Virus record (IMG/VR): IMGVR_UViG_3300036833_000266 | Span: 1-37,292 of that record | Length of the DNA: 37,292 bases | Reading direction: 5' to 3' (one strand) | From: a virus | Lineage: Duplodnaviria > Caudoviricetes | Shown here: positions 1 to 37,292 of the stretch, piece after piece | Layout of the letters: each line of letters opens with the position of its first letter | Position numbering within the stretch: position 1 is the stretch's first letter | Position numbers and translations under genes: made by a program | The notes under the pieces: model-generated | Databases searched by the model: none | What the model was told of the DNA's origin: nothing | Seen by the model: the letters and a program-made list of their open reading frames with translations, nothing else

Positions 1-1
1 G

Positions 2-238
2 TTTAGCGGGTTGGGCAAACCGTCCATGAGCCAGTTTCATTTAGGCGGCTCAATTGGAAATCTGCGACACATGCACAGCGGCGGCGGCATTTCGTCTGGC
101 TCACTCCGACAAGGTGACGTTCATGTTCATAACTACACGGATCTTAATGCCCTGGTAAAAGAAATGGCTTCGCGCAAGGGCCGCAACATCATTGTAGACA
201 CCGTGCGCGGGAATCGAATCGAACTGGGAATGAGATGA
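2..238 (+). CDS. C-terminal fragment of tail tape measure protein (runs off left edge)
   Basis: Frame open from base 2; FHxGG...HSGG followed by 'VHVHNY...IIVDTV' resembles TMP C-termini; directly upstream of tail-tip genes with ATGA overlap. Confidence 0.6.
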   Translation, partial: FSGLGKPSMSQFHLGGSIGNLRHMHSGGGISSGSLRQGDVHVHNYTDLNALVKEMASRKGRNIIVDTVRGNRIELGMR

Positions 239-2343
239 TCGCGCGGATAATCACTTACGCTAACCAAGACGTCGGGCTGTTGGTTGCGCAACCTAACTGG
301 GCATCCACCGTAACAGTCACTCTCGAGTTACCCACCGATATTGCAAAAGACCTCATCACTTTCAACGAGAGTCGACGCGCGTTTGCCCAGAGTTCGCGTT
401 ATTCAATGAAATGGTCGAGTTACATGTCCAACGCTGCAGATGCCAAGGAACTGCGCATTTTTCTTAGCCGGATCCGTGGCGAAACCGTAGCCGTTCCTCT
501 TTGGCCTGACGGTTGCGAGCTCACAAACAGCATCCCCATAGGCGCGACGTCAATAGCCTTGCTGGATGTTCCGGTCCGGTTCGGCTCGTTCTGGATTATC
601 GCCAATAGCGACTTTTCAACCTGGGAAATTGTCACTGGAACACTGACCGCTGGAGTTTCAACCGGAACATTCAGCCTCACTCCAGGGGTCCACAATGCAT
701 GGCCGGCCGGAACGATCATGTACCCTTTGCTTTTTGGATATTTAAGCGAGCGACCGAAACCCGAATCGATCACCGACGAAACGATGGAAGTCGATCTTAC
801 AATAAAGGAAAGCTCAAACTTTGTTTCCAGAGTGACTCCGCGATCAGCATCTCTTCCGGTCGTCGGTCTGCACATCGCGGCATTTGCTTCCACACCGCTC
901 TTTGATGTCCAGCCAAACTTTTCAAAGCCACTGGATTGGACGGAACAGCCAGACATCATTTACGAAGACATAGGATTTCTTCGAACCAGCCAGCAGCGCG
1001 TGTTCGATCATCGCAATCGGCGCGGACTGGAGATGGAATTTTACCAGTCGACACGGGAAGACGCTTCGCGCGTCGAACGGTTCTGGCGCACTCAGCGCGG
1101 TCCGGTATTGCGATTTATGATTCCGACATGGCGCGGCGACATGCGCATGAGTGGCGACACGCCTGTCGCGATAAGTCCAAGGAACATCCCCATTGAGCCG
1201 AGCGAATTCGTCGATCCCGGCCGGGAAGCGCAACCAGGCGATCCTTTCGTAGCTCTCATTGGTCCTGATAACTCGATCGATCCATACCAATTGACAACCA
1301 CAAACCAGTCGCCGCCGACTTTAGTGGCAACGATTGGCGTAGGAACGCACACTGCGACCAACACTATTTTGAGTTGTCTCCTTCTGGCACGTTTCCAAGA
1401 TCCGAAGTTGCAATGGGATTACACCACACCATACCTGGCGACTACCAAACTGAAATTTGTCGAGCTATCGCACGAATACCAGAACCCGCCGGATCCATTG
1501 CCAGAGCCGGCGTATCTTTTCGGTTTCGTGGAAACTGATGTCGCCATCTCCAAGTTCACCTCTTACGAAAACTCGATCTCAATAGCCACCGGAGTATTGG
1601 CTGGCGTATGGACACCTGCGCCGTTCTCATTCGATAAGGTAAAGACCGGCCTGAAACTGGATCAGGAAAAACTCGATTTTAAAAGCTTTCCTTTCCCTGG
1701 CAATCCGTTGGGCAAGATGTTTCCATTTGCCCTTGATGGGTCACTCACACTTTTCGTTTACGAGGTCGATGCCCGTAATCCACGCTCCGAGACAGCGGTC
1801 GAACGCTTTTACGGCGATGTCTGGAGCGTGGACGGCGATTACAAGGCAACAGCAATAGCGTTCGGCAATTTGTTCGAGAGAAAGTTTCCTCGCTTCCTTC
1901 TGATGACCAGCGACAACTACGTCCAGTTTGCTCCTCCTACGCATTTGCCAGCATCAGCATTCATGATGACTGGAAAAGTCGCCTCAGTTAACGCCGGCGA
2001 TCCGCAGATAATCACAGTCTCAGGAACAGCCGCCACCCAACCAGACGATTGGTTTGCCGGCGGCTGGCTGGAAAGCTCTACTGGCTTTGGATTAAACTTT
2101 GAACGGCGCGGGATTCTTCACTCTAGCGGATCAACATTCCATCTCGACCGGCCACTTCTTAAAATTCCACTGGGACAACAGCTATCGTTTAATTTCTATC
2201 CCGGTTACGATGGCTCGAGAGATCAATGCGAGGCCAAGTTCAATAACCTGATCAATTATGGCGGCCATCCCTTCGTTCCAAATGTGAATCCAGCGGTAAA
2301 AGCGATGAAAGCCAAACAGGTGTCAGGAGGCAAAAAAGGATGA
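235..2343 (+). CDS. Distal tail (Dit-like) / baseplate hub fusion, C-terminal DUF2163/BR0599-like domain
   Basis: Two repeated Dit-like segments (...RG..V.VPLW and ...RGP..RF..PTW); C-terminal 'DDWFAGGWL...YPGYDG..DQCEAKFNNLINYGGHPFVP..NP' matches the BR0599 end; lies between TMP and NlpC/P60. Confidence 0.75.
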   Translation: MIARIITYANQDVGLLVAQPNWASTVTVTLELPTDIAKDLITFNESRRAFAQSSRYSMKWSSYMSNAADAKELRIFLSRIRGETVAVPLWPDGCELTNSIPIGATSIALLDVPVRFGSFWIIANSDFSTWEIVTGTLTAGVSTGTFSLTPGVHNAWPAGTIMYPLLFGYLSERPKPESITDETMEVDLTIKESSNFVSRVTPRSASLPVVGLHIAAFASTPLFDVQPNFSKPLDWTEQPDIIYEDIGFLRTSQQRVFDHRNRRGLEMEFYQSTREDASRVERFWRTQRGPVLRFMIPTWRGDMRMSGDTPVAISPRNIPIEPSEFVDPGREAQPGDPFVALIGPDNSIDPYQLTTTNQSPPTLVATIGVGTHTATNTILSCLLLARFQDPKLQWDYTTPYLATTKLKFVELSHEYQNPPDPLPEPAYLFGFVETDVAISKFTSYENSISIATGVLAGVWTPAPFSFDKVKTGLKLDQEKLDFKSFPFPGNPLGKMFPFALDGSLTLFVYEVDARNPRSETAVERFYGDVWSVDGDYKATAIAFGNLFERKFPRFLLMTSDNYVQFAPPTHLPASAFMMTGKVASVNAGDPQIITVSGTAATQPDDWFAGGWLESSTGFGLNFERRGILHSSGSTFHLDRPLLKIPLGQQLSFNFYPGYDGSRDQCEAKFNNLINYGGHPFVPNVNPAVKAMKAKQVSGGKKG

Positions 2344-2921
2344 ACGAATCTTATTTCGATGATCCATTAAAAGCGAGAAAACTTCGCGAGGAAGCACTCT
2401 CCTGGATCGGGACGCCTTTTCAGGAATACTACCAGGACGAGTTCGAAGCCGGCCGCGCACAAGCCGAGGCTCTCGGCATCACTGTCGACGCCAAGGGCGC
2501 AGGCATTGATTGCATAGGACTGGCACAAGAAATCTTGTACCGCATCGGAGCCACAGACAAGTGGGCATTCCCGCGTGAGCCGGCTGATTACCAGTCTCAC
2601 AAGCTGGGTGATCGCGTTTTAGATTGGTTGCGAGGCAAAGTCGATGATCCGCAAAGCAAGCTTTTGTCGGAAATCTTTGTGGAACTCGAGGTGCCTGAGA
2701 TCGTCAGGGATCCTGACGCAGTGACACCGCGAAATTTCTTTAAGCCTGGGGATGTCCTTATTCTGCGCCACGGCGAACTCTTCCACATGCCGATCATTTA
2801 CGATAACGATTTGCATTTCGTAAACGCGCTGCCGCGCGTCGGGGTAGTAGAAGGAACGATTCAGGATTCCAGCTATTCGATCCATCTTGTGGCAGCTTTC
2901 CGCTTAAAGCCGAAACCATGA
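2340..2921 (+). CDS. NlpC/P60 (C40) tail-associated peptidase
   Basis: 'EALSWIGTPF...GIDCIGL...KPGDVLIL...FHMPII...FVNA': catalytic Cys and His present; usual position in GTA/lambda-like tail tips. Confidence 0.88.
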   Translation: MNESYFDDPLKARKLREEALSWIGTPFQEYYQDEFEAGRAQAEALGITVDAKGAGIDCIGLAQEILYRIGATDKWAFPREPADYQSHKLGDRVLDWLRGKVDDPQSKLLSEIFVELEVPEIVRDPDAVTPRNFFKPGDVLILRHGELFHMPIIYDNDLHFVNALPRVGVVEGTIQDSSYSIHLVAAFRLKPKP

Positions 2922-5599
2922 GCTTTTTCGCTAACACAGCACCACAGCAACAGGTCAAGAAAGTTCTTGCCAACATCTCCGAGGACGCGCTCAACAGCAA
3001 TCAGCAAGCAGTTCCTGTTCCTTATCTGGCTGGCCGCGCTTATGTGACCGGAGCCTACATCACGCCAGCGTACAACCCGAAAGCGGTACCTATCAAAACC
3101 CAGGGCGGCAAGGGAAGCAGCAGCCAGACGACCGACTACAAGTATTACGCGGATTTCGCGCTCATGTTTTGCATGGGCGGCCGCCGGCCCGTGGACGCAA
3201 TTCGCACTGTCGTCATGGACAGCGAGGTGCTCTGGAGCGGCAACGTCCAAAGAGGCACAGCAGAAAAAGAAGTCATCACTGTAGCAGGAGCTCAAGGTGG
3301 CGACCAGGGAATGATTCATCTCTACTGGGGCAGTGAAACCCAGCCCATAGACGGAGTGCTTTTAACTCCGCGCGGCGTAGCAACTGGCTCAATCGATCCC
3401 ACCGATTCGACTACGTTCCCGCCAGCACCGGCCGGTACAGGCGGACAGACTTTCAAGAACTTTGCTGCCGGCGACGTCAACCCGTTTAGCGGTCATTACG
3501 ACAAGCATCCGGCTTACCGCGGCCAGTGTTATGCGGTCTTTAAGAACTGGAAACTGGGCCGCGGCCGCACCAGTGTTCCTAACATAATTTTCGAACTGGT
3601 GCGCGGGTGTCCCGCCCCGTGGATAACCGGCGGCACCAGTCCCGGCTTTGATGTCGCAACTGATCAGGGCGTTAACCCAGCCGCAATCCTCTATGACTGG
3701 CTCACCGACACGCGCTTCGGAATGGGGCTATCTGATTCTCAACTGGATCTTACTTCTTTCAAAAACCTCTACTACACGCTTGACGGAATTTTCGCAAGGC
3801 TCTCGCCTGTTATCACTCAACAAAACGATTTTCGCCAGACCGTGGCGAACCTGCTGGAGTATTACGATGGCTGGATCCGCAACAATGGCGGCCAGATCCA
3901 GGTCGGTCTTTTTTCGCATGGCACAATTACTTCCAGCGGGACCCTGACCGATGACGATCTTCTGGGCAATCCCGCACTGACTCCGACAGGCTGGGGACCG
4001 ACCATGAACGAGGTGTCAATCGTTTACCAGGATCGGCTTCACCATTTTAACACCTACGCCCAAAGCTATCGCGATCCCAACAATTTCCGCATAACCGGCA
4101 CTCCGCGGCCCACGGTCTTGCAACGATCATGGATCACCGATGCCAACCAGGCCAAGCATTATGCGAGAGAATACGGTGCCATCCTTGCCCTCCCTGATAC
4201 CACAGGCCAGCTTGTAGTTAAACGAGAATGGCTCACTAACAATCATATCCTGCCTGGAAACGTCTTTCTTTACAACTCGGCCTATTACAGTCTTTCTTTT
4301 TACCTGCGCCTGCTGGAAGTCGAACACGACGCAGACAGTTCCGCCAAAGCCACCATGACAGTCCAGTTGGAACGCGCCAAGTGGCCTTCCTTATATATCC
4401 CGCCAGGATTCCAGGGTCCAGGCGGCTTTGTCCTCGGGCCTCGCGCAATCTGGGAATCCCGCGTGACAGAGGTCCCATACCTGCTGACTAATCATGCTTT
4501 CCTGACCCAGATCGTCTGCCTTGCAGTACAAGGCAACGTGGAGGTCATGGGTTACCGGATCTGGGCAAGCTTTGACAACGGCGCGACTTACGATTGCTTA
4601 GCCAACACGAACAACTTCGGGGCATTCGGGATTCTTGCGTATGCTCTTGGCGCAGGGACCAACAGCGGCTGGTTTTACGTCTACGGGCCTAACCATGACC
4701 AGATCGTCCAATCGCAAACCAATACCCAGGGACTGGACGACACGCTCCTTTGCTTTATCGACGCAGAAGTGTACTCCCTGACAACTGTGTTTTCCTACGG
4801 AGGTGGTCTTAAACTTATATACATGTATCCCGGCCGGCTAGGCACAACTAAGGCGACCCACGCAGTCAATGCCCAGGCATTTTTCATTCCCCGTTCCCTT
4901 CTTCATATTCTAGACAACGCCGGATTTGCTCCTGGCGCGACTGTGTTGTTCAAGCTCCAGCCTTTCACCGCCGACACCGACTATGACCTCACCACAGTGA
5001 CCCCGATCTCTTATCTTGTGAGCGGCTGGGCTCCATTACAGCCTCCGGTCTTTTCACCGCCGCCTGGACCATTCGTAGGATCGCTCTTCGTGTACGCGAC
5101 CGCTGCTCCCGGCACAACCATGCACTACACGCGCGATGGAACACAACCCGGTTTCGGTTCTCCGATCTGGGGAACAGCCCCGCTCAACGTCACTACAACT
5201 ATCACGCTAAGGATCATTGCCGTCACGCAGGACGGTCGCCAGTCGGGCGAGCGCATTGCTACCTATACCAAGGTTCAGCAAATCCCTGGACAACCAGCCC
5301 CAGGAGTACAGTGCGCCCAGCCGCACTGGAGTTTTAGCGGCAACCAGCATTATACCGCAGGTAACCTTACCCTCACCCCTGTCACAGCCGGCTCAACCAT
5401 CCATTACGCTTTGAACTCTGGAACCACCCACACTTACGCTGGTCCAATACCGCTAGCCTCCAATCCAACAGGCGATATTGTCGAGTATTGGGCTAGCCTG
5501 GCAGGACTGGACGATTCGCCTCATGGCTTTTTTAGTAACACAAAAAACACACCTGGCGGCGGCGGCACATCAGGATTTCCGCCACAACTTCCACCTTGA
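2918..5599 (+). CDS. Central tail tip / host-specificity protein (gpJ/Phage-tail_3-like) with two C-terminal Fn3-associated (CHB_HEX_C-like) domains
   Basis: 'PAYRGQCYAVF..WKLG.G.TSVPNI.FE', 'NPAAILYDWLTD..FGMG', 'GRLGT..A.H'; C-terminal 'PPVFSPPPG...HYTRDGTQP...LRIIAV' and a second similar unit. Confidence 0.85.
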   Translation: MSFFANTAPQQQVKKVLANISEDALNSNQQAVPVPYLAGRAYVTGAYITPAYNPKAVPIKTQGGKGSSSQTTDYKYYADFALMFCMGGRRPVDAIRTVVMDSEVLWSGNVQRGTAEKEVITVAGAQGGDQGMIHLYWGSETQPIDGVLLTPRGVATGSIDPTDSTTFPPAPAGTGGQTFKNFAAGDVNPFSGHYDKHPAYRGQCYAVFKNWKLGRGRTSVPNIIFELVRGCPAPWITGGTSPGFDVATDQGVNPAAILYDWLTDTRFGMGLSDSQLDLTSFKNLYYTLDGIFARLSPVITQQNDFRQTVANLLEYYDGWIRNNGGQIQVGLFSHGTITSSGTLTDDDLLGNPALTPTGWGPTMNEVSIVYQDRLHHFNTYAQSYRDPNNFRITGTPRPTVLQRSWITDANQAKHYAREYGAILALPDTTGQLVVKREWLTNNHILPGNVFLYNSAYYSLSFYLRLLEVEHDADSSAKATMTVQLERAKWPSLYIPPGFQGPGGFVLGPRAIWESRVTEVPYLLTNHAFLTQIVCLAVQGNVEVMGYRIWASFDNGATYDCLANTNNFGAFGILAYALGAGTNSGWFYVYGPNHDQIVQSQTNTQGLDDTLLCFIDAEVYSLTTVFSYGGGLKLIYMYPGRLGTTKATHAVNAQAFFIPRSLLHILDNAGFAPGATVLFKLQPFTADTDYDLTTVTPISYLVSGWAPLQPPVFSPPPGPFVGSLFVYATAAPGTTMHYTRDGTQPGFGSPIWGTAPLNVTTTITLRIIAVTQDGRQSGERIATYTKVQQIPGQPAPGVQCAQPHWSFSGNQHYTAGNLTLTPVTAGSTIHYALNSGTTHTYAGPIPLASNPTGDIVEYWASLAGLDDSPHGFFSNTKNTPGGGGTSGFPPQLPP

Positions 5600-5644
5600 C
5601 GAAGAACGAGAGCCATGCTAAAAAGTCACAAGGTTAAGGCTCAG

Positions 5645-5677
5645 AAAACAAAAGGTGGGGCGCACTCGCGCCCCACC
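5645..5677 (-). terminator. Rho-independent terminator of the leftward moron
   Basis: Perfect 10-bp stem GGTGGGGCGC/GCGCCCCACC (5654-5677), 4-nt loop, followed on minus strand by TTTTGTTTT, just after the stop at 5687. Confidence 0.85.
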
Positions 5678-5686
5678 CCTCGATGT

Positions 5687-5902
5687 TTAGGCTTTTTTGC
5701 CCAGTCCGCAATAGACTTCGGTTTCCCAGTTCCGAATAAATGCACATCCCGTGCAGTCTACGAAGTAATCACCTTTCGAGTTGTCCTTATGCGGACTGTG
5801 AATGATGCTTACCTGTTCCAGCGATCTCTCTCGCCTAACCCATTTGCGAGCTTCCTGCTCTGTCTTAAACGAGTGCTGAATCATGTTAGTCAGTGTGGTC
5901 AT
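5687..5902 (-). CDS. Hypothetical protein (71 aa), moron gene 2
   Basis: Starts 2 nt after the upstream ORF stop and is followed by a terminator. Confidence 0.7.
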   Translation of the reverse strand: MTTLTNMIQHSFKTEQEARKWVRRERSLEQVSIIHSPHKDNSKGDYFVDCTGCAFIRNWETEVYCGLGKKA

Positions 5903-5904
5903 AG

Positions 5905-6072
5905 TTATTTCACATCCTTCCAGTTTTCTACTTCCAGGCGCAGTTTGTCCTGCTTGGCTTTTACTGCTGCAAGGAATTGCGCCAGCTTTTCCTTTTTCTT
6001 AAACCTGGCCCGACCCAACGCCGCTTGCGCGGATGGACTCTGCCACCATTTACTTAGTTGCGTGTTATTCAC
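5905..6072 (-). CDS. Small basic helical protein (55 aa, GTG start; not in ORF track), moron gene 1
   Basis: Hand translation MNNTQLSKWWQSPSAQAALGRARFKKKEKLAQFLAAVKAKQDKLRLEVENWKDVK; start lies 5 nt after an extended -10. Confidence 0.65.
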   Translation of the reverse strand: MNNTQLSKWWQSPSAQAALGRARFKKKEKLAQFLAAVKAKQDKLRLEVENWKDVK

Positions 6073-6077
6073 GCCTA

Positions 6078-6132
6078 ACTATACCACACTCATACTCGTT
6101 AGACCGTCGTGTTATTGCCTTGGCCTAACGAG
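6078..6132 (-). promoter_or_regulatory. Extended -10 leaderless promoter with upstream inverted repeat
   Basis: Minus strand TG-G-TATAGT (6078-6086); inverted repeat ACTCGTTAGACC (6094-6105) / GGCCTAACGAGT (6122-6133), one mismatch. Confidence 0.55.
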
Positions 6133-6225
6133 TCTACGAGGGAAAAAAATAATCACTTGACAAGCTTTTGCACCAATGAGCTTTTCAACCAAAGCTAACA
6201 AATAACCACGGAAAGGAGGTGCAAC

Positions 6226-6396
6226 ATGCCACTGAAACACAGCGCAAAGAAAGCAGTAGTCAGCCAGAACATCAAAGAGTTCCATACCGGCAAGACCTTC
6301 GCTGCGACTAAAGCTAAGTTCGGGAAAGCCAAAGCCGACAAACAAGCCGTTGCCGCAGCACTGGAAACCCAACGACAAGCAAGGAGAAAAAAATGA
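6226..6396 (+). CDS. Small basic phage protein (56 aa; not in ORF track)
   Basis: Strong SD AAAGGAGGT; MPLKHSAKKAVVSQNIKEF...KQAVAAAL..QR resembles the common 'MPLK..S...IS.NI.E...KQAVAIA' small phage proteins; ATGA overlap with next gene. Confidence 0.8.
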   Translation: MPLKHSAKKAVVSQNIKEFHTGKTFAATKAKFGKAKADKQAVAAALETQRQARRKK

Positions 6397-6587
6397 CACC
6401 CAAAGATCGAATCGCATTTGTGATCGTCGCCGGATTAATAGGCTGGGGCGCACTCACCATTGTGGGACTCTGGTTCACTCACAAAAGCCTGACCGATGCC
6501 GGCGGCGAAATCTTCGTAGCTATCGCCGGCGGACTACTCTCCGCTCTGGGTGGCTACTTCGCTGTCCGCAACGGAAAAGGACCATGA
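6393..6587 (+). CDS. Putative holin (2 TM helices)
   Basis: 64 aa, two hydrophobic stretches, basic C-terminus, directly upstream of the putative lytic enzyme. Confidence 0.6.
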   Translation: MTPKDRIAFVIVAGLIGWGALTIVGLWFTHKSLTDAGGEIFVAIAGGLLSALGGYFAVRNGKGP

Positions 6588-6594
6588 CCACAAA

Positions 6595-7080
6595 ATGAAG
6601 CTCCTAACGCCGCCAGAGTCAGAACTCACAATCCTCTTGACTATCGCCAAGGTCAACATCCTCTCCAACAACGACGGCACCTACGTCCAGTTCATTTCTG
6701 ACCTGGACGTTTGCAATGATGGCAGCGGCCCAGCACATGGTGATAAGCACCACAAAGCGCAAACTGCTTACTACAACAACGGGTCATATCTCAACGCCGA
6801 TGTAGACAAATACATCGTTACCCCGCCACAGGTCCGCAAACAGGTGCCGCCTGTGGTGATGGGTTGCCACGGACGGGTCACCAACCTGAAAACGGGCGTA
6901 AAACATGACGGCGTCATCGGCGACGTAGGACCTGCTAACAAAACCGGCGAATGCGCCTATTGCCTCGCCAAAATTATTAATCCAAAGATCACCCACAACA
7001 CGGGCGATTCCAACAAGATCTATCTCTACGAGTTTTGGCCTGGGATCGCCGCGCCGGGATACAAACTGCAACCGGCTTGA
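6595..7080 (+). CDS. Glycoside hydrolase family 75 (chitosanase-like) protein, putative endolysin
   Basis: 'DLDVCNDG...QTAY...LNAD...YIV.P...GVIGDVGP.NK.GE.AY.LA' follows the GH75 pattern including the Asp (GD.GP) and Glu (GE) catalytic positions; start taken at ATG 6595. Confidence 0.75.
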   Translation: MKLLTPPESELTILLTIAKVNILSNNDGTYVQFISDLDVCNDGSGPAHGDKHHKAQTAYYNNGSYLNADVDKYIVTPPQVRKQVPPVVMGCHGRVTNLKTGVKHDGVIGDVGPANKTGECAYCLAKIINPKITHNTGDSNKIYLYEFWPGIAAPGYKLQPA

Positions 7081-7087
7081 ACCCCTG

Positions 7088-7303
7088 ATGACAAACAATC
7101 ACATGACTACTGAGGGCAAGATCGCCGCTATCCAGGCTATCCTCAACGTCGAGGTCACTGGCCTTTGGAACGACAATACCCAGGCCGCTTTCGAAACCCT
7201 CCTCAACCTCGAGTCCGTCAAAGCTGCCTACATGCGAGGTATGAAAGACGAATATGAACGACTCAGAAATGCCAACCAGCTTGTCAAAACCGATCTGATA
7301 TAA
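7088..7303 (+). CDS. Small protein with peptidoglycan-binding-like motif
   Basis: 'IAAIQAILNVEVTGLWNDNTQAAF' resembles the PG_binding_1 repeat (IQ..LG...DG.WG..T.AA). Confidence 0.55.
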   Translation: MTNNHMTTEGKIAAIQAILNVEVTGLWNDNTQAAFETLLNLESVKAAYMRGMKDEYERLRNANQLVKTDLI

Positions 7304-7326
7304 ACAAAAAACCCAACCCAACCATT

Positions 7327-7458
7327 ATGAAACCTCAACTCATCCTCACTGTAATCGCTATGCTCATGGCCGCAGGCTCCTACGTCTATCCTCAACTCCT
7401 CGGCGCATCCGTCGTCCTCCTCGGTGCCGCCATCCTCACTACTCATCTCGCCCACTAA
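7327..7458 (+). CDS. 43-aa two-TM membrane peptide (holin/antiholin candidate; not in ORF track)
   Basis: MKPQLILTVIAMLMAAGSYVYPQLLGASVVLLGAAILTTHLAH; A/C-rich leader; last gene of lysis cluster. Confidence 0.6.
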   Translation: MKPQLILTVIAMLMAAGSYVYPQLLGASVVLLGAAILTTHLAH

Positions 7459-7466
7459 AATACACC

Positions 7467-7547
7467 TGTTGCGCTACATTGTTGCGCTACATGTGTTGCA
7501 CAACAATTCTGTTGCGCTACACTGTTGCGCTACACTGTTGCGCTACA
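7467..7547. repeat. Array of six 12-bp quasi-palindromes TGTTGCGCTACA
   Basis: Exact copies at 7467, 7480, 7510, 7523, 7536 and variant TGTTGCACAACA at 7494. Confidence 0.95.
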
Positions 7548-7864
7548 TGATCGAAACCGAAGATTCTCTCCGCGAATTCCAACAGCGCACCGGCCGTTCC
7601 ATCTCCTCTCCCAATACCAATTTGCCTGCCGTGCCTGTGCCAGCCGACAAAGCCGAGTCCAATCATACGCCCAGGGACCACTCTGCAAGCGTGAATGACA
7701 GTATCGGCTGCGAAGCGCGAGAGGCATCAGCCCGAAGACCGGAGCATGTAAGGGAACCGGACTCCCGCGGCGGCAGGCATCCCAAATCTCGCGCCTCTTA
7801 CTTCCGCCACTACCGCAAACGCCCACGCTTCTGCCCTCATTGCCGACTCCTACTTAACCCTTAG
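7547..7864 (+). CDS. Hypothetical protein with basic C-terminus and CPHC motif
   Basis: ATG overlaps the last repeat unit; ends 'RHYRKRPRFCPHC'. Confidence 0.5.
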   Translation: MIETEDSLREFQQRTGRSISSPNTNLPAVPVPADKAESNHTPRDHSASVNDSIGCEAREASARRPEHVREPDSRGGRHPKSRASYFRHYRKRPRFCPHCRLLLNP

Positions 7865-7876
7865 AGCAACAGCACA

Positions 7877-8377
7877 ATGAGCGACTTATCACACGGTCAA
7901 TTCGACGCAGAATTGTCAGCCGCCAAAATGCAGCACCTTTGGAGAGCCAGACAATCCAGACACGGCTCTTGGGACCTCTACTTCGGTGACAAACTGCTGG
8001 CCGCAGATTTAACCGAGAATCAAGCAAGGCAGATCACAGAGGTCCTGCAGCAGCGCGACGAAAATGGCGATACGAAATACGATCGCGCATGGCAAGCAGC
8101 ACAGCGCAGAGCCGAAGTAGCGCAGCAGCGTTGCGAGCGGTTGGAGCAGGACTTAAAAGGCGAATTGGCAAACGGAACTACACTATTTCGCCAACTTGTG
8201 ACCGCAGAGCAGCGTTGCAAGCGGTTGCTGGTAGCGATGAAAGACGCTGCTTTCGAGATTCAGCGGGAGAGGTCGTCTTCAGCATTAAATATTCTAGAAG
8301 CCGCAATCGCAGCAGAACAGGAGGGGGAATGTGAACCACCTCTTCTTACGCACAACACGGATAACCACAAATCCTAG
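7877..8377 (+). CDS. Hypothetical coiled-coil protein
   Basis: 166 aa, internal repeat AQQRCERL / AEQRCKRL. Confidence 0.65.
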   Translation: MSDLSHGQFDAELSAAKMQHLWRARQSRHGSWDLYFGDKLLAADLTENQARQITEVLQQRDENGDTKYDRAWQAAQRRAEVAQQRCERLEQDLKGELANGTTLFRQLVTAEQRCKRLLVAMKDAAFEIQRERSSSALNILEAAIAAEQEGECEPPLLTHNTDNHKS

Positions 8378-8967
8378 ATTCCAAATTCTATTGCGCAGTC
8401 GGAAGGGCGGATGATTCCCCGCGGCCGCGATCGGTCATACGGCACTGATCGCGACCATCGCGGGTGCAGGATGGTCCGTGTAGGATGGTCGGGCAGGAGC
8501 TTCGACTTTACATTATTCGTTTTGTCCGATGTTATTGGCAATGCCTTATTGCCGAGGCTCTTATTGGCCGACCAAAACAAGCCGGCCTTATCGCATGTCT
8601 TAAGCTTTCCAGGTTGGCCTCCATCGCGTTTTGATCTCGCGGCCGCCACATTTACACTCTGAAATCCAACCCTGGCAATTGTCGAACCGTTGTTTAATTG
8701 GTCGCGTCAATTGCTTGTTTTGGAGATCCCGGCCGCCATGTCTGCAGCCGTTTATTGGTTGCGTCCCACCATTAAAGGCAATGGTATACCAGTGCCAGGC
8801 AGTGTAGGCAGTGTAGGCAGTGGTTGCCTTTTGTTTTGGTTGGTTGGTCGTTTTTGGTTGGTTGTGTGTCTGTAGGATCTCTTGAGACGGAGAGCCACGC
8901 GATGAATTGAACGCGAGGATTGCAAAGCGCGACGTTAAAGCGAGTTGGCCGGCCGGCCTGGCTAGTA

Positions 8968-8980
8968 GCTAACCGTTAGC
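8968..8980. promoter_or_regulatory. Operator O1a (GCTAACCGTTAGC)
   Basis: Perfect 6-1-6 palindrome, 85 bp upstream of O1b. Confidence 0.75.
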
Positions 8981-9043
8981 AAATAGCATGCCAATCGTTG
9001 AGATTCGGCCGGCAATTATTTTTGTTTATTTTCGGTAGTGGCA

Positions 9044-9071
9044 TTGACTGTAGCTAACGGATAGATAAGCT
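9044..9071 (+). promoter_or_regulatory. Early promoter P1 with operator O1b in the spacer
   Basis: TTGACT-16 bp-TAAGCT, AT-rich tract upstream, GCTAACGGATAGA at 9053-9065, ATG 8 nt after the -10. Confidence 0.75.
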
Positions 9072-9079
9072 TGTAACAT

Positions 9080-9247
9080 ATGAATAATACGTTAGATACA
9101 ACTAAACAAACTATTAAATACGACTATGAGCATCAAGCTTGGGTCGTAAACGGCAAATATGCGTCTTGTGCGCATCCGGAGCAAATGCATTGCAAATGCT
9201 ACGGCAAACTGCACGAAGGCGAGATTTGCATAACGGAGGTCCACTAA
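9080..9247 (+). CDS. Small Cys/His protein (55 aa, leaderless; not in ORF track)
   Basis: MNNTLDTTKQTIKYDYEHQAWVVNGKYASCAHPEQMHCKCYGKLHEGEICITEVH; stop 1 nt before next gene. Confidence 0.75.
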   Translation: MNNTLDTTKQTIKYDYEHQAWVVNGKYASCAHPEQMHCKCYGKLHEGEICITEVH

Positions 9248-9248
9248 A

Positions 9249-9593
9249 ATGCCGTACATAGCTACAGACAAAGTAAAATTAATGCGCTCAAATATCCGGA
9301 AAGCTTTACCGGGATACGTTGTGAGCGTCACAAAACATCACCATTCGACGGTAGACGTTCGTTTAATGTCGGGGCCGATTCCGCCGGTAGACGTAAACGT
9401 TTACTGGTACAGAGAGCACCTACAGAATAATCCCGACGCACTAGCGTTGGTTGAAACAATCATGTCGGAGATTGACAAGGTGCAGACATCTCGCGAGCTC
9501 GTAAATGATGGCGATTATGGAAGCGTCCCAACGTTTTATATTAACGTCTCGTTTGGCAAATGGGACAAACCCTATGTGCAGGAGGTCAAATAA
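9249..9593 (+). CDS. Conserved phage early protein (possibly LPD29-like)
   Basis: 'IRKALPGY..SV...H.S.V.V..MSGP...N.Y...FYI....GKWDKPY'; tightly coupled to neighbours. Confidence 0.6.
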   Translation: MPYIATDKVKLMRSNIRKALPGYVVSVTKHHHSTVDVRLMSGPIPPVDVNVYWYREHLQNNPDALALVETIMSEIDKVQTSRELVNDGDYGSVPTFYINVSFGKWDKPYVQEVK

Positions 9594-10444
9594 TGACGCT
9601 TTTATCGATTGGCAACGATAGCAAAACGGTCAAAGGCGAAAAATTCGGTTTTGTGACCGGGATTCAATATTTTGCGCCGGCGCATTTAGCAGGCAACGGG
9701 ATTAATGTTTGCAAATTCGCGACAGTGCATTGCAAAGCGGCTTGCCTATATTCGGCCGGCCGCGGGATCATGAGTAACGTGCAAAAAGCGCGGATTGCCA
9801 GAACGCAATTCTGGTACGCGAATCCGACGCGTTTTCTTGCGCAATTGGAAAGCGAAATTTCGGCCTTAGTTAAAAAGGCGGAAAAAGCCGGAATGCGTCC
9901 AGCTATTCGTTTGAATGGGACCAGTGACATTTTGTGGGAAAAGACTGGAATTCTTGAGAGATTTCCTCATGTCCAGTTTTATGACTTCACGAAATATCCG
10001 GCCGGCCTTCGCCAGAATTTGCCTGGCAATTACCATTTGACCTATTCATTTACCGGCCTGGCAATATCGGCCGAATTTTCGGATGCATGGGCAAAACGCG
10101 GAATTAATACGGCTGTCGTTTTCAAGGTTAAAAAAGGCGAACCCTTACCGGCCGAATTTTTTGGCCGGCCGGTCATCGACGGAGATTTGTCGGATTTGCG
10201 TTTTGCGGATCCGGCCGGGTGCATTGTCGGCCTTCGTGCGAAGGGGAAAGCTCGCGTTGGGATCTCGCCTTTTGTCGTTGAAGTGAAAGAAGGCCTGGCA
10301 ATCTGGCCGGCCGCGGATCCGGCCGCGGAAAAGGAAGTTGAGCGAATCATGGCCGCGGCCGCGAATCTCGGAAAAGTAACACTAAAGCCGATGTCAATTC
10401 CAGTCGGTACGGATCCGCTCGAGATCAAAGCTTGGACAGCCTAG
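9593..10444 (+). CDS. Gene product 88 (GP88)-family protein
   Basis: 'N.KT.K...APA...NVC......C...CL..AGRG...ARI.RT...RLNGTSDI.WE...FYD.TK...NYHLT.S...DGD..DLRF.DP...VGL.AKG'; SD GGAGG, TAATG overlap. Confidence 0.85.
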   Translation: MTLLSIGNDSKTVKGEKFGFVTGIQYFAPAHLAGNGINVCKFATVHCKAACLYSAGRGIMSNVQKARIARTQFWYANPTRFLAQLESEISALVKKAEKAGMRPAIRLNGTSDILWEKTGILERFPHVQFYDFTKYPAGLRQNLPGNYHLTYSFTGLAISAEFSDAWAKRGINTAVVFKVKKGEPLPAEFFGRPVIDGDLSDLRFADPAGCIVGLRAKGKARVGISPFVVEVKEGLAIWPAADPAAEKEVERIMAAAANLGKVTLKPMSIPVGTDPLEIKAWTA

Positions 10445-10531
10445 CGATTGCCTACAATAGCGGCCGGCCTGGAGAGATCCGCGGCCGGCCGTTATAAGGT
10501 CATCACAAACAACCAAAGGAGAAAATTCAAA

Positions 10532-10801
10532 ATGTATATGCGAGACTATTTCGGCCATGATGAAGAGATCCCGGCCGGATTTCAAGATGCCGACATCGAA
10601 ACGCGCGAGCTCGAGGCCGCGGCCGCTGAAACGCGCAATTTGCCGGCATTTCGTGTCATCTACACGGACGGAACAAGCTACGTTACGTCGATGTCCAAAA
10701 GCACAACCTTAGAAAATGCGCGAGCTTATTTTGTCGACGCGTCTATTGAACAAATGGACGGAACATGCAAACGCGTTTCAGATGTGCAGGAGATCAAATA
10801 A
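10532..10801 (+). CDS. Hypothetical early protein
   Basis: SD AAGGAG upstream of ATG 10532. Confidence 0.65.
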   Translation: MYMRDYFGHDEEIPAGFQDADIETRELEAAAAETRNLPAFRVIYTDGTSYVTSMSKSTTLENARAYFVDASIEQMDGTCKRVSDVQEIK

Positions 10802-10802
10802 C

Positions 10803-11096
10803 GTGAAAGCAATTCACTGGTATACAGACAAGAACGCGTTTCGCGGATTTAGGCCGGGGCAAATGATAACGTTTCGCGTCCCAAACGGCTTGAGCTTTAC
10901 AGGCAAGCAAGAATACAAGGTCAAACGAGGCAAAATTATAATGTGCTTCGAGAATCATGTTGTGGCTAATCATGGAAGCTTTGGGCAAGTTGTAAACGAT
11001 CAGAACTGCGTAACAAAGCCGAAACGAATTCCTAAAGGTGCAGTGATTCAACCTGGCACTGGCGGCCTGTTAGTGAAACGCGGGAGGGTCTTGTGA
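10803..11096 (+). CDS. Hypothetical early protein
   Basis: GTG 1 nt after previous stop; GTGA overlap with next gene. Confidence 0.6.
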   Translation: MKAIHWYTDKNAFRGFRPGQMITFRVPNGLSFTGKQEYKVKRGKIIMCFENHVVANHGSFGQVVNDQNCVTKPKRIPKGAVIQPGTGGLLVKRGRVL

Positions 11097-11275
11097 TAAC
11101 ACGCGACCAAATTTTGGAGGCTGTCGAGCGTGACGATTGCACGGGAATTTGCCTAGCTTGTAGAAACGAGCAAGGCAATTGCGAACCCGACGCGCGTAAA
11201 TACGAATGCGAAGCTTGTGGCGAGCTCAAGGTATATGGCGCAGAGGAATTGCTTTTCAAAATAGGAATGGACTAG
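11093..11275 (+). CDS. Zinc-ribbon phage protein
   Basis: 'GICLAC...CEPDARKYECEACG...VYG.EELL', two CxxC; SD GGGAGG. Confidence 0.8.
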   Translation: MITRDQILEAVERDDCTGICLACRNEQGNCEPDARKYECEACGELKVYGAEELLFKIGMD

Positions 11276-11289
11276 CGAATGAAACGAAC

Positions 11290-11328
11290 AAAGGCCGGCC
11301 GGGATTTGATCCGCGGCCGGCCTTTTTA
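11290..11328 (+). terminator. Rho-independent terminator of early operon 1
   Basis: AAGGCCGGCCG-GGAT / ATCC-GCGGCCGGCCTT stem followed by a T run. Confidence 0.8.
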
Positions 11329-11526
11329 CTGTACAGAATCAAGGACCAATGAAGACACGAATTCAGCCGGCCTGTCGGCCGCGGGATCCCGGCCGCGGCC
11401 GTTTATTGGTCATCTTGCCAGGCCGGCCGCGGGATCCGGATCCGGCCGGGATCCCGGCCGGCCAGACATGTTCTGCAGTGCATGTGCAATCGAACATGTT
11501 CGCTCGAGCACACGCGTGTGGCCGGT

Positions 11527-11655
11527 ACTTTGGATGGTCGACTTTGGATGGTCGACTCTGGATGGTCCGATGGTCGGCCGGCCAATGGCGAGCTCGTACT
11601 TTGGATGGTCAACTTTACAGCCGGCGAATCGCGCGATCGGCACTTTGGATGGTCG
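11527..11655 (+). repeat. Cluster of 14-bp direct repeats ACTTTGGATGGTCG
   Basis: Copies at 11527, 11541, 11555 (variant), 11598, 11642; partial at 11569; a distant copy at 12644. Confidence 0.95.
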
Positions 11656-11659
11656 ATCA

Positions 11660-11672
11660 GCAAACGGTTAGC
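11660..11672. promoter_or_regulatory. Operator O2a (GCAAACGGTTAGC)
   Basis: One mismatch from the palindrome; 84 bp upstream of O2b. Confidence 0.7.
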
Positions 11673-11734
11673 AAAAGTTGTGCCGAGAGGTCAGAACGTC
11701 GCGAAATAAAGCTGCAAATATTTTCAGGTTCCCA

Positions 11735-11762
11735 TTGACAATAGCCAACGGATAGCTAGAAT
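11735..11762 (+). promoter_or_regulatory. Early promoter P2 with operator O2b in the spacer
   Basis: TTGACA-16 bp-TAGAAT, GCCAACGGATAGC at 11744-11756, ATG 8 nt after the -10. Confidence 0.85.
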
Positions 11763-11770
11763 TGAGATCA

Positions 11771-11965
11771 ATGAATAAACACGAAAAGTTAGTAATGGAA
11801 GTTGCCGGTCGCGATTATGTGACCAGGCGACTTGGAAAGAAATCAACACACCACGTTTTGATTTTCGCTTGTCCAGGGTGTGGATCCGAAAAGCGATATT
11901 TCGCGAACCTGATTGGTTGCCGCGGCAATCCTGTTTGCGACGGAATCACGCAGAAACTTAGTTAA
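11771..11965 (+). CDS. Small Zn-binding protein (leaderless)
   Basis: CPGC...C...C; ATG 11771 directly after P2. Confidence 0.7.
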   Translation: MNKHEKLVMEVAGRDYVTRRLGKKSTHHVLIFACPGCGSEKRYFANLIGCRGNPVCDGITQKLS

Positions 11966-11983
11966 TTGGGAGGGGGCAAAATA

Positions 11984-12175
11984 ATGGAACACACAACTTG
12001 GCTTTACATCCAAAGCGAACGCGCCGGCCAAAAGATCTGCGATGGCGTTTACATGGAGCACAACCTGTTCACGGTGGGGTTCTACACTGCCGCTGGGAAA
12101 TGGGAACCGGAAAGCGATTTCAACACACGCGAACAGGCCGCGGAACGTGTCCACTACCTAAACGGTGGCAAATAA
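11984..12175 (+). CDS. Conserved small phage protein
   Basis: 'W.YI.SE...LFTVGFY...GKWEPESD...E.AA.RVHYLNGG'; SD GGGAGG. Confidence 0.75.
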   Translation: MEHTTWLYIQSERAGQKICDGVYMEHNLFTVGFYTAAGKWEPESDFNTREQAAERVHYLNGGK

Positions 12176-12252
12176 GCGAAGCAGTGTTCAACTGCACTGG
12201 TGTTCAGCCACTCATGCGCCGGCGTTGCTTGCCGGCAGTCGGCGCATGGAGG

Positions 12253-12426
12253 ATGAATACAAACAAAGTAAAACAGCCGAAAGCTCGCGGCAAGCCAGAA
12301 AGCACAAGCGATTTTAAAGCTCGGATTGCGCTTTTAAAACGCAACCAGGAAACAGGAAGAAAATATAGCCTCGTTGGTGCGAGTCGCGCCAGCGAATGCG
12401 AACTAAGGAGGAAACGATCCACATGA
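12253..12426 (+). CDS. Small basic hypothetical protein (start uncertain)
   Basis: 3' part of ORF 11998-12426; ATGA overlap with next gene. Confidence 0.4.
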   Translation: MNTNKVKQPKARGKPESTSDFKARIALLKRNQETGRKYSLVGASRASECELRRKRST

Positions 12427-12629
12427 GGCTTTCAATGAAAATATTCTTGCCGGTGCTAGCAGCGATTCTGACCGCAGTCGCAATCATTTACGCAATATCG
12501 CAAATCGATTTGTCAAACGGCCCTCCGAGCTTCGTGGGAAGCAAGCCAGGCTACATGGAAAACAGACAAAAGAAAGAGCAATTGGAATGGCTGAAAAAGC
12601 TCAAACGTATCAAGGAGGGAAAAGAATAA
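12423..12629 (+). CDS. Single-TM membrane protein
   Basis: N-terminal hydrophobic helix, charged C-terminus, AAGGAGG upstream. Confidence 0.65.
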   Translation: MRLSMKIFLPVLAAILTAVAIIYAISQIDLSNGPPSFVGSKPGYMENRQKKEQLEWLKKLKRIKEGKE

Positions 12630-12660
12630 CGCGCGTGGCCGATACTTTGGATGGGCAGAC

Positions 12661-13110
12661 TTATAGAATTCGCCGCCATCCGTCCGCGGTTTTTTGGTGG
12701 AGCTCGAAGAGGAACTGAGGCCAATAGGTTCGGGCATGTCGGAAACGCTCAATTGCCCTCTCGAATTTTCCTTTTGTAAAAGCACCTTTGACCTCGATCA
12801 ATTTGATCTGACCCGAAACGGCAATCGCCGGCGGAAAGACGACGAAGTCCGGTGTGTAACGGATGATCTCATCGCCAACAGGCCAACGCAGCGTGATCCC
12901 TTCGTAATCGTAGCGCAGGATCTCGTCGGTGCGTTTCATGTGCTCAAGAAGCACCGCGAATTCGCGCTCAGTCTTGGTTCTAAACGCCCTCGCCTTGCCA
13001 CCTGGCTTTGCGTATGCTTCACGTTTGTCGGCCGGCTGGGACATTGTGGCGGCGTTTCGCTCAAAGAACGTTTTAGAGGCTCTGGGGAAGATTTCACGCA
13101 AGCTTTTCAC
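12661..13110 (-). CDS. PD-(D/E)XK endonuclease (DUF1064-like, possible resolvase)
   Basis: 'KTEREFA...YE.ITL...RYTPDF...IEVKG'. Confidence 0.8.
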   Translation of the reverse strand: MKSLREIFPRASKTFFERNAATMSQPADKREAYAKPGGKARAFRTKTEREFAVLLEHMKRTDEILRYDYEGITLRWPVGDEIIRYTPDFVVFPPAIAVSGQIKLIEVKGAFTKGKFERAIERFRHARTYWPQFLFELHQKTADGWRRIL

Positions 13111-13322
13111 GGTTTCATTGCCCGAAGTTGGTTCTCGGCGGATCGCAATCGGCGTCTAAGCAAGAGCATGTAGTGACGGTACTCGTCCGAGTCGACAGGG
13201 TTGGCCTCCCAGCTTTCGTAGAGAGCCTGGAGTCCCTGGATTTTCTCGAGCTTTTTGATAACGGTCTTGCGATGAGTGAGCTCTTCATTCCAAGTTTTGA
13301 AGTGGGTGTGTTGGTAACCCAT
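13107..13322 (-). CDS. Hypothetical protein
   Basis: Coupled by ATGA overlap within the leftward operon. Confidence 0.65.
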   Translation of the reverse strand: MGYQHTHFKTWNEELTHRKTVIKKLEKIQGLQALYESWEANPVDSDEYRHYMLLLRRRLRSAENQLRAMKP

Positions 13323-13330
13323 TAGTTTGC

Positions 13331-14026
13331 TTATAACGGCAATCCGTATTTGTGGATCTTGTCGTCATCTTTGAATTTGCGTTCAAAGAGTGGTTTATCG
13401 GACCGGTTAAGCCAGTTGATAAATCGGCGGCGTGTAGGCTGAACTTTGTGTTCCTTGCTCCAGCGAACGCATTTGGCGTGTTCGCGTTCAACGTCGATCC
13501 CTTTGTAAGCCGGATCGGTTTTTAGTTCTTCAATCCATTTGGAGGACGAATTTTCTTTTTCTTGTACAACTTCTTTTTCTTTTGCTTCTGCATCTGCTTC
13601 TGAGTGTGTTACATTTGTTACAGTAACATCTGTAACATTCCATAACGCTTCATCTGTTACATTCTTATTCTTGGTCCTGTGTTGCGCGACTCTGAGCCTG
13701 GTTCGTTCCCTCTGGATTTCCCTGCTCAACATGGTTCGGTAATATGGGGCTTTGAGAACCATCCAGCCGTTTGGGACTCTCTCGATTCGGCGACCGTCAA
13801 ATTCATCATTTGGACTTCGTTGGTCGGGTGATTCAAGGACCTTTAACGCGTGGACGAGTTTTTCAGTTGGGACATTGGCCCGACGCGCCAGGTTTTCATC
13901 GCAAGAGAAAGGACAGAACCCATCCTCATCCATTGCCGCCAGCATTGTGATCCAGACGATCCTGGTTACGTCTTCTTCCAGCCAGATGGATGAATCGAGA
14001 ATCTTCGTAAAAAGCCGATTATACAT
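13331..14026 (-). CDS. Phage replication initiator (replisome-organiser type)
   Basis: 'MYNRLFTKILDSSIW...LARRANV...ESPD...DGRRIERV..GW...R.RV..HR', then a VT-rich linker encoded by iteron-like repeats and a C-terminal 'FINWL.R' domain. Confidence 0.75.
   Translation of the reverse strand: MYNRLFTKILDSSIWLEEDVTRIVWITMLAAMDEDGFCPFSCDENLARRANVPTEKLVHALKVLESPDQRSPNDEFDGRRIERVPNGWMVLKAPYYRTMLSREIQRERTRLRVAQHRTKNKNVTDEALWNVTDVTVTNVTHSEADAEAKEKEVVQEKENSSSKWIEELKTDPAYKGIDVEREHAKCVRWSKEHKVQPTRRRFINWLNRSDKPLFERKFKDDDKIHKYGLPL
13607..13661. repeat. Iteron-like TGTTACA/TGTAACA cluster (putative replication origin)
   Basis: TGTTACA at 13607, 13616, 13655; GTAACA 13623; TGTAACA 13631; next to a T-rich tract 13550-13585. 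Confidence 0.65.
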
Positions 14027-14093
14027 GATGAACCCATGTGAATGGACAGATCCGGTTGGATCTGCCCATTTAGGTGGTTTCACCTGGAACTCC

Positions 14094-14426
14094 CTAGCCT
14101 CCGTTGGGCGGCGGCGGCTCGGGTGCTGGTGTTGGTTCTGGTTTCTCCTCGGGTGTTTCTGTTTCTGTATCTGGCATAGGTTTCTCCTTTCTTGTTTTTT
14201 TCGTTTTCGTTTTTATTCTGGGTCTCTGGCCGCCCTGGCGGGTCCATGCTGTGAGCAGGCGGGCCCGATCGGCGCGGTTCTGGAAGACGGTGGTCACGAC
14301 GTGAAAAGCTCCCCTCTTCTGGAGTGCCGGCGCATAGCCGAGGGTTTCGGCGAAACGCACGAACTTTCCGGCCGTCGTTTTCGAGGCGAACGGCAGGCTC
14401 ACTGTGCGGATCTCCTGGTCAGCCAT
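14094..14426 (-). CDS. Hypothetical protein with acidic Pro-rich tail
   Basis: ATG 14426 overlaps the upstream gene; an internal SD+ATG at 14177. Confidence 0.55.
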   Translation of the reverse strand: MADQEIRTVSLPFASKTTAGKFVRFAETLGYAPALQKRGAFHVVTTVFQNRADRARLLTAWTRQGGQRPRIKTKTKKTRKEKPMPDTETETPEEKPEPTPAPEPPPPNGG

Positions 14427-14616
14427 GATGTGCAAGAAGAATGTAATTGGCGCAGTCATCGCAGACCGCCACCATTCTTTTTCGTCCGTTGTCGTCGTTT
14501 GTCAGTTCCAGAATATGCGTGGCTTTAGCGCGACACACCGGCAGACCGCTCACATCGGGGAATTCGCAGTAATGCCGGCTCTCTTTGAGCATGAATTGTT
14601 CGAGTTTTTTGTCCAT
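14419..14616 (-). CDS. Small Cys-rich protein
   Basis: C...C..ATH...CDDC; SD AAAGGA. Confidence 0.65.
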   Translation of the reverse strand: MDKKLEQFMLKESRHYCEFPDVSGLPVCRAKATHILELTNDDNGRKRMVAVCDDCANYILLAHHG

Positions 14617-14625
14617 TTGTTCCTT

Positions 14626-14778
14626 TCAACTTTTCAACAAAATCAAAAGCACTAACAAAATCGTGATGAGAGCCCCGGCTGCGGCGAGATGCATTGCGTG
14701 TTTGCGCTCCAGTTGTGCAACGATAAGACCTTTGTGATGGTGCAGTTCGTAAAGGTAACTAGTTATGGTCGGGATCAT
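14626..14778 (-). CDS. 50-aa C-terminally anchored membrane protein (not in ORF track)
   Basis: MIPTITSYLYELHHHKGLIVAQLERKHAMHLAAAGALITILLVLLILLKS; fills the gap exactly. Confidence 0.6.
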   Translation of the reverse strand: MIPTITSYLYELHHHKGLIVAQLERKHAMHLAAAGALITILLVLLILLKS

Positions 14779-15015
14779 TTATGTTATAAGTGTCTTGATT
14801 ACCTCGCGCTCCCTTTTCTCCACTTCTTTCTGGAATGCTAAAAGCTGCGGGAATTTTTCCGTAATGTGACTTCGAAGAATTTCATCGGCCATCTGGTCTG
14901 CAGTCGTCATCCTATCGCCATCCCCTACCCCTGCCGGCGATTTGGCTTTGGCTATCAGCCAGAGCCAACGCCAAACTTCGCGAGACAGATAGGTTGGTTC
15001 GCGGCGGATGCTCAT
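14779..15015 (-). CDS. Hypothetical protein, possible ribbon-helix-helix
   Basis: 'PTYLSREVWRWL..IAK...TADQMADEILR'; start 1 nt after upstream stop. Confidence 0.6.
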   Translation of the reverse strand: MSIRREPTYLSREVWRWLWLIAKAKSPAGVGDGDRMTTADQMADEILRSHITEKFPQLLAFQKEVEKREREVIKTLIT

Positions 15016-15016
15016 G

Positions 15017-15190
15017 TTATTCTGATTGTGGTTCGTCGGCTGCAAATTCAATTAGATTTGCAAATACTTCCGGTTCCAAAACAATTCGATTACGAGGATC
15101 ATCGGGATAGCCGTTTTCGGTAGTGAGAACGAGGCGGCCTAAGTCGTCCCAGGTCACATAAACGCTATCGCCTAGATATAATTTTTTCAT
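15017..15190 (-). CDS. Conserved small phage protein (57 aa; not in ORF track)
   Basis: MKKLYLGDSVYVTWDDLGRLVLTTENGYPDDPRNRIVLEPEVFANLIEFAADEPQSE; 'YLGD.VY...LTTENG...I.LEPEV' pattern; ATGA overlap. Confidence 0.75.
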   Translation of the reverse strand: MKKLYLGDSVYVTWDDLGRLVLTTENGYPDDPRNRIVLEPEVFANLIEFAADEPQSE

Positions 15191-15423
15191 TTCAATGTTG
15201 GTATCAGCCTTGAAAGGTCATGCCACATGCCGCCTTGAAACTGCGCGTCACGTTCCACTCGCAGCCGAGCCCGGCAGTTTGGGCAGCGGACCAGGCCGCC
15301 ATGAACATGAGTCGGCACACGGACGCCCTCGCCGCAGATGGGACAATCGTAGCTGGGCGCGTCATTATAGCTCTTGGCATGTTCAATCATGCGCTGGCGA
15401 TGTTTACGTTCTGCCTGGTCCAT
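15187..15423 (-). CDS. Zinc-ribbon protein
   Basis: CPIC...CPNC. Confidence 0.7.
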   Translation of the reverse strand: MDQAERKHRQRMIEHAKSYNDAPSYDCPICGEGVRVPTHVHGGLVRCPNCRARLRVERDAQFQGGMWHDLSRLIPTLK

Positions 15424-15436
15424 GTTAGTGGTTTAG

Positions 15437-16489
15437 TTATCTAACAAATACCTCGCTCTTAGTCGGCTTCGTTTTGGGTTTCTTTCTCTGCGCTTCCCAT
15501 TCCGCCCATGTGCTGGGAATACGAACGAAATTGGTTGGACTTTCTTTTTCATCTAAAAGGAACTTTTCCAATTTTGAAAATTCCGTGAAAGCATCTTCAT
15601 ACCGGCGTTTCTGTTTTGGATCAGTAACCCAATCGGGATGCAGACAAGACAGAATCAACAGGAAGACTTTTTTGGTCATAAAACCATTACGTCCCTGCAT
15701 GATTCGCTTTGCCTGATCTTGTTCAGCCTGTAACGTCGGGCCTATTCTTTTCACGAATGACTCGGTCTTCTCATGCAGATCGGAATAATAACTCGCTTGA
15801 AGCTCTCGCCTGACTCGTTCTTTTTCTCGGGCGATTGCTCTTTCCAGTTTTTCATGCTGGGACATTGAAAGCGTTTCGGGAGCAATTTCGCCGTTAGCAT
15901 CTCTAGCTCCTTCGCGCCGCATTCTTTCAAACGTAACGATGTCGCGCACCTTGCGATGACCAATTCCGACTGCCGCGGCAATTTCAGCGTAAGACAGTCC
16001 TTTATCATAAAGGGCAATGATTTCTTCCTCGGCGTAATGCGGTTTAAGAGGCTTGTCTTCCTTTTGGCTTTTCTTGTTAGGCCGCACCGCTTTGCCGGTT
16101 GCTTTCAGATTCTCTATTCGCTTGTCGAATTCCTCTTCCGAAATCTTGGCAAGTTTTTGCGCCCGACTGCTCAGGTTCAGACTAATGCCAACATCCGAGA
16201 GCTTGATTTTCCCGTTATCCTCGCCGCGGATAACGGCTCTGTCTGGATGATGATCATGCGTGATCTGTCCTGCCTTTTTGCCAGCGATGATTATCTCGCC
16301 GAGTTTGCGTTCCGCCATGAGAACGTACTCAGTAACCTTGACTTGAATCTCTTGTCCGACTTTGTGTTGCTGCGCGTACACCTTCGCGGCCGCCAGCACA
16401 TCAAGCGTGTCCTTAACTTCCTGCATAGTTGTTGCGGCTTGAATCGCTTGGTAAACAACATCCAGTTTGGCTAGTGATGTATCATCCAT
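15437..16489 (-). CDS. Multidomain DNA-binding protein: helical N-domain, central HTH, C-terminal J-domain-like HPD motif
   Basis: 'AERKLGE...LSD.GI...SSRAQKLA', 'GLSYAEIAAAVGIG...V', 'ILSCLHPD...YEDAF'. Confidence 0.65.
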   Translation of the reverse strand: MDDTSLAKLDVVYQAIQAATTMQEVKDTLDVLAAAKVYAQQHKVGQEIQVKVTEYVLMAERKLGEIIIAGKKAGQITHDHHPDRAVIRGEDNGKIKLSDVGISLNLSSRAQKLAKISEEEFDKRIENLKATGKAVRPNKKSQKEDKPLKPHYAEEEIIALYDKGLSYAEIAAAVGIGHRKVRDIVTFERMRREGARDANGEIAPETLSMSQHEKLERAIAREKERVRRELQASYYSDLHEKTESFVKRIGPTLQAEQDQAKRIMQGRNGFMTKKVFLLILSCLHPDWVTDPKQKRRYEDAFTEFSKLEKFLLDEKESPTNFVRIPSTWAEWEAQRKKPKTKPTKSEVFVR

Positions 16490-16523
16490 AAAAGTTAGCC
16501 TCGCCCCCGAAGGGGCGAGGCTA
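16490..16523 (-). terminator. Strong C(UUCG)G hairpin (terminator/attenuator) abutting a start codon
   Basis: Minus strand TAGCCTCGCCCC-TTCG-GGGGCGAGGCTA-ACTTTT-ATG; perfect 12-bp stem. Confidence 0.75.
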
Positions 16524-16528
16524 TTGGA

Positions 16529-16960
16529 TTAATCGTTATTGTTCCCATCTGGAACAATTTTGCCGTCCACTGTTTGCCGCCGTGTTTTGCGGTCAGCGTC
16601 GTAACGACGCAACACAACCCCTAATGACCTGACCAATGTTGCGAGCTTACGTTTCGCTAATGGGTGATGCTCTGGATCTTCCTTTCTCGCTGCATCACGA
16701 ATCATTTGCGCCGCTATGATATTGTCAGCACTTAGCGATCCTTCAACCGCATCTGTATCCCAAACCGCTTCTAAAAGAGCCCTGAATTCAGGGCTCTTAT
16801 TCACTAATACTTCAAGCACATCTTCAACATGATCGTTGATAGTGCGATGGCCTTGTAAGGTCCGTTGCCAGTCTTCCATTTTGGCTGGCAACTGGGTTGG
16901 ACGCGGCCTTAATTGCTGTATTTCTGTCTTACTCTCTGTTTCTGTCTCTGCTTCTATCAT
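16529..16960 (-). CDS. Hypothetical protein
   Basis: Open frame with A-rich leader in the leftward operon. Confidence 0.65.
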   Translation of the reverse strand: MIEAETETESKTEIQQLRPRPTQLPAKMEDWQRTLQGHRTINDHVEDVLEVLVNKSPEFRALLEAVWDTDAVEGSLSADNIIAAQMIRDAARKEDPEHHPLAKRKLATLVRSLGVVLRRYDADRKTRRQTVDGKIVPDGNNND

Positions 16961-17009
16961 TGTTTTCTCTTTCTGTTTTTGGCAAGCACTATGCATTGCC
17001 TATTTCTGT

Positions 17010-17159
17010 TTACCTTCTTCTTCTAAATGCTATGACGACTAACAACGCAACGATCACAGTTACAGCAATCCCTATATCTATGCGAAGTGCGCTCAGATCA
17101 TTGTGCAGCGTTGTGAATGCCTTGAGCAGTTGTTCGGTCTGTTGGGCCAGGTCAGTCAT
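17010..17159 (-). CDS. 49-aa tail-anchored membrane peptide (not in ORF track)
   Basis: MTDLAQQTEQLLKAFTTLHNDLSALRIDIGIAVTVIVALLVVIAFRRRR; ATGA overlap. Confidence 0.65.
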   Translation of the reverse strand: MTDLAQQTEQLLKAFTTLHNDLSALRIDIGIAVTVIVALLVVIAFRRRR

Positions 17160-17482
17160 GTTGCCATCCAGACTATACAAAACTTGCCAGTCGGACCTTT
17201 GCGACGTTTACCAGAATCAATGACAAAACCCTTTCGGACCAATGGCCGAATGCGCGGACTGACTGTATTCCAAAGAAGCCCTGTGAATCTCACGATTTCG
17301 TGCATGGTCAGTCCTAGTGGAAACTTTCGTAAAACGGAGAGCACCACATATTCCAAGCAGGTAGCTTTCTCGCCGGCAAGATCGTTTGCCGCGGCATGAG
17401 AAGTATCGGGATCGCTCCAGCGAGCGTGAGCTTCCCCGAACAGGTCTGGTGTCTCATCCTTGTTCTTTCTGCGATCCCTCAT
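17156..17482 (-). CDS. Winged-helix DNA-binding protein
   Basis: 'HAR.SDP.TS..AA...VL..L...T..EI...G....VSPR...L...G.V.DSG.RR...VW'. Confidence 0.75.
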   Translation of the reverse strand: MRDRRKNKDETPDLFGEAHARWSDPDTSHAAANDLAGEKATCLEYVVLSVLRKFPLGLTMHEIVRFTGLLWNTVSPRIRPLVRKGFVIDSGKRRKGPTGKFCIVWMAT

Positions 17483-17768
17483 GTTCCATGTCCCTATCGG
17501 GCATAATTCGTACAAAGCCGGCACGGGCTGCCTCGATGAAAAGAGTGCCTACGGCCGCCCGAAACATTTCCCCCGTCTGCGCGATCGGTGGGACGTTGGG
17601 CGCAACGACCTTGTCGACGCATTTAACGGTAAGGTTATAAAGGTTGGCCGCTTTCTGGAGATACCTTCGAGCTTCTTTAACACCGTCGGAAACTTCCGTT
17701 GCCGGTTTGCCTTCCATGACGGCTTTTGCCTTTTTAAATTCAGAGCCTGTCTCAGAAGGGGATTCCAT
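17454..17768 (-). CDS. Hypothetical protein
   Basis: SD GAGGAGG; overlaps neighbours in the operon. Confidence 0.6.
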   Translation of the reverse strand: MESPSETGSEFKKAKAVMEGKPATEVSDGVKEARRYLQKAANLYNLTVKCVDKVVAPNVPPIAQTGEMFRAAVGTLFIEAARAGFVRIMPDRDMEHEGSQKEQG

Positions 17769-18180
17769 CGTCGTCCTCCTCTCGAGTTGTGGCTCGAGTC
17801 GTGATCGGTGCTGATACCCTGGCCGGCTTGCTCACTGGCTGGGCAGTGGATCTCACCGGTTTGTCAGTTTTGGTCCTAACACGAATTGTATCTACGAGTT
17901 CCCCCTGAGGATTTTCCGTTTCTGTAGCGTACAGAGTAATCTTTTGACCAATCCAATCATCGAACTCAATGCTGCCGATTAATCGAGCAATGGTTCGCGC
18001 ATTGGTTTTATTACAGGTGAATCCCTTCTTAAATTCCTGAAAGTAAATGACAGGCACGGTGTCGCGGTCCCGTCCGACTTCCTCGAGACTGATGCTCTCG
18101 ATTGTGACTTGCTGCGAACCTTCGTCTGGGAGGTCGCCGACTTTAAGATATCTGCTGGGATAGGCATCGTTGATGTTCAT
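17752..18180 (-). CDS. Putative single-stranded DNA-binding protein
   Basis: 'YPS.YLK..DL...VTI...NKTNA..I...DDW.G..I.L...IRV' and SSB-type acidic tail EEDDDGIPF. Confidence 0.75.
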   Translation of the reverse strand: MNINDAYPSRYLKVGDLPDEGSQQVTIESISLEEVGRDRDTVPVIYFQEFKKGFTCNKTNARTIARLIGSIEFDDWIGQKITLYATETENPQGELVDTIRVRTKTDKPVRSTAQPVSKPARVSAPITTRATTREEDDDGIPF

Positions 18181-18434
18181 TCGCTGTAGTTCCTTCCTAC
18201 CTCTTCCGAGAGGCTCATGGTGTTATCGTCATTAGTTGTGGGGCTTTCCCCGAGAGGCAGTTCCGCTTGCTTATGTTTTGACTCCCGCCGGCGCGGGAGC
18301 AGTGCTGCCTCGGTCAGGATGTACTCAAGTTCAATGAATGCCTTTGTTGCTGGGCTAGGGATCATCATTCCTTGGGCAATGATGTTCCAGCGTTGTGCGA
18401 TCTTGCGCTTGAGCGCGTTGTTACCAGTGCTCAC
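18177..18434 (-). CDS. Hypothetical protein
   Basis: Coupled by 4-nt overlaps on both sides. Confidence 0.6.
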   Translation of the reverse strand: MSTGNNALKRKIAQRWNIIAQGMMIPSPATKAFIELEYILTEAALLPRRRESKHKQAELPLGESPTTNDDNTMSLSEEVGRNYSE

Positions 18435-18685
18435 TTGAGCGTCCTTCCGTTTAGTTTTGGCTGAAGCGTTCGCCGCGACTGATATGCTTCGATGTCAGCG
18501 AGGCGAACGTGATGGCTATGTTTGCCGTGAATGATTACGGGCAAATTCGCGCGAACCCAGAGCGGCGTTTTTTTAAGTAGCTGCGCAGCACCAGGAACAG
18601 TCACTTCTTCTACCGCAGCTTCACGGCGAATACGTTCCTTCAACCGATCGATCTCGCGCTCCAATTGCCTCAGTGCAGTTGTCAT
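18431..18685 (-). CDS. Excisionase-like HTH protein, copy A
   Basis: 'VTVPGAAQLLKKTPLWVR...VRLADIEAY'; SD AAAGG; paralog of 20712-21032. Confidence 0.7.
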   Translation of the reverse strand: MTTALRQLEREIDRLKERIRREAAVEEVTVPGAAQLLKKTPLWVRANLPVIIHGKHSHHVRLADIEAYQSRRTLQPKLNGRTLK

Positions 18686-18912
18686 CTGAGGAGTGCCTTT
18701 TTGAGTCGTCGGCGTTTTACTGTGATGCGGCGGCGAGGGTCACCATCGTCCACAGCCGATATCATCCCCTCAAAGAGCCGACCAATTGAGATGTGTCGCT
18801 CCCAGGCGAGCTTGGAGGCTCGCGCTTTGGCAACGGGATCCACCAATAAGTTGAGCTTTTCACCTGTGATTTGCCTTCGCGGCCGACCTCTTTTTTTCGC
18901 TCTTGTCTGCAT
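18682..18912 (-). CDS. Ribbon-helix-helix regulator 1 with AT-hook-like KRGRPR (Cro-like position)
   Basis: 'KLNLLVDP..KARA.KLA.ER..SIGRLFE..I'; first gene of leftward operon. Confidence 0.75.
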   Translation of the reverse strand: MQTRAKKRGRPRRQITGEKLNLLVDPVAKARASKLAWERHISIGRLFEGMISAVDDGDPRRRITVKRRRLKKALLR

Positions 18913-19083
18913 CGCAGTGAGGGTTTTTCCCACCAAAATTTCCGGTGCATTTTATATGCGTAATGCGCAGACAATTGACAAGAAAAAACTTGCACTTACT
19001 ATTTTATGGCGTATAAAAATCGAAACTTGCCCATGTGAATCCCGTATTAATTCTTGCCGGGACTTTTCTTCAACCTGCTCCTT
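18913..19083. promoter_or_regulatory. Divergent control (immunity) region
   Basis: AT-rich; TTGACA-16-TACTAT (18975-19002), TTGCAC-16-TATAAA (18990-19017); near-palindrome TTTTAT-GGCGT-ATAAAA (19002-19018) and related ATTTTATATGCGTAATG (18949). Confidence 0.65.
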
Positions 19084-19329
19084 ATGCCTCAAAAACAACA
19101 ACCGAAACGTGTGTTTGTAGCCCATTCCAAACGTGATAAGCGTTTGGTGAAACAGTTGAAACAGAAGTTGAGCCTGACGGTAACGCCGGCGAGTCGAGCT
19201 AAAGCAGAACGGGTCGCCGCAAGAGAACACCGCAGTGTGTCCTCACTATTCGAGCATTTGATCGATTTGGAATTTCGAAAGATTGCCGGGACTAGGAGCA
19301 AACGGCGAAGCAATCCTGCTTTCGCTTAA
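19084..19329 (+). CDS. Ribbon-helix-helix regulator 2 (repressor-like position)
   Basis: 'KQKLSLTVTP..RAKAE.VA..E.RSVSSLFE.LI'. Confidence 0.75.
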   Translation: MPQKQQPKRVFVAHSKRDKRLVKQLKQKLSLTVTPASRAKAERVAAREHRSVSSLFEHLIDLEFRKIAGTRSKRRSNPAFA

Positions 19330-19511
19330 GAGATGAAGATCAAAAGTTCGTCTGCGTCTTCGATCAGTCGCTCGAATAGTTGCGCCACCGTGATCCCGTA
19401 CATGGCCGCTAGCAGCAGTGCCTTCTTGTTCGAGTCATCCGATATTCGCAAATCCAAACGTTCACGCGATGGCTCTTGCAAGCCGACAAATCGTCGCGGT
19501 CGTTCAGGCAT
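19326..19511 (-). CDS. Ribbon-helix-helix regulator 3
   Basis: 'RLDLRISD....KA..LA...GITVAQLFERLI'; divergent from integrase. Confidence 0.7.
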   Translation of the reverse strand: MPERPRRFVGLQEPSRERLDLRISDDSNKKALLLAAMYGITVAQLFERLIEDADELLIFIS

Positions 19512-19584
19512 TGGGGATAAAGAGTGTGTGGGACGGAACCTTATCACTAGCCGGTTCGCTTCTGGTTAACAAGGCATTTTTAAA

Positions 19585-20715
19585 ATGAAAATTGGTCACA
19601 TAAAAATTATCGTTCGCCAGTACGCCGATGGACGCTGGGGGTTTGATGATTATTCACAGGGCGAGCGGCGAATGGTACGGTTCGGGAGCAAAGAGAAAGC
19701 CGAGGCGCGAGCCACTGATATTGCTGTTCTTCTGGCAAACGGTCGCAACGATCTGCTCGACATCGATCTCGCGGAACTGGCAGAATTTAGGGCATGGAAA
19801 GTCGAGCGTAGTCGCAGCCGGCCATTCGGGGAACTGTGCAATGAATTTCTGCAGGTTAAATCCACGACGAGCAGTCGTCACTTTCGATCGCTTACAAACG
19901 ACATCAGACTGTTTGAGCAATTCATTGGATCTACACGACCGATAGCAACGATCTTGGCACCAGAGATCCAACGTTTCCTTGATTCACGCAGTGCCGGGAT
20001 GCGTCGGAAAGCAAATCTGCGAGCAGCAGTCGTCAACCTGTTCTCCTGGGCGAGACGAATGTCCTATCTGGATCGGGATCGCACAACTGAAGCAGAGAAA
20101 GTCGACCGCATTAAAATCGCGCCAGGCGAAGCAAATATTATCACGGCAGATCAAATGCGAACGCTGATCGGAAACGTTCAACAGCATTTTATGCCGTGGC
20201 TTTTGATCGGCGCATTCGCCGGCATTCGCTCGGAGGAAATCGCGCCTGATCCAGATTCGAAAAAGTCGCCACTGATGTGGGAAGATTTTGATTGGAAACA
20301 CAATATTATTATCGTTCGGGCGGCGACAGCCAAAACGCGTCAGGAACGCGAGGTGCCGATTCTACCCAATCTGGCTCAGTGGCTGGCGCAGTATCGTTCG
20401 GCAAATGGTCCAGTCCTTGGCGATGCCGAACAACCCAGCAAACGAGAAGCCACGCGCATCGGGGAATTCATCGGCGGCTGGAAACACAATTGTCTGCGAG
20501 ACTCATTCTGTTCGTATCGGACGCGAATGACGCAGAACGTTCCGCAGGTTTCCTACGAGATGGGCAACTCAATCCCGATGGTCAAACGTTCTTATCATCG
20601 TCGCCAGCCAGTCCAGGCCGCTCGCGAATGGTTCAATATTCGACCGGCGAAAAGGTCTTCTAATCTGGTACTTTTTGATACTTCAAAAGCTCAGAGGACG
20701 AAAAACGTCCATTGA
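19585..20715 (+). CDS. int: Tyrosine recombinase / phage integrase
   Basis: AGIRSEE (R), AKT (K), HNCLRDSF.SY, MGNS, RSY (Y); attP-like site downstream. Confidence 0.93.
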   Translation: MKIGHIKIIVRQYADGRWGFDDYSQGERRMVRFGSKEKAEARATDIAVLLANGRNDLLDIDLAELAEFRAWKVERSRSRPFGELCNEFLQVKSTTSSRHFRSLTNDIRLFEQFIGSTRPIATILAPEIQRFLDSRSAGMRRKANLRAAVVNLFSWARRMSYLDRDRTTEAEKVDRIKIAPGEANIITADQMRTLIGNVQQHFMPWLLIGAFAGIRSEEIAPDPDSKKSPLMWEDFDWKHNIIIVRAATAKTRQEREVPILPNLAQWLAQYRSANGPVLGDAEQPSKREATRIGEFIGGWKHNCLRDSFCSYRTRMTQNVPQVSYEMGNSIPMVKRSYHRRQPVQAAREWFNIRPAKRSSNLVLFDTSKAQRTKNVH

Positions 20716-21032
20716 TTACGACTGCATTGAGGCAACTAGAGCGCGAGATCGACCGGCTCAAGAAACGTATTGGGCGTGAGGCTGACAGATTTGCTGGCAT
20801 ACAAGAACTGACTGTTCCTGATGCAGCAAGATTACTTAAAAAAACTCCGCGATGGGTTCGTGCAAATTTACCCGTAGTCGTTTACAGCAAACGCAGTCAT
20901 CATGTACGCCTTGCTGACATTGAAACGTTCCAGGCACGGCGCATTCTCGAGCCATCGCGCGATCGCCAGTGCAAACAGCAAAGTTTGGTACTAAAGTACC
21001 AACCGAAAAAAAGTACCAAAAAGTACCAATAA
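20712..21032 (+). CDS. Excisionase-like HTH protein, copy B
   Basis: Clear paralog of 18431-18685; TTGA overlap with int stop; 3' end runs into att arm repeats. Confidence 0.65.
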   Translation: MITTALRQLEREIDRLKKRIGREADRFAGIQELTVPDAARLLKKTPRWVRANLPVVVYSKRSHHVRLADIETFQARRILEPSRDRQCKQQSLVLKYQPKKSTKKYQ

Positions 21033-21197
21033 AATGATACCAAGCCAACTGTTTGAGAACCACCGACGATCTTCCTCACCTATGAAACACGATTTTGCCT
21101 GGGTAGCCAAAGCGGATTCAAATCCCGCCCCCGCAATACCCCATTTTCATAGGTAAACTCGTTAGACCAACAAAAAAAAGTATCAGAAAAGTACCAA
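20985..21197. mobile_element. attP: tRNA-fMet 3'-end core flanked by integrase arm-type repeats
   Basis: Core TTCAAATCCCGCCCCCGCAA (21117-21136) equals T-loop to discriminator of bacterial initiator tRNA; AAAGTACCAA at 20993, 21010, 21020, 21188, inverted at 20985, variant at 21177. Confidence 0.85.
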
Positions 21198-21241
21198 ATT
21201 TTGGTTGCGCTGGGCAATAACGGGGCGTAACGATTTAGTCC

Positions 21242-21469
21242 GTGACTGAGCACCATCTGCCAGCCGGCGAATCTTTTCCCGTCTGGCAACTCGCTCAATT
21301 GTTTCATGTCTCGGATCAGCACCTGGTCAACTTAATCGAGGAAGGCGAGCTCTACGCGTTTGATTTGCGCGGGAAATCCTCGAGTCGTTCGTGTGTCCGA
21401 ATTCCTCGCAACGCACTGATCGAATTCCTCCAAAGACGCCAACTCAAGGATGGCAAAATCATAGTTTGA
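21242..21469 (+). CDS. Excisionase-family (HTH_17-like) protein
   Basis: 'V.QLAQLFHVS.QHL.NLIEEGEL.A....RIPR.AL.EFL.RR'; next to attP. Confidence 0.8.
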   Translation: MTEHHLPAGESFPVWQLAQLFHVSDQHLVNLIEEGELYAFDLRGKSSSRSCVRIPRNALIEFLQRRQLKDGKIIV

Positions 21470-21499
21470 CTTCCATGCTGGCCGCTGCTAACGGTTAGC
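21466..21499 (+). promoter_or_regulatory. Promoter P3 overlapped by perfect operator O3a (GCTAACGGTTAGC, 21487-21499)
   Basis: TTGACT-17-TAACGG with TG extension (imperfect -10); palindrome ends 2 nt before ATG 21502. Confidence 0.65.
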
Positions 21500-21501
21500 T
21501 C

Positions 21502-21663
21502 ATGGATGAAAAAGAGTTGATCAGACAAGCCATGTCTGTGCTCGGCAGCCGAACGAGCGAACGCAAGAAAGCCAGTTCTCGAGCGAACGCGAAGCTGCCG
21601 CGGAAGCGCGGGAAGAAAAAAAGGGTTGCGACTAGCAAACTGATGGCTAATGTGGCGGCCTAA
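21502..21663 (+). CDS. 53-aa basic protein, candidate repressor (not in ORF track)
   Basis: MDEKELIRQAMSVLGSRTSERKKASSRANAKLPRKRGKKKRVATSKLMANVAA; TAATG overlap with next gene. Confidence 0.7.
   Translation: MDEKELIRQAMSVLGSRTSERKKASSRANAKLPRKRGKKKRVATSKLMANVAA
21626..21653 (+). promoter_or_regulatory. Promoter P4 with degenerate operator O3b in the spacer
   Basis: TTGCGA-16 bp-TAATGT; GCAAACTGATGGC at 21635-21647, same register as P1 and P2; ATG 9 nt after the -10. Confidence 0.55.
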
Positions 21664-21872
21664 TGAACATAATTGATCTGCTAGTACAGCAACCGTGGCT
21701 CATATTGCCGTTGGTGGTGTTAATCTTCGCAGCGATCTGGGGCGCAATCGGCGTCGTAATCGCCGAGAAGTCAGGGAATCGCGCAAGTGTCGGATTTGTT
21801 TGTGGCGCAGTCGCTGGTCCGTTGGGCTTGTTTATTCTATGGCTGGACCGCAACAATCCAGTGAATAAATGA
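21663..21872 (+). CDS. Small membrane protein (2 TM)
   Basis: 'G..IAEKSG....GF..G...GPLG..IL'. Confidence 0.75.
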   Translation: MNIIDLLVQQPWLILPLVVLIFAAIWGAIGVVIAEKSGNRASVGFVCGAVAGPLGLFILWLDRNNPVNK

Positions 21873-22081
21873 AAGTTGAAGAGATCAAATTATTGGTAGA
21901 ACGCGAACCGTTTCGTCCGTTCCGCATCCGCTTATCTAATGGTGCGACTTATTCATTCAACGAACGTCGCGATGTCGGTGCTCCGCGAAAGCTCTCTCAT
22001 ACGCTGGTCTATTTTGGCGAGACAGAACTTGCCCTGATCGATATCGAAAACATCGTAGAAATTTTCAACGGATCAGAATGA
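21869..22081 (+). CDS. Small beta-rich protein, 'PF.PFRI.L..G..Y' family, paralog 1
   Basis: 'LVEREPFRPFRIRLSNGATY...IDIENIVEI'. Confidence 0.75.
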   Translation: MKVEEIKLLVEREPFRPFRIRLSNGATYSFNERRDVGAPRKLSHTLVYFGETELALIDIENIVEIFNGSE

Positions 22082-22308
22082 TTTCGAACAAACACATTTT
22101 GCAATACGTTAAGGAAGACGTCCCGTTCACCATTTATTTAACTGATGGCCGCAAATTCCTGGTGAAGGACAGGCATTGGATTAGCACACATCCTTCCGGC
22201 CAGAGTAGTACAATCATTGTTTACGGACCGGATCCTGGGTCTTTCGATTTGATTTCACTTCTCGCCATTACCAGTATTGGCCGGAACGGTAGCAAACATT
22301 CAAAATGA
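22078..22308 (+). CDS. Small beta-rich protein, same family, paralog 2
   Basis: 'VPFTIYLTDGRKF.V...ISLLAITSI'. Confidence 0.75.
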   Translation: MISNKHILQYVKEDVPFTIYLTDGRKFLVKDRHWISTHPSGQSSTIIVYGPDPGSFDLISLLAITSIGRNGSKHSK

Positions 22309-22493
22309 AATACATCGTCATCATCAGTGTAGCAGCAGGAATCTTGCTCGGCTGGTGGTTTGTTCGAGACTGCGAGCGGTACGACGACGAGCACTTCGCC
22401 GTCAACGATGATTATCAGCACTGGACTCTCGCCGGCTGGAATCGGTGGAAAGAACTCCATCGGGATCGACCGGCGGAACCGCAAGATCAATGA
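22305..22493 (+). CDS. Small N-anchored membrane protein
   Basis: N-terminal hydrophobic helix; ATGA overlaps. Confidence 0.65.
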   Translation: MKYIVIISVAAGILLGWWFVRDCERYDDEHFAVNDDYQHWTLAGWNRWKELHRDRPAEPQDQ

Positions 22494-22765
22494 ATATGAG
22501 CATTGAAGAATTCGTAAATCGTAGTGCGAAAGCGCAAAAAGCAGTCGACAAAATTCTCGAGGAATTCGTATCGCCGAAGAAACCCACACCGAGTGAGCTC
22601 GAGGCGGCCGCGACTGCAGAGCGTGAGACTTGGGAACAATGCCAGATGCTGCTGAACGAGATAAAAAAAGCCGGCAACAAGTTGGCTGTATTACTTCTCA
22701 AAAAAGAACCGGTCGACAAGGACGAAGTGCTTGCTGCACTTAAAGAATGGGACGCTCTGCAGTAA
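22490..22765 (+). CDS. Hypothetical protein
   Basis: ATGA-coupled helical ORF. Confidence 0.65.
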   Translation: MNMSIEEFVNRSAKAQKAVDKILEEFVSPKKPTPSELEAAATAERETWEQCQMLLNEIKKAGNKLAVLLLKKEPVDKDEVLAALKEWDALQ

Positions 22766-22766
22766 A

Positions 22767-23021
22767 ATGTTTATTGCACGGACCAGTCGATCTAAGGAGA
22801 AAGGCGAGATACTGATTCTTGGCCTAACGCGCGAGAATCTTTCCCGATTGCAACAGACACAGCCGATCCACATTCGCCGCCAAACGCATGGTGACGGTAT
22901 CCCAGAGGGTTGGGAGATCATCATTATCTTTGGTGAAAGTGAACGAGCCATCATAAGCGAATTTGAAAAGGCAGGGATGATTGACCCAGAAACAACGGTG
23001 CATGTTGATCCGCGCTTATGA
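22767..23021 (+). CDS. Hypothetical protein
   Basis: 'ILILGL..ENL.RL...PI...I.I.FGE.E' pattern; coupled to neighbours. Confidence 0.7.
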   Translation: MFIARTSRSKEKGEILILGLTRENLSRLQQTQPIHIRRQTHGDGIPEGWEIIIIFGESERAIISEFEKAGMIDPETTVHVDPRL

Positions 23022-23224
23022 ATGCAAAACAACACCGTGAGTTCAAAAAAGGTCTGCCTTACAAGCTCGCCGGTCAGTTGTTCGCAGGCCGCAAATATTA
23101 CTGCACCTGGTGCGGCTCCGAGATAGAAGGTTTTCGCGATCGTGAGTCCGCGGCTGAGTTTCGAATTACAGGAATGTGCCAGCCCTGTCAGGATAAGATC
23201 TTTACCGACGACAATAATTTTTAG
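23018..23224 (+). CDS. Small Zn-finger protein
   Basis: 'C..CG..I..FRD..S..EF.I.GMCQ.CQD.IF'. Confidence 0.75.
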   Translation: MNAKQHREFKKGLPYKLAGQLFAGRKYYCTWCGSEIEGFRDRESAAEFRITGMCQPCQDKIFTDDNNF

Positions 23225-23285
23225 TTGTCTAATCATCTATTCAGGCGCATAAAAGGTGCGTAAATATGAAAACACCAGCATCCAT

Positions 23286-24032
23286 ATGAACGAACAAGAA
23301 GCAACTAATGACGGGACGAGTGCAACGCCGGTGGCAACGGCAGCACCCGTCGAAACCTCCTTTAAATGTCCAACGTGCAGCAGAGAGTTTGCCAGTGAAC
23401 GTGCGTTGCAAACGCATCAGATCCGATCGCACAAACAATTCTGGAGCACGAACAAGGGGCAGCGGCGAAGTAGCCCACGCGCGAAGATGGGTCGACCACC
23501 GAAAAATAAGGCAGCAGTCTTAGCCAAGCACAAAGAATACTACAAGCGATACGCTGCAAAACTCAAAGCGCAGGGACTCACTACGCACGGCAATGTGCCG
23601 GTGGGGCGAGGATCGGGGCGCAAAAAGAATCCGCATCTAGGCAAGACTTGCCCGGTGTGTTCGCGCAGTTTCGCAACACGCGCGATTATGGGACATCATT
23701 TGCGAGCAATTCACGGCAAATCGTTGACTCAATTTAACAATGGCCCGGAACCTAGGTCGCTTGTGGTACAAAATCTCAGCTGCCCAGTGTGCAGTAAGAC
23801 GTATGGTCGCCGCGCTTACCTGGCGATCCACACGCGCAAGGTTCACGGGAAAAGCATCGCTGTGCTTGAGAAAGGCAGCACCTCGGAGCCTACGCCCGAG
23901 GCAGTGCCGGCAGCATCGGCGCGAAAGCTGACTCAGCAGCAGACGGCTAGTCGTCCAGTAATCTATTGTCCTGTCTGCGGAACAAATATCCACAATGTCC
24001 AAACGGCTGTGAATTTCGGAGAAATACAATGA
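23286..24032 (+). CDS. Protein with three classical C2H2 zinc fingers, AT-hook-like motif and C-terminal CxxC
   Basis: Three C-X2-C-X12-H-X4-H units; GRPPK; terminal YCPVCG. Start could also be GTG 23256. Confidence 0.85.
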   Translation: MNEQEATNDGTSATPVATAAPVETSFKCPTCSREFASERALQTHQIRSHKQFWSTNKGQRRSSPRAKMGRPPKNKAAVLAKHKEYYKRYAAKLKAQGLTTHGNVPVGRGSGRKKNPHLGKTCPVCSRSFATRAIMGHHLRAIHGKSLTQFNNGPEPRSLVVQNLSCPVCSKTYGRRAYLAIHTRKVHGKSIAVLEKGSTSEPTPEAVPAASARKLTQQQTASRPVIYCPVCGTNIHNVQTAVNFGEIQ

Positions 24033-24385
24033 GCAACAATCGAAACGGTGTTAACCAACACAAACACTCTAAGCACCAATTCGAACCACCGCGGCTAGTC
24101 GACTATTTGCACAATCGCAACGACTATGAGTGCGCTCTACTGGGTGCGCTCGGGTTCTCGTCGAATTACATCCAAGGCAAAACGGGATTGCGAAAAGGCC
24201 AGATAGGTTACCGATTACGCAAAGCGCACATTAAAAGGATGGAGTTTCGGAATGGGCAGAGCGTGTATGCCAAGTTGATGTTGCGTAACATGCGTTCCCT
24301 GGCTGAACCCAAGCTGATCAAAGAGCTCTATCAATTGACTCCTCCAGTGCCTGGACAGAGTGCTGGCTTGAAAGCGGTGGCTTAA
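24029..24385 (+). CDS. HTH-like hypothetical protein
   Basis: 'LGFSSNYIQGKTGL..GQI.YRL'; ATGA overlap, SD GGAG. Confidence 0.6.
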   Translation: MSNNRNGVNQHKHSKHQFEPPRLVDYLHNRNDYECALLGALGFSSNYIQGKTGLRKGQIGYRLRKAHIKRMEFRNGQSVYAKLMLRNMRSLAEPKLIKELYQLTPPVPGQSAGLKAVA

Positions 24386-24393
24386 TCTCCTGT

Positions 24394-24447
24394 CCGACAC
24401 CGATTTTTCGGTGATTCGGTAAATATTCTCCAATAGAGGCAATAGAG
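24394..24447. promoter_or_regulatory. Hairpin and direct repeat upstream of the late operon
   Basis: CACCGA-TTTT-TCGGTG extended by CCGA/TCGG; CAATAGAG twice (24431, 24440). Confidence 0.35.
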
Positions 24448-24500
24448 CCAACCGGCGGTTTGCGTCTTTTTAGATTCCGCCAGCATTCTTCATCGACGTC

Positions 24501-25097
24501 ATGTTCGATGAAGAAGAAGCCCCGTTAAGTGCGCGTGAAATCGCGCGAAGAAAAAGGGGCAATTTAGTCAGAAGACCGCGGTTTAACAGCAAGCTCGATT
24601 ACCTGTCGGACGAGCAACACGCCCTACTGTGTGAGTGGCTGCTCACGGCCAATCTGACCTACGGCCAAATTCTCGTAAAGTTAGAGAACGAGTTTGGCGT
24701 TCATAGCCATCGCACGGCTCTCACCAATTTTTACAAGCGGCATGTCGCGGCCCATCAGATCGCACAAAGGCATAGAACTCTGAACCTCGCTGACGAAGTC
24801 AGCAAGGACATCTCGCAATTCCCTGGGAACTACACTCAGTCCACGATCGATGCGTTGGAAGAGAAAACGCACAACGCCGCGCGTGATCGCTCCTGTACCG
24901 CCAAAGATCTGAACCTGCTTACGAACATGTGCCTGAGGTATCGGGCGCAGATTGTAGCGGAAACGAAGCTCAACTGCCAACTGCGCGAGCTCGCGATGGC
25001 TGAGAGGCGCGAGAAACGAGCGGCCGAGACTCTGCGAGATTCCCAGCTTAATCCCGAGCAAAAATTCAAAAGGCTCAAGGAAATTTTCCACAAGTGA
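24501..25097 (+). CDS. Mu gp27-like (DUF3486-like) terminase small subunit
   Basis: 'SKLD.L......L..WL....TY..I...L..EFGV.....AL..FY'; directly before large terminase. Confidence 0.7.
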   Translation: MFDEEEAPLSAREIARRKRGNLVRRPRFNSKLDYLSDEQHALLCEWLLTANLTYGQILVKLENEFGVHSHRTALTNFYKRHVAAHQIAQRHRTLNLADEVSKDISQFPGNYTQSTIDALEEKTHNAARDRSCTAKDLNLLTNMCLRYRAQIVAETKLNCQLRELAMAERREKRAAETLRDSQLNPEQKFKRLKEIFHK

Positions 25098-26599
25098 GGT
25101 CGCTTGAGCATCGTAAACCTTCGCACCCCGCATTCCACAAGCGGAAACGTCCAAGAAAAGATGGTCCTGTGGTGTCGCCACTTGGTCTGCTTCTGCCTTA
25201 TCAGGACCGGTGGGTAAATGATCTTTCGCGATTCAAGATCGGCGTTCAGGCACGGCAAACAGGCAAAAGTTTCCAGACAGCATGTGAAGCGACAACATCT
25301 GCGCTTACCGATCCAGGTGCCAAGTGGGTCTGCTTAAGTTCCGGAGAACGGCAGTCCATTGAGTGGATAGATAAATGCAAGGAATGGGCTGAAGCCTTTC
25401 GGCTTGCTATTGAAAGTTACGCGGAGGACCGCGAGATCGGCGAAGCACTTCTTCGTGTAGCCGAGATCCGTTTTGCTAACGGCTCGAGAATCGTGGCAAT
25501 TCCAGCCAATCCCAGCACTGCCCGTGGCTACTCGGCAAACGTGATTCTGGACGAGTTCGCCTATCACGAAGACTGCGACCTGATCTGGGGCGCGATGTTT
25601 CCGTCCTTAACGAACCCGTTAGCCGGCACGTTTATGACACGGGTTCAGGCGTTGTATGCCGGCGACGAGATCGACTCAATCAGGCGGAACATGAAGATCC
25701 GGATTGTCTCGACGTTTAACGGTCGCGACAACAAATTTTTCCAACTCTGGGAAAAGCAAAAAGAGAACGGCTACACGGGCCACAAGGTCACCATCCACGA
25801 TGCGATCAGAGATGGCTTGCCGGTAGACGCCGAAGAACTACGAGCAGGCCTCGATGACGAAGATCTATGGCAGCAAGAATACGAGTGCGAACCCACTGAT
25901 ACCAGCAACGTTCTTCTCCCGTATGACATCATCGCGCTAGCTGAGACTACTCAGGCCAGCGAGGTAATTGAGCCGGAATTTTTCAATTCGCGGCGTGACA
26001 TCTTTTGCGGCATCGACTTTGGCCGCTCGAACGATCCGACTGTTTGCTGGACGCTTGAACTGGTCGGCGACATCCTCTGGACCCGCGAAGTCCTGATTCT
26101 GCACAAGACAGACACGCCGAATCAGAACGAGATTTTGTCTTCGCGGATCAGAGGCTCCAGGCGCACTTGCGTTGATTACACTGGTCCAGGTGTTGGGTTC
26201 GGCGACTACGCAGTCTTAGGCCACAGCGAGTGGAAACCTGAAGAGCATAAGTTCGGCAAGGTAGAGAAATTCACTTTTACTCCGCGCTCGAAGCGGCTGC
26301 TTTTTCCGACGCTTCGCCGCAAATTCGAGTCGCCAACTACGATCCGGATCCCGGTATCCCGCGCGGTGCGCGAAGACCTTCACTCGATGCAGCAGGTCGT
26401 GAAGGCCGGCGAATACAGTTACTGGGCTCCCAGGACACGCGAAGGACATAGCGACCGATGCACTGCGCTCGCACTGGCAGTTCGTGCCGGTGCCGACAGC
26501 ATGGCCGGCGCAATCCGCGATCCAAAGATTATCCATTTCGGACGACCGGCACCGTCGCGTTTCACTCAGCCGTTCAGGCCAGCAAAGCTCGTATCGTGA
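25094..26599 (+). CDS. terL: Terminase large subunit (Mu gp28-like)
   Basis: LLPYQ Q-motif, Walker A ARQTGKS, 'PANPSTARGYSANVILDEFA', RNase H acidic motifs GIDFG, VDYTG.G, GHSD. Confidence 0.95.
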   Translation: MRSLEHRKPSHPAFHKRKRPRKDGPVVSPLGLLLPYQDRWVNDLSRFKIGVQARQTGKSFQTACEATTSALTDPGAKWVCLSSGERQSIEWIDKCKEWAEAFRLAIESYAEDREIGEALLRVAEIRFANGSRIVAIPANPSTARGYSANVILDEFAYHEDCDLIWGAMFPSLTNPLAGTFMTRVQALYAGDEIDSIRRNMKIRIVSTFNGRDNKFFQLWEKQKENGYTGHKVTIHDAIRDGLPVDAEELRAGLDDEDLWQQEYECEPTDTSNVLLPYDIIALAETTQASEVIEPEFFNSRRDIFCGIDFGRSNDPTVCWTLELVGDILWTREVLILHKTDTPNQNEILSSRIRGSRRTCVDYTGPGVGFGDYAVLGHSEWKPEEHKFGKVEKFTFTPRSKRLLFPTLRRKFESPTTIRIPVSRAVREDLHSMQQVVKAGEYSYWAPRTREGHSDRCTALALAVRAGADSMAGAIRDPKIIHFGRPAPSRFTQPFRPAKLVS

Positions 26600-28293
26600 A
26601 AACTCGGAAAGTCCCGATAAAAGCCGGTCGCCTGCGCGGTGTAAAGACCGTCAAGGTTCGCACAAACGGCGAGCGAGCCGTTGATGCGAAATCGACCATC
26701 GCGATTCCAATGCGCGGGTTCCAGCGGATTCTTCGCAGCCAAGCGCAATACAGGTGGATTCTGCCGAGCCTGGCCGCCATTACCCCGCAATGGATTGAGA
26801 TGATTTTGCGCGGGGCGTTGGCCGGGAACCATGTCCAGCAATGGCAGCTTTTCGATCTCATGCTGGACACCTGGCCGGAACTGGCCGCTTGCCAGCAGGA
26901 ACTGCTCTACGGAATCAATCGGCGCGACATCATTTTCGATCCCTATGTCGAAGAAGACCAAGACCCGACCGCGAATGCGGTAGAACGGGAAAAACTTTGT
27001 GCGACGGCAATTCTCGGGATGCAACCCGACGCTGCTGCTGACGAGAACGGTCTGGACGGCACGGTTACGGACATCATGGACGGTTGGTTTCGAGGCTTCA
27101 GCGTTCTTGAGATTTTATGGCAAATGCTCAAGACCAAAAATCATGGTCTGATCGCGGCACCGCGATGTACCTGTTGGGCGCATCCCATCAGCTATGCTTT
27201 TGATCAAAATGGTGTCCTAGGTCTGACCTATGTTGGTGAGGCCGGATTTGATACTTCGCAACTCGGCCCTCAGAGCTATCAGAGTTATCAATACAATCAA
27301 GGCAATCCGGCCTTTCCAGGCTATCCGCAAAGCAGCGGAGGAATAACGCCCTTCCCTGATTACAAGTTTCTCTCCTGCATCCACAAAGTGAAATCGGGTA
27401 GTCCGCTCGGCGGCCCGATGCTGCGGCCTTTGGCCTGGTGGTGGTGCGCGGCCAATTTCTCGAGCGATTGGCTACTTAACCTCGCGCAAGTTTTTGGACT
27501 TCCGTTTCGCTGGGCTACTTACGTCGGCACCTCGCCTGATCAGACGGTTTCAGCGTTGTGCGACATGCTCCAGAACATGGGAAGCGCGGGTTGGGCCGCA
27601 TTTCCTGAAGGCACGAAGCTTGAGCTCAAAGAGCCTACTCACTCTAGCGGCGATCGCACTCCGCAAGGAGATCTTCTGGATCGAGCGGATCGTTATGCGC
27701 GACACCTGATTCTTGGTCAGACCATGACCGGCGCAACACTGGCTAGTGGTCGTGGCGGACAGGCGTTCGGGACCGTCGAAGCGCAACTGAAACAAGATCG
27801 CCTGGACGCCGCGAGTGCCTATGTCGCCGATGTGATCAACGGGCAACTGATCCCGTATATTCTGATGCTCAATTACGGCGATGCCGAAGAGCCGCCAGAA
27901 TGCCGGTTCCTGCAGGAAACCACCGGCACCTATCAAGACGCCGAGCGTGACCAGATCCTTGCCGCGATTGGACTCGATCTTCCCCTGTCTTACCTGCGAA
28001 CGAAGTATGGCATTCCTCAAGCGACAGAAGGTGAAGACGTCGCACATGCCCCGCCGCCAAAAGGTGCCGGTCCACCGGCACCTACCGCGGCTCCTCCTGG
28101 CGTAACACCGTTGGGCGAGCCGTCGCACAACCCACCGGCAAATCCAAGGGAAGCAAACGTATCAAGGCCGCATGAGGCCGGTTTCCATGTCCAAGCGCGG
28201 CTGGAGCGGCTTTCACAGATCGAAGACGACGGAATTTTCGCGCACGAACTGCGCAAGCTGGCTGCTGAACTCACGCAAAAGGAAACCAAATGA
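26596..28293 (+). CDS. Portal protein (Mu gp29 / DUF935-like)
   Basis: 'GFSVLEI.W', 'LRPLAW...DW....VFG.P.R...Y', 'ILGQT.T'; GTGA overlap with terL. Confidence 0.9.
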   Translation: MKTRKVPIKAGRLRGVKTVKVRTNGERAVDAKSTIAIPMRGFQRILRSQAQYRWILPSLAAITPQWIEMILRGALAGNHVQQWQLFDLMLDTWPELAACQQELLYGINRRDIIFDPYVEEDQDPTANAVEREKLCATAILGMQPDAAADENGLDGTVTDIMDGWFRGFSVLEILWQMLKTKNHGLIAAPRCTCWAHPISYAFDQNGVLGLTYVGEAGFDTSQLGPQSYQSYQYNQGNPAFPGYPQSSGGITPFPDYKFLSCIHKVKSGSPLGGPMLRPLAWWWCAANFSSDWLLNLAQVFGLPFRWATYVGTSPDQTVSALCDMLQNMGSAGWAAFPEGTKLELKEPTHSSGDRTPQGDLLDRADRYARHLILGQTMTGATLASGRGGQAFGTVEAQLKQDRLDAASAYVADVINGQLIPYILMLNYGDAEEPPECRFLQETTGTYQDAERDQILAAIGLDLPLSYLRTKYGIPQATEGEDVAHAPPPKGAGPPAPTAAPPGVTPLGEPSHNPPANPREANVSRPHEAGFHVQARLERLSQIEDDGIFAHELRKLAAELTQKETK

Positions 28294-28475
28294 CTACAGC
28301 GAAGAAAACAACCCACCCGCACCATCACGCTCACGCTTCTGAAGAAAAATCATCCGAAGAACACTCAGACGCTAAGAGCGACTCCACTGAAAGCGGTGAA
28401 ACTCGGCGCATCTCTAGCACCGACACCACAGATCTTTCTGAATCCGAATATCGGCGGCTCAAATTAACCACATAA
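28290..28475 (+). CDS. Small low-complexity protein
   Basis: SD AAGGA, ATGA overlap, His/Ser/Glu-rich. Confidence 0.55.
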   Translation: MTTAKKTTHPHHHAHASEEKSSEEHSDAKSDSTESGETRRISSTDTTDLSESEYRRLKLTT

Positions 28476-28480
28476 ATCTT

Positions 28481-30907
28481 ATGGCTGATTCAACTGATTC
28501 CAAAAAACCGTACGGCGATGTTGAATACGCCGATCCCGGTTACCAAAGCGACAAGAAAAAGCGGTATCCGATCGACACTGAGGCTCACGCTCGCGCTGCG
28601 TGGAGTTACATCAACCAGGCTGATAACGCGTCCAAGTATTCGTCAGATGATCTAGCCAAGGTCAAAGCAAAGATCCGAGCCGCCTGCAAAAAGTTCGGCA
28701 TCGAGGTTGCTGACGACTCGAGCACAAAGGCTCACGAAGAAATCAAGACTCTCGGCGATCTTGAGGATTCTCAGCCCGTCCAGTGCCGTGCAGCGATCGC
28801 AATCTCACCGACTGCAACGAACGAGATCACGTTTCTTCCAGCGGGTTTGCATTCCATTCGGCCGGTAGCAGGCGGCATCGGCCGCGCGATCAAGGTCCTG
28901 ATTAACACCGAAGCAGCCGCAAAAATAGAACAGCAACGAGCGGAGATTACCGCTCGCACTGGCAAGCGCGTTTACTTCGACTTTAACCATGAAGACGGGC
29001 CGGCATCGTTCTGGCCGAGCTCTTTCACCTGGCGAGAGAACGACGGCGTAGTCGCCAAAGGCGAATGGACAGCGAGCGGCCGGCGAGCCGTGGAAGGAAA
29101 AGATTTTCGGGCGTTTTCGCCCGTGTTCCATGTGGACGACAAGCGCAAAGATCCTGCGCGAGTCGTCTGCTGCATTGAGGCCGGCCCGAACATGGGCGGC
29201 CTCGTTAACGACCCCGCTTTTAACGATTTGCCCTTGTGGGCAAAAAACGACGGATCACCCGTCAAAACTCCGCTGGAGCAGCCAGCGAAAACCGAGAACA
29301 AACAAGGAGAGAAAACCAAAATGACAACAGAAGAAATCGCTGCGCTCCGAGCGAAAAATCAGGAGCAAGAAAAAGAGCTAGAAGCTCTCAAAGCAGTTGC
29401 CGGACAGAACGCTGATGATGCAGTGCTTGAAGCAAAAGTGAAAGCGGCGGATGCCGCTGTTCGCGCCAACACAGCGGAATTCGAGCTTGTCGAAATCAAG
29501 GCGGAAAGTGATCGGAAAGACGGAATCATTCGCAAGCGCAACAAGGCAGACGCCGATGCGGCGATTCAACGCGCCATCAAGCGCGGAGCTATTCTGCCCA
29601 AAGACATCAGGACACAGGAACGCCTCGCCATGCAAGCTGCGGCAGATCCTGGGTACATCGATGTCATCGACCACCTGGTCGGCGACGGACGCGTTCTTTC
29701 CGGTGATCGCATCACTCGCTCGAGTTATGAAGTCTCGCGCGTACAAGCCGTAAACGATGACCCGTTCAACGTTTATTCACAGATGGTGAAGATCCTGGCG
29801 TCTTCGGCGAAAGCTGGAGTGCCGGAAGAGAAAGCTCGGTTTGCCGCCGAGTTCGGGGCGATTTACGCCGCGGAATTCAAAGAGGGCAAGCCCAATTCTG
29901 AGAGGCTTAAAGGGTGCAGGATGAGCATCCTCAATGACGCTATCATGGCCGCTGATGTTACCGATGCCAACCTCGGTACGCTCGCCGGAACGCTGGTCAC
30001 GCAGCGAACCCTGGAGTTGCTGAAGTTCATCTTCCCTGCCCTCACTCGGTTTACGAGTGATTTCAGCGACCAGCCAGCCACGTTCAACCAGACCATAATG
30101 ACCAGGATCATCACCATCCCGACGGTGCAGACTTACAGCACTGCGAGTGGTTGGACAGACGCTGCGGCACTAACAACTGATGTGCCTGTGATTCTTAACA
30201 ATCACAAAGGCGTTCCAATCACCTTTAATGAGAACATCCTGGCATCGACAATGCGCAGACTCTTCGACGAATTCGCGCCGGCGTCTGCTTATGCGCTCGC
30301 GAAGAACATCGTGGACGCAATCTACGCACTGCTCACGGACGCCAACTTCACCAACAACACCATCGTTTCTTCTGCGAACTTCGCGCGAGGCACGGTGGTC
30401 GACATTGGAGTCGCCCTGACTCAGCGCGGTGTACCGCTGGGCCTCGGGAACCGCACGATGTTACTGTGGCCGTCGGCTTTCGGTAGCCTCGTCAAAGACC
30501 CGACAATGGTAACCTTCGCCGCTTATCAACAACCGCGGATTGTCACCGAAGGCACGACACCGCAAAGCACGTTCGTTCCTACCGTTGATACATTCGAGGT
30601 TTACTCGGCACCGAATATGCCGAGCAACAACGCGAACCTGGTCGGATTCGGCGGCAGCAGGTCGGCACTGGTGGTCGCCACAAGGCCGCCAAATGATTAC
30701 ACCTCGGTTTTGCCGGGAGCGTCATTCGGAAATGTGCAGATGGTCACTGACCCTGACATCAACATCACTGTCATGCAGGTGCAATATGTAAACCACACGC
30801 TGGGAACTGCTACCTCGCGTATTGCGATCATGTATGGCACATCTGCTGGTCAGACGAGTGCCGGTCAACTGATCAAAGCCTCGGCGGGAAGCGGCTCGTC
30901 TCGATAA
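28481..30907 (+). CDS. Fusion: DUF6582-like domain + Mu gpI-like prohead protease + scaffold + major capsid protein
   Basis: N-term 'YADPGY..DK..RYPIDT..H.RAAWSYI'; protease 'DFNH...W...WT..G..AV....FR.FSP.F...GGLVN.PAF'; coiled-coil; C-terminal coat-like 'F..DFS...I..HK.V...PA..ALA...LVGF....AL.VATR.P'. Confidence 0.85.
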   Translation: MADSTDSKKPYGDVEYADPGYQSDKKKRYPIDTEAHARAAWSYINQADNASKYSSDDLAKVKAKIRAACKKFGIEVADDSSTKAHEEIKTLGDLEDSQPVQCRAAIAISPTATNEITFLPAGLHSIRPVAGGIGRAIKVLINTEAAAKIEQQRAEITARTGKRVYFDFNHEDGPASFWPSSFTWRENDGVVAKGEWTASGRRAVEGKDFRAFSPVFHVDDKRKDPARVVCCIEAGPNMGGLVNDPAFNDLPLWAKNDGSPVKTPLEQPAKTENKQGEKTKMTTEEIAALRAKNQEQEKELEALKAVAGQNADDAVLEAKVKAADAAVRANTAEFELVEIKAESDRKDGIIRKRNKADADAAIQRAIKRGAILPKDIRTQERLAMQAAADPGYIDVIDHLVGDGRVLSGDRITRSSYEVSRVQAVNDDPFNVYSQMVKILASSAKAGVPEEKARFAAEFGAIYAAEFKEGKPNSERLKGCRMSILNDAIMAADVTDANLGTLAGTLVTQRTLELLKFIFPALTRFTSDFSDQPATFNQTIMTRIITIPTVQTYSTASGWTDAAALTTDVPVILNNHKGVPITFNENILASTMRRLFDEFAPASAYALAKNIVDAIYALLTDANFTNNTIVSSANFARGTVVDIGVALTQRGVPLGLGNRTMLLWPSAFGSLVKDPTMVTFAAYQQPRIVTEGTTPQSTFVPTVDTFEVYSAPNMPSNNANLVGFGGSRSALVVATRPPNDYTSVLPGASFGNVQMVTDPDINITVMQVQYVNHTLGTATSRIAIMYGTSAGQTSAGQLIKASAGSGSSR

Positions 30908-30928
30908 ACGGATTCGTTTGTTTACTCT

Positions 30929-30963
30929 CACGCGCTTCCTTTTTCGGCATGGGGAGGCGCGTG
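30929..30963 (+). terminator. Stem-loop after capsid gene (mRNA stabiliser or partial terminator)
   Basis: CACGCGCTTCCT / GGGGAGGCGCGTG with G-U pairs; no downstream U tract. Confidence 0.5.
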
Positions 30964-30973
30964 TAGTGAGCAA

Positions 30974-31789
30974 ATGAAGATCGACACTATTAATGGCTGG
31001 TTTCGCGGACTGGGCGACATTGTGTGTTATGCGTGGCTAGGCGAAGGTTTACTGGCCGCCGGGGAACCAGTTGAATTCTTCGCCACCGACTGGCGAGCAG
31101 AGGTCTTGCGCATGTTCCAGATGCCCGTGGGCGCGGACAGGGACGGCGCAGTCCTAACATGGGAAGGCTATGAAAAAGCCGTTAGCACTCACTCGCCACT
31201 CAATTACCTGGACTGGATCGCGCACCGCCTCGGAGTCAAAGCGCAACCGAAACGGCCGCGCCTGGACCTGACACCAATGGACAGGGAGATGGGACGCCGC
31301 GATAGCGCGGACGTCCTGATTTTCCCGTTCAGTTACTCACCGGTCCGTAGCTGGCCGAAAGCCTATTTCATTGAACTTGGTCTGTTACTTAAGGCCGCAG
31401 GCTTCAGCGTAAAAGTGGTGACTGAACAACGGGACTACGGTTTCTTCATGCCGTTCCATTGCATCGTTGGGCAAAGCTGGAACTACATCGCCGCGGCGAT
31501 CCAAAGCGCAAAGCTTGTCATCGGGAACGACAGTGGCCCCGCGCACCTTGCCGGGACGATCGGCACAAGGACGATCGCGATCCAAGGCGCAACCACTGAA
31601 AGGATATACGTCCATATCCCAGAAGTGATTTCGTATCGCAAGAAAGCATTGTCTTGCGCTGGGTGCCACTGTCTGCCGCCAGATTTTCGCGCGACATGCG
31701 ATACCGGTTGCCTCGAGCTCTATCGGACGTTGCCGGAAGAAGTGGTCGAGTTCGCAATTCGAACCCTCAGTATGGAGAAAGCAGCATGA
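30974..31789 (+). CDS. Glycosyltransferase family 9 (heptosyltransferase-like)
   Basis: 'GLGDIV', 'RSWP...F.EL', 'AAIQSAKLVIGNDSGPAHLA', C-terminal 'CAGCH...C...CL...L.PEEV'. Confidence 0.9.
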   Translation: MKIDTINGWFRGLGDIVCYAWLGEGLLAAGEPVEFFATDWRAEVLRMFQMPVGADRDGAVLTWEGYEKAVSTHSPLNYLDWIAHRLGVKAQPKRPRLDLTPMDREMGRRDSADVLIFPFSYSPVRSWPKAYFIELGLLLKAAGFSVKVVTEQRDYGFFMPFHCIVGQSWNYIAAAIQSAKLVIGNDSGPAHLAGTIGTRTIAIQGATTERIYVHIPEVISYRKKALSCAGCHCLPPDFRATCDTGCLELYRTLPEEVVEFAIRTLSMEKAA

Positions 31790-32079
31790 AAATAATTATG
31801 CCAGGACACAAATACGAGCTCGCGAGCTTTGAAGGATCGGATCCGCAAGTGGTTCAATTTATCGAAAAGGAACATCCTTCGATGAAGACCATCAATGATG
31901 GCACCACGAATGAAGAGGTGCTCGCCATGCTCATCGATCGCTTGCGCTCGCTCGGTGAAACAGTTCCGTGTCGAGAGAATTCAATCGCCATTACGAGATG
32001 CGAGGAAGCTCTCATGTGGCTAAACAAACGTACCGCCGACCGAAAAGCGCGAGGCGTTGAAGGAACTTCAGCAGCATGA
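31786..32079 (+). CDS. Tad1/Acb2-family nucleotide-signal sponge (anti-defence)
   Basis: 'H.Y...G...EEVL..LIDRL...PCRENSIAIT..EEALMWL.KRT.DR..RGVEGT' matches the Tad1 C-terminal helical hairpin; ATGA overlaps on both sides. Confidence 0.75.
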   Translation: MKIIMPGHKYELASFEGSDPQVVQFIEKEHPSMKTINDGTTNEEVLAMLIDRLRSLGETVPCRENSIAITRCEEALMWLNKRTADRKARGVEGTSAA

Positions 32080-32735
32080 CCGCACTGGGCTTTGGCATGA
32101 CCGGAATGGAAGAACGGATTTGCCAGGTCGTCCGAGATCTCGCCGGTCGGTTTGATGAGATCACTTACATGGAAATCGGTGTAGGCGAAGGCACGACACT
32201 CACTGGCATTGCTCGGGAACTGAGAATGACCAAAAAGAAGTGGCGAGCAATCGGCCTGGAATTGCCAAACGGTTACTCGTTCGATCGTTTGCGGACGATG
32301 GAGATTGCAGCGAGAAGATCTCTTCCACTCACCTTCGTTCACCCTGAAACGATCGTGTATCCAGCCTGGGAACGAGTCATAGTCTATTTCAAGGATAGCC
32401 AAAGTTTTTTGACCGAGCATTGGAACGCTCCCATCCACCTGGCGCTGATTGACGGTTGCCATGGTAAACCGTGCGTCACCGCGGACTTTATCGCACTGGA
32501 AGCATTCATGGCAGATCAAGGCATCGTCATGTTCCACGATTTCAGCGAAGACCAATCCGGACATCCACAGCCGCATTGTGCCGGCGGCTGCGACGTTCGC
32601 GGTGCCTGTCGCGATCTTGGGTTATTAAGCGATCGCCGGGCCGGCTGGAGATTCACCGAGGCAATACCTGCGGACCGAACCAATGGCGGCTGGGACATGG
32701 GCGTTTTTACCAAACAACCACTTAAAAATGGCTAA
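32076..32735 (+). CDS. Class I SAM-dependent methyltransferase (Methyltransf_24-like)
   Basis: 'YMEIGVGEG.T', 'IHLALIDGCH', 'G.VMFHD'. Confidence 0.85.
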   Translation: MTALGFGMTGMEERICQVVRDLAGRFDEITYMEIGVGEGTTLTGIARELRMTKKKWRAIGLELPNGYSFDRLRTMEIAARRSLPLTFVHPETIVYPAWERVIVYFKDSQSFLTEHWNAPIHLALIDGCHGKPCVTADFIALEAFMADQGIVMFHDFSEDQSGHPQPHCAGGCDVRGACRDLGLLSDRRAGWRFTEAIPADRTNGGWDMGVFTKQPLKNG

Positions 32736-33420
32736 CTGGGTCATACTTAAAGGCACAGACGTCAGGCTGCTCGCAACGGAGCAGACCATAATGACGCAAG
32801 CCTCACCTCTTCAGAGCCTAGACAGTTGCGTTCTATCGGCTGAAAACGTGGCGCGAGGCTACGTCGCTGGCGGCGGCAATCCAATGGAACCGGAGCCGTC
32901 GATCCCGCCGGAATGCGTGGATGACGTCATCGCGATCGCACGGGCAACCTATCTCGCACAAGACCCGACCGGCACGTTGCTGACTCCAATCCGGCAAAAG
33001 GAACGCGACAACGCCTACCTGCACCTGAAAGACATCGCCAAAGAGATTTCGGCCATAACGCCAGCCGATCTTTCACTAACGGATACCGCACAGGAACTGA
33101 AGTACGGTAAATGGGGCAGTAAAACCTACTTCCCGATGCGCACTGATCCGATCCCTGCCCCTTCCCCACCGCCGCCAGCGCAACTGGACTGGTCATATCG
33201 TTCAACGATCGTGAGCTTGCGTGGGCCAGCGCAGCCGTCACTCGACAGCGTACTTACCACTTCGCTTCTTGTCTTGTCATTGATGGAAGTAGTGATTGGC
33301 AATCAGGCTCAGAGCTTCCAACTCCGGGCCGGCGCGGCTGATCCTCTGGATCCCGGCCAGGTTGCGCCCTTGGATTACAACCTGGCTACCAACAACAAAC
33401 ACTGGGCCAAAGTAGGATGA
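32728..33420 (+). CDS. Head-tail adaptor (Mu gp36/DUF1320-like) with extra C-terminal domain
   Basis: 'W.....DV...A...RGYV...IP.......IA.......R.....A...LKDIA', Pro linker PIPAPSPPPP, then ~75-aa beta domain. Confidence 0.65.
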   Translation: MANWVILKGTDVRLLATEQTIMTQASPLQSLDSCVLSAENVARGYVAGGGNPMEPEPSIPPECVDDVIAIARATYLAQDPTGTLLTPIRQKERDNAYLHLKDIAKEISAITPADLSLTDTAQELKYGKWGSKTYFPMRTDPIPAPSPPPPAQLDWSYRSTIVSLRGPAQPSLDSVLTTSLLVLSLMEVVIGNQAQSFQLRAGAADPLDPGQVAPLDYNLATNNKHWAKVG

Positions 33421-34193
33421 AAACCAAAAATCTCATCGTTGTCGGCCTGCTTGTTTCCGCACTACTCCTACGCGCGGATGAACCCATCATGCTCGGGACA
33501 AAAGATCACAAGGTGGTTAGCCCGACGACAATTGATTTCTCGAGCGCATTAGTATTGGGCTTGCCAATTTCCCCTTCGGCGTTGACCGAGACTAACGATA
33601 CAAATGTTACTCTCGCCCTCAGTGGAACTCCTGCCACATCACTGTTGGCTCCCGTAACAATTACGGCTGGATGGACAGGAACTCTCGCTACGTCCCGCGG
33701 CGGTCTAGGAAGTAGCATCGCGCCCAGTGTTGGACAGCAGGTTCGCGGTGTTCCAGGGAGCATTTTTGGAGCGTTCACGACCGCAATAACTACTGCTAAT
33801 CCAGCAAACCCTGTGAACACGACCAGCACGGCAGGCGTCATGGCCGGACTCAAGGTAGCATTTACGCCTAAATACAGCGGCAACGAATTAGTCATCGTTA
33901 CCGGTCGTGCAATGACAAGCGCGTTGAATTCGTATGGCACTATCCAGGTTTATTACGGCACAGGCACAGCACCGAATAATGGAGCGGCTATAACAGGAAC
34001 TGCAGTAGGTAATCCCATTATCAGCTCCAATATTCAAGCAGCAAACGACGTCATGCCTTTTACCGGTGTGGTAGTTGCCATGAATCTTACGATTGGCACG
34101 GTCTATTGGTTTGATCTTTCCCAAATGTCAAACATGGGAGGAACGACAACATTTAACCTTTACAGCATCAGCATGAATTTGATCGAACTATGA
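33417..34193 (+). CDS. Fibre/decoration-like protein with N-terminal signal peptide
   Basis: MKTKNLIVVGLLVSALLLRA-D; Thr/Gly-rich; 'GWTG.L...RGG.G' fibre motif. Confidence 0.6.
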   Translation: MKTKNLIVVGLLVSALLLRADEPIMLGTKDHKVVSPTTIDFSSALVLGLPISPSALTETNDTNVTLALSGTPATSLLAPVTITAGWTGTLATSRGGLGSSIAPSVGQQVRGVPGSIFGAFTTAITTANPANPVNTTSTAGVMAGLKVAFTPKYSGNELVIVTGRAMTSALNSYGTIQVYYGTGTAPNNGAAITGTAVGNPIISSNIQAANDVMPFTGVVVAMNLTIGTVYWFDLSQMSNMGGTTTFNLYSISMNLIEL

Positions 34194-35065
34194 GCCCGTT
34201 CAATCGCACTTTGCTTGTTGCAGCCGCGCTGCCCACAGCACAAGCCCGTACGGTGGTTGCGCTCCTGTGCGCTCAAGGAACAATCAAACATCCAAGCGAA
34301 CGAAAGCGGGACATTCTCCAGAAGAATTTTCATAGCTCAATCGTCCGTGTCCTTGGGTTTGCCAAGCACGAAACTTTGCGAAACGTCCATCGTCATCTTT
34401 ACACGCATCGGCCGCTGTTTGGACAAGACGAAGGCACTCCGGACCACCATGATTCGATGAAGATCGCTTTTGACTTGAGCGGCCTGGATCAGGATCTCAA
34501 TTCAACGTTACGCACAGAGATCCCGATAGTCCTTGCCGCTGGCGCACAAGACACACTCGACGCGGCTGGATATCGCGATCCGTGGAAACTGCCGGCGCAG
34601 GACACCTTGGATTTTATCGCCAATCGCCAGAACCTCCTTAGTAATGTGCCAGACGAGATCTACCAGCAAATTCAGAATGAACTGTCTACTGGACTTAACG
34701 CAGGCGAAACGCTGGCCCAGCTTTCAGCGCGGATCACCCAGGTCTTTGACGAGATCGAACAAGGCCGCGCGGATGTGATTGCAGCAACCGAGACTGCGGC
34801 AGCTTATGGTTACGCAAGTCAGCAAGCTGCGCTCGCAGCCGGGATCAAATACAAGAAATGGCTGCACAGCCCGATCCCGAAAGAACCGCGGCCGGATCAT
34901 ATTGCCATCGACGGTCTAATTGTCCCGATCGATGAGCCTTACCCTGTTGGTGACCCGCTGCTCATGTATCCACATGCACCAGACGGTTCTCCAGAAGACG
35001 TCATCAACTGCCGATGCATCTCAATTCCAGTAACTGAACAGGACTACCAGGCACAACAAAAATGA
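34190..35065 (+). CDS. Minor head protein (Mu gpF / SPP1 gp7-like)
   Basis: 'RA..IA.TET...KKW...R..H...DG...PIDEP...LMYP..P.G....VINCRC'. Confidence 0.9.
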   Translation: MSPFNRTLLVAAALPTAQARTVVALLCAQGTIKHPSERKRDILQKNFHSSIVRVLGFAKHETLRNVHRHLYTHRPLFGQDEGTPDHHDSMKIAFDLSGLDQDLNSTLRTEIPIVLAAGAQDTLDAAGYRDPWKLPAQDTLDFIANRQNLLSNVPDEIYQQIQNELSTGLNAGETLAQLSARITQVFDEIEQGRADVIAATETAAAYGYASQQAALAAGIKYKKWLHSPIPKEPRPDHIAIDGLIVPIDEPYPVGDPLLMYPHAPDGSPEDVINCRCISIPVTEQDYQAQQK

Positions 35066-35562
35066 GCACCGTTGATATCAAAGTCGACCTGCCACCGGAA
35101 AGTCAGGCACTGATTAGAGGTTTCCAAAAGCTGCCCGACGAAGTGCCACAGGCAATCAAACGCGGCATGGACAGAGCACTCCAAATTGTTCGCGGCCGCA
35201 TTCAAGAAAACCGTCTATCGGGCATAGGACCTTACCCGCCAGGAGAACGACGACTCGGAGAAGTTACTGGGCTACTCCGCGGCTCCGTACGCGCTGAACC
35301 CGCGGTGATTCAAGGGAACCAGGTGGTGGGATCGATCGGCACGAACGTTATCTACGGGAGGGTCCATGAATTTGGTATGACCATCTACCCGCGAGTTGCG
35401 AAATACCTGGTGTTCAAGATCGCAGGGAAAACAATTTTCGCGAAGAGATCTGTCATTCCGGAACGAGCCCCGTTCAGGACCGGTGTTACGGAAAACGTGG
35501 ACTTCATCGCCGGCGAAATCAGCGGCGAGATCGAGAAGTCACTTGAAAATCTCAGCAAATGA
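35062..35562 (+). CDS. Virion morphogenesis / tail-completion protein (Mu gpG / HK97 gp10-like)
   Basis: 'TGLLR.S...GTNV.Y..VHEFG...V.IPER.PF'. Confidence 0.8.
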   Translation: MSTVDIKVDLPPESQALIRGFQKLPDEVPQAIKRGMDRALQIVRGRIQENRLSGIGPYPPGERRLGEVTGLLRGSVRAEPAVIQGNQVVGSIGTNVIYGRVHEFGMTIYPRVAKYLVFKIAGKTIFAKRSVIPERAPFRTGVTENVDFIAGEISGEIEKSLENLSK

Positions 35563-36026
35563 GCAAGCTCGGCGATCTCCAGCAATCAATCATTCAGCGG
35601 CTTACCGCGCAGGATCCGGACATACCTTTACCAGTGCCGGCCAACGGAACGATTCAATGGATCACGGAAGACATCGGCGATTTCGCTAACATTATTGATC
35701 GAGCAGTCGGGAAGCTCGGGATCACTGGCATCGTGATGACACCACACGGCAAGCTCATCAAACTCGGCGAAGGACCTAACATAGCTTTTCACAGCCTCGT
35801 TGAAGTCCAGATTCAGGAGAACGTCACAATCAACCGCGGTGCCAGCGGGACGCAGGTCGCTGCACTTGCTCTCGCCGAGTTTTGCATGAAACGTCTTCAC
35901 TACTGGTGGCGCGACAACCAGAAGATCCGCCGCATCCAACTGGATGAGATTCCTTTCCTTCTAGTCGCAGAAGTTCCACTCCTCGTCTACAACGTCCGTT
36001 TTACCGCGCCGATCTCAATCCAATGA
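35559..36026 (+). CDS. Putative tail terminator / head-tail joining protein
   Basis: Size, position, and C-terminal 'YNVRF' strand. Confidence 0.5.
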   Translation: MSKLGDLQQSIIQRLTAQDPDIPLPVPANGTIQWITEDIGDFANIIDRAVGKLGITGIVMTPHGKLIKLGEGPNIAFHSLVEVQIQENVTINRGASGTQVAALALAEFCMKRLHYWWRDNQKIRRIQLDEIPFLLVAEVPLLVYNVRFTAPISIQ

Positions 36027-37285
36027 AGAAGATCCTGCTATTGCTGTTACTGAGCGTTGAATCGGTCCTGGGTCAGGCAGGGCGACCACCTGTAACGACT
36101 CTCTCAGGGTTAAGCGACGTCGCAATCACTTCGCCGACCAATGGTCAGTCGCTGATCTGGAACGCCGGTTCGACCCCACCCAAGTGGAACAACAGTAACA
36201 CGCTCACCGATACCAGAATCAGCAGTTCGACCATTGGCGGCGGCGGTCCGGTCGCTAATTTTTCAAACGCAACGCTGGTCAATCCAATTGGCACGATGAT
36301 CGATTGGTCAACCGGACTGAAATTCCCGGTACCCGTTCAGGATTCGACCGGGGCTAATAGCATTAACGCAAACGCTCGCCAGTTACTTCAGAACGACGGA
36401 ACAACTGTCGCCATTGATTACTCTGCGGGAGTTAAATTTCCGCAACTCACAAACACCAGTTCGACCTCTTTTCTACAAACCGATTCCACCGGAAAGGTCA
36501 TCGTCGCACTGGCGAGTTCCAGTATCCCTACAGGCGGCTCAATCGGGCAAGTCTTAACGAAGAACAGTCCAACTGATTATGACACAATCTGGACATCGCC
36601 GCCTGGGACCGGCACTGTCACTTCGTTTTCGGCTGGCCCGCTTTTCCCGCTTTTCACCACCTCAGTAACGAGCTACACGACTAGCCCGGCACTTTCATTC
36701 GTTCTTCAACCTGCCGCAGCAAATAGCTTTTTCGGTAACAACACCGGAGTAGCAACAGCCCCGGCATTTCAGACAATTGCTGCATCCAATCTGTCCAATG
36801 GAACTACTGGCACTGGCTCAGTGGTGCTCAACAATTCTCCGACATTGGTCGGCACTAACACCAACAGCAACGCGGCGGCAGGGCAGGTGGGTGAAACCGT
36901 TACCAGCGCACTGCCGTCAACTAGTGCAGTTGCCTATACCACCGCACAAACAAAAAACTTAACATCAATCAGTTTGACCGCTGGCGACTGGGATGTGCGC
37001 GGGAGCGCGATTTTCGTTCTGACCACTCTCCCGGCAAGCAGCGCGTTTCAATTGATAGCAAATATAAGCACTGTTACTGGCACAATCCCTGACGACGGTG
37101 AAGCGGGGGCAGGAATAGTGACATCAACAGCAACAGCCCTAACTGGCTCGCCAGGAACTGCGATTGCCCCGCGCAGATTAAGCCTAGCATCCACCACGAC
37201 CGTTTACCTGGTGGCAAGAGCACCAGCCTTCGGCAGCGGCACAGTCAGTGTTTACGGTTTTATCGAGGCAAGGAGGATGAGGTAA
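36023..37285 (+). CDS. Fibre-like protein with N-terminal signal peptide
   Basis: MKKILLLLLLSVESVLG-Q; fibre modules 'LSGLSDV.ITSPTNGQ.L.WN', 'PTGG..GQVL.KNS.TDYD..W', 'GTVTS', C-terminal 'NAAAG.VGE...SISLTAGDWDV...ARR.R'. Confidence 0.7.
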   Translation: MKKILLLLLLSVESVLGQAGRPPVTTLSGLSDVAITSPTNGQSLIWNAGSTPPKWNNSNTLTDTRISSSTIGGGGPVANFSNATLVNPIGTMIDWSTGLKFPVPVQDSTGANSINANARQLLQNDGTTVAIDYSAGVKFPQLTNTSSTSFLQTDSTGKVIVALASSSIPTGGSIGQVLTKNSPTDYDTIWTSPPGTGTVTSFSAGPLFPLFTTSVTSYTTSPALSFVLQPAAANSFFGNNTGVATAPAFQTIAASNLSNGTTGTGSVVLNNSPTLVGTNTNSNAAAGQVGETVTSALPSTSAVAYTTAQTKNLTSISLTAGDWDVRGSAIFVLTTLPASSAFQLIANISTVTGTIPDDGEAGAGIVTSTATALTGSPGTAIAPRRLSLASTTTVYLVARAPAFGSGTVSVYGFIEARRMR

Positions 37286-37292
37286 CTAACGT

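Follow-up and report, generated by a model that had tools for sequence, protein, structure and literature searches.

Phage avoidance of host restriction is usually scored as a loss of palindromes across whole genomes, so a region that accumulates palindromes, even inside its genes, raises the question of what has shaped it. We analysed a window of 37,292 nucleotides, the full length of the IMG/VR record IMGVR_UViG_3300036833_000266 (Duplodnaviria; Caudoviricetes), in which a reading of the sequence had pointed to an island at 8418..11582 with about 30 CGGCCG sites against scattered singles elsewhere. Counting bears this out, with 29 copies in 8418-11582 (9.2/kb) and 22 in the remaining 34,128 bases (0.64/kb). 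The Poisson p for this difference is 1.5e-23. GGCC (54 in the block and 134 in the remaining genome), CCGG (42 and 180), GGATCC (7 and 11) and GGCCGGCC (12 and 2) are likewise denser in the block. Change-point fits on depleted words (8341-11580) and on 6-bp palindromes (8581-11640) lie close to the limits first drawn.

The excess extends into coding DNA, as the original prediction held, and did not vanish under the codon-preserving controls that it had proposed. Across the six cassette genes (2,112 bp), CGGCCG occurs 12 times against 2.0 expected from resampling with genome codon usage and 2.4 from permuting each gene's own codons, a result matched in 0 of 1000 draws of either control; GGCC occurs 25 times against 11.9 and 11.4. 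The conserved core of the GP88 gene alone holds seven CGGCCG (0.9 and 1.4 expected), and CGGCC sites at conserved residues arise there through synonymous codon choice. A codon or amino-acid artefact is ruled out, since the excess survives both controls, which supports the idea of information at the DNA level beyond codon use. An assembly artefact is ruled out within the limits of the possible source run, whose contigs span the block with one difference. The excess in the block is real.

The word that best fits the pattern is the 5-mer CGGCC/GGCCG, with 82 copies divided 40 to 42 between the strands; the hexamer fits less well. GGCC shows neither fixed spacing nor helical phasing within the block, and outside the block the phage uses it less than expected. 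GATC, which had been listed with GGCC and CCGG as packing the island, is not enriched (20 in the block and 248 outside, 6.3 vs 7.3/kb; 9 vs 10.0 expected in the genes), whereas the other two are. The GATC sites do cluster beside GGCC (13 of 22 sites, 15% expected, p 3e-6), and the reported GATC(C)..GGCCG composites lie at their positions, some one base off, without the claimed co-orientation (10 vs 6). The palindrome excess is not limited to CGGCC: of the palindromes unrelated to that word, 89 of 237 extend to 6 bp against 364 of 1714 elsewhere (p 1e-7). Zero-spacer palindromes with 3-bp arms reach 43.6 per kb against 13.2, and 29.3 against 12.1 with CGGCC masked; perfect palindromes of at least 10 bp number 20 in 3.2 kb against 36 in 34 kb. 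No other part of the genome draws on so few distinct 6-mers and 7-mers as the block. Arms separated by 3-8 bases remain at or near background, which argues against hairpin or single-strand structure, and the clear rise is confined to zero-spacer palindromes. No Rfam family was matched that would indicate a structured RNA. A coarse folding scan returned several low z-scores within and next to the block.

A second layer had escaped the original prediction, which had suggested looking for depleted words. In the six genes, CAG (37 vs 72), GCAG (8 vs 23) and CAGC (5 vs 17) fall well below their codon controls, and asymmetric sites containing A or T number 533, where synonymous resampling gives 648 +- 26 (as low in 0 of 500 draws), a count that leaves out CGGCCR and four sites lacking an unambiguous A or T. 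Compared with 18 outside windows of equal length, the block matches the fewest distinct asymmetric specificities (241 vs 273-302) and the fewest bipartite, Type I-like sites (53 vs 72-107). Palindromic recognition sites, by contrast, are doubled (447 hits vs 153-262 per window), though their distinct specificities number 67 vs 45-65. The site list was Biopython's restriction dictionary, whose enzymes come mostly from phyla other than that of the candidate host. Thus the block combines a depletion of asymmetric adenine-containing motifs with an excess of CGGCC and zero-spacer palindromes.

Coordinates of the block, the cassette and their predicted elements
Feature	Position	Strand	Remarks
Compositional block	8418..11660		CGGCC and zero-spacer palindromes up, asymmetric A-containing words down
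Core segment lacking a convincing gene	8418..8929		also in cassette-less relatives; no Rfam family
Left GATGGTC copies, one inverted and two direct	8453..8498		8453 (minus strand), 8470, 8484
Accessory cassette	8930..12660	+	missing in L205
Operator-like 17-bp palindrome, copy 1	8966..8982		consensus TAGCWAWCSGWTWGCTA
Promoter-like P1	9042..9079	+	operator copy 2 (9051-9067) between hexamers; 74% like P2; inferred, missed by consensus scan
55-aa Cys/His-rich ORF	9080..9247	+	no family
114-aa protein	9249..9593	+	phrog_10415; weak LPD29 match under Pfam cut-off
GP88 protein, 283 aa	9593..10444	+	PF17338; 10 CGGCCG sites, 7 in conserved core
89-aa ORF	10532..10801	+	no family; 2 CGGCCG
97-aa ORF	10803..11096	+	no family
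60-aa ORF, two CxxC pairs	11093..11275	+	no family
Densest non-coding stack of overlapping palindromes	11290..11470		perfect 20-bp palindrome at 11442; terminator-like stem 11376-11401
Right GATGGTC cluster, six copies, 14-bp unit	11525..11654	+	copies at 11533-11648
Operator-like copy 3	11658..11674
Sigma-70-like promoter P2	11735..11762	+	11/12 matches; operator copy 4 at 11742-11758
Two more operator-like copies	21485..21649		beside excisionase-like HTH gene; kept in cassette-less relative

Most of the block belongs to an accessory, early-type GP88 cassette of a temperate soil phage whose host probably belongs to the Chthoniobacterales. L205, a relative 90-98% identical, has a few bases in place of the cassette. 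The core segment is far more diverged between relatives than the flanking genes, and its CGGCC copies number 8 here, 3 in L205 and 0 in a second relative, G002 (small numbers). GATGGTC repeats bracket the island on both sides, as had been noted, but the left copies lie in the segment that cassette-less phages share. The small genes stand behind promoter-like and operator-like elements predicted from sequence, and the operator-like element of the cassette promoters is common to the core genome. The predicted promoter P2 would drive the second part of the cassette, whose last kilobase (11661-12660) is of ordinary composition. About 13 kb separate the whole block from the terminase genes, which lie downstream of it.

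Depletion of asymmetric sites recurs in other phages. Of 52 other GP88 loci that had enough distant DNA for the comparison, 43 show it beside the gene and 9 show the opposite, and CAG is lower near GP88 in 46 of 52; these near-versus-far counts are confounded by gene density outside coding DNA. Within GP88 coding DNA, CAGA stands at 0.59 of expectation and is lower in 35 of 41 cases. In all six cultured phages tested, asymmetric sites are scarcest in the first 2 kb. Both layers thus hold up against codon controls, the cassette is not a fixed part of the phage genome, and loss of asymmetric sites accompanies GP88 in many phages.

We tentatively propose, at somewhat under an even chance, that restriction avoidance on early-acting cassette DNA, together with refilling by a few safe words, explains the block. 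Host restriction systems would likely select hardest on such DNA and remove asymmetric adenine-containing motifs, and the freed positions would likely be refilled by re-use of a few safe words. Each host strain would need one copy of its motif, so that a new word carries a cost and a repeated word is free. Palindromes, being identical on both strands, would never be asymmetric sites, and CGGCC, which has adenine on neither strand and can be chained to further copies of itself (GGCCGGCC), would be the cheapest choice for a sequence of 51% G+C. We infer that the cassette is exposed, either here or earlier in a donor phage, to Type I, IIG, III or BREX-type systems at a time when anti-restriction proteins are yet to act. 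In the available excerpt of PMC12455610, Type I restriction is decided by early-injected sites only, and in headful packagers such avoidance would be without effect. Type I HsdS, detected in 19 of 108 candidate host genomes, and the absence from the block of words that the phage purges genome-wide fit the proposal; the flat contig depth and the distance from the terminase genes offer no sign of first entry of this DNA.

Models built on this proposal move in the right direction but yield just one third to half of the CGGCC and palindrome excess. Avoidance alone predicts the median GP88 4-mer shift (rho 0.55), and it caps GGCC at 1.8x and CGGCCG at 3.7x where 4.3x and 13.8x are observed. A distinct-word model run on random DNA to a matched vocabulary gives 69-72 six-bp palindromes against 141 observed, and 21-32 copies of its top 5-mer against 82. 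To match the data, CGGCC must therefore be given about fourfold extra weight. Even the best model leaves a deviance of 328 across 136 words; it fails to reproduce the excess of AGCT/TGCA, and the shortfalls of CAGC, CGCC and GCCC are deeper than it predicts. None of seven cultured GP88 phages hoards CGGCCG, which also tells against the proposal.

That extra weight might reflect a putative phage or host factor that reads CGGCC/GGCCG and loads densely on the cassette, for protection, anti-silencing or activation, on top of avoidance, with each copy under selection. We regard this as somewhat unlikely. A single CGGCC weight, the best single-word fit among those tried, gives GGCC 54 (55 observed), CGGCC 83 (82) and CGGCCG 32 (29), and synonymous choice places the sites at conserved residues. 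This 5-mer also ranks first or close to first among the words of L051, L141 and L110 and is raised at L368; in all four the excess is local, not genome-wide, and the CGGCC-rich loci fall in three separate parts of a GP88 tree read without support values. Hoarding of CGGCC was seen, however, in just 4 of 120 other GP88 loci and in one same-family phage; a further 28 loci included none strongly rich in it. The rich loci have no gene in common apart from GP88, and the lack of fixed spacing or helical phasing and the rise of palindromes unrelated to CGGCC also count against such a reader. Among 132 terminase-flank loci there was no CGGCC island comparable with that of the window, and GP88 was detected in 2 of the 43 terminase-family records, weakly in one. 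Pattern scans of viral contigs found 44 high-G+C chance loci, none with GP88; a degenerate GP88 motif scan found 98 loci, 6 with GP88 and none strongly CGGCC-rich; a single-protein GP88 scan had no matches. The main texts of the open-access literature searched describe no palindrome-hoarding GP88 region. The broader proposal that GP88 leader cassettes of unrelated phages repeatedly evolved a CGGCC code, through which a putative host or phage DNA-binding or modifying reader shields or activates first-acting DNA, with GP88 as a radical-SAM-like counter-defence enzyme, seems to us unlikely.

Less probable still is a local mutational process, such as short template switches or inverted micro-duplications in specially processed DNA (a genome end, for example), that makes perfect palindromes whose excess is tolerated and unselected. 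The restriction of the clear rise to zero-spacer palindromes with CGGCC masked, the 20 long perfect palindromes, stacks at 11290-11470 that resemble iterated inversions, the rapid divergence of the core segment and a diverged cassette variant that lacks the site at 10212 are all consistent with it. It leaves the loss of asymmetric sites and the preference for a single word unexplained, however, and the conserved GP88 core accommodates seven sites while the protein stays intact. Contig depth is flat, with no end pile-up and none of the doubled depth of a long terminal repeat, though contigs cannot reveal physical ends or decide that point.

The original prediction had offered a host-methylated self flag, and a dense self mark made by the host at these sites, through cytosine methylation of GGCC/CCGG or Dnd phosphorothioate modification of GGCC, now appears very unlikely. 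The available excerpt of PMC6435447 gives CGGCCG/GGCC, the identical word, as the preferred phosphorothioate consensus of Streptomyces lividans Dnd, and GATC, which the block does not enrich, as another Dnd motif. Our host survey covered incomplete genomes, 108 of the candidate genus and 401 of the order; in these, DndD was above cut-off in 0 of 108 and 6 of 401, and C5 methylases occurred in 8 of 108. An SPPY-type methylase (PF01555) conserved in the genus (95 of 108) could supply a mark, but it may resemble the GTAC enzyme M.MjaV. The M.MjaV motif is given as GTAC in the available excerpt of PMC11033074. Candidate host DNA itself under-uses GGCC (O/E 0.84), CGGCCG (0.80) and most of all GTAC (0.54). 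A HaeIII-type nuclease search (0 of 108) is uninformative because no positive control was detected.

It is hardly probable that the block is the genome signature of a GGCC-rich donor, yet to be ameliorated. The cassette is accessory and the block resembles host DNA less than any other 3.2 kb of the phage does (4-mer rho 0.61 vs 0.74-0.85), which also rules out host mimicry. Against a donor signature stand the likewise local excess at L051, L141, L110 and L368, the operator shared with the core genome and the differing core-segment counts among relatives. Decoys titrating Type II restriction enzymes or sensors, also part of the original prediction, would suit the doubled, polylinker-like palindromic sites, but the words purged genome-wide (GCGCGC, AGCGCT, GGCGCC, TGGCCA, CCCGGG, GTGCAC, GCACGC) are at zero in the block too, its distinct palindromic specificities scarcely exceed those elsewhere and a cut within a cis decoy breaks the genome all the same, leaving this idea with scarcely any credibility.

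GP88 belongs clearly to PF17338 (143 bits vs a 24.4 cut-off, E 1.7e-41), a family in which no member has a tested function; its C-terminal tail is not conserved. The predicted structure (pLDDT 84.8) suggests a radical-SAM-like partial barrel whose best match by VIA is pyruvate formate-lyase activating enzyme (Z 7.0, under 8; rmsd 4.4; 169 aligned), followed by QueE, NifB and viperin; Foldseek gave no match at E 0.001. The canonical CxxxCxxC cluster motif is absent, and the spacing of the three invariant cysteines, C40-x6-C47-x3-C51, could possibly be a variant of it. The PDB holds no sequence relative, and Atlas look-alikes are viral clusters without function. A role for GP88 as an anti-restriction product of the cassette would be speculative.

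Several known systems resemble the block in part. HIP1 and other cyanobacterial highly iterated palindromes occur throughout the genome and are linked to a resident methylase. Like them, the block writes a palindrome into coding DNA far above expectation, but its excess is confined to 3.2 kb, and GGCC is under-represented in both the phage remainder and candidate host DNA. The leading region of T7-like Autographiviridae and the first-step-transfer DNA of T5 also show sub-genomic motif depletion, there among small early genes whose content varies, according to the available excerpt of PMC12455610. In our block, whose small genes may likewise be early, Type I-like bipartite sites are at the genome minimum. 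Those regions remove palindromic sites, whereas the block doubles them and hoards one word; it also differs in belonging to a temperate phage in which its first entry is hypothetical. Leading regions of conjugative plasmids are accessory DNA with its own composition, as the block is, and act first, as it may, and the available excerpt of PMC13478746 describes palindromic targets as weakly or not depleted and reports neither a palindrome excess nor a hoarded word. In many cultured phages GP88 genes lie near a genome end; here the gene lies in an optional internal cassette of a contig.

The block thus presents the reverse of the usual avoidance signature at a sub-genomic scale, with asymmetric sites lost and palindromes gained. 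If restriction avoidance with refilling by safe words is the true explanation, GP88 neighbourhoods would mark first-acting DNA and provide a sequence-only read-out of Type I, IIG, III and BREX-type pressure in uncultured hosts, and GP88 would become an anti-restriction candidate open to testing. In the CGGCC excess, which recurs in other phages, there is a concrete handle on a possible new DNA reader.

The compositional block at 8418-11582 is real. The original prediction had put about 30 CGGCCG sites there, and we count 29, against 22 in the remaining 34,128 bases (p 1.5e-23), with GGCC at 54 versus 134, CCGG at 42 versus 180 and GGCCGGCC at 12 versus 2 in the same comparison, all at an ordinary G+C content of 51%. 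The excess persists under codon control, the six block genes holding 12 CGGCCG where two codon-preserving comparisons give 2.0 and 2.4 (0/1000 each). GATC, with which the island was also said to be packed, is not enriched (20 in the block versus 248 elsewhere), 13 of 22 sites lying within 4 bases of GGCC, and the proposed co-orientation of GATC/GGCC composites fails, as both orientations occur (10 and 6). All four GC-centred palindromes are raised in the block (GGCC 4.3x, TGCA 2.3x, AGCT 2.1x, CGCG 1.8x), CAGC, CGCC, GCCC, CACC, CTGA and ACTC are depleted to 0.2-0.4x, and CAG stands at 0.55x. Zero-spacer perfect palindromes are in excess even with CGGCC masked (29.3 versus 12.1 per kb); palindrome arms with hairpin-sized spacers show no clear rise in the block and lie at or near background. 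The 6-mer and 7-mer vocabulary of the block is the smallest in the genome, and words purged genome-wide (GCGCGC, AGCGCT, GGCGCC, TGGCCA, CCCGGG, GTGCAC, GCACGC) are at zero here as well. Contigs of a possible source run span the block with one difference, and the same run contains diverged block variants at low depth.

About half of this finding represents a known phenomenon, leading-region avoidance, in variant form: it shares the local avoidance and differs in that asymmetric, not palindromic, sites are avoided. Using Biopython's restriction dictionary, filtered to 373 asymmetric, 49 bipartite and 121 palindromic sites, we compared the block with 18 outside windows: it matches 241 distinct asymmetric specificities (273-302 outside), 53 bipartite sites (72-107) and 447 palindromic sites (153-262). 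Its genes carry 533 asymmetric sites where 648 +- 26 are expected. The pattern extends to other neighbourhoods of GP88 (PF17338), the main gene of the accessory cassette that makes up most of the block. Of 160 fetched loci, 120 remained after redundancy was removed, and distant DNA reached 4 kb or more in 52; CAG is rarer close to GP88 than in distant DNA at 46 of the 52, and asymmetric sites at 43. Within GP88 coding DNA, CAGA, GGAG and TCCA fall to 0.59, 0.67 and 0.71 of expectation (41 genes resampled with distant codon usage) and palindrome avoidance is missing (1.02 in 110 GP88 genes versus 0.87 in 100 distant ORFs), statistics that are not independent because all the genes encode a shared protein. 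GP88 often lies no more than about 2 kb from a record end in cultured phages, and all six tested phages with that arrangement have their fewest asymmetric sites in the bin formed by the first 2 kb (DC31, with an internal GP88, was excluded). Experiments on a T7-like group are reported to show that Type I sites matter only when early-injected, an effect that, in the authors' own caution, would not hold for headful packagers (PMC12455610). HsdS was detected in 19 of 108 genomes, themselves incomplete, of the candidate host genus.

The other half, recurring CGGCC together with the perfect-palindrome excess, is quantitatively unaccounted for by our models. An exact Markov model of avoidance predicted the median GP88 shift (rho 0.55), with ceilings of 1.8x for GGCC and 3.7x for CGGCCG. 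A second model, in which random DNA pays a cost per distinct asymmetric word, does yield palindromes and hoarded words; at matched vocabulary it gives 69-72 six-bp palindromes versus 141 observed and top words at 21-32 copies versus 82 observed. Adding a single, roughly fourfold CGGCC weight brings GGCC, CGGCC and CGGCCG to 54, 83 and 32 (observed 55, 82 and 29). The deviance runs from 681 to 386 to 328; a weight on palindromes in general brings a further gain, and the fit is still incomplete.

The window covers part of the genome of a temperate tailed phage. Its terminase relatives are located in Verrucomicrobiota genomes, and a chthoniobacterium is the probable but not certain host, because the nearest relatives (72-75%) include an Opitutaceae bin besides Candidatus Udaeobacter and a Spartobacteria bin. 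The cassette is wholly missing from L205, a close relative whose flanks match the window at 98% and 90% identity on the left and 89% on the right; one contig of run X2 has the identical cassette-less junction, and we count the two as a single observation. The segment just left of the cassette is retained in L205, yet is far more diverged than the gene immediately to its left, and was seen by eye in the complete relative G002, which lacks GP88. GATGGTC copies do lie on both sides of the block, as originally proposed, but the left copies belong to this segment shared with cassette-less relatives and only the right cluster is cassette-specific. Two promoter-like elements are present in the cassette, and both include an operator-like palindrome of 17 bp. 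This palindrome has four copies in the cassette and two beside the excisionase-like gene, and G003, a phage of the same family, has two more in its own cassette; in 20 shuffles a shuffled window had 0-4 copies, mostly 0-1. From these elements we infer that the cassette may act as an early unit that a phage regulator controls.

Features of the window, with candidate assignments
Position	Strand	Feature	Observation
0.2-7.3 kb		Tail and lysis genes	
7467-7548		13-bp tandem repeats, six units (TGTTGCGCTACAT)	Other copy number in a relative; fold strongly (z -8.8)
8418-8929		Candidate regulatory leader or packaging signal	Fast-evolving; contains conserved blocks but no convincing gene; lies between late and early operons in three relatives; counterparts L205:4900-5431 and L371:1180-1700; in G002 precedes an apparent sigma-70 region-4 gene absent from the window
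8418-11582		Block	
8930-12660	+	Accessory cassette	
9593-10444	+	GP88 (PF17338)	
12.7-19.3 kb	-	Early operon	
16775-16798		Perfect 24-bp palindrome, centre GAATTC	Within a minus-strand early gene
19.6 kb		Integrase	
21.5 kb		Excisionase-like gene	Two operator-like copies beside it
23256-24032	+	258-aa protein, several C2H2-type zinc-finger matches	Directly upstream of the terminase genes
from 24.5 kb		Terminase, Mu-like portal, head genes	
30974-34193	+	Genes for a family 9 glycosyltransferase and a Methyltransf_24 protein in head operon	Possible virion glycosylation module; kept in G002, G003, G005 and G006
31654-32079	+	Candidate anti-CBASS/Thoeris sponge protein in head operon	Acb2/Tad1 hairpin domain, 36.3 bits (Pfam cut-off 27)

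The predicted structure of GP88 (pLDDT 84.8) finds its best matches among radical-SAM enzymes, at Z 7.0-6.2, below the level proving kinship, and the protein has three invariant cysteines in non-canonical spacing. The accession PF17338 had no match in the open-access literature searched.

For the CGGCC and palindrome excess we lean, tentatively and at somewhat short of even odds, towards the re-use of safe words: sequences free of avoided sites would be used repeatedly under the same avoidance pressure. A dedicated reader of CGGCC is a rather unlikely alternative. Among the incomplete genomes of candidate hosts, 8 of 108 carry C5 methylases, and DndD exceeds the cut-off in 0 of 108 from the genus and 6 of 401 from the order. 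Nearly all genomes of the genus (95 of 108, incomplete) encode an N4/N6 methylase, and of 27 such proteins taken from 30 loci, 20 fall into one cluster; the methylase presumably resembles M.MjaV, a GTAC enzyme. In 307 kb of candidate host DNA no 4-mer is more under-used than GTAC, and this SPPY-type enzyme is probably an orphan methylase of putative GTAC specificity. Its gene adjoins a thiazole-synthase-like gene in the candidate host genus (L451:1435-2226 and 19 loci among L452-L473). In Streptomyces lividans, CGGCCG is described as the site preferred for phosphorothioate (PMC6435447), and another study reports finding no methylated GGCC in its Verrucomicrobia bins (PMC6329791). A local mutational process, a third reading, we consider distinctly improbable. 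The open-access main texts searched yielded no prior description of such a region.

CGGCC richness, set at no less than threefold over expectation with at least 15 copies, is found at 4 of 120 other GP88 loci (L141, L051, L110, L139), at 0 of 28 further GP88 loci and in 0 of 7 cultured phages with GP88. CGGCC runs at 13.3 per kb in the G003 cassette versus 3.6 in the remainder of that contig. On a quickly built GP88 tree these cases occupy three distinct parts, and we found no gene other than GP88 common to them. G003 (L373:1-12000) also shows a mild enrichment of CGGCCG and of GC-centred palindromes in its structural genes, and its 12-17 kb stretch has zero CGGCCG. Other GP88 neighbourhoods hoard other words, ATAAT, CGTGGC, GGACCG/GCCGTT, AAGCCC and CGCGC (L094, L118, L119, L173 and L075), which suggests that GP88 neighbourhoods have lineage-specific vocabularies.

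Follow-up and report, generated by a model that had tools for sequence, protein, structure and literature searches.

Six copies of a 13-bp palindrome are scattered over a single stretch of soil phage DNA, which raises the question of whether one protein reads them all and, if so, which protein it is and what it controls. The stretch, referred to here as the window, comprises 37,292 nucleotides of a Caudoviricetes record. This contig lacks a terminal repeat and is therefore probably a fragment; the phage bears an integrase, and coverage by a DNA run from which the contig may derive is unbroken between positions 6000 and 25000. A sequence-only reading had placed the palindrome at 8968, 9053, 11660, 11744, 21487, and 21635, and all six copies were found at these positions. 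Scanning with the consensus at ≤2 mismatches gave 5 matches versus 0.83 expected, a count reached in 0 of 100 shuffles. At ≤3 mismatches, the 16 matches (11.0 expected) are ordinary and uninformative; because the site at 21635 carries 3 mismatches, it is not supported by the consensus alone. With a 17-bp matrix, the six sites score 20.3 to 26.1 bits and the next-best position scores 8.5 bits. Each site ranks first in leave-one-out matrix scans, including 21635, which scores 16.1 versus 9.6 when left out of the matrix. Five sites are noncoding, 21635 lies inside the 3′ end of ORF 21502, and together the six cover four predicted promoters.

Three of these promoters had been described as holding a site in a 16-bp spacer with an ATG 8 to 9 nt beyond the −10 element. 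A two-strand scan of the whole window for this promoter-like geometry returned exactly those three, with −35 elements at 9044, 11735, and 21626 and an ATG 8, 8, and 9 nt past the −10 element. P1 is a predicted sigma-70-type promoter (9044 to 9071, plus strand; −35 at 9044 to 9049, 16-bp spacer, −10 at 9066 to 9071) in which operator 2 (9053 to 9065) abuts the −10 element, with a likely leaderless start at ATG 9080. Predicted promoter P2 (11735 to 11762, plus strand) has 11 of the 12 consensus bases, also with a 16-bp spacer; operator 4 (11744 to 11756) lies within it, and the likely leaderless start is ATG 11771. Predicted promoter P3 (21626 to 21653, plus strand) falls within the last codons of the likely regulator gene, with operator 6 (21635 to 21647) in its 16-bp spacer and a likely leaderless start at ATG 21663. 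No preference of the host for 16-bp spacers could be demonstrated.

Each spacer site had also been credited with an upstream partner, which holds for the first two cassettes. The partners there are operator 1 (8966 to 8982, unstranded; perfect 13-bp core at 8968 to 8980) and operator 3 (11658 to 11674, unstranded; core at 11660 to 11672 with 1 mismatch), and the pairs are spaced by 85 and 84 bp. A T-rich tract between operators 1 and 2 (9016 to 9035, unstranded) is conserved in the cassettes of two related loci, L120 and L132. The supposed third pair, 21487 and 21635, differs from the other two in that its members are 148 bp apart with a whole gene in between, and 21487 fits better as an operator serving the regulator's own promoter. 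This predicted weak promoter (21466 to 21501, plus strand; −35 at 21466 to 21471, 17 bp, poor −10 at 21489 to 21494) is covered by operator 5 (perfect core at 21487 to 21499), which ends 2 nt short of the ATG, and the same geometry is seen in loci L121 and L139.

Downstream of P1, target operon 1 (9080 to 11275, plus strand) contains small ORFs, an LPD29-like ORF (9249) whose match is under the Pfam cutoff, GP88 (9560), and a Zn-finger-like ORF (11093). Target operon 2 (11771 to 12629, plus strand) consists of small ORFs, and target operon 3 (probable extent, 21663 to 24385, plus strand) precedes the head genes and comprises small ORFs, of membrane and unknown types, along with a C2H2 zinc-finger protein. 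Genes from two of these dispersed operons adjoin the 3′ side of the regulator gene elsewhere: in L120, the operon immediately 3′ of it includes homologs of GP88 and of the 11093 ORF, and a homolog of the first ORF of target operon 2 lies in the operon behind it in L132. The targets are likely small early or accessory genes. Most are unannotated, and Pfam, PHROG, and NCBIfam gave no acr family among the window ORFs; the targets may act against host defenses, with no confident known anti-defense protein among them.

The likely binder of the six sites is the product of ORF 21502 (21502 to 21663, plus strand), a basic 53-aa protein with predicted helices at residues 3 to 16 and 20 to 31, followed by a basic tail. 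Already proposed as a candidate, it is the best candidate binder: of 10 candidate regulator ORFs, no other has relatives in each of the four long contigs that bear operators (G001, G005, G006, and G008/L120). A word-based homolog search recovered only the protein itself, and its relatives were found by profile search; the family comprises at least 282 clusters. Neither the protein nor the family has a Pfam, PHROG, NCBIfam, or PDB match. The predicted monomer contains helices only (mean pLDDT, 88; pTM, 0.40) and has no compact domain. Foldseek found no match to this model, a fold search gave at best a Z score of 3.1 at an rmsd of about 12 Å, and the ESM Atlas returned unnamed clusters only. With respect to the ribbon-helix-helix (RHH) fold, whose strands form only in dimers, the monomer model shows no N-terminal beta strand and no RHH family matched; the Pfam AT-hook and KGG models matched 0 of 32 family members. 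The core motif of the protein is S-x-x-K-x-x-[AS]-[AS]-R-x-N, followed by GGRP or PRK-like residues.

Motif discovery in related genomes, the check suggested along with the original claim, recovered the same palindrome. A de novo search near 27 de-duplicated close homologs, with the window excluded, gave aaGCTAACcGTTAGCtt (log-likelihood of 181 versus 24 to 36 for controls), and the motif learned from these homologs alone ranks the six window sites 1 to 6. Sites of ≥12 bits were detected near the gene in 9 of the 27 clusters with a matrix built from the window only, versus 0.03 expected per zone, and in 16 of 27 by leave-one-out; 8 of these close clusters lack a nearby site. The window register, in which the core begins 3 nt after the −35 element of a 16-bp-spacer promoter, recurs in 8 other clusters. 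The proposed fixed register is thus common but not fixed, in that other relatives place the site at offsets of −1, +1, +2, +7, +8, +14, and +15 and also in 17-bp spacers. The multi-operon arrangement is likewise limited among relatives: paired sites in trans occur in L120 and G005, and a multi-operon regulon was seen in the window, L120, and G005 only, whereas clear promoter-linked sites in G001 and G006 lie only beside the regulator gene. Helical phasing over all site pairs is not significant (7 of 17; p 0.09). Viral scans with the palindrome alone found the regulator gene at 2 of 94 loci, both from one lineage, the others being unrelated; a strict spacer-register scan gave 1 locus, which lacks the regulator gene. 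Palindrome matches in G002 and G003, located in or at replication genes, were set aside.

The core motif is also found at the C terminus of DUF2442 and HicB-like antitoxins, as a tail. As far as the available text of the sources goes, antitoxins are reported to autoregulate in both the DUF4160/DUF2442 (PMC8198452) and HicB (10.1101/2023.12.08.570793) toxin-antitoxin (TA) families. Among 33 clusters of distant relatives, these fusions included, 20 have a variant palindrome, AACCtAACcGTTaGGTT, upstream of their own operon (versus 1 of 31 downstream controls), and 13 fall under 12 bits. This motif search was confined to upstream DNA, as otherwise the tail's own codons dominate. A near-gene scan of distant relatives found a site in 0 of 19, which is not a true negative control because these relatives have sites of the CC type at a greater distance upstream. 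In TA operons, the palindrome fills a 17-bp spacer, and variants are found in Acidobacteriota, Pseudomonadota, and phages. When DUF2442 loci were picked by Pfam and one (L296, from genome G063) was left out before the count, a site was present in 3 of 4 loci with the tail versus 0 of 89 without it (p 3e-5), a comparison that includes just 4 tail-bearing loci and in which 40 of 99 loci were selected by frame length, which enriches for tails. The three loci with both tail and site played no part in training and represent two phyla, the same two from which the 89 tail-less loci were drawn. The outer base of the operator is C in 21 cases, G in 0, and tied in 3 for GG tails and G in 12, C in 2, and tied in 2 for non-GG tails, although this covariation comes down to only 3 to 4 changes, the tree is poorly resolved, and significance is lost when kinship is taken into account.

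The protein motif and the palindrome thus co-occur across phages and bacteria, and we consider it quite probable that the palindrome is the operator of the 53-aa protein, which would bind it directly as a dimer and repress its own weak promoter along with three stronger ones. The latter would be the likely leaderless sigma-70-type promoters of the small early or accessory genes. Upon entry into a new cell, which would contain no repressor, the operons would fire; as repressor accumulates, they would be shut off, following the logic of zygotic induction. Two of the promoters have a further operator at a distance of 84 to 85 bp on the upstream side, roughly eight helical turns, and looping between the paired operators may make repression tighter. 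The protein probably reads its site through the second helix and the basic tail, a seemingly portable module also fused to DUF2442/HicB-like antitoxins. On balance, we lean toward a broader proposal, namely that a minimal, undescribed sequence-specific module (a single basic helix and a GGRP/PRK tail, ∼25 residues) reads an AACnGTT-core palindrome, with the tail setting the outer base pair, and has been reused across phyla, in phages as a master repressor in its own right and in DUF2442/HicB antitoxins as an autoregulatory domain.

Other readings assign the palindrome a different role or a different binder. If the 21502 protein instead activated the three spacer promoters by twisting the 16-bp spacer into register and repressed only its own promoter, the recurrence of that register in 8 other clusters would be explained, and spacer-binding activators do exist in the MerR family. 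However, relatives carry their sites at many offsets and in 17-bp spacers, TA operons with the site in a 17-bp spacer follow a rule of autorepression, and P2 is already close to consensus, making activation distinctly improbable. Binding by a host transcription factor, LexA-like or other, with the small gene merely one target, would suit a phage with no visible CI-type repressor. As had been claimed, neither HTH_3 nor S24 peptidase matches occur among the 66 ORFs of this probably incomplete contig, in which weak HTH matches lie at 15437, 17156, and 21242. Yet the site tracks the protein tail rather than host or operon type, and the DUF2442 comparison, with its 0 of 89 tail-less loci, argues against a host factor, as do variants that span two bacterial phyla and phages. 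Five bacterial genomes, none known as a host of the phage, contain 0 to 1 near-matches each, and we regard a host factor as very improbable. A different phage protein, either an RHH-like ORF (14779, 18682, or 19326) or the HTH at 21242, is scarcely credible as the binder: none of the three RHH-like ORFs has relatives in the four long operator-bearing contigs, the HTH is present in just one of them, and the TA operons would be left unexplained. This is so even though homologs of the HTH lie near the regulator in L121 and L120 and RHH dimers typically bind short palindromes, according to the accessible portion of one report (PMC6294495). The comparative evidence agrees with the claim that one regulator, distinct from the RHH-like ORFs, governs three dispersed operons.

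A further reading would add to repression by the 53-aa protein without replacing it. The sigma-54 consensus is GG-N10-GC with TGGCAC/TTGC, and −24/−12-like boxes with 1 mismatch lie on the minus strand at 8979 to 8993, where the −12 GC forms the edge of operator 1 in an arrangement also seen in L120 and L132, and at 11671 to 11685, overlapping the edge of operator 3. The chief role of the upstream sites might be to control divergent sigma-54 promoters, from which the repeat-rich noncoding stretches left of 8968 and 11660 would be transcribed. Such boxes (≤1 mismatch) overlie 5 of the 11 TTGC operator edges among 52 strong sites, on 4 contigs, against a background of 0.0036 per TTGC. However, four of the five represent one homologous cassette and the fifth faces the opposite way; among 29 loci from a viral scan for a box combined with a half-site, only 1 (the already known G005) has the regulator; no leftward ORF is convincing; and an Rfam search gave 0 matches. 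We consider this addition unlikely.

To our knowledge, new classes of prokaryotic DNA-binding domains are rare. For the putative module, an operator and a specificity switch are predicted, and the protein, at 53 aa, is easy to test. If correct, the proposal would explain what the unannotated tail of many DUF2442 and HicB antitoxins does and would make the operator a searchable tag for early and anti-defense operons in phages of uncultured soil bacteria; as with Aca proteins, it could guide the search for early host-takeover or anti-defense genes. Synthetic circuits would be a further use for a repressor this small and with tunable specificity.

AT-hook and KGG-repeat peptides are short basic Gly-Arg-Pro or Lys-Gly-Gly stretches, and many relatives of the 53-aa protein carry such stretches. 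The window protein, in contrast, has no GRP, and its predicted target is a specific 13- to 17-bp palindrome rather than AT-rich DNA. In type II antitoxin autoregulation, as described in the portions of the sources at hand, a C-terminal domain binds a palindrome in the operon promoter, and the window motif occupies the same position in HicB-like/DUF2442 antitoxins. The accessible text on HicB lists only HTH, RHH, and Phd/YefM DNA-binding domains (10.1101/2023.12.08.570793), and that on DhiTA (DUF4160/DUF2442) names no operator or binding domain for DhiA (PMC8198452). The literature covered, main texts with few subscription journals among them, yielded no related description of the operator sequences, tail peptides, or module concept. 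The earlier suggestion of an undescribed system needs dividing: the regulatory logic is of a known kind, and the predicted binding module appears undescribed. In the available part of one paper, Aca1-14 are small phage repressors of their own and neighboring operons acting via promoter sites and are HTH or RHH proteins defined by acr linkage, and LPD29 genes occur in aca4 operons (PMC13551039); for the window protein, searches of sequence families gave no HTH or RHH match, and no acr was identified among the window ORFs by Pfam, PHROG, or NCBIfam. Reg576 of Bacillus plasmid p576, as described in the text seen, is one small repressor of several dispersed promoters and its own; strong promoters have two operators, the weak promoter of the repressor itself has one, and expression following entry is transient (PMC6294495). 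The window likewise has a shared operator at several dispersed promoters, the regulator's own included. Reg576 is an RHH protein that binds direct heptamer repeats on a conjugative plasmid (PMC6294495), whereas in the window the repeat is inverted, the element is a phage with an integrase, and no beta ribbon is predicted for the protein. The 53-aa protein likely works as Reg576 or Aca proteins do, permitting a burst of expression on entry and then shutting it off.

All six palindrome sites named in the sequence-only reading (8968, 9053, 11660, 11744, 21487, and 21635) are present at those coordinates. With at most 2 mismatches, the palindrome, which reaches ∼17 bp when extended, gave 5 matches in the window versus 0.83 expected (0 of 100 shuffles); at 3 mismatches the count was ordinary (16 versus 11.0 expected). 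A symmetric matrix scored the six sites at 20.3 to 26.1 bits and the next-best window position at 8.5, and every site remained top-ranked with a leave-one-out matrix. The three elements with 16-bp spacers and an ATG 8 to 9 nt past the −10 (−35 at 9044, 11735, and 21626) are the sole window matches to that geometry; their messages are probably leaderless, since the −10-to-ATG distance is too short for a ribosome-binding site. Two features had been overlooked. Immediately 5′ of ORF 21502 is a weak promoter-like element with its −35 at 21466; site 21487 lies over the −10 and start of this element and is best taken as its operator. Sites 8968 and 11660 overlap reverse-strand boxes that resemble the sigma-54 consensus. 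Another promoter-like element with a 16-bp spacer (18975 to 19002), near the RHH-like ORFs, is without an operator.

The likely regulator is the basic, 53-aa product of ORF 21502 to 21663 (+). Of 10 candidate regulator ORFs tested, this one alone is represented by relatives in each of the four long operator-bearing contigs, where the RHH-like ORFs have none, in agreement with the proposal of a regulator separate from RHH proteins. The protein matched nothing in Pfam, PHROG, or NCBIfam and no PDB sequence; 32 family members yielded no relevant Pfam family, and 110 members only stray PHROG matches. A profile search retrieved 282 clusters (E up to 0.001); across 110 clusters of the family, G15, K22, and N29 never vary, and A10, M11, L14, and S19 are almost fully conserved. 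AlphaFold2 predicts helices at residues 3 to 16 and 20 to 31, then a tail (pLDDT 88, pTM 0.40). G001 has one more small basic ORF (G001:C1:16424-16564) that is similar to the first helix of the family, with no operator near.

The homolog set comprised 103 loci (its metagenome portion being the best 80 of 94), which collapsed, among the matches listed, into 27 clusters whose first helix resembles that of the window protein and a further 19 clusters. When palindromes were sought de novo in the 27 clusters listed, with the window left out, the search returned aaGCTAACcGTTAGCtt at a log-likelihood of 181 (other group, 36; shuffles, 24 to 25), and the resulting matrix placed the six window sites at ranks 1 to 6; the palindrome thus recurs at the loci of close homologs. 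In the zone from −300 to +450 relative to the gene and at a threshold of 12 bits, sites were found in 19/27 clusters listed with this matrix, for which these loci were also the training set, in 16/27 with a leave-one-out matrix, and in 9/27 with a window-only matrix (0.03 expected per zone). The 8 listed clusters without a near-gene site under the aaGCTAACcGTTAGCtt matrix include L113, where a site pair lies 2.4 kb off. The own-promoter geometry of site 21487 is found also in L121 and L139. The proposed fixed register did not hold: the window register recurs in 8 clusters listed, and other offsets and 17-bp spacers occur among relatives.

Gene order links the dispersed window operons to the 21502 gene: homologs of GP88 and the 11093 ORF (target operon 1) lie in an operon directly behind the regulator gene in one relative (L120), as does a homolog of the 11771 ORF (first of target operon 2) in another (L132). 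Paired sites occur in trans in L120 and G005; G001 and G006 carry clear promoter-linked sites beside the regulator gene only. The 8968 and 11660 regions, L120, and L132 align as one cassette, in the order operator, sigma-54-like box, T-rich tract, −35, operator, −10, and ATG. Operator-operator distances in the cassettes (85, 84, 74, and 73 bp; 94 bp in L115) are near whole helical turns, the versions differing by a 10-bp indel; across all 17 operator pairs, helical phasing was not significant (7/17, P = 0.09). The boxes at 8968 and 11660 are two of just three in the window with at most 1 mismatch. Such boxes overlap 5 of 52 strong sites, in 4 contigs, 4 of the 5 through common descent, and a viral scan for box plus half-site did not extend the pattern (regulator at 1 of 29 loci). 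Five related viral loci (L225:4963, L227, L229, L231, and L244) have a near-perfect box followed by half-site-like sequence and are without this regulator. Elsewhere, operons that contain an integrase gene, an HNH-like gene, or genes for HTH_17 proteins begin with a stand-alone family member (L140:411-1168, L137:167-893, L138:67-1010, and L129:1851-2814); the module therefore appears to control a range of mobile-element genes.

Repeats are found near two of the cassettes. The ∼600 bp at 8380 to 8960 hold no convincing ORF and carry short tandem repeats (AGGCAGTGT three times, TTGG runs), with blocks also found at 11376 to 11480. Left of operator 3, positions 11276 to 11655 are non-coding, with GC-rich hairpins, ∼5 copies of a ACTTTGGATGG-type repeat, and no Rfam match; the 26-nt unit has an extra copy at 12629 to 12654, the distal end of operon 2, and L120 carries a triple repeat of different sequence at the matching position.

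A host factor could in principle read the palindrome in place of the 21502 protein, and antitoxin tails bear on this alternative. Among 301 Acidobacteriota genomes, a profile search found 24 with the family motif, many matches being C-terminal tails of DUF2442 proteins behind DUF4160, HicB-like proteins behind HicA, or small CxxC proteins; judged from these sequences, the core motif is a portable domain. De novo search upstream of 33 clusters (88 loci) gave AACCtAACcGTTaGGTT (log-likelihood 106 versus 36 downstream), which reaches at least 12 bits in 20/33 upstream versus 1/31 downstream regions and typically occupies the spacer in the promoter-like element of the operon itself. In the HicB-like group, 29 of 45 related loci have a AACCtAACcGTTaGGTT-type site of at least 10 bits. 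As a control, 99 DUF2442 loci from Acidobacteriota and Pseudomonadota were taken by Pfam match (59 top-scoring, the remaining 40 chosen by frame length among the matches listed), 6 being omitted because their upstream DNA was too short. The site was present in 3/4 tail-bearing versus 0/89 tail-less loci (P = 3e-5); the three positives lie outside the training set, and the one tail-bearing locus that lacks the site is identical in gene to training locus L205. Of all the results, this co-occurrence argues most strongly against a host factor. The outer base was C in 21 clusters with GG tails (0 G, 3 ties) and G in 12 with other tails (2 C, 2 ties; 40 clusters with sites in all). When the 35 untied rows were placed on a tree built from 25 columns, this covariation came down to only 3 to 4 changes and was not significant. 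L248 (BK063671.1, 1470 to 2599), a virus whose recorded host belongs to Methanomicrobiales, has an operon encoding a tail-bearing protein; the promoter ahead of this operon is of bacterial type and carries a variant palindrome scoring 11 bits.

The 37.3-kb window combines Mu-like head genes, tail genes, and a tyrosine integrase; a soil metagenome is the only sample listed for its sequence. It has no terminal repeat, so the virus record is probably incomplete. Among the head genes, ORF 31654 to 32079, flanked by glycosyltransferase-9 and methyltransferase genes, encodes an Acb2/Tad1 hairpin domain (Pfam PF24729, above cut-off) and is a possible anti-defence nucleotide sponge. DUF6582, a Mu-like protease, and the major head protein appear fused in a single 808-aa ORF (28481 to 30907) with a full-length homolog in G008. 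Target operon 3 includes a phage protein bearing several C2H2-type zinc fingers (23256 to 24032). Inverted paralogous ORFs (18431 to 18685 [−] and 20712 to 21032 [+]; 162 bp at 75% and 71 bp at 83%) stand on either side of the RHH-like ORFs and integrase; no inversion joint is listed in the one DNA run covered.

Most likely, a dimer of the 21502 protein would block RNA polymerase at four promoters. On entry, these early or accessory genes would be expressed in a burst and then shut off, and paired operators would hold the stronger promoters under tighter control. We infer binding, dimerization, repression, start sites, and timing alike. Repression is favoured over activation because the register varies and relatives of the protein occur in toxin-antitoxin operons; autorepression is reported for DhiTA (PMC8198452) and HicB (10.1101/2023.12.08.570793). 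An anti-defence role of the target genes is only suggested, by a sub-threshold LPD29 match in the window, by a published proposal that LPD domains aid early invasion (PMC5512222), by their reported presence in aca4 operons (PMC13551039), and by Lar restriction-alleviation domains encoded in the G005 operon.

This is a real regulon, and its logic is already known. Searches of main texts, few of them from subscription journals, found nothing relevant on the operator, the tail peptides, or the concept. The claim of an undescribed system stands in part: the DNA-binding module running the regulon is apparently undescribed, but the regulatory logic is of a known kind. The 21502 protein likely works as Reg576 does, whose strong promoters also carry two operators each and whose own promoter carries a single one (PMC6294495), and as Aca14 does (PMC13551039). 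Because no RHH strand is predicted for the 21502 protein, unlike the Reg576 family, and neither an HTH in it nor an acr gene was found in Pfam, PHROG, or NCBIfam, unlike Aca systems, we file it in neither family.

Follow-up and report, generated by a model that had tools for sequence, protein, structure and literature searches.

A 53-residue phage protein paired with a promoter palindrome: a probable new family of minimal autoregulatory repressors

Introduction

To our knowledge, nearly all bacterial and phage repressors are HTH or RHH proteins. RHH proteins bind short palindromes at promoters, and the RHH repressors Arc and Mnt of phage P22 and CopG are autoregulators of about 50 residues whose operators overlap promoters. 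Aca proteins have served as a guilt-by-association handle for anti-defence genes. According to the accessible part of one account, Aca1–Aca14 are small phage regulators that bind the promoter of their own operon and repress neighbouring early operons of putative anti-defence genes; they are usually HTH proteins, with Aca14 an RHH protein (PMC13551039). SMV2 gp37 is described, in the available portion of its report, as a small non-HTH protein, predicted to form a leucine zipper and to regulate the early genes of archaeal viruses (PMC11065993), and the C-terminal part of resolvase helix E is described, in the part of that study open to us, as docking in the minor groove with sequence preference (10.1101/2021.12.07.471667). 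For phage T5, on which we draw on the accessible parts of two sources (10.1101/866236, PMC10644984), shut-off of the pre-early genes is ascribed to A1 by a mechanism given as not established (PMC10644984).

Here we analyse a virus record over its full length of 37,292 nt, which has an assigned completeness of 100% and is hereafter called the window. A sequence-only reading of this DNA had singled out a 53-aa basic protein bracketed by two operators as a candidate minimal repressor. We find that the operator system is real and that the small protein probably represents a new family of minimal repressors. At roughly 80%, we favour a reading, built from sequence comparison, in which it is an autoregulatory repressor of early promoters that would bind GCTAACNGTTAGC by means of a new minimal DNA-binding module. 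The literature within our reach, outside which most subscription papers fall, yielded no description of either the family or the operator.

Results

A small basic protein of a large, unnamed family

Pfam and PHROG scans identify Mu-like portal and protease genes, a terminase, tail genes and a tyrosine-integrase-like gene in the window; the terminase is ~35% identical to its nearest cultured counterparts, too distant to point to a host. The window also encodes a 258-aa protein with three C2H2 zinc fingers (23256–24032; Pfam E 7e-11), and its head genes are separated from its neck genes by ORFs for a family 9 glycosyltransferase and a methyltransferase (30974–32735).

The ORF for the candidate repressor occupies 21502–21663 on the plus strand. 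The sequence-only reading had called its product unannotated and free of any HTH or RHH pattern, and both descriptions hold: there is no match in Pfam, PHROG, NCBIfam or PDB sequences, no HTH profile match or three-helix fold, no RHH match and no predicted N-terminal strand. The same RHH scans do match another window ORF (19054–19329) and a gene of a close relative considered below. An IMG label of ‘Arc/MetJ-type’ on two homologues is unsupported by any of our profile scans. With regard to other basic DNA-binding motifs, the window protein lacks the GRP of an AT-hook, and broad-family members that end in GGRP have no Pfam AT_hook match at E values up to 1; neither the window protein nor the scanned family members match KGG (PF10685, the stress-peptide repeat).

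An AlphaFold2 model of modest quality (mean pLDDT 77, pTM 0.36) predicts helices at residues 3–15 and 20–31, parted by G15–S19, followed by a basic tail modelled with low confidence. Residues 1–15 carry a net charge of −1 and residues 16–42 one of +12. Structural comparisons with this model were uninformative (no Foldseek match; best VIA-align Z 2.9), the ESM Atlas gave only unnamed clusters at 0.90–0.92 and no usable named match, and a homodimer prediction score of 0.03 was counted neither way.

A word search with the single sequence recovered only the small protein itself, and tblastn against cultured phages gave nothing useful. A full HMMER pass returned 36 matches, 35 of them real homologues; the remaining one, P0004, was dropped as a repeat-protein artefact. 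A further profile search gave 138 matches, 120 of them listed, which puts the family at 138 proteins or more, and a scan of genome contigs confirmed three relatives. Across 36 aligned sequences, M11, G15, R17, S19 and K22 are invariant, and I7, A10, L14, N29 and R34 are nearly so. In two homologue pairs, synonymous changes outnumber non-synonymous ones (10 to 2 and 14 to 7); between the window and its close relative G006 the counts are 4 synonymous to 9 non-synonymous.

By these profiles the small protein is one branch of a large family rather than an orphan. At its margins the family merges with common phage peptides that terminate in NGKxGGRP, where the window subfamily has NAKxPRK instead. 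The module is also found fused to a Sigma70_r4 HTH (P0014, P0042, P0090 and P0107) and to HNH-like domains (P0015, P0052 and P0084, the last two assigned by eye). At L001:8773–10286, a 1.5-kb interval beside a promoter with an even-spaced palindrome holds three small basic ORFs that are paralogous to one another.

Operators occupy one register in predicted promoters

Operator O1 (21487–21499), the perfect palindrome GCTAACGGTTAGC, ends 2 nt before the ATG at 21502, just as the sequence-only reading had placed it. That reading also had O1 cover the −10 box and transcription start of a promoter for the gene. A predicted promoter, P1, is indeed present on the plus strand at 21466–21494 (TTGACT at 21466–21471, a 17-nt spacer and an extended −10, TG-C-TAACGG, at 21489–21494), but it is weaker than had been implied, since its −10 (TAACGG) lacks the final T; O1 covers this −10 but ends ~2 nt short of the predicted start at ~21501. 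Because that start falls about at the ATG, the P1 mRNA would be leaderless, which the lack of an evident ribosome-binding site ahead of the ORF fits. The P1 layout, a TTG.. hexamer followed by 15 nt and the operator, is repeated in L055, L060 and G006.

The second operator and promoter that had been proposed within the last codons of the ORF are there as well. Operator O2 (21635–21647, three mismatches) sits in the spacer of predicted promoter P2 (21626–21653, plus strand; TTGCGA, 16 nt, TAATGT), which faces downstream small genes and has counterparts in G006, L044 and L055. The first putative targets of P2 (21663–22493, plus strand) have no family matches, and the first ATG among them overlaps the stop codon of the small ORF.

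Four further sites went unmentioned in the sequence-only reading. One lies at 9053–9065 in the spacer of predicted promoter Pa (9044–9071, plus strand), which heads a run of small genes, and another at 11744–11756 in the spacer of Pb (11735–11762, plus strand), which heads small unannotated genes. The other two are auxiliary operators, one perfect (8968–8980) and 85 nt upstream of the Pa site, the other with one mismatch (11660–11672) and 84 nt upstream of the Pb site. Three of the six sites in the window therefore lie in 16-nt promoter spacers (promoters 9044, 11735 and 21626) at a single register; each of these promoters also has one site further upstream, at distances of 85, 84 and 148 nt, respectively, from its spacer site. 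Taken alone, O2 with its three mismatches is unremarkable; its register in the P2 spacer matches that in the promoters at 9044 and 11735. The window holds five matches to the palindrome at up to two mismatches versus 0.83 expected, a number reached in none of 100 shuffles. In a pattern scan, the operator register is common to three of the eight promoter-like elements in the window. A pattern derived from the three operator promoters finds three matches in the window and none in 100 shuffles, a circular count that is descriptive only. The auxiliary and spacer operators of the two pairs (8968/9053 and 11660/11744) are 85 and 84 nt apart, or about eight helical turns, a distance that could allow looping.

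The putative Pa target operon (9080–11275, plus strand) includes an LPD29-like ORF (9249–9593; Pfam E 1e-4, below the cut-off) and a GP88 ORF (9560–10444; E 2e-41). Most putative target ORFs have no family match in Pfam or PHROG, and such runs of small genes, mostly without families, would be typical of early host-takeover regions. Immediately upstream of the auxiliary operator at 11660 is a repeat-rich stretch (11279–11660) with many GGCCGG/GGATCC palindromes and several ACTTTGGATGGTC repeats, possibly an origin or packaging region.

Operators accompany homologous genes

We collected 26 loci with homologues of the small gene (7 viral, 18 metagenomic and L001) and searched 22 of them with a 17-bp matrix trained only on the six window sites, at a threshold of at least 10 bits; copies (L051, L052 and L062) and L063, in which the gene is cut by the contig end, were left out. 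Shuffled sequence would give a site upstream of the gene in 0.09 loci and one at its end in 0.15; the counts observed are 11 of 22 and 9 of 21, respectively. In a set of 19 loci, from which near-copies and two members with a different N-terminus were removed and to which G006 was added, an operator lies beside the gene in 12; the background rate, taken from windows in other parts of these loci, is 9 of 260. The expectation that homologues would carry the palindrome at the start or end of the gene is thus largely borne out, and, as had been anticipated, other promoters of these phages also hold the palindrome in their spacers. G006, L044, L046, L049, L053, L055 and L058 have operators both before the ATG and at the gene end. 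No site of the window matrix is present in 7 of the 19 subfamily loci (L043, L045, L047, L048, L056, L061 and L064); by eye, L045 and L047 have variant palindromes, and the L048 record has two strong sites ~2.4 kb upstream. In L044, L046 and L057, the downstream operator itself encodes the last codons and the stop, so that ANG or SNG forms the C-terminus of several homologues. Beyond the small gene, the homologous loci have no window gene in common; the next most widely shared is HTH_17 (5 of 26).

The arrangement of sites and the settings of the gene bear on a reading in which the protein does bind but mainly activates, bends or loops DNA, or in which the palindromes are recombination or cassette-exchange points. 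MerR-type activators bind inside the spacer of promoters whose spacers are long and suboptimal. Binding inside a short spacer recalls these activators, auxiliary sites 84 and 85 nt (~8 turns) upstream of Pb and Pa would suit an architectural role, and recombination could be read from the very different neighbourhoods of the gene and from the likeness of the operator word to joined integron core sites. Unlike MerR targets, however, the operator promoters are near consensus with 16–17-nt spacers; moreover, O1 covers a −10 box, and recombination needs no fixed register to −35 and −10 boxes. We regard this as the most improbable of the alternatives weighed here.

Close relatives separate the candidate binders

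The window encodes other proteins that might bind the palindrome, which would make the small gene a regulated passenger. Three RHH-like ORFs (18682–18936, minus; 19054–19329, plus; 19326–19547, minus; the first and third assigned by eye only) and an HTH_17/excisionase-like ORF directly upstream of the small ORF (21242–21469, plus) were not mentioned in the sequence-only reading; a fifth candidate is a 250-aa ORF (13331–14083). That RHH proteins bind short promoter palindromes lends this alternative some plausibility. Still, the RHH-like ORFs surround a promoter of their own at 18975, and there is no operator of the GCTAACNGTTAGC kind there. A separate palindrome (19002–19018) lies in their divergent control region, upstream of the integrase-like gene, and the RHH-like block (18682–19547) with this region is a possible lysogeny switch. 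Paralogous ORFs with near-identical N-termini (MTTALRQLERE...) flank the RHH–integrase block at 18431–18685 (minus) and 20712–21032 (plus).

Relatives of the phage help to distinguish these candidates. In G006, whose terminase is 95% identical to that of the window, the small gene is bracketed by both operators, but G006 does not discriminate between binders because all three RHH-like genes are present too, which is compatible with an RHH binder. The complete genome G008 (terminase 76% identical) is more telling, as it keeps HTH_17 (79% identical) and an RHH2-like ORF (50% over 32 aa) yet has no family gene and no site above 12.3 bits, versus 19.5–24.9 bits for the window's own sites. In G006 the small gene is followed by a zinc-ribbon gene; in G008 the slot ahead of that zinc-ribbon gene is taken by an RHH_1 gene (Pfam E 6e-6) under a different promoter, so that a regulator of known type occupies the small protein's place. 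Conversely, in the complete genome G005 operators accompany the small gene although nothing there matches RHH1–3 or HTH_17. The window ORFs common to G006, G005 and G001/L052 are the small ORF and a 58-codon alternative frame at the start of the head-protease gene, leaving the small ORF as the only real window gene shared by the three operator-bearing relatives tested. The 250-aa ORF is a residual rival: G006, G005 and G003 share it and the search of G008 did not turn it up, but neither was it found in G001/L052, incomplete records with five strong sites. We consider it quite unlikely that another phage protein is the binder.

Related peptides pair with related palindromes

A scan for GGRP-type peptides matched 603 stretches in 13 of the 64 parts of the collection, of which 154 were confirmed, some of them replication proteins, and 78 loci were returned; we estimate that ~3,200 stored viral stretches match the family's peptide patterns. 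In many of these loci, a promoter spacer is itself a related palindrome with the same half-sites, either abutting (even spacing) or one base apart (odd spacing). In keeping with the suggested covariation of palindrome and protein, more distant members have related palindromes of different spacing. Counted with one hand-made half-site model and with protein classes defined after seeing the data, the window-like class has odd sites in 11 loci, even in 1 and none in 10, and the LGS[IM][TK]S class has even sites in 7, both in 1 and none in 10. Under this model, no site was found for 25 of 29 GG-linker members or for 17 rows that lack the S..K anchor and include long replication-type proteins. A third, 14-bp operator class suggested by eye for GG-linker members was not supported by the model, which gave such a site at threshold in only 3 of 99 scored loci.

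Long replication-type proteins of thirteen loci (L102, L103, L105, L127, L133, L135, L139, L147, L148, L151, L159, L161 and L169; L102 with a weak DUF1376 match) carry R.NGKKGGRP internally. They have nothing but the NGKKGGRP word in common with the family, and no promoter palindrome was found with them. The NGKKGGRP arm may be a reused DNA-binding module.

A search from the DNA side returns the gene

We also ran the comparison in the opposite direction, having written down the expectation before the scan. A pattern of −35 box plus palindrome returned 121 viral loci, 120 of which were analysed (40 being short, ~1 kb or less). The family gene is present in 46 of the 120, and in 38 of the 80 long loci, versus 0 of 44 background loci (299 kb). 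After removal of five long loci seen before and merging of near-copies, it is present in 28 of 53 clusters, made up of 25 of the 36 even clusters and 3 of the 17 odd ones. In 27 of these 28 the gene and the promoter share a strand, and in 25 the gene lies downstream. The forecast that a DNA-only search would return the family gene was thus correct. The forecast of spacing class was half right: 24 of 25 even-spaced sites accompany the expected protein class, but all three odd clusters have the same class. A rule fixed beforehand, that Arg or Lys at position 17 specifies odd spacing, failed on these held-out data (0 of 3 odd clusters) and was rejected. Considered post hoc, the residue at the M11 position fits better, with Ala accompanying even spacing in 29 of 30 cases, non-Ala accompanying odd in 11 of 16 and Met accompanying odd in 7 of 7; spacing labels change 6 times on a 30-column tree, also post hoc, versus 10.8 times when shuffled. 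We offer this Ala/Met rule as a hypothesis, as it was chosen after both data sets and kin share labels.

The pairing is incomplete. No family gene lies within the locus in 25 of the 53 held-out clusters, including 14 of 17 that are odd-spaced, and a search of 14 whole records with the promoter alone found the gene in only 1 (1 of 4 that are near-complete); in G017, a separate search found it. In such promoter-only records the palindrome may serve another binder or a divergent family member, or the spacer may resemble it by chance. A scan of viral contigs with the bare palindrome gave 37 loci, none with a family gene, and a stricter promoter-plus-operator pattern gave no matches. At L012:2717–2760, tandem, iteron-like 11-nt repeats contain the palindrome without a family gene.

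Thirteen of the long loci form a single cluster of T5-length phages, and the one checked is T5 itself (L246/L293, NC_005859.1). The spacer of its P-D/E20 promoter holds an odd-spaced palindrome of the broad family, and the pre-early region has five degenerate copies of CCTAGC-N-GMTAGG, including that of P-D/E20 (NC_005859.1: 1681, 4699, 5157, 6393 and 8049), which may act as an operator when the pre-early genes are shut off. T5 has no detectable family gene, and a search of the pre-early region for a divergent member reached at best 2.3 bits. The presence of the word without the family speaks for a different phage protein as binder, as does a weak D5-like regulator match of T5 A2 (E 0.013).

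The same observation, that promoters carry the word in records with no detectable family gene, including that of the E. coli phage T5, could instead mean that a host factor binds the palindrome or that the palindrome is an element of promoter strength, the small gene then encoding some early effector, for example an anti-defence protein that binds DNA. This too we judge very unlikely. Operators are found in phages from 35% to 70% GC, which suggests many hosts, and their spacing follows the protein lineage; a mere target gene would need no site at both ends, and the close relative G008 loses the sites together with the gene. The claim that the small protein is the likely binder is thus supported by its pairing with the palindrome across phages and tempered by phages that have the word and no detected family gene.

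Discussion

We propose that the small protein is a negative-feedback timer for early genes. Host sigma70-type polymerase would at first act at Pa, Pb and P2 to express the small early genes, and at P1, which is weak and would give a leaderless mRNA, to express the repressor. With accumulation of the protein, a dimer bound between the −35 and −10 boxes would shut Pa, Pb and P2. When a protein is bound between these boxes of a near-consensus promoter, blocking RNA polymerase is the simplest effect. The protein would also shut its own promoter, in an Aca-like manner; negative feedback on P1 is proposed because O1 sits over the gene's own −10.

How so small a protein might read the palindrome is much less certain than the pairing of protein and site, and the fold-level steps that we suggest are tentative. 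From conservation and the AlphaFold model, the near-neutral helix 1 (I7, A10, M11 and L14) may provide the dimer contact, and helix 2 with the basic tail (S19, K22 and N29) may read each half-site, possibly via the minor groove in the way of the helix E and GGRP arm of serine recombinases. This assignment of roles draws on the DNA-invertase likeness of the broad profile and on the docking of resolvase helix E. The only PDB matches of the broad-family profile are to DNA-invertase residues 128–147 at non-significant E values (0.17–0.22), the match to PHROG 125 (E 0.055) is likewise not significant, and the subfamily profile has no PDB match to serine recombinases.

More broadly, the balance tips slightly toward the idea that the small protein exemplifies a widespread superfamily of repressors of 40–60 aa, in which a new module (short dimer helix, SxxKxxxxxxN helix and basic arm) plugs the spacers of sigma70 early promoters and Ala or Met at the point where helix 1 crosses its partner sets the half-site spacing. 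Such proteins would form a third structural class of Aca-like regulators beside HTH and RHH and would mark early anti-defence operons in many phages. If the proposal is right, a conserved core of ~35 residues with neither the HTH nor the RHH fold would place the small protein among the smallest sequence-specific DNA binders known, and it could be used as a compact orthogonal repressor. Promoters filled by the operator would mark runs of small unannotated early genes, offering a guilt-by-association handle for anti-defence genes.

Compared with described systems, the locus combines familiar and unfamiliar features. As in T5, where a palindrome of the broad family with odd spacing occupies the P-D/E20 spacer, operators fill promoter spacers, but T5 differs from the small-gene phages in having no detectable family gene. 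The proposed repression of early genes through an inverted repeat in the core promoter, inferred from co-occurrence, resembles what the accessible portion of the SMV2 gp37 report describes, and the likeness is one of description only; by contrast, the promoters of SMV2 gp37 are archaeal TATA/BRE promoters and its coiled coil has spaced leucines (PMC11065993). The broad family's basic, Gly-rich word is like helix E and the AT-hook-like GGRP arm of Gin and Tn3/γδ resolvases, but the small protein has no catalytic or HTH domain, and in its subfamily NAKxPRK replaces NGKxGGRP. As with Arc, Mnt and CopG, a protein of about 50 residues is putatively autoregulatory through an operator that overlaps a promoter, and an RHH_1 gene takes its slot in G008; unlike them, it has no predicted N-terminal β-strand and no RHH profile match.

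A close parallel in logic is with the Aca proteins: an inverted repeat is likewise present in the small gene's own predicted promoter and in neighbouring promoters that are predicted to be early. In contrast to Aca proteins as described there, the small protein is neither HTH nor RHH, and no acr gene was recognised among its putative targets, most of which have no family match in Pfam or PHROG. The regulatory logic is thus the known one of an Aca- or Arc-type autoregulator, whereas the DNA-binding module is apparently new.
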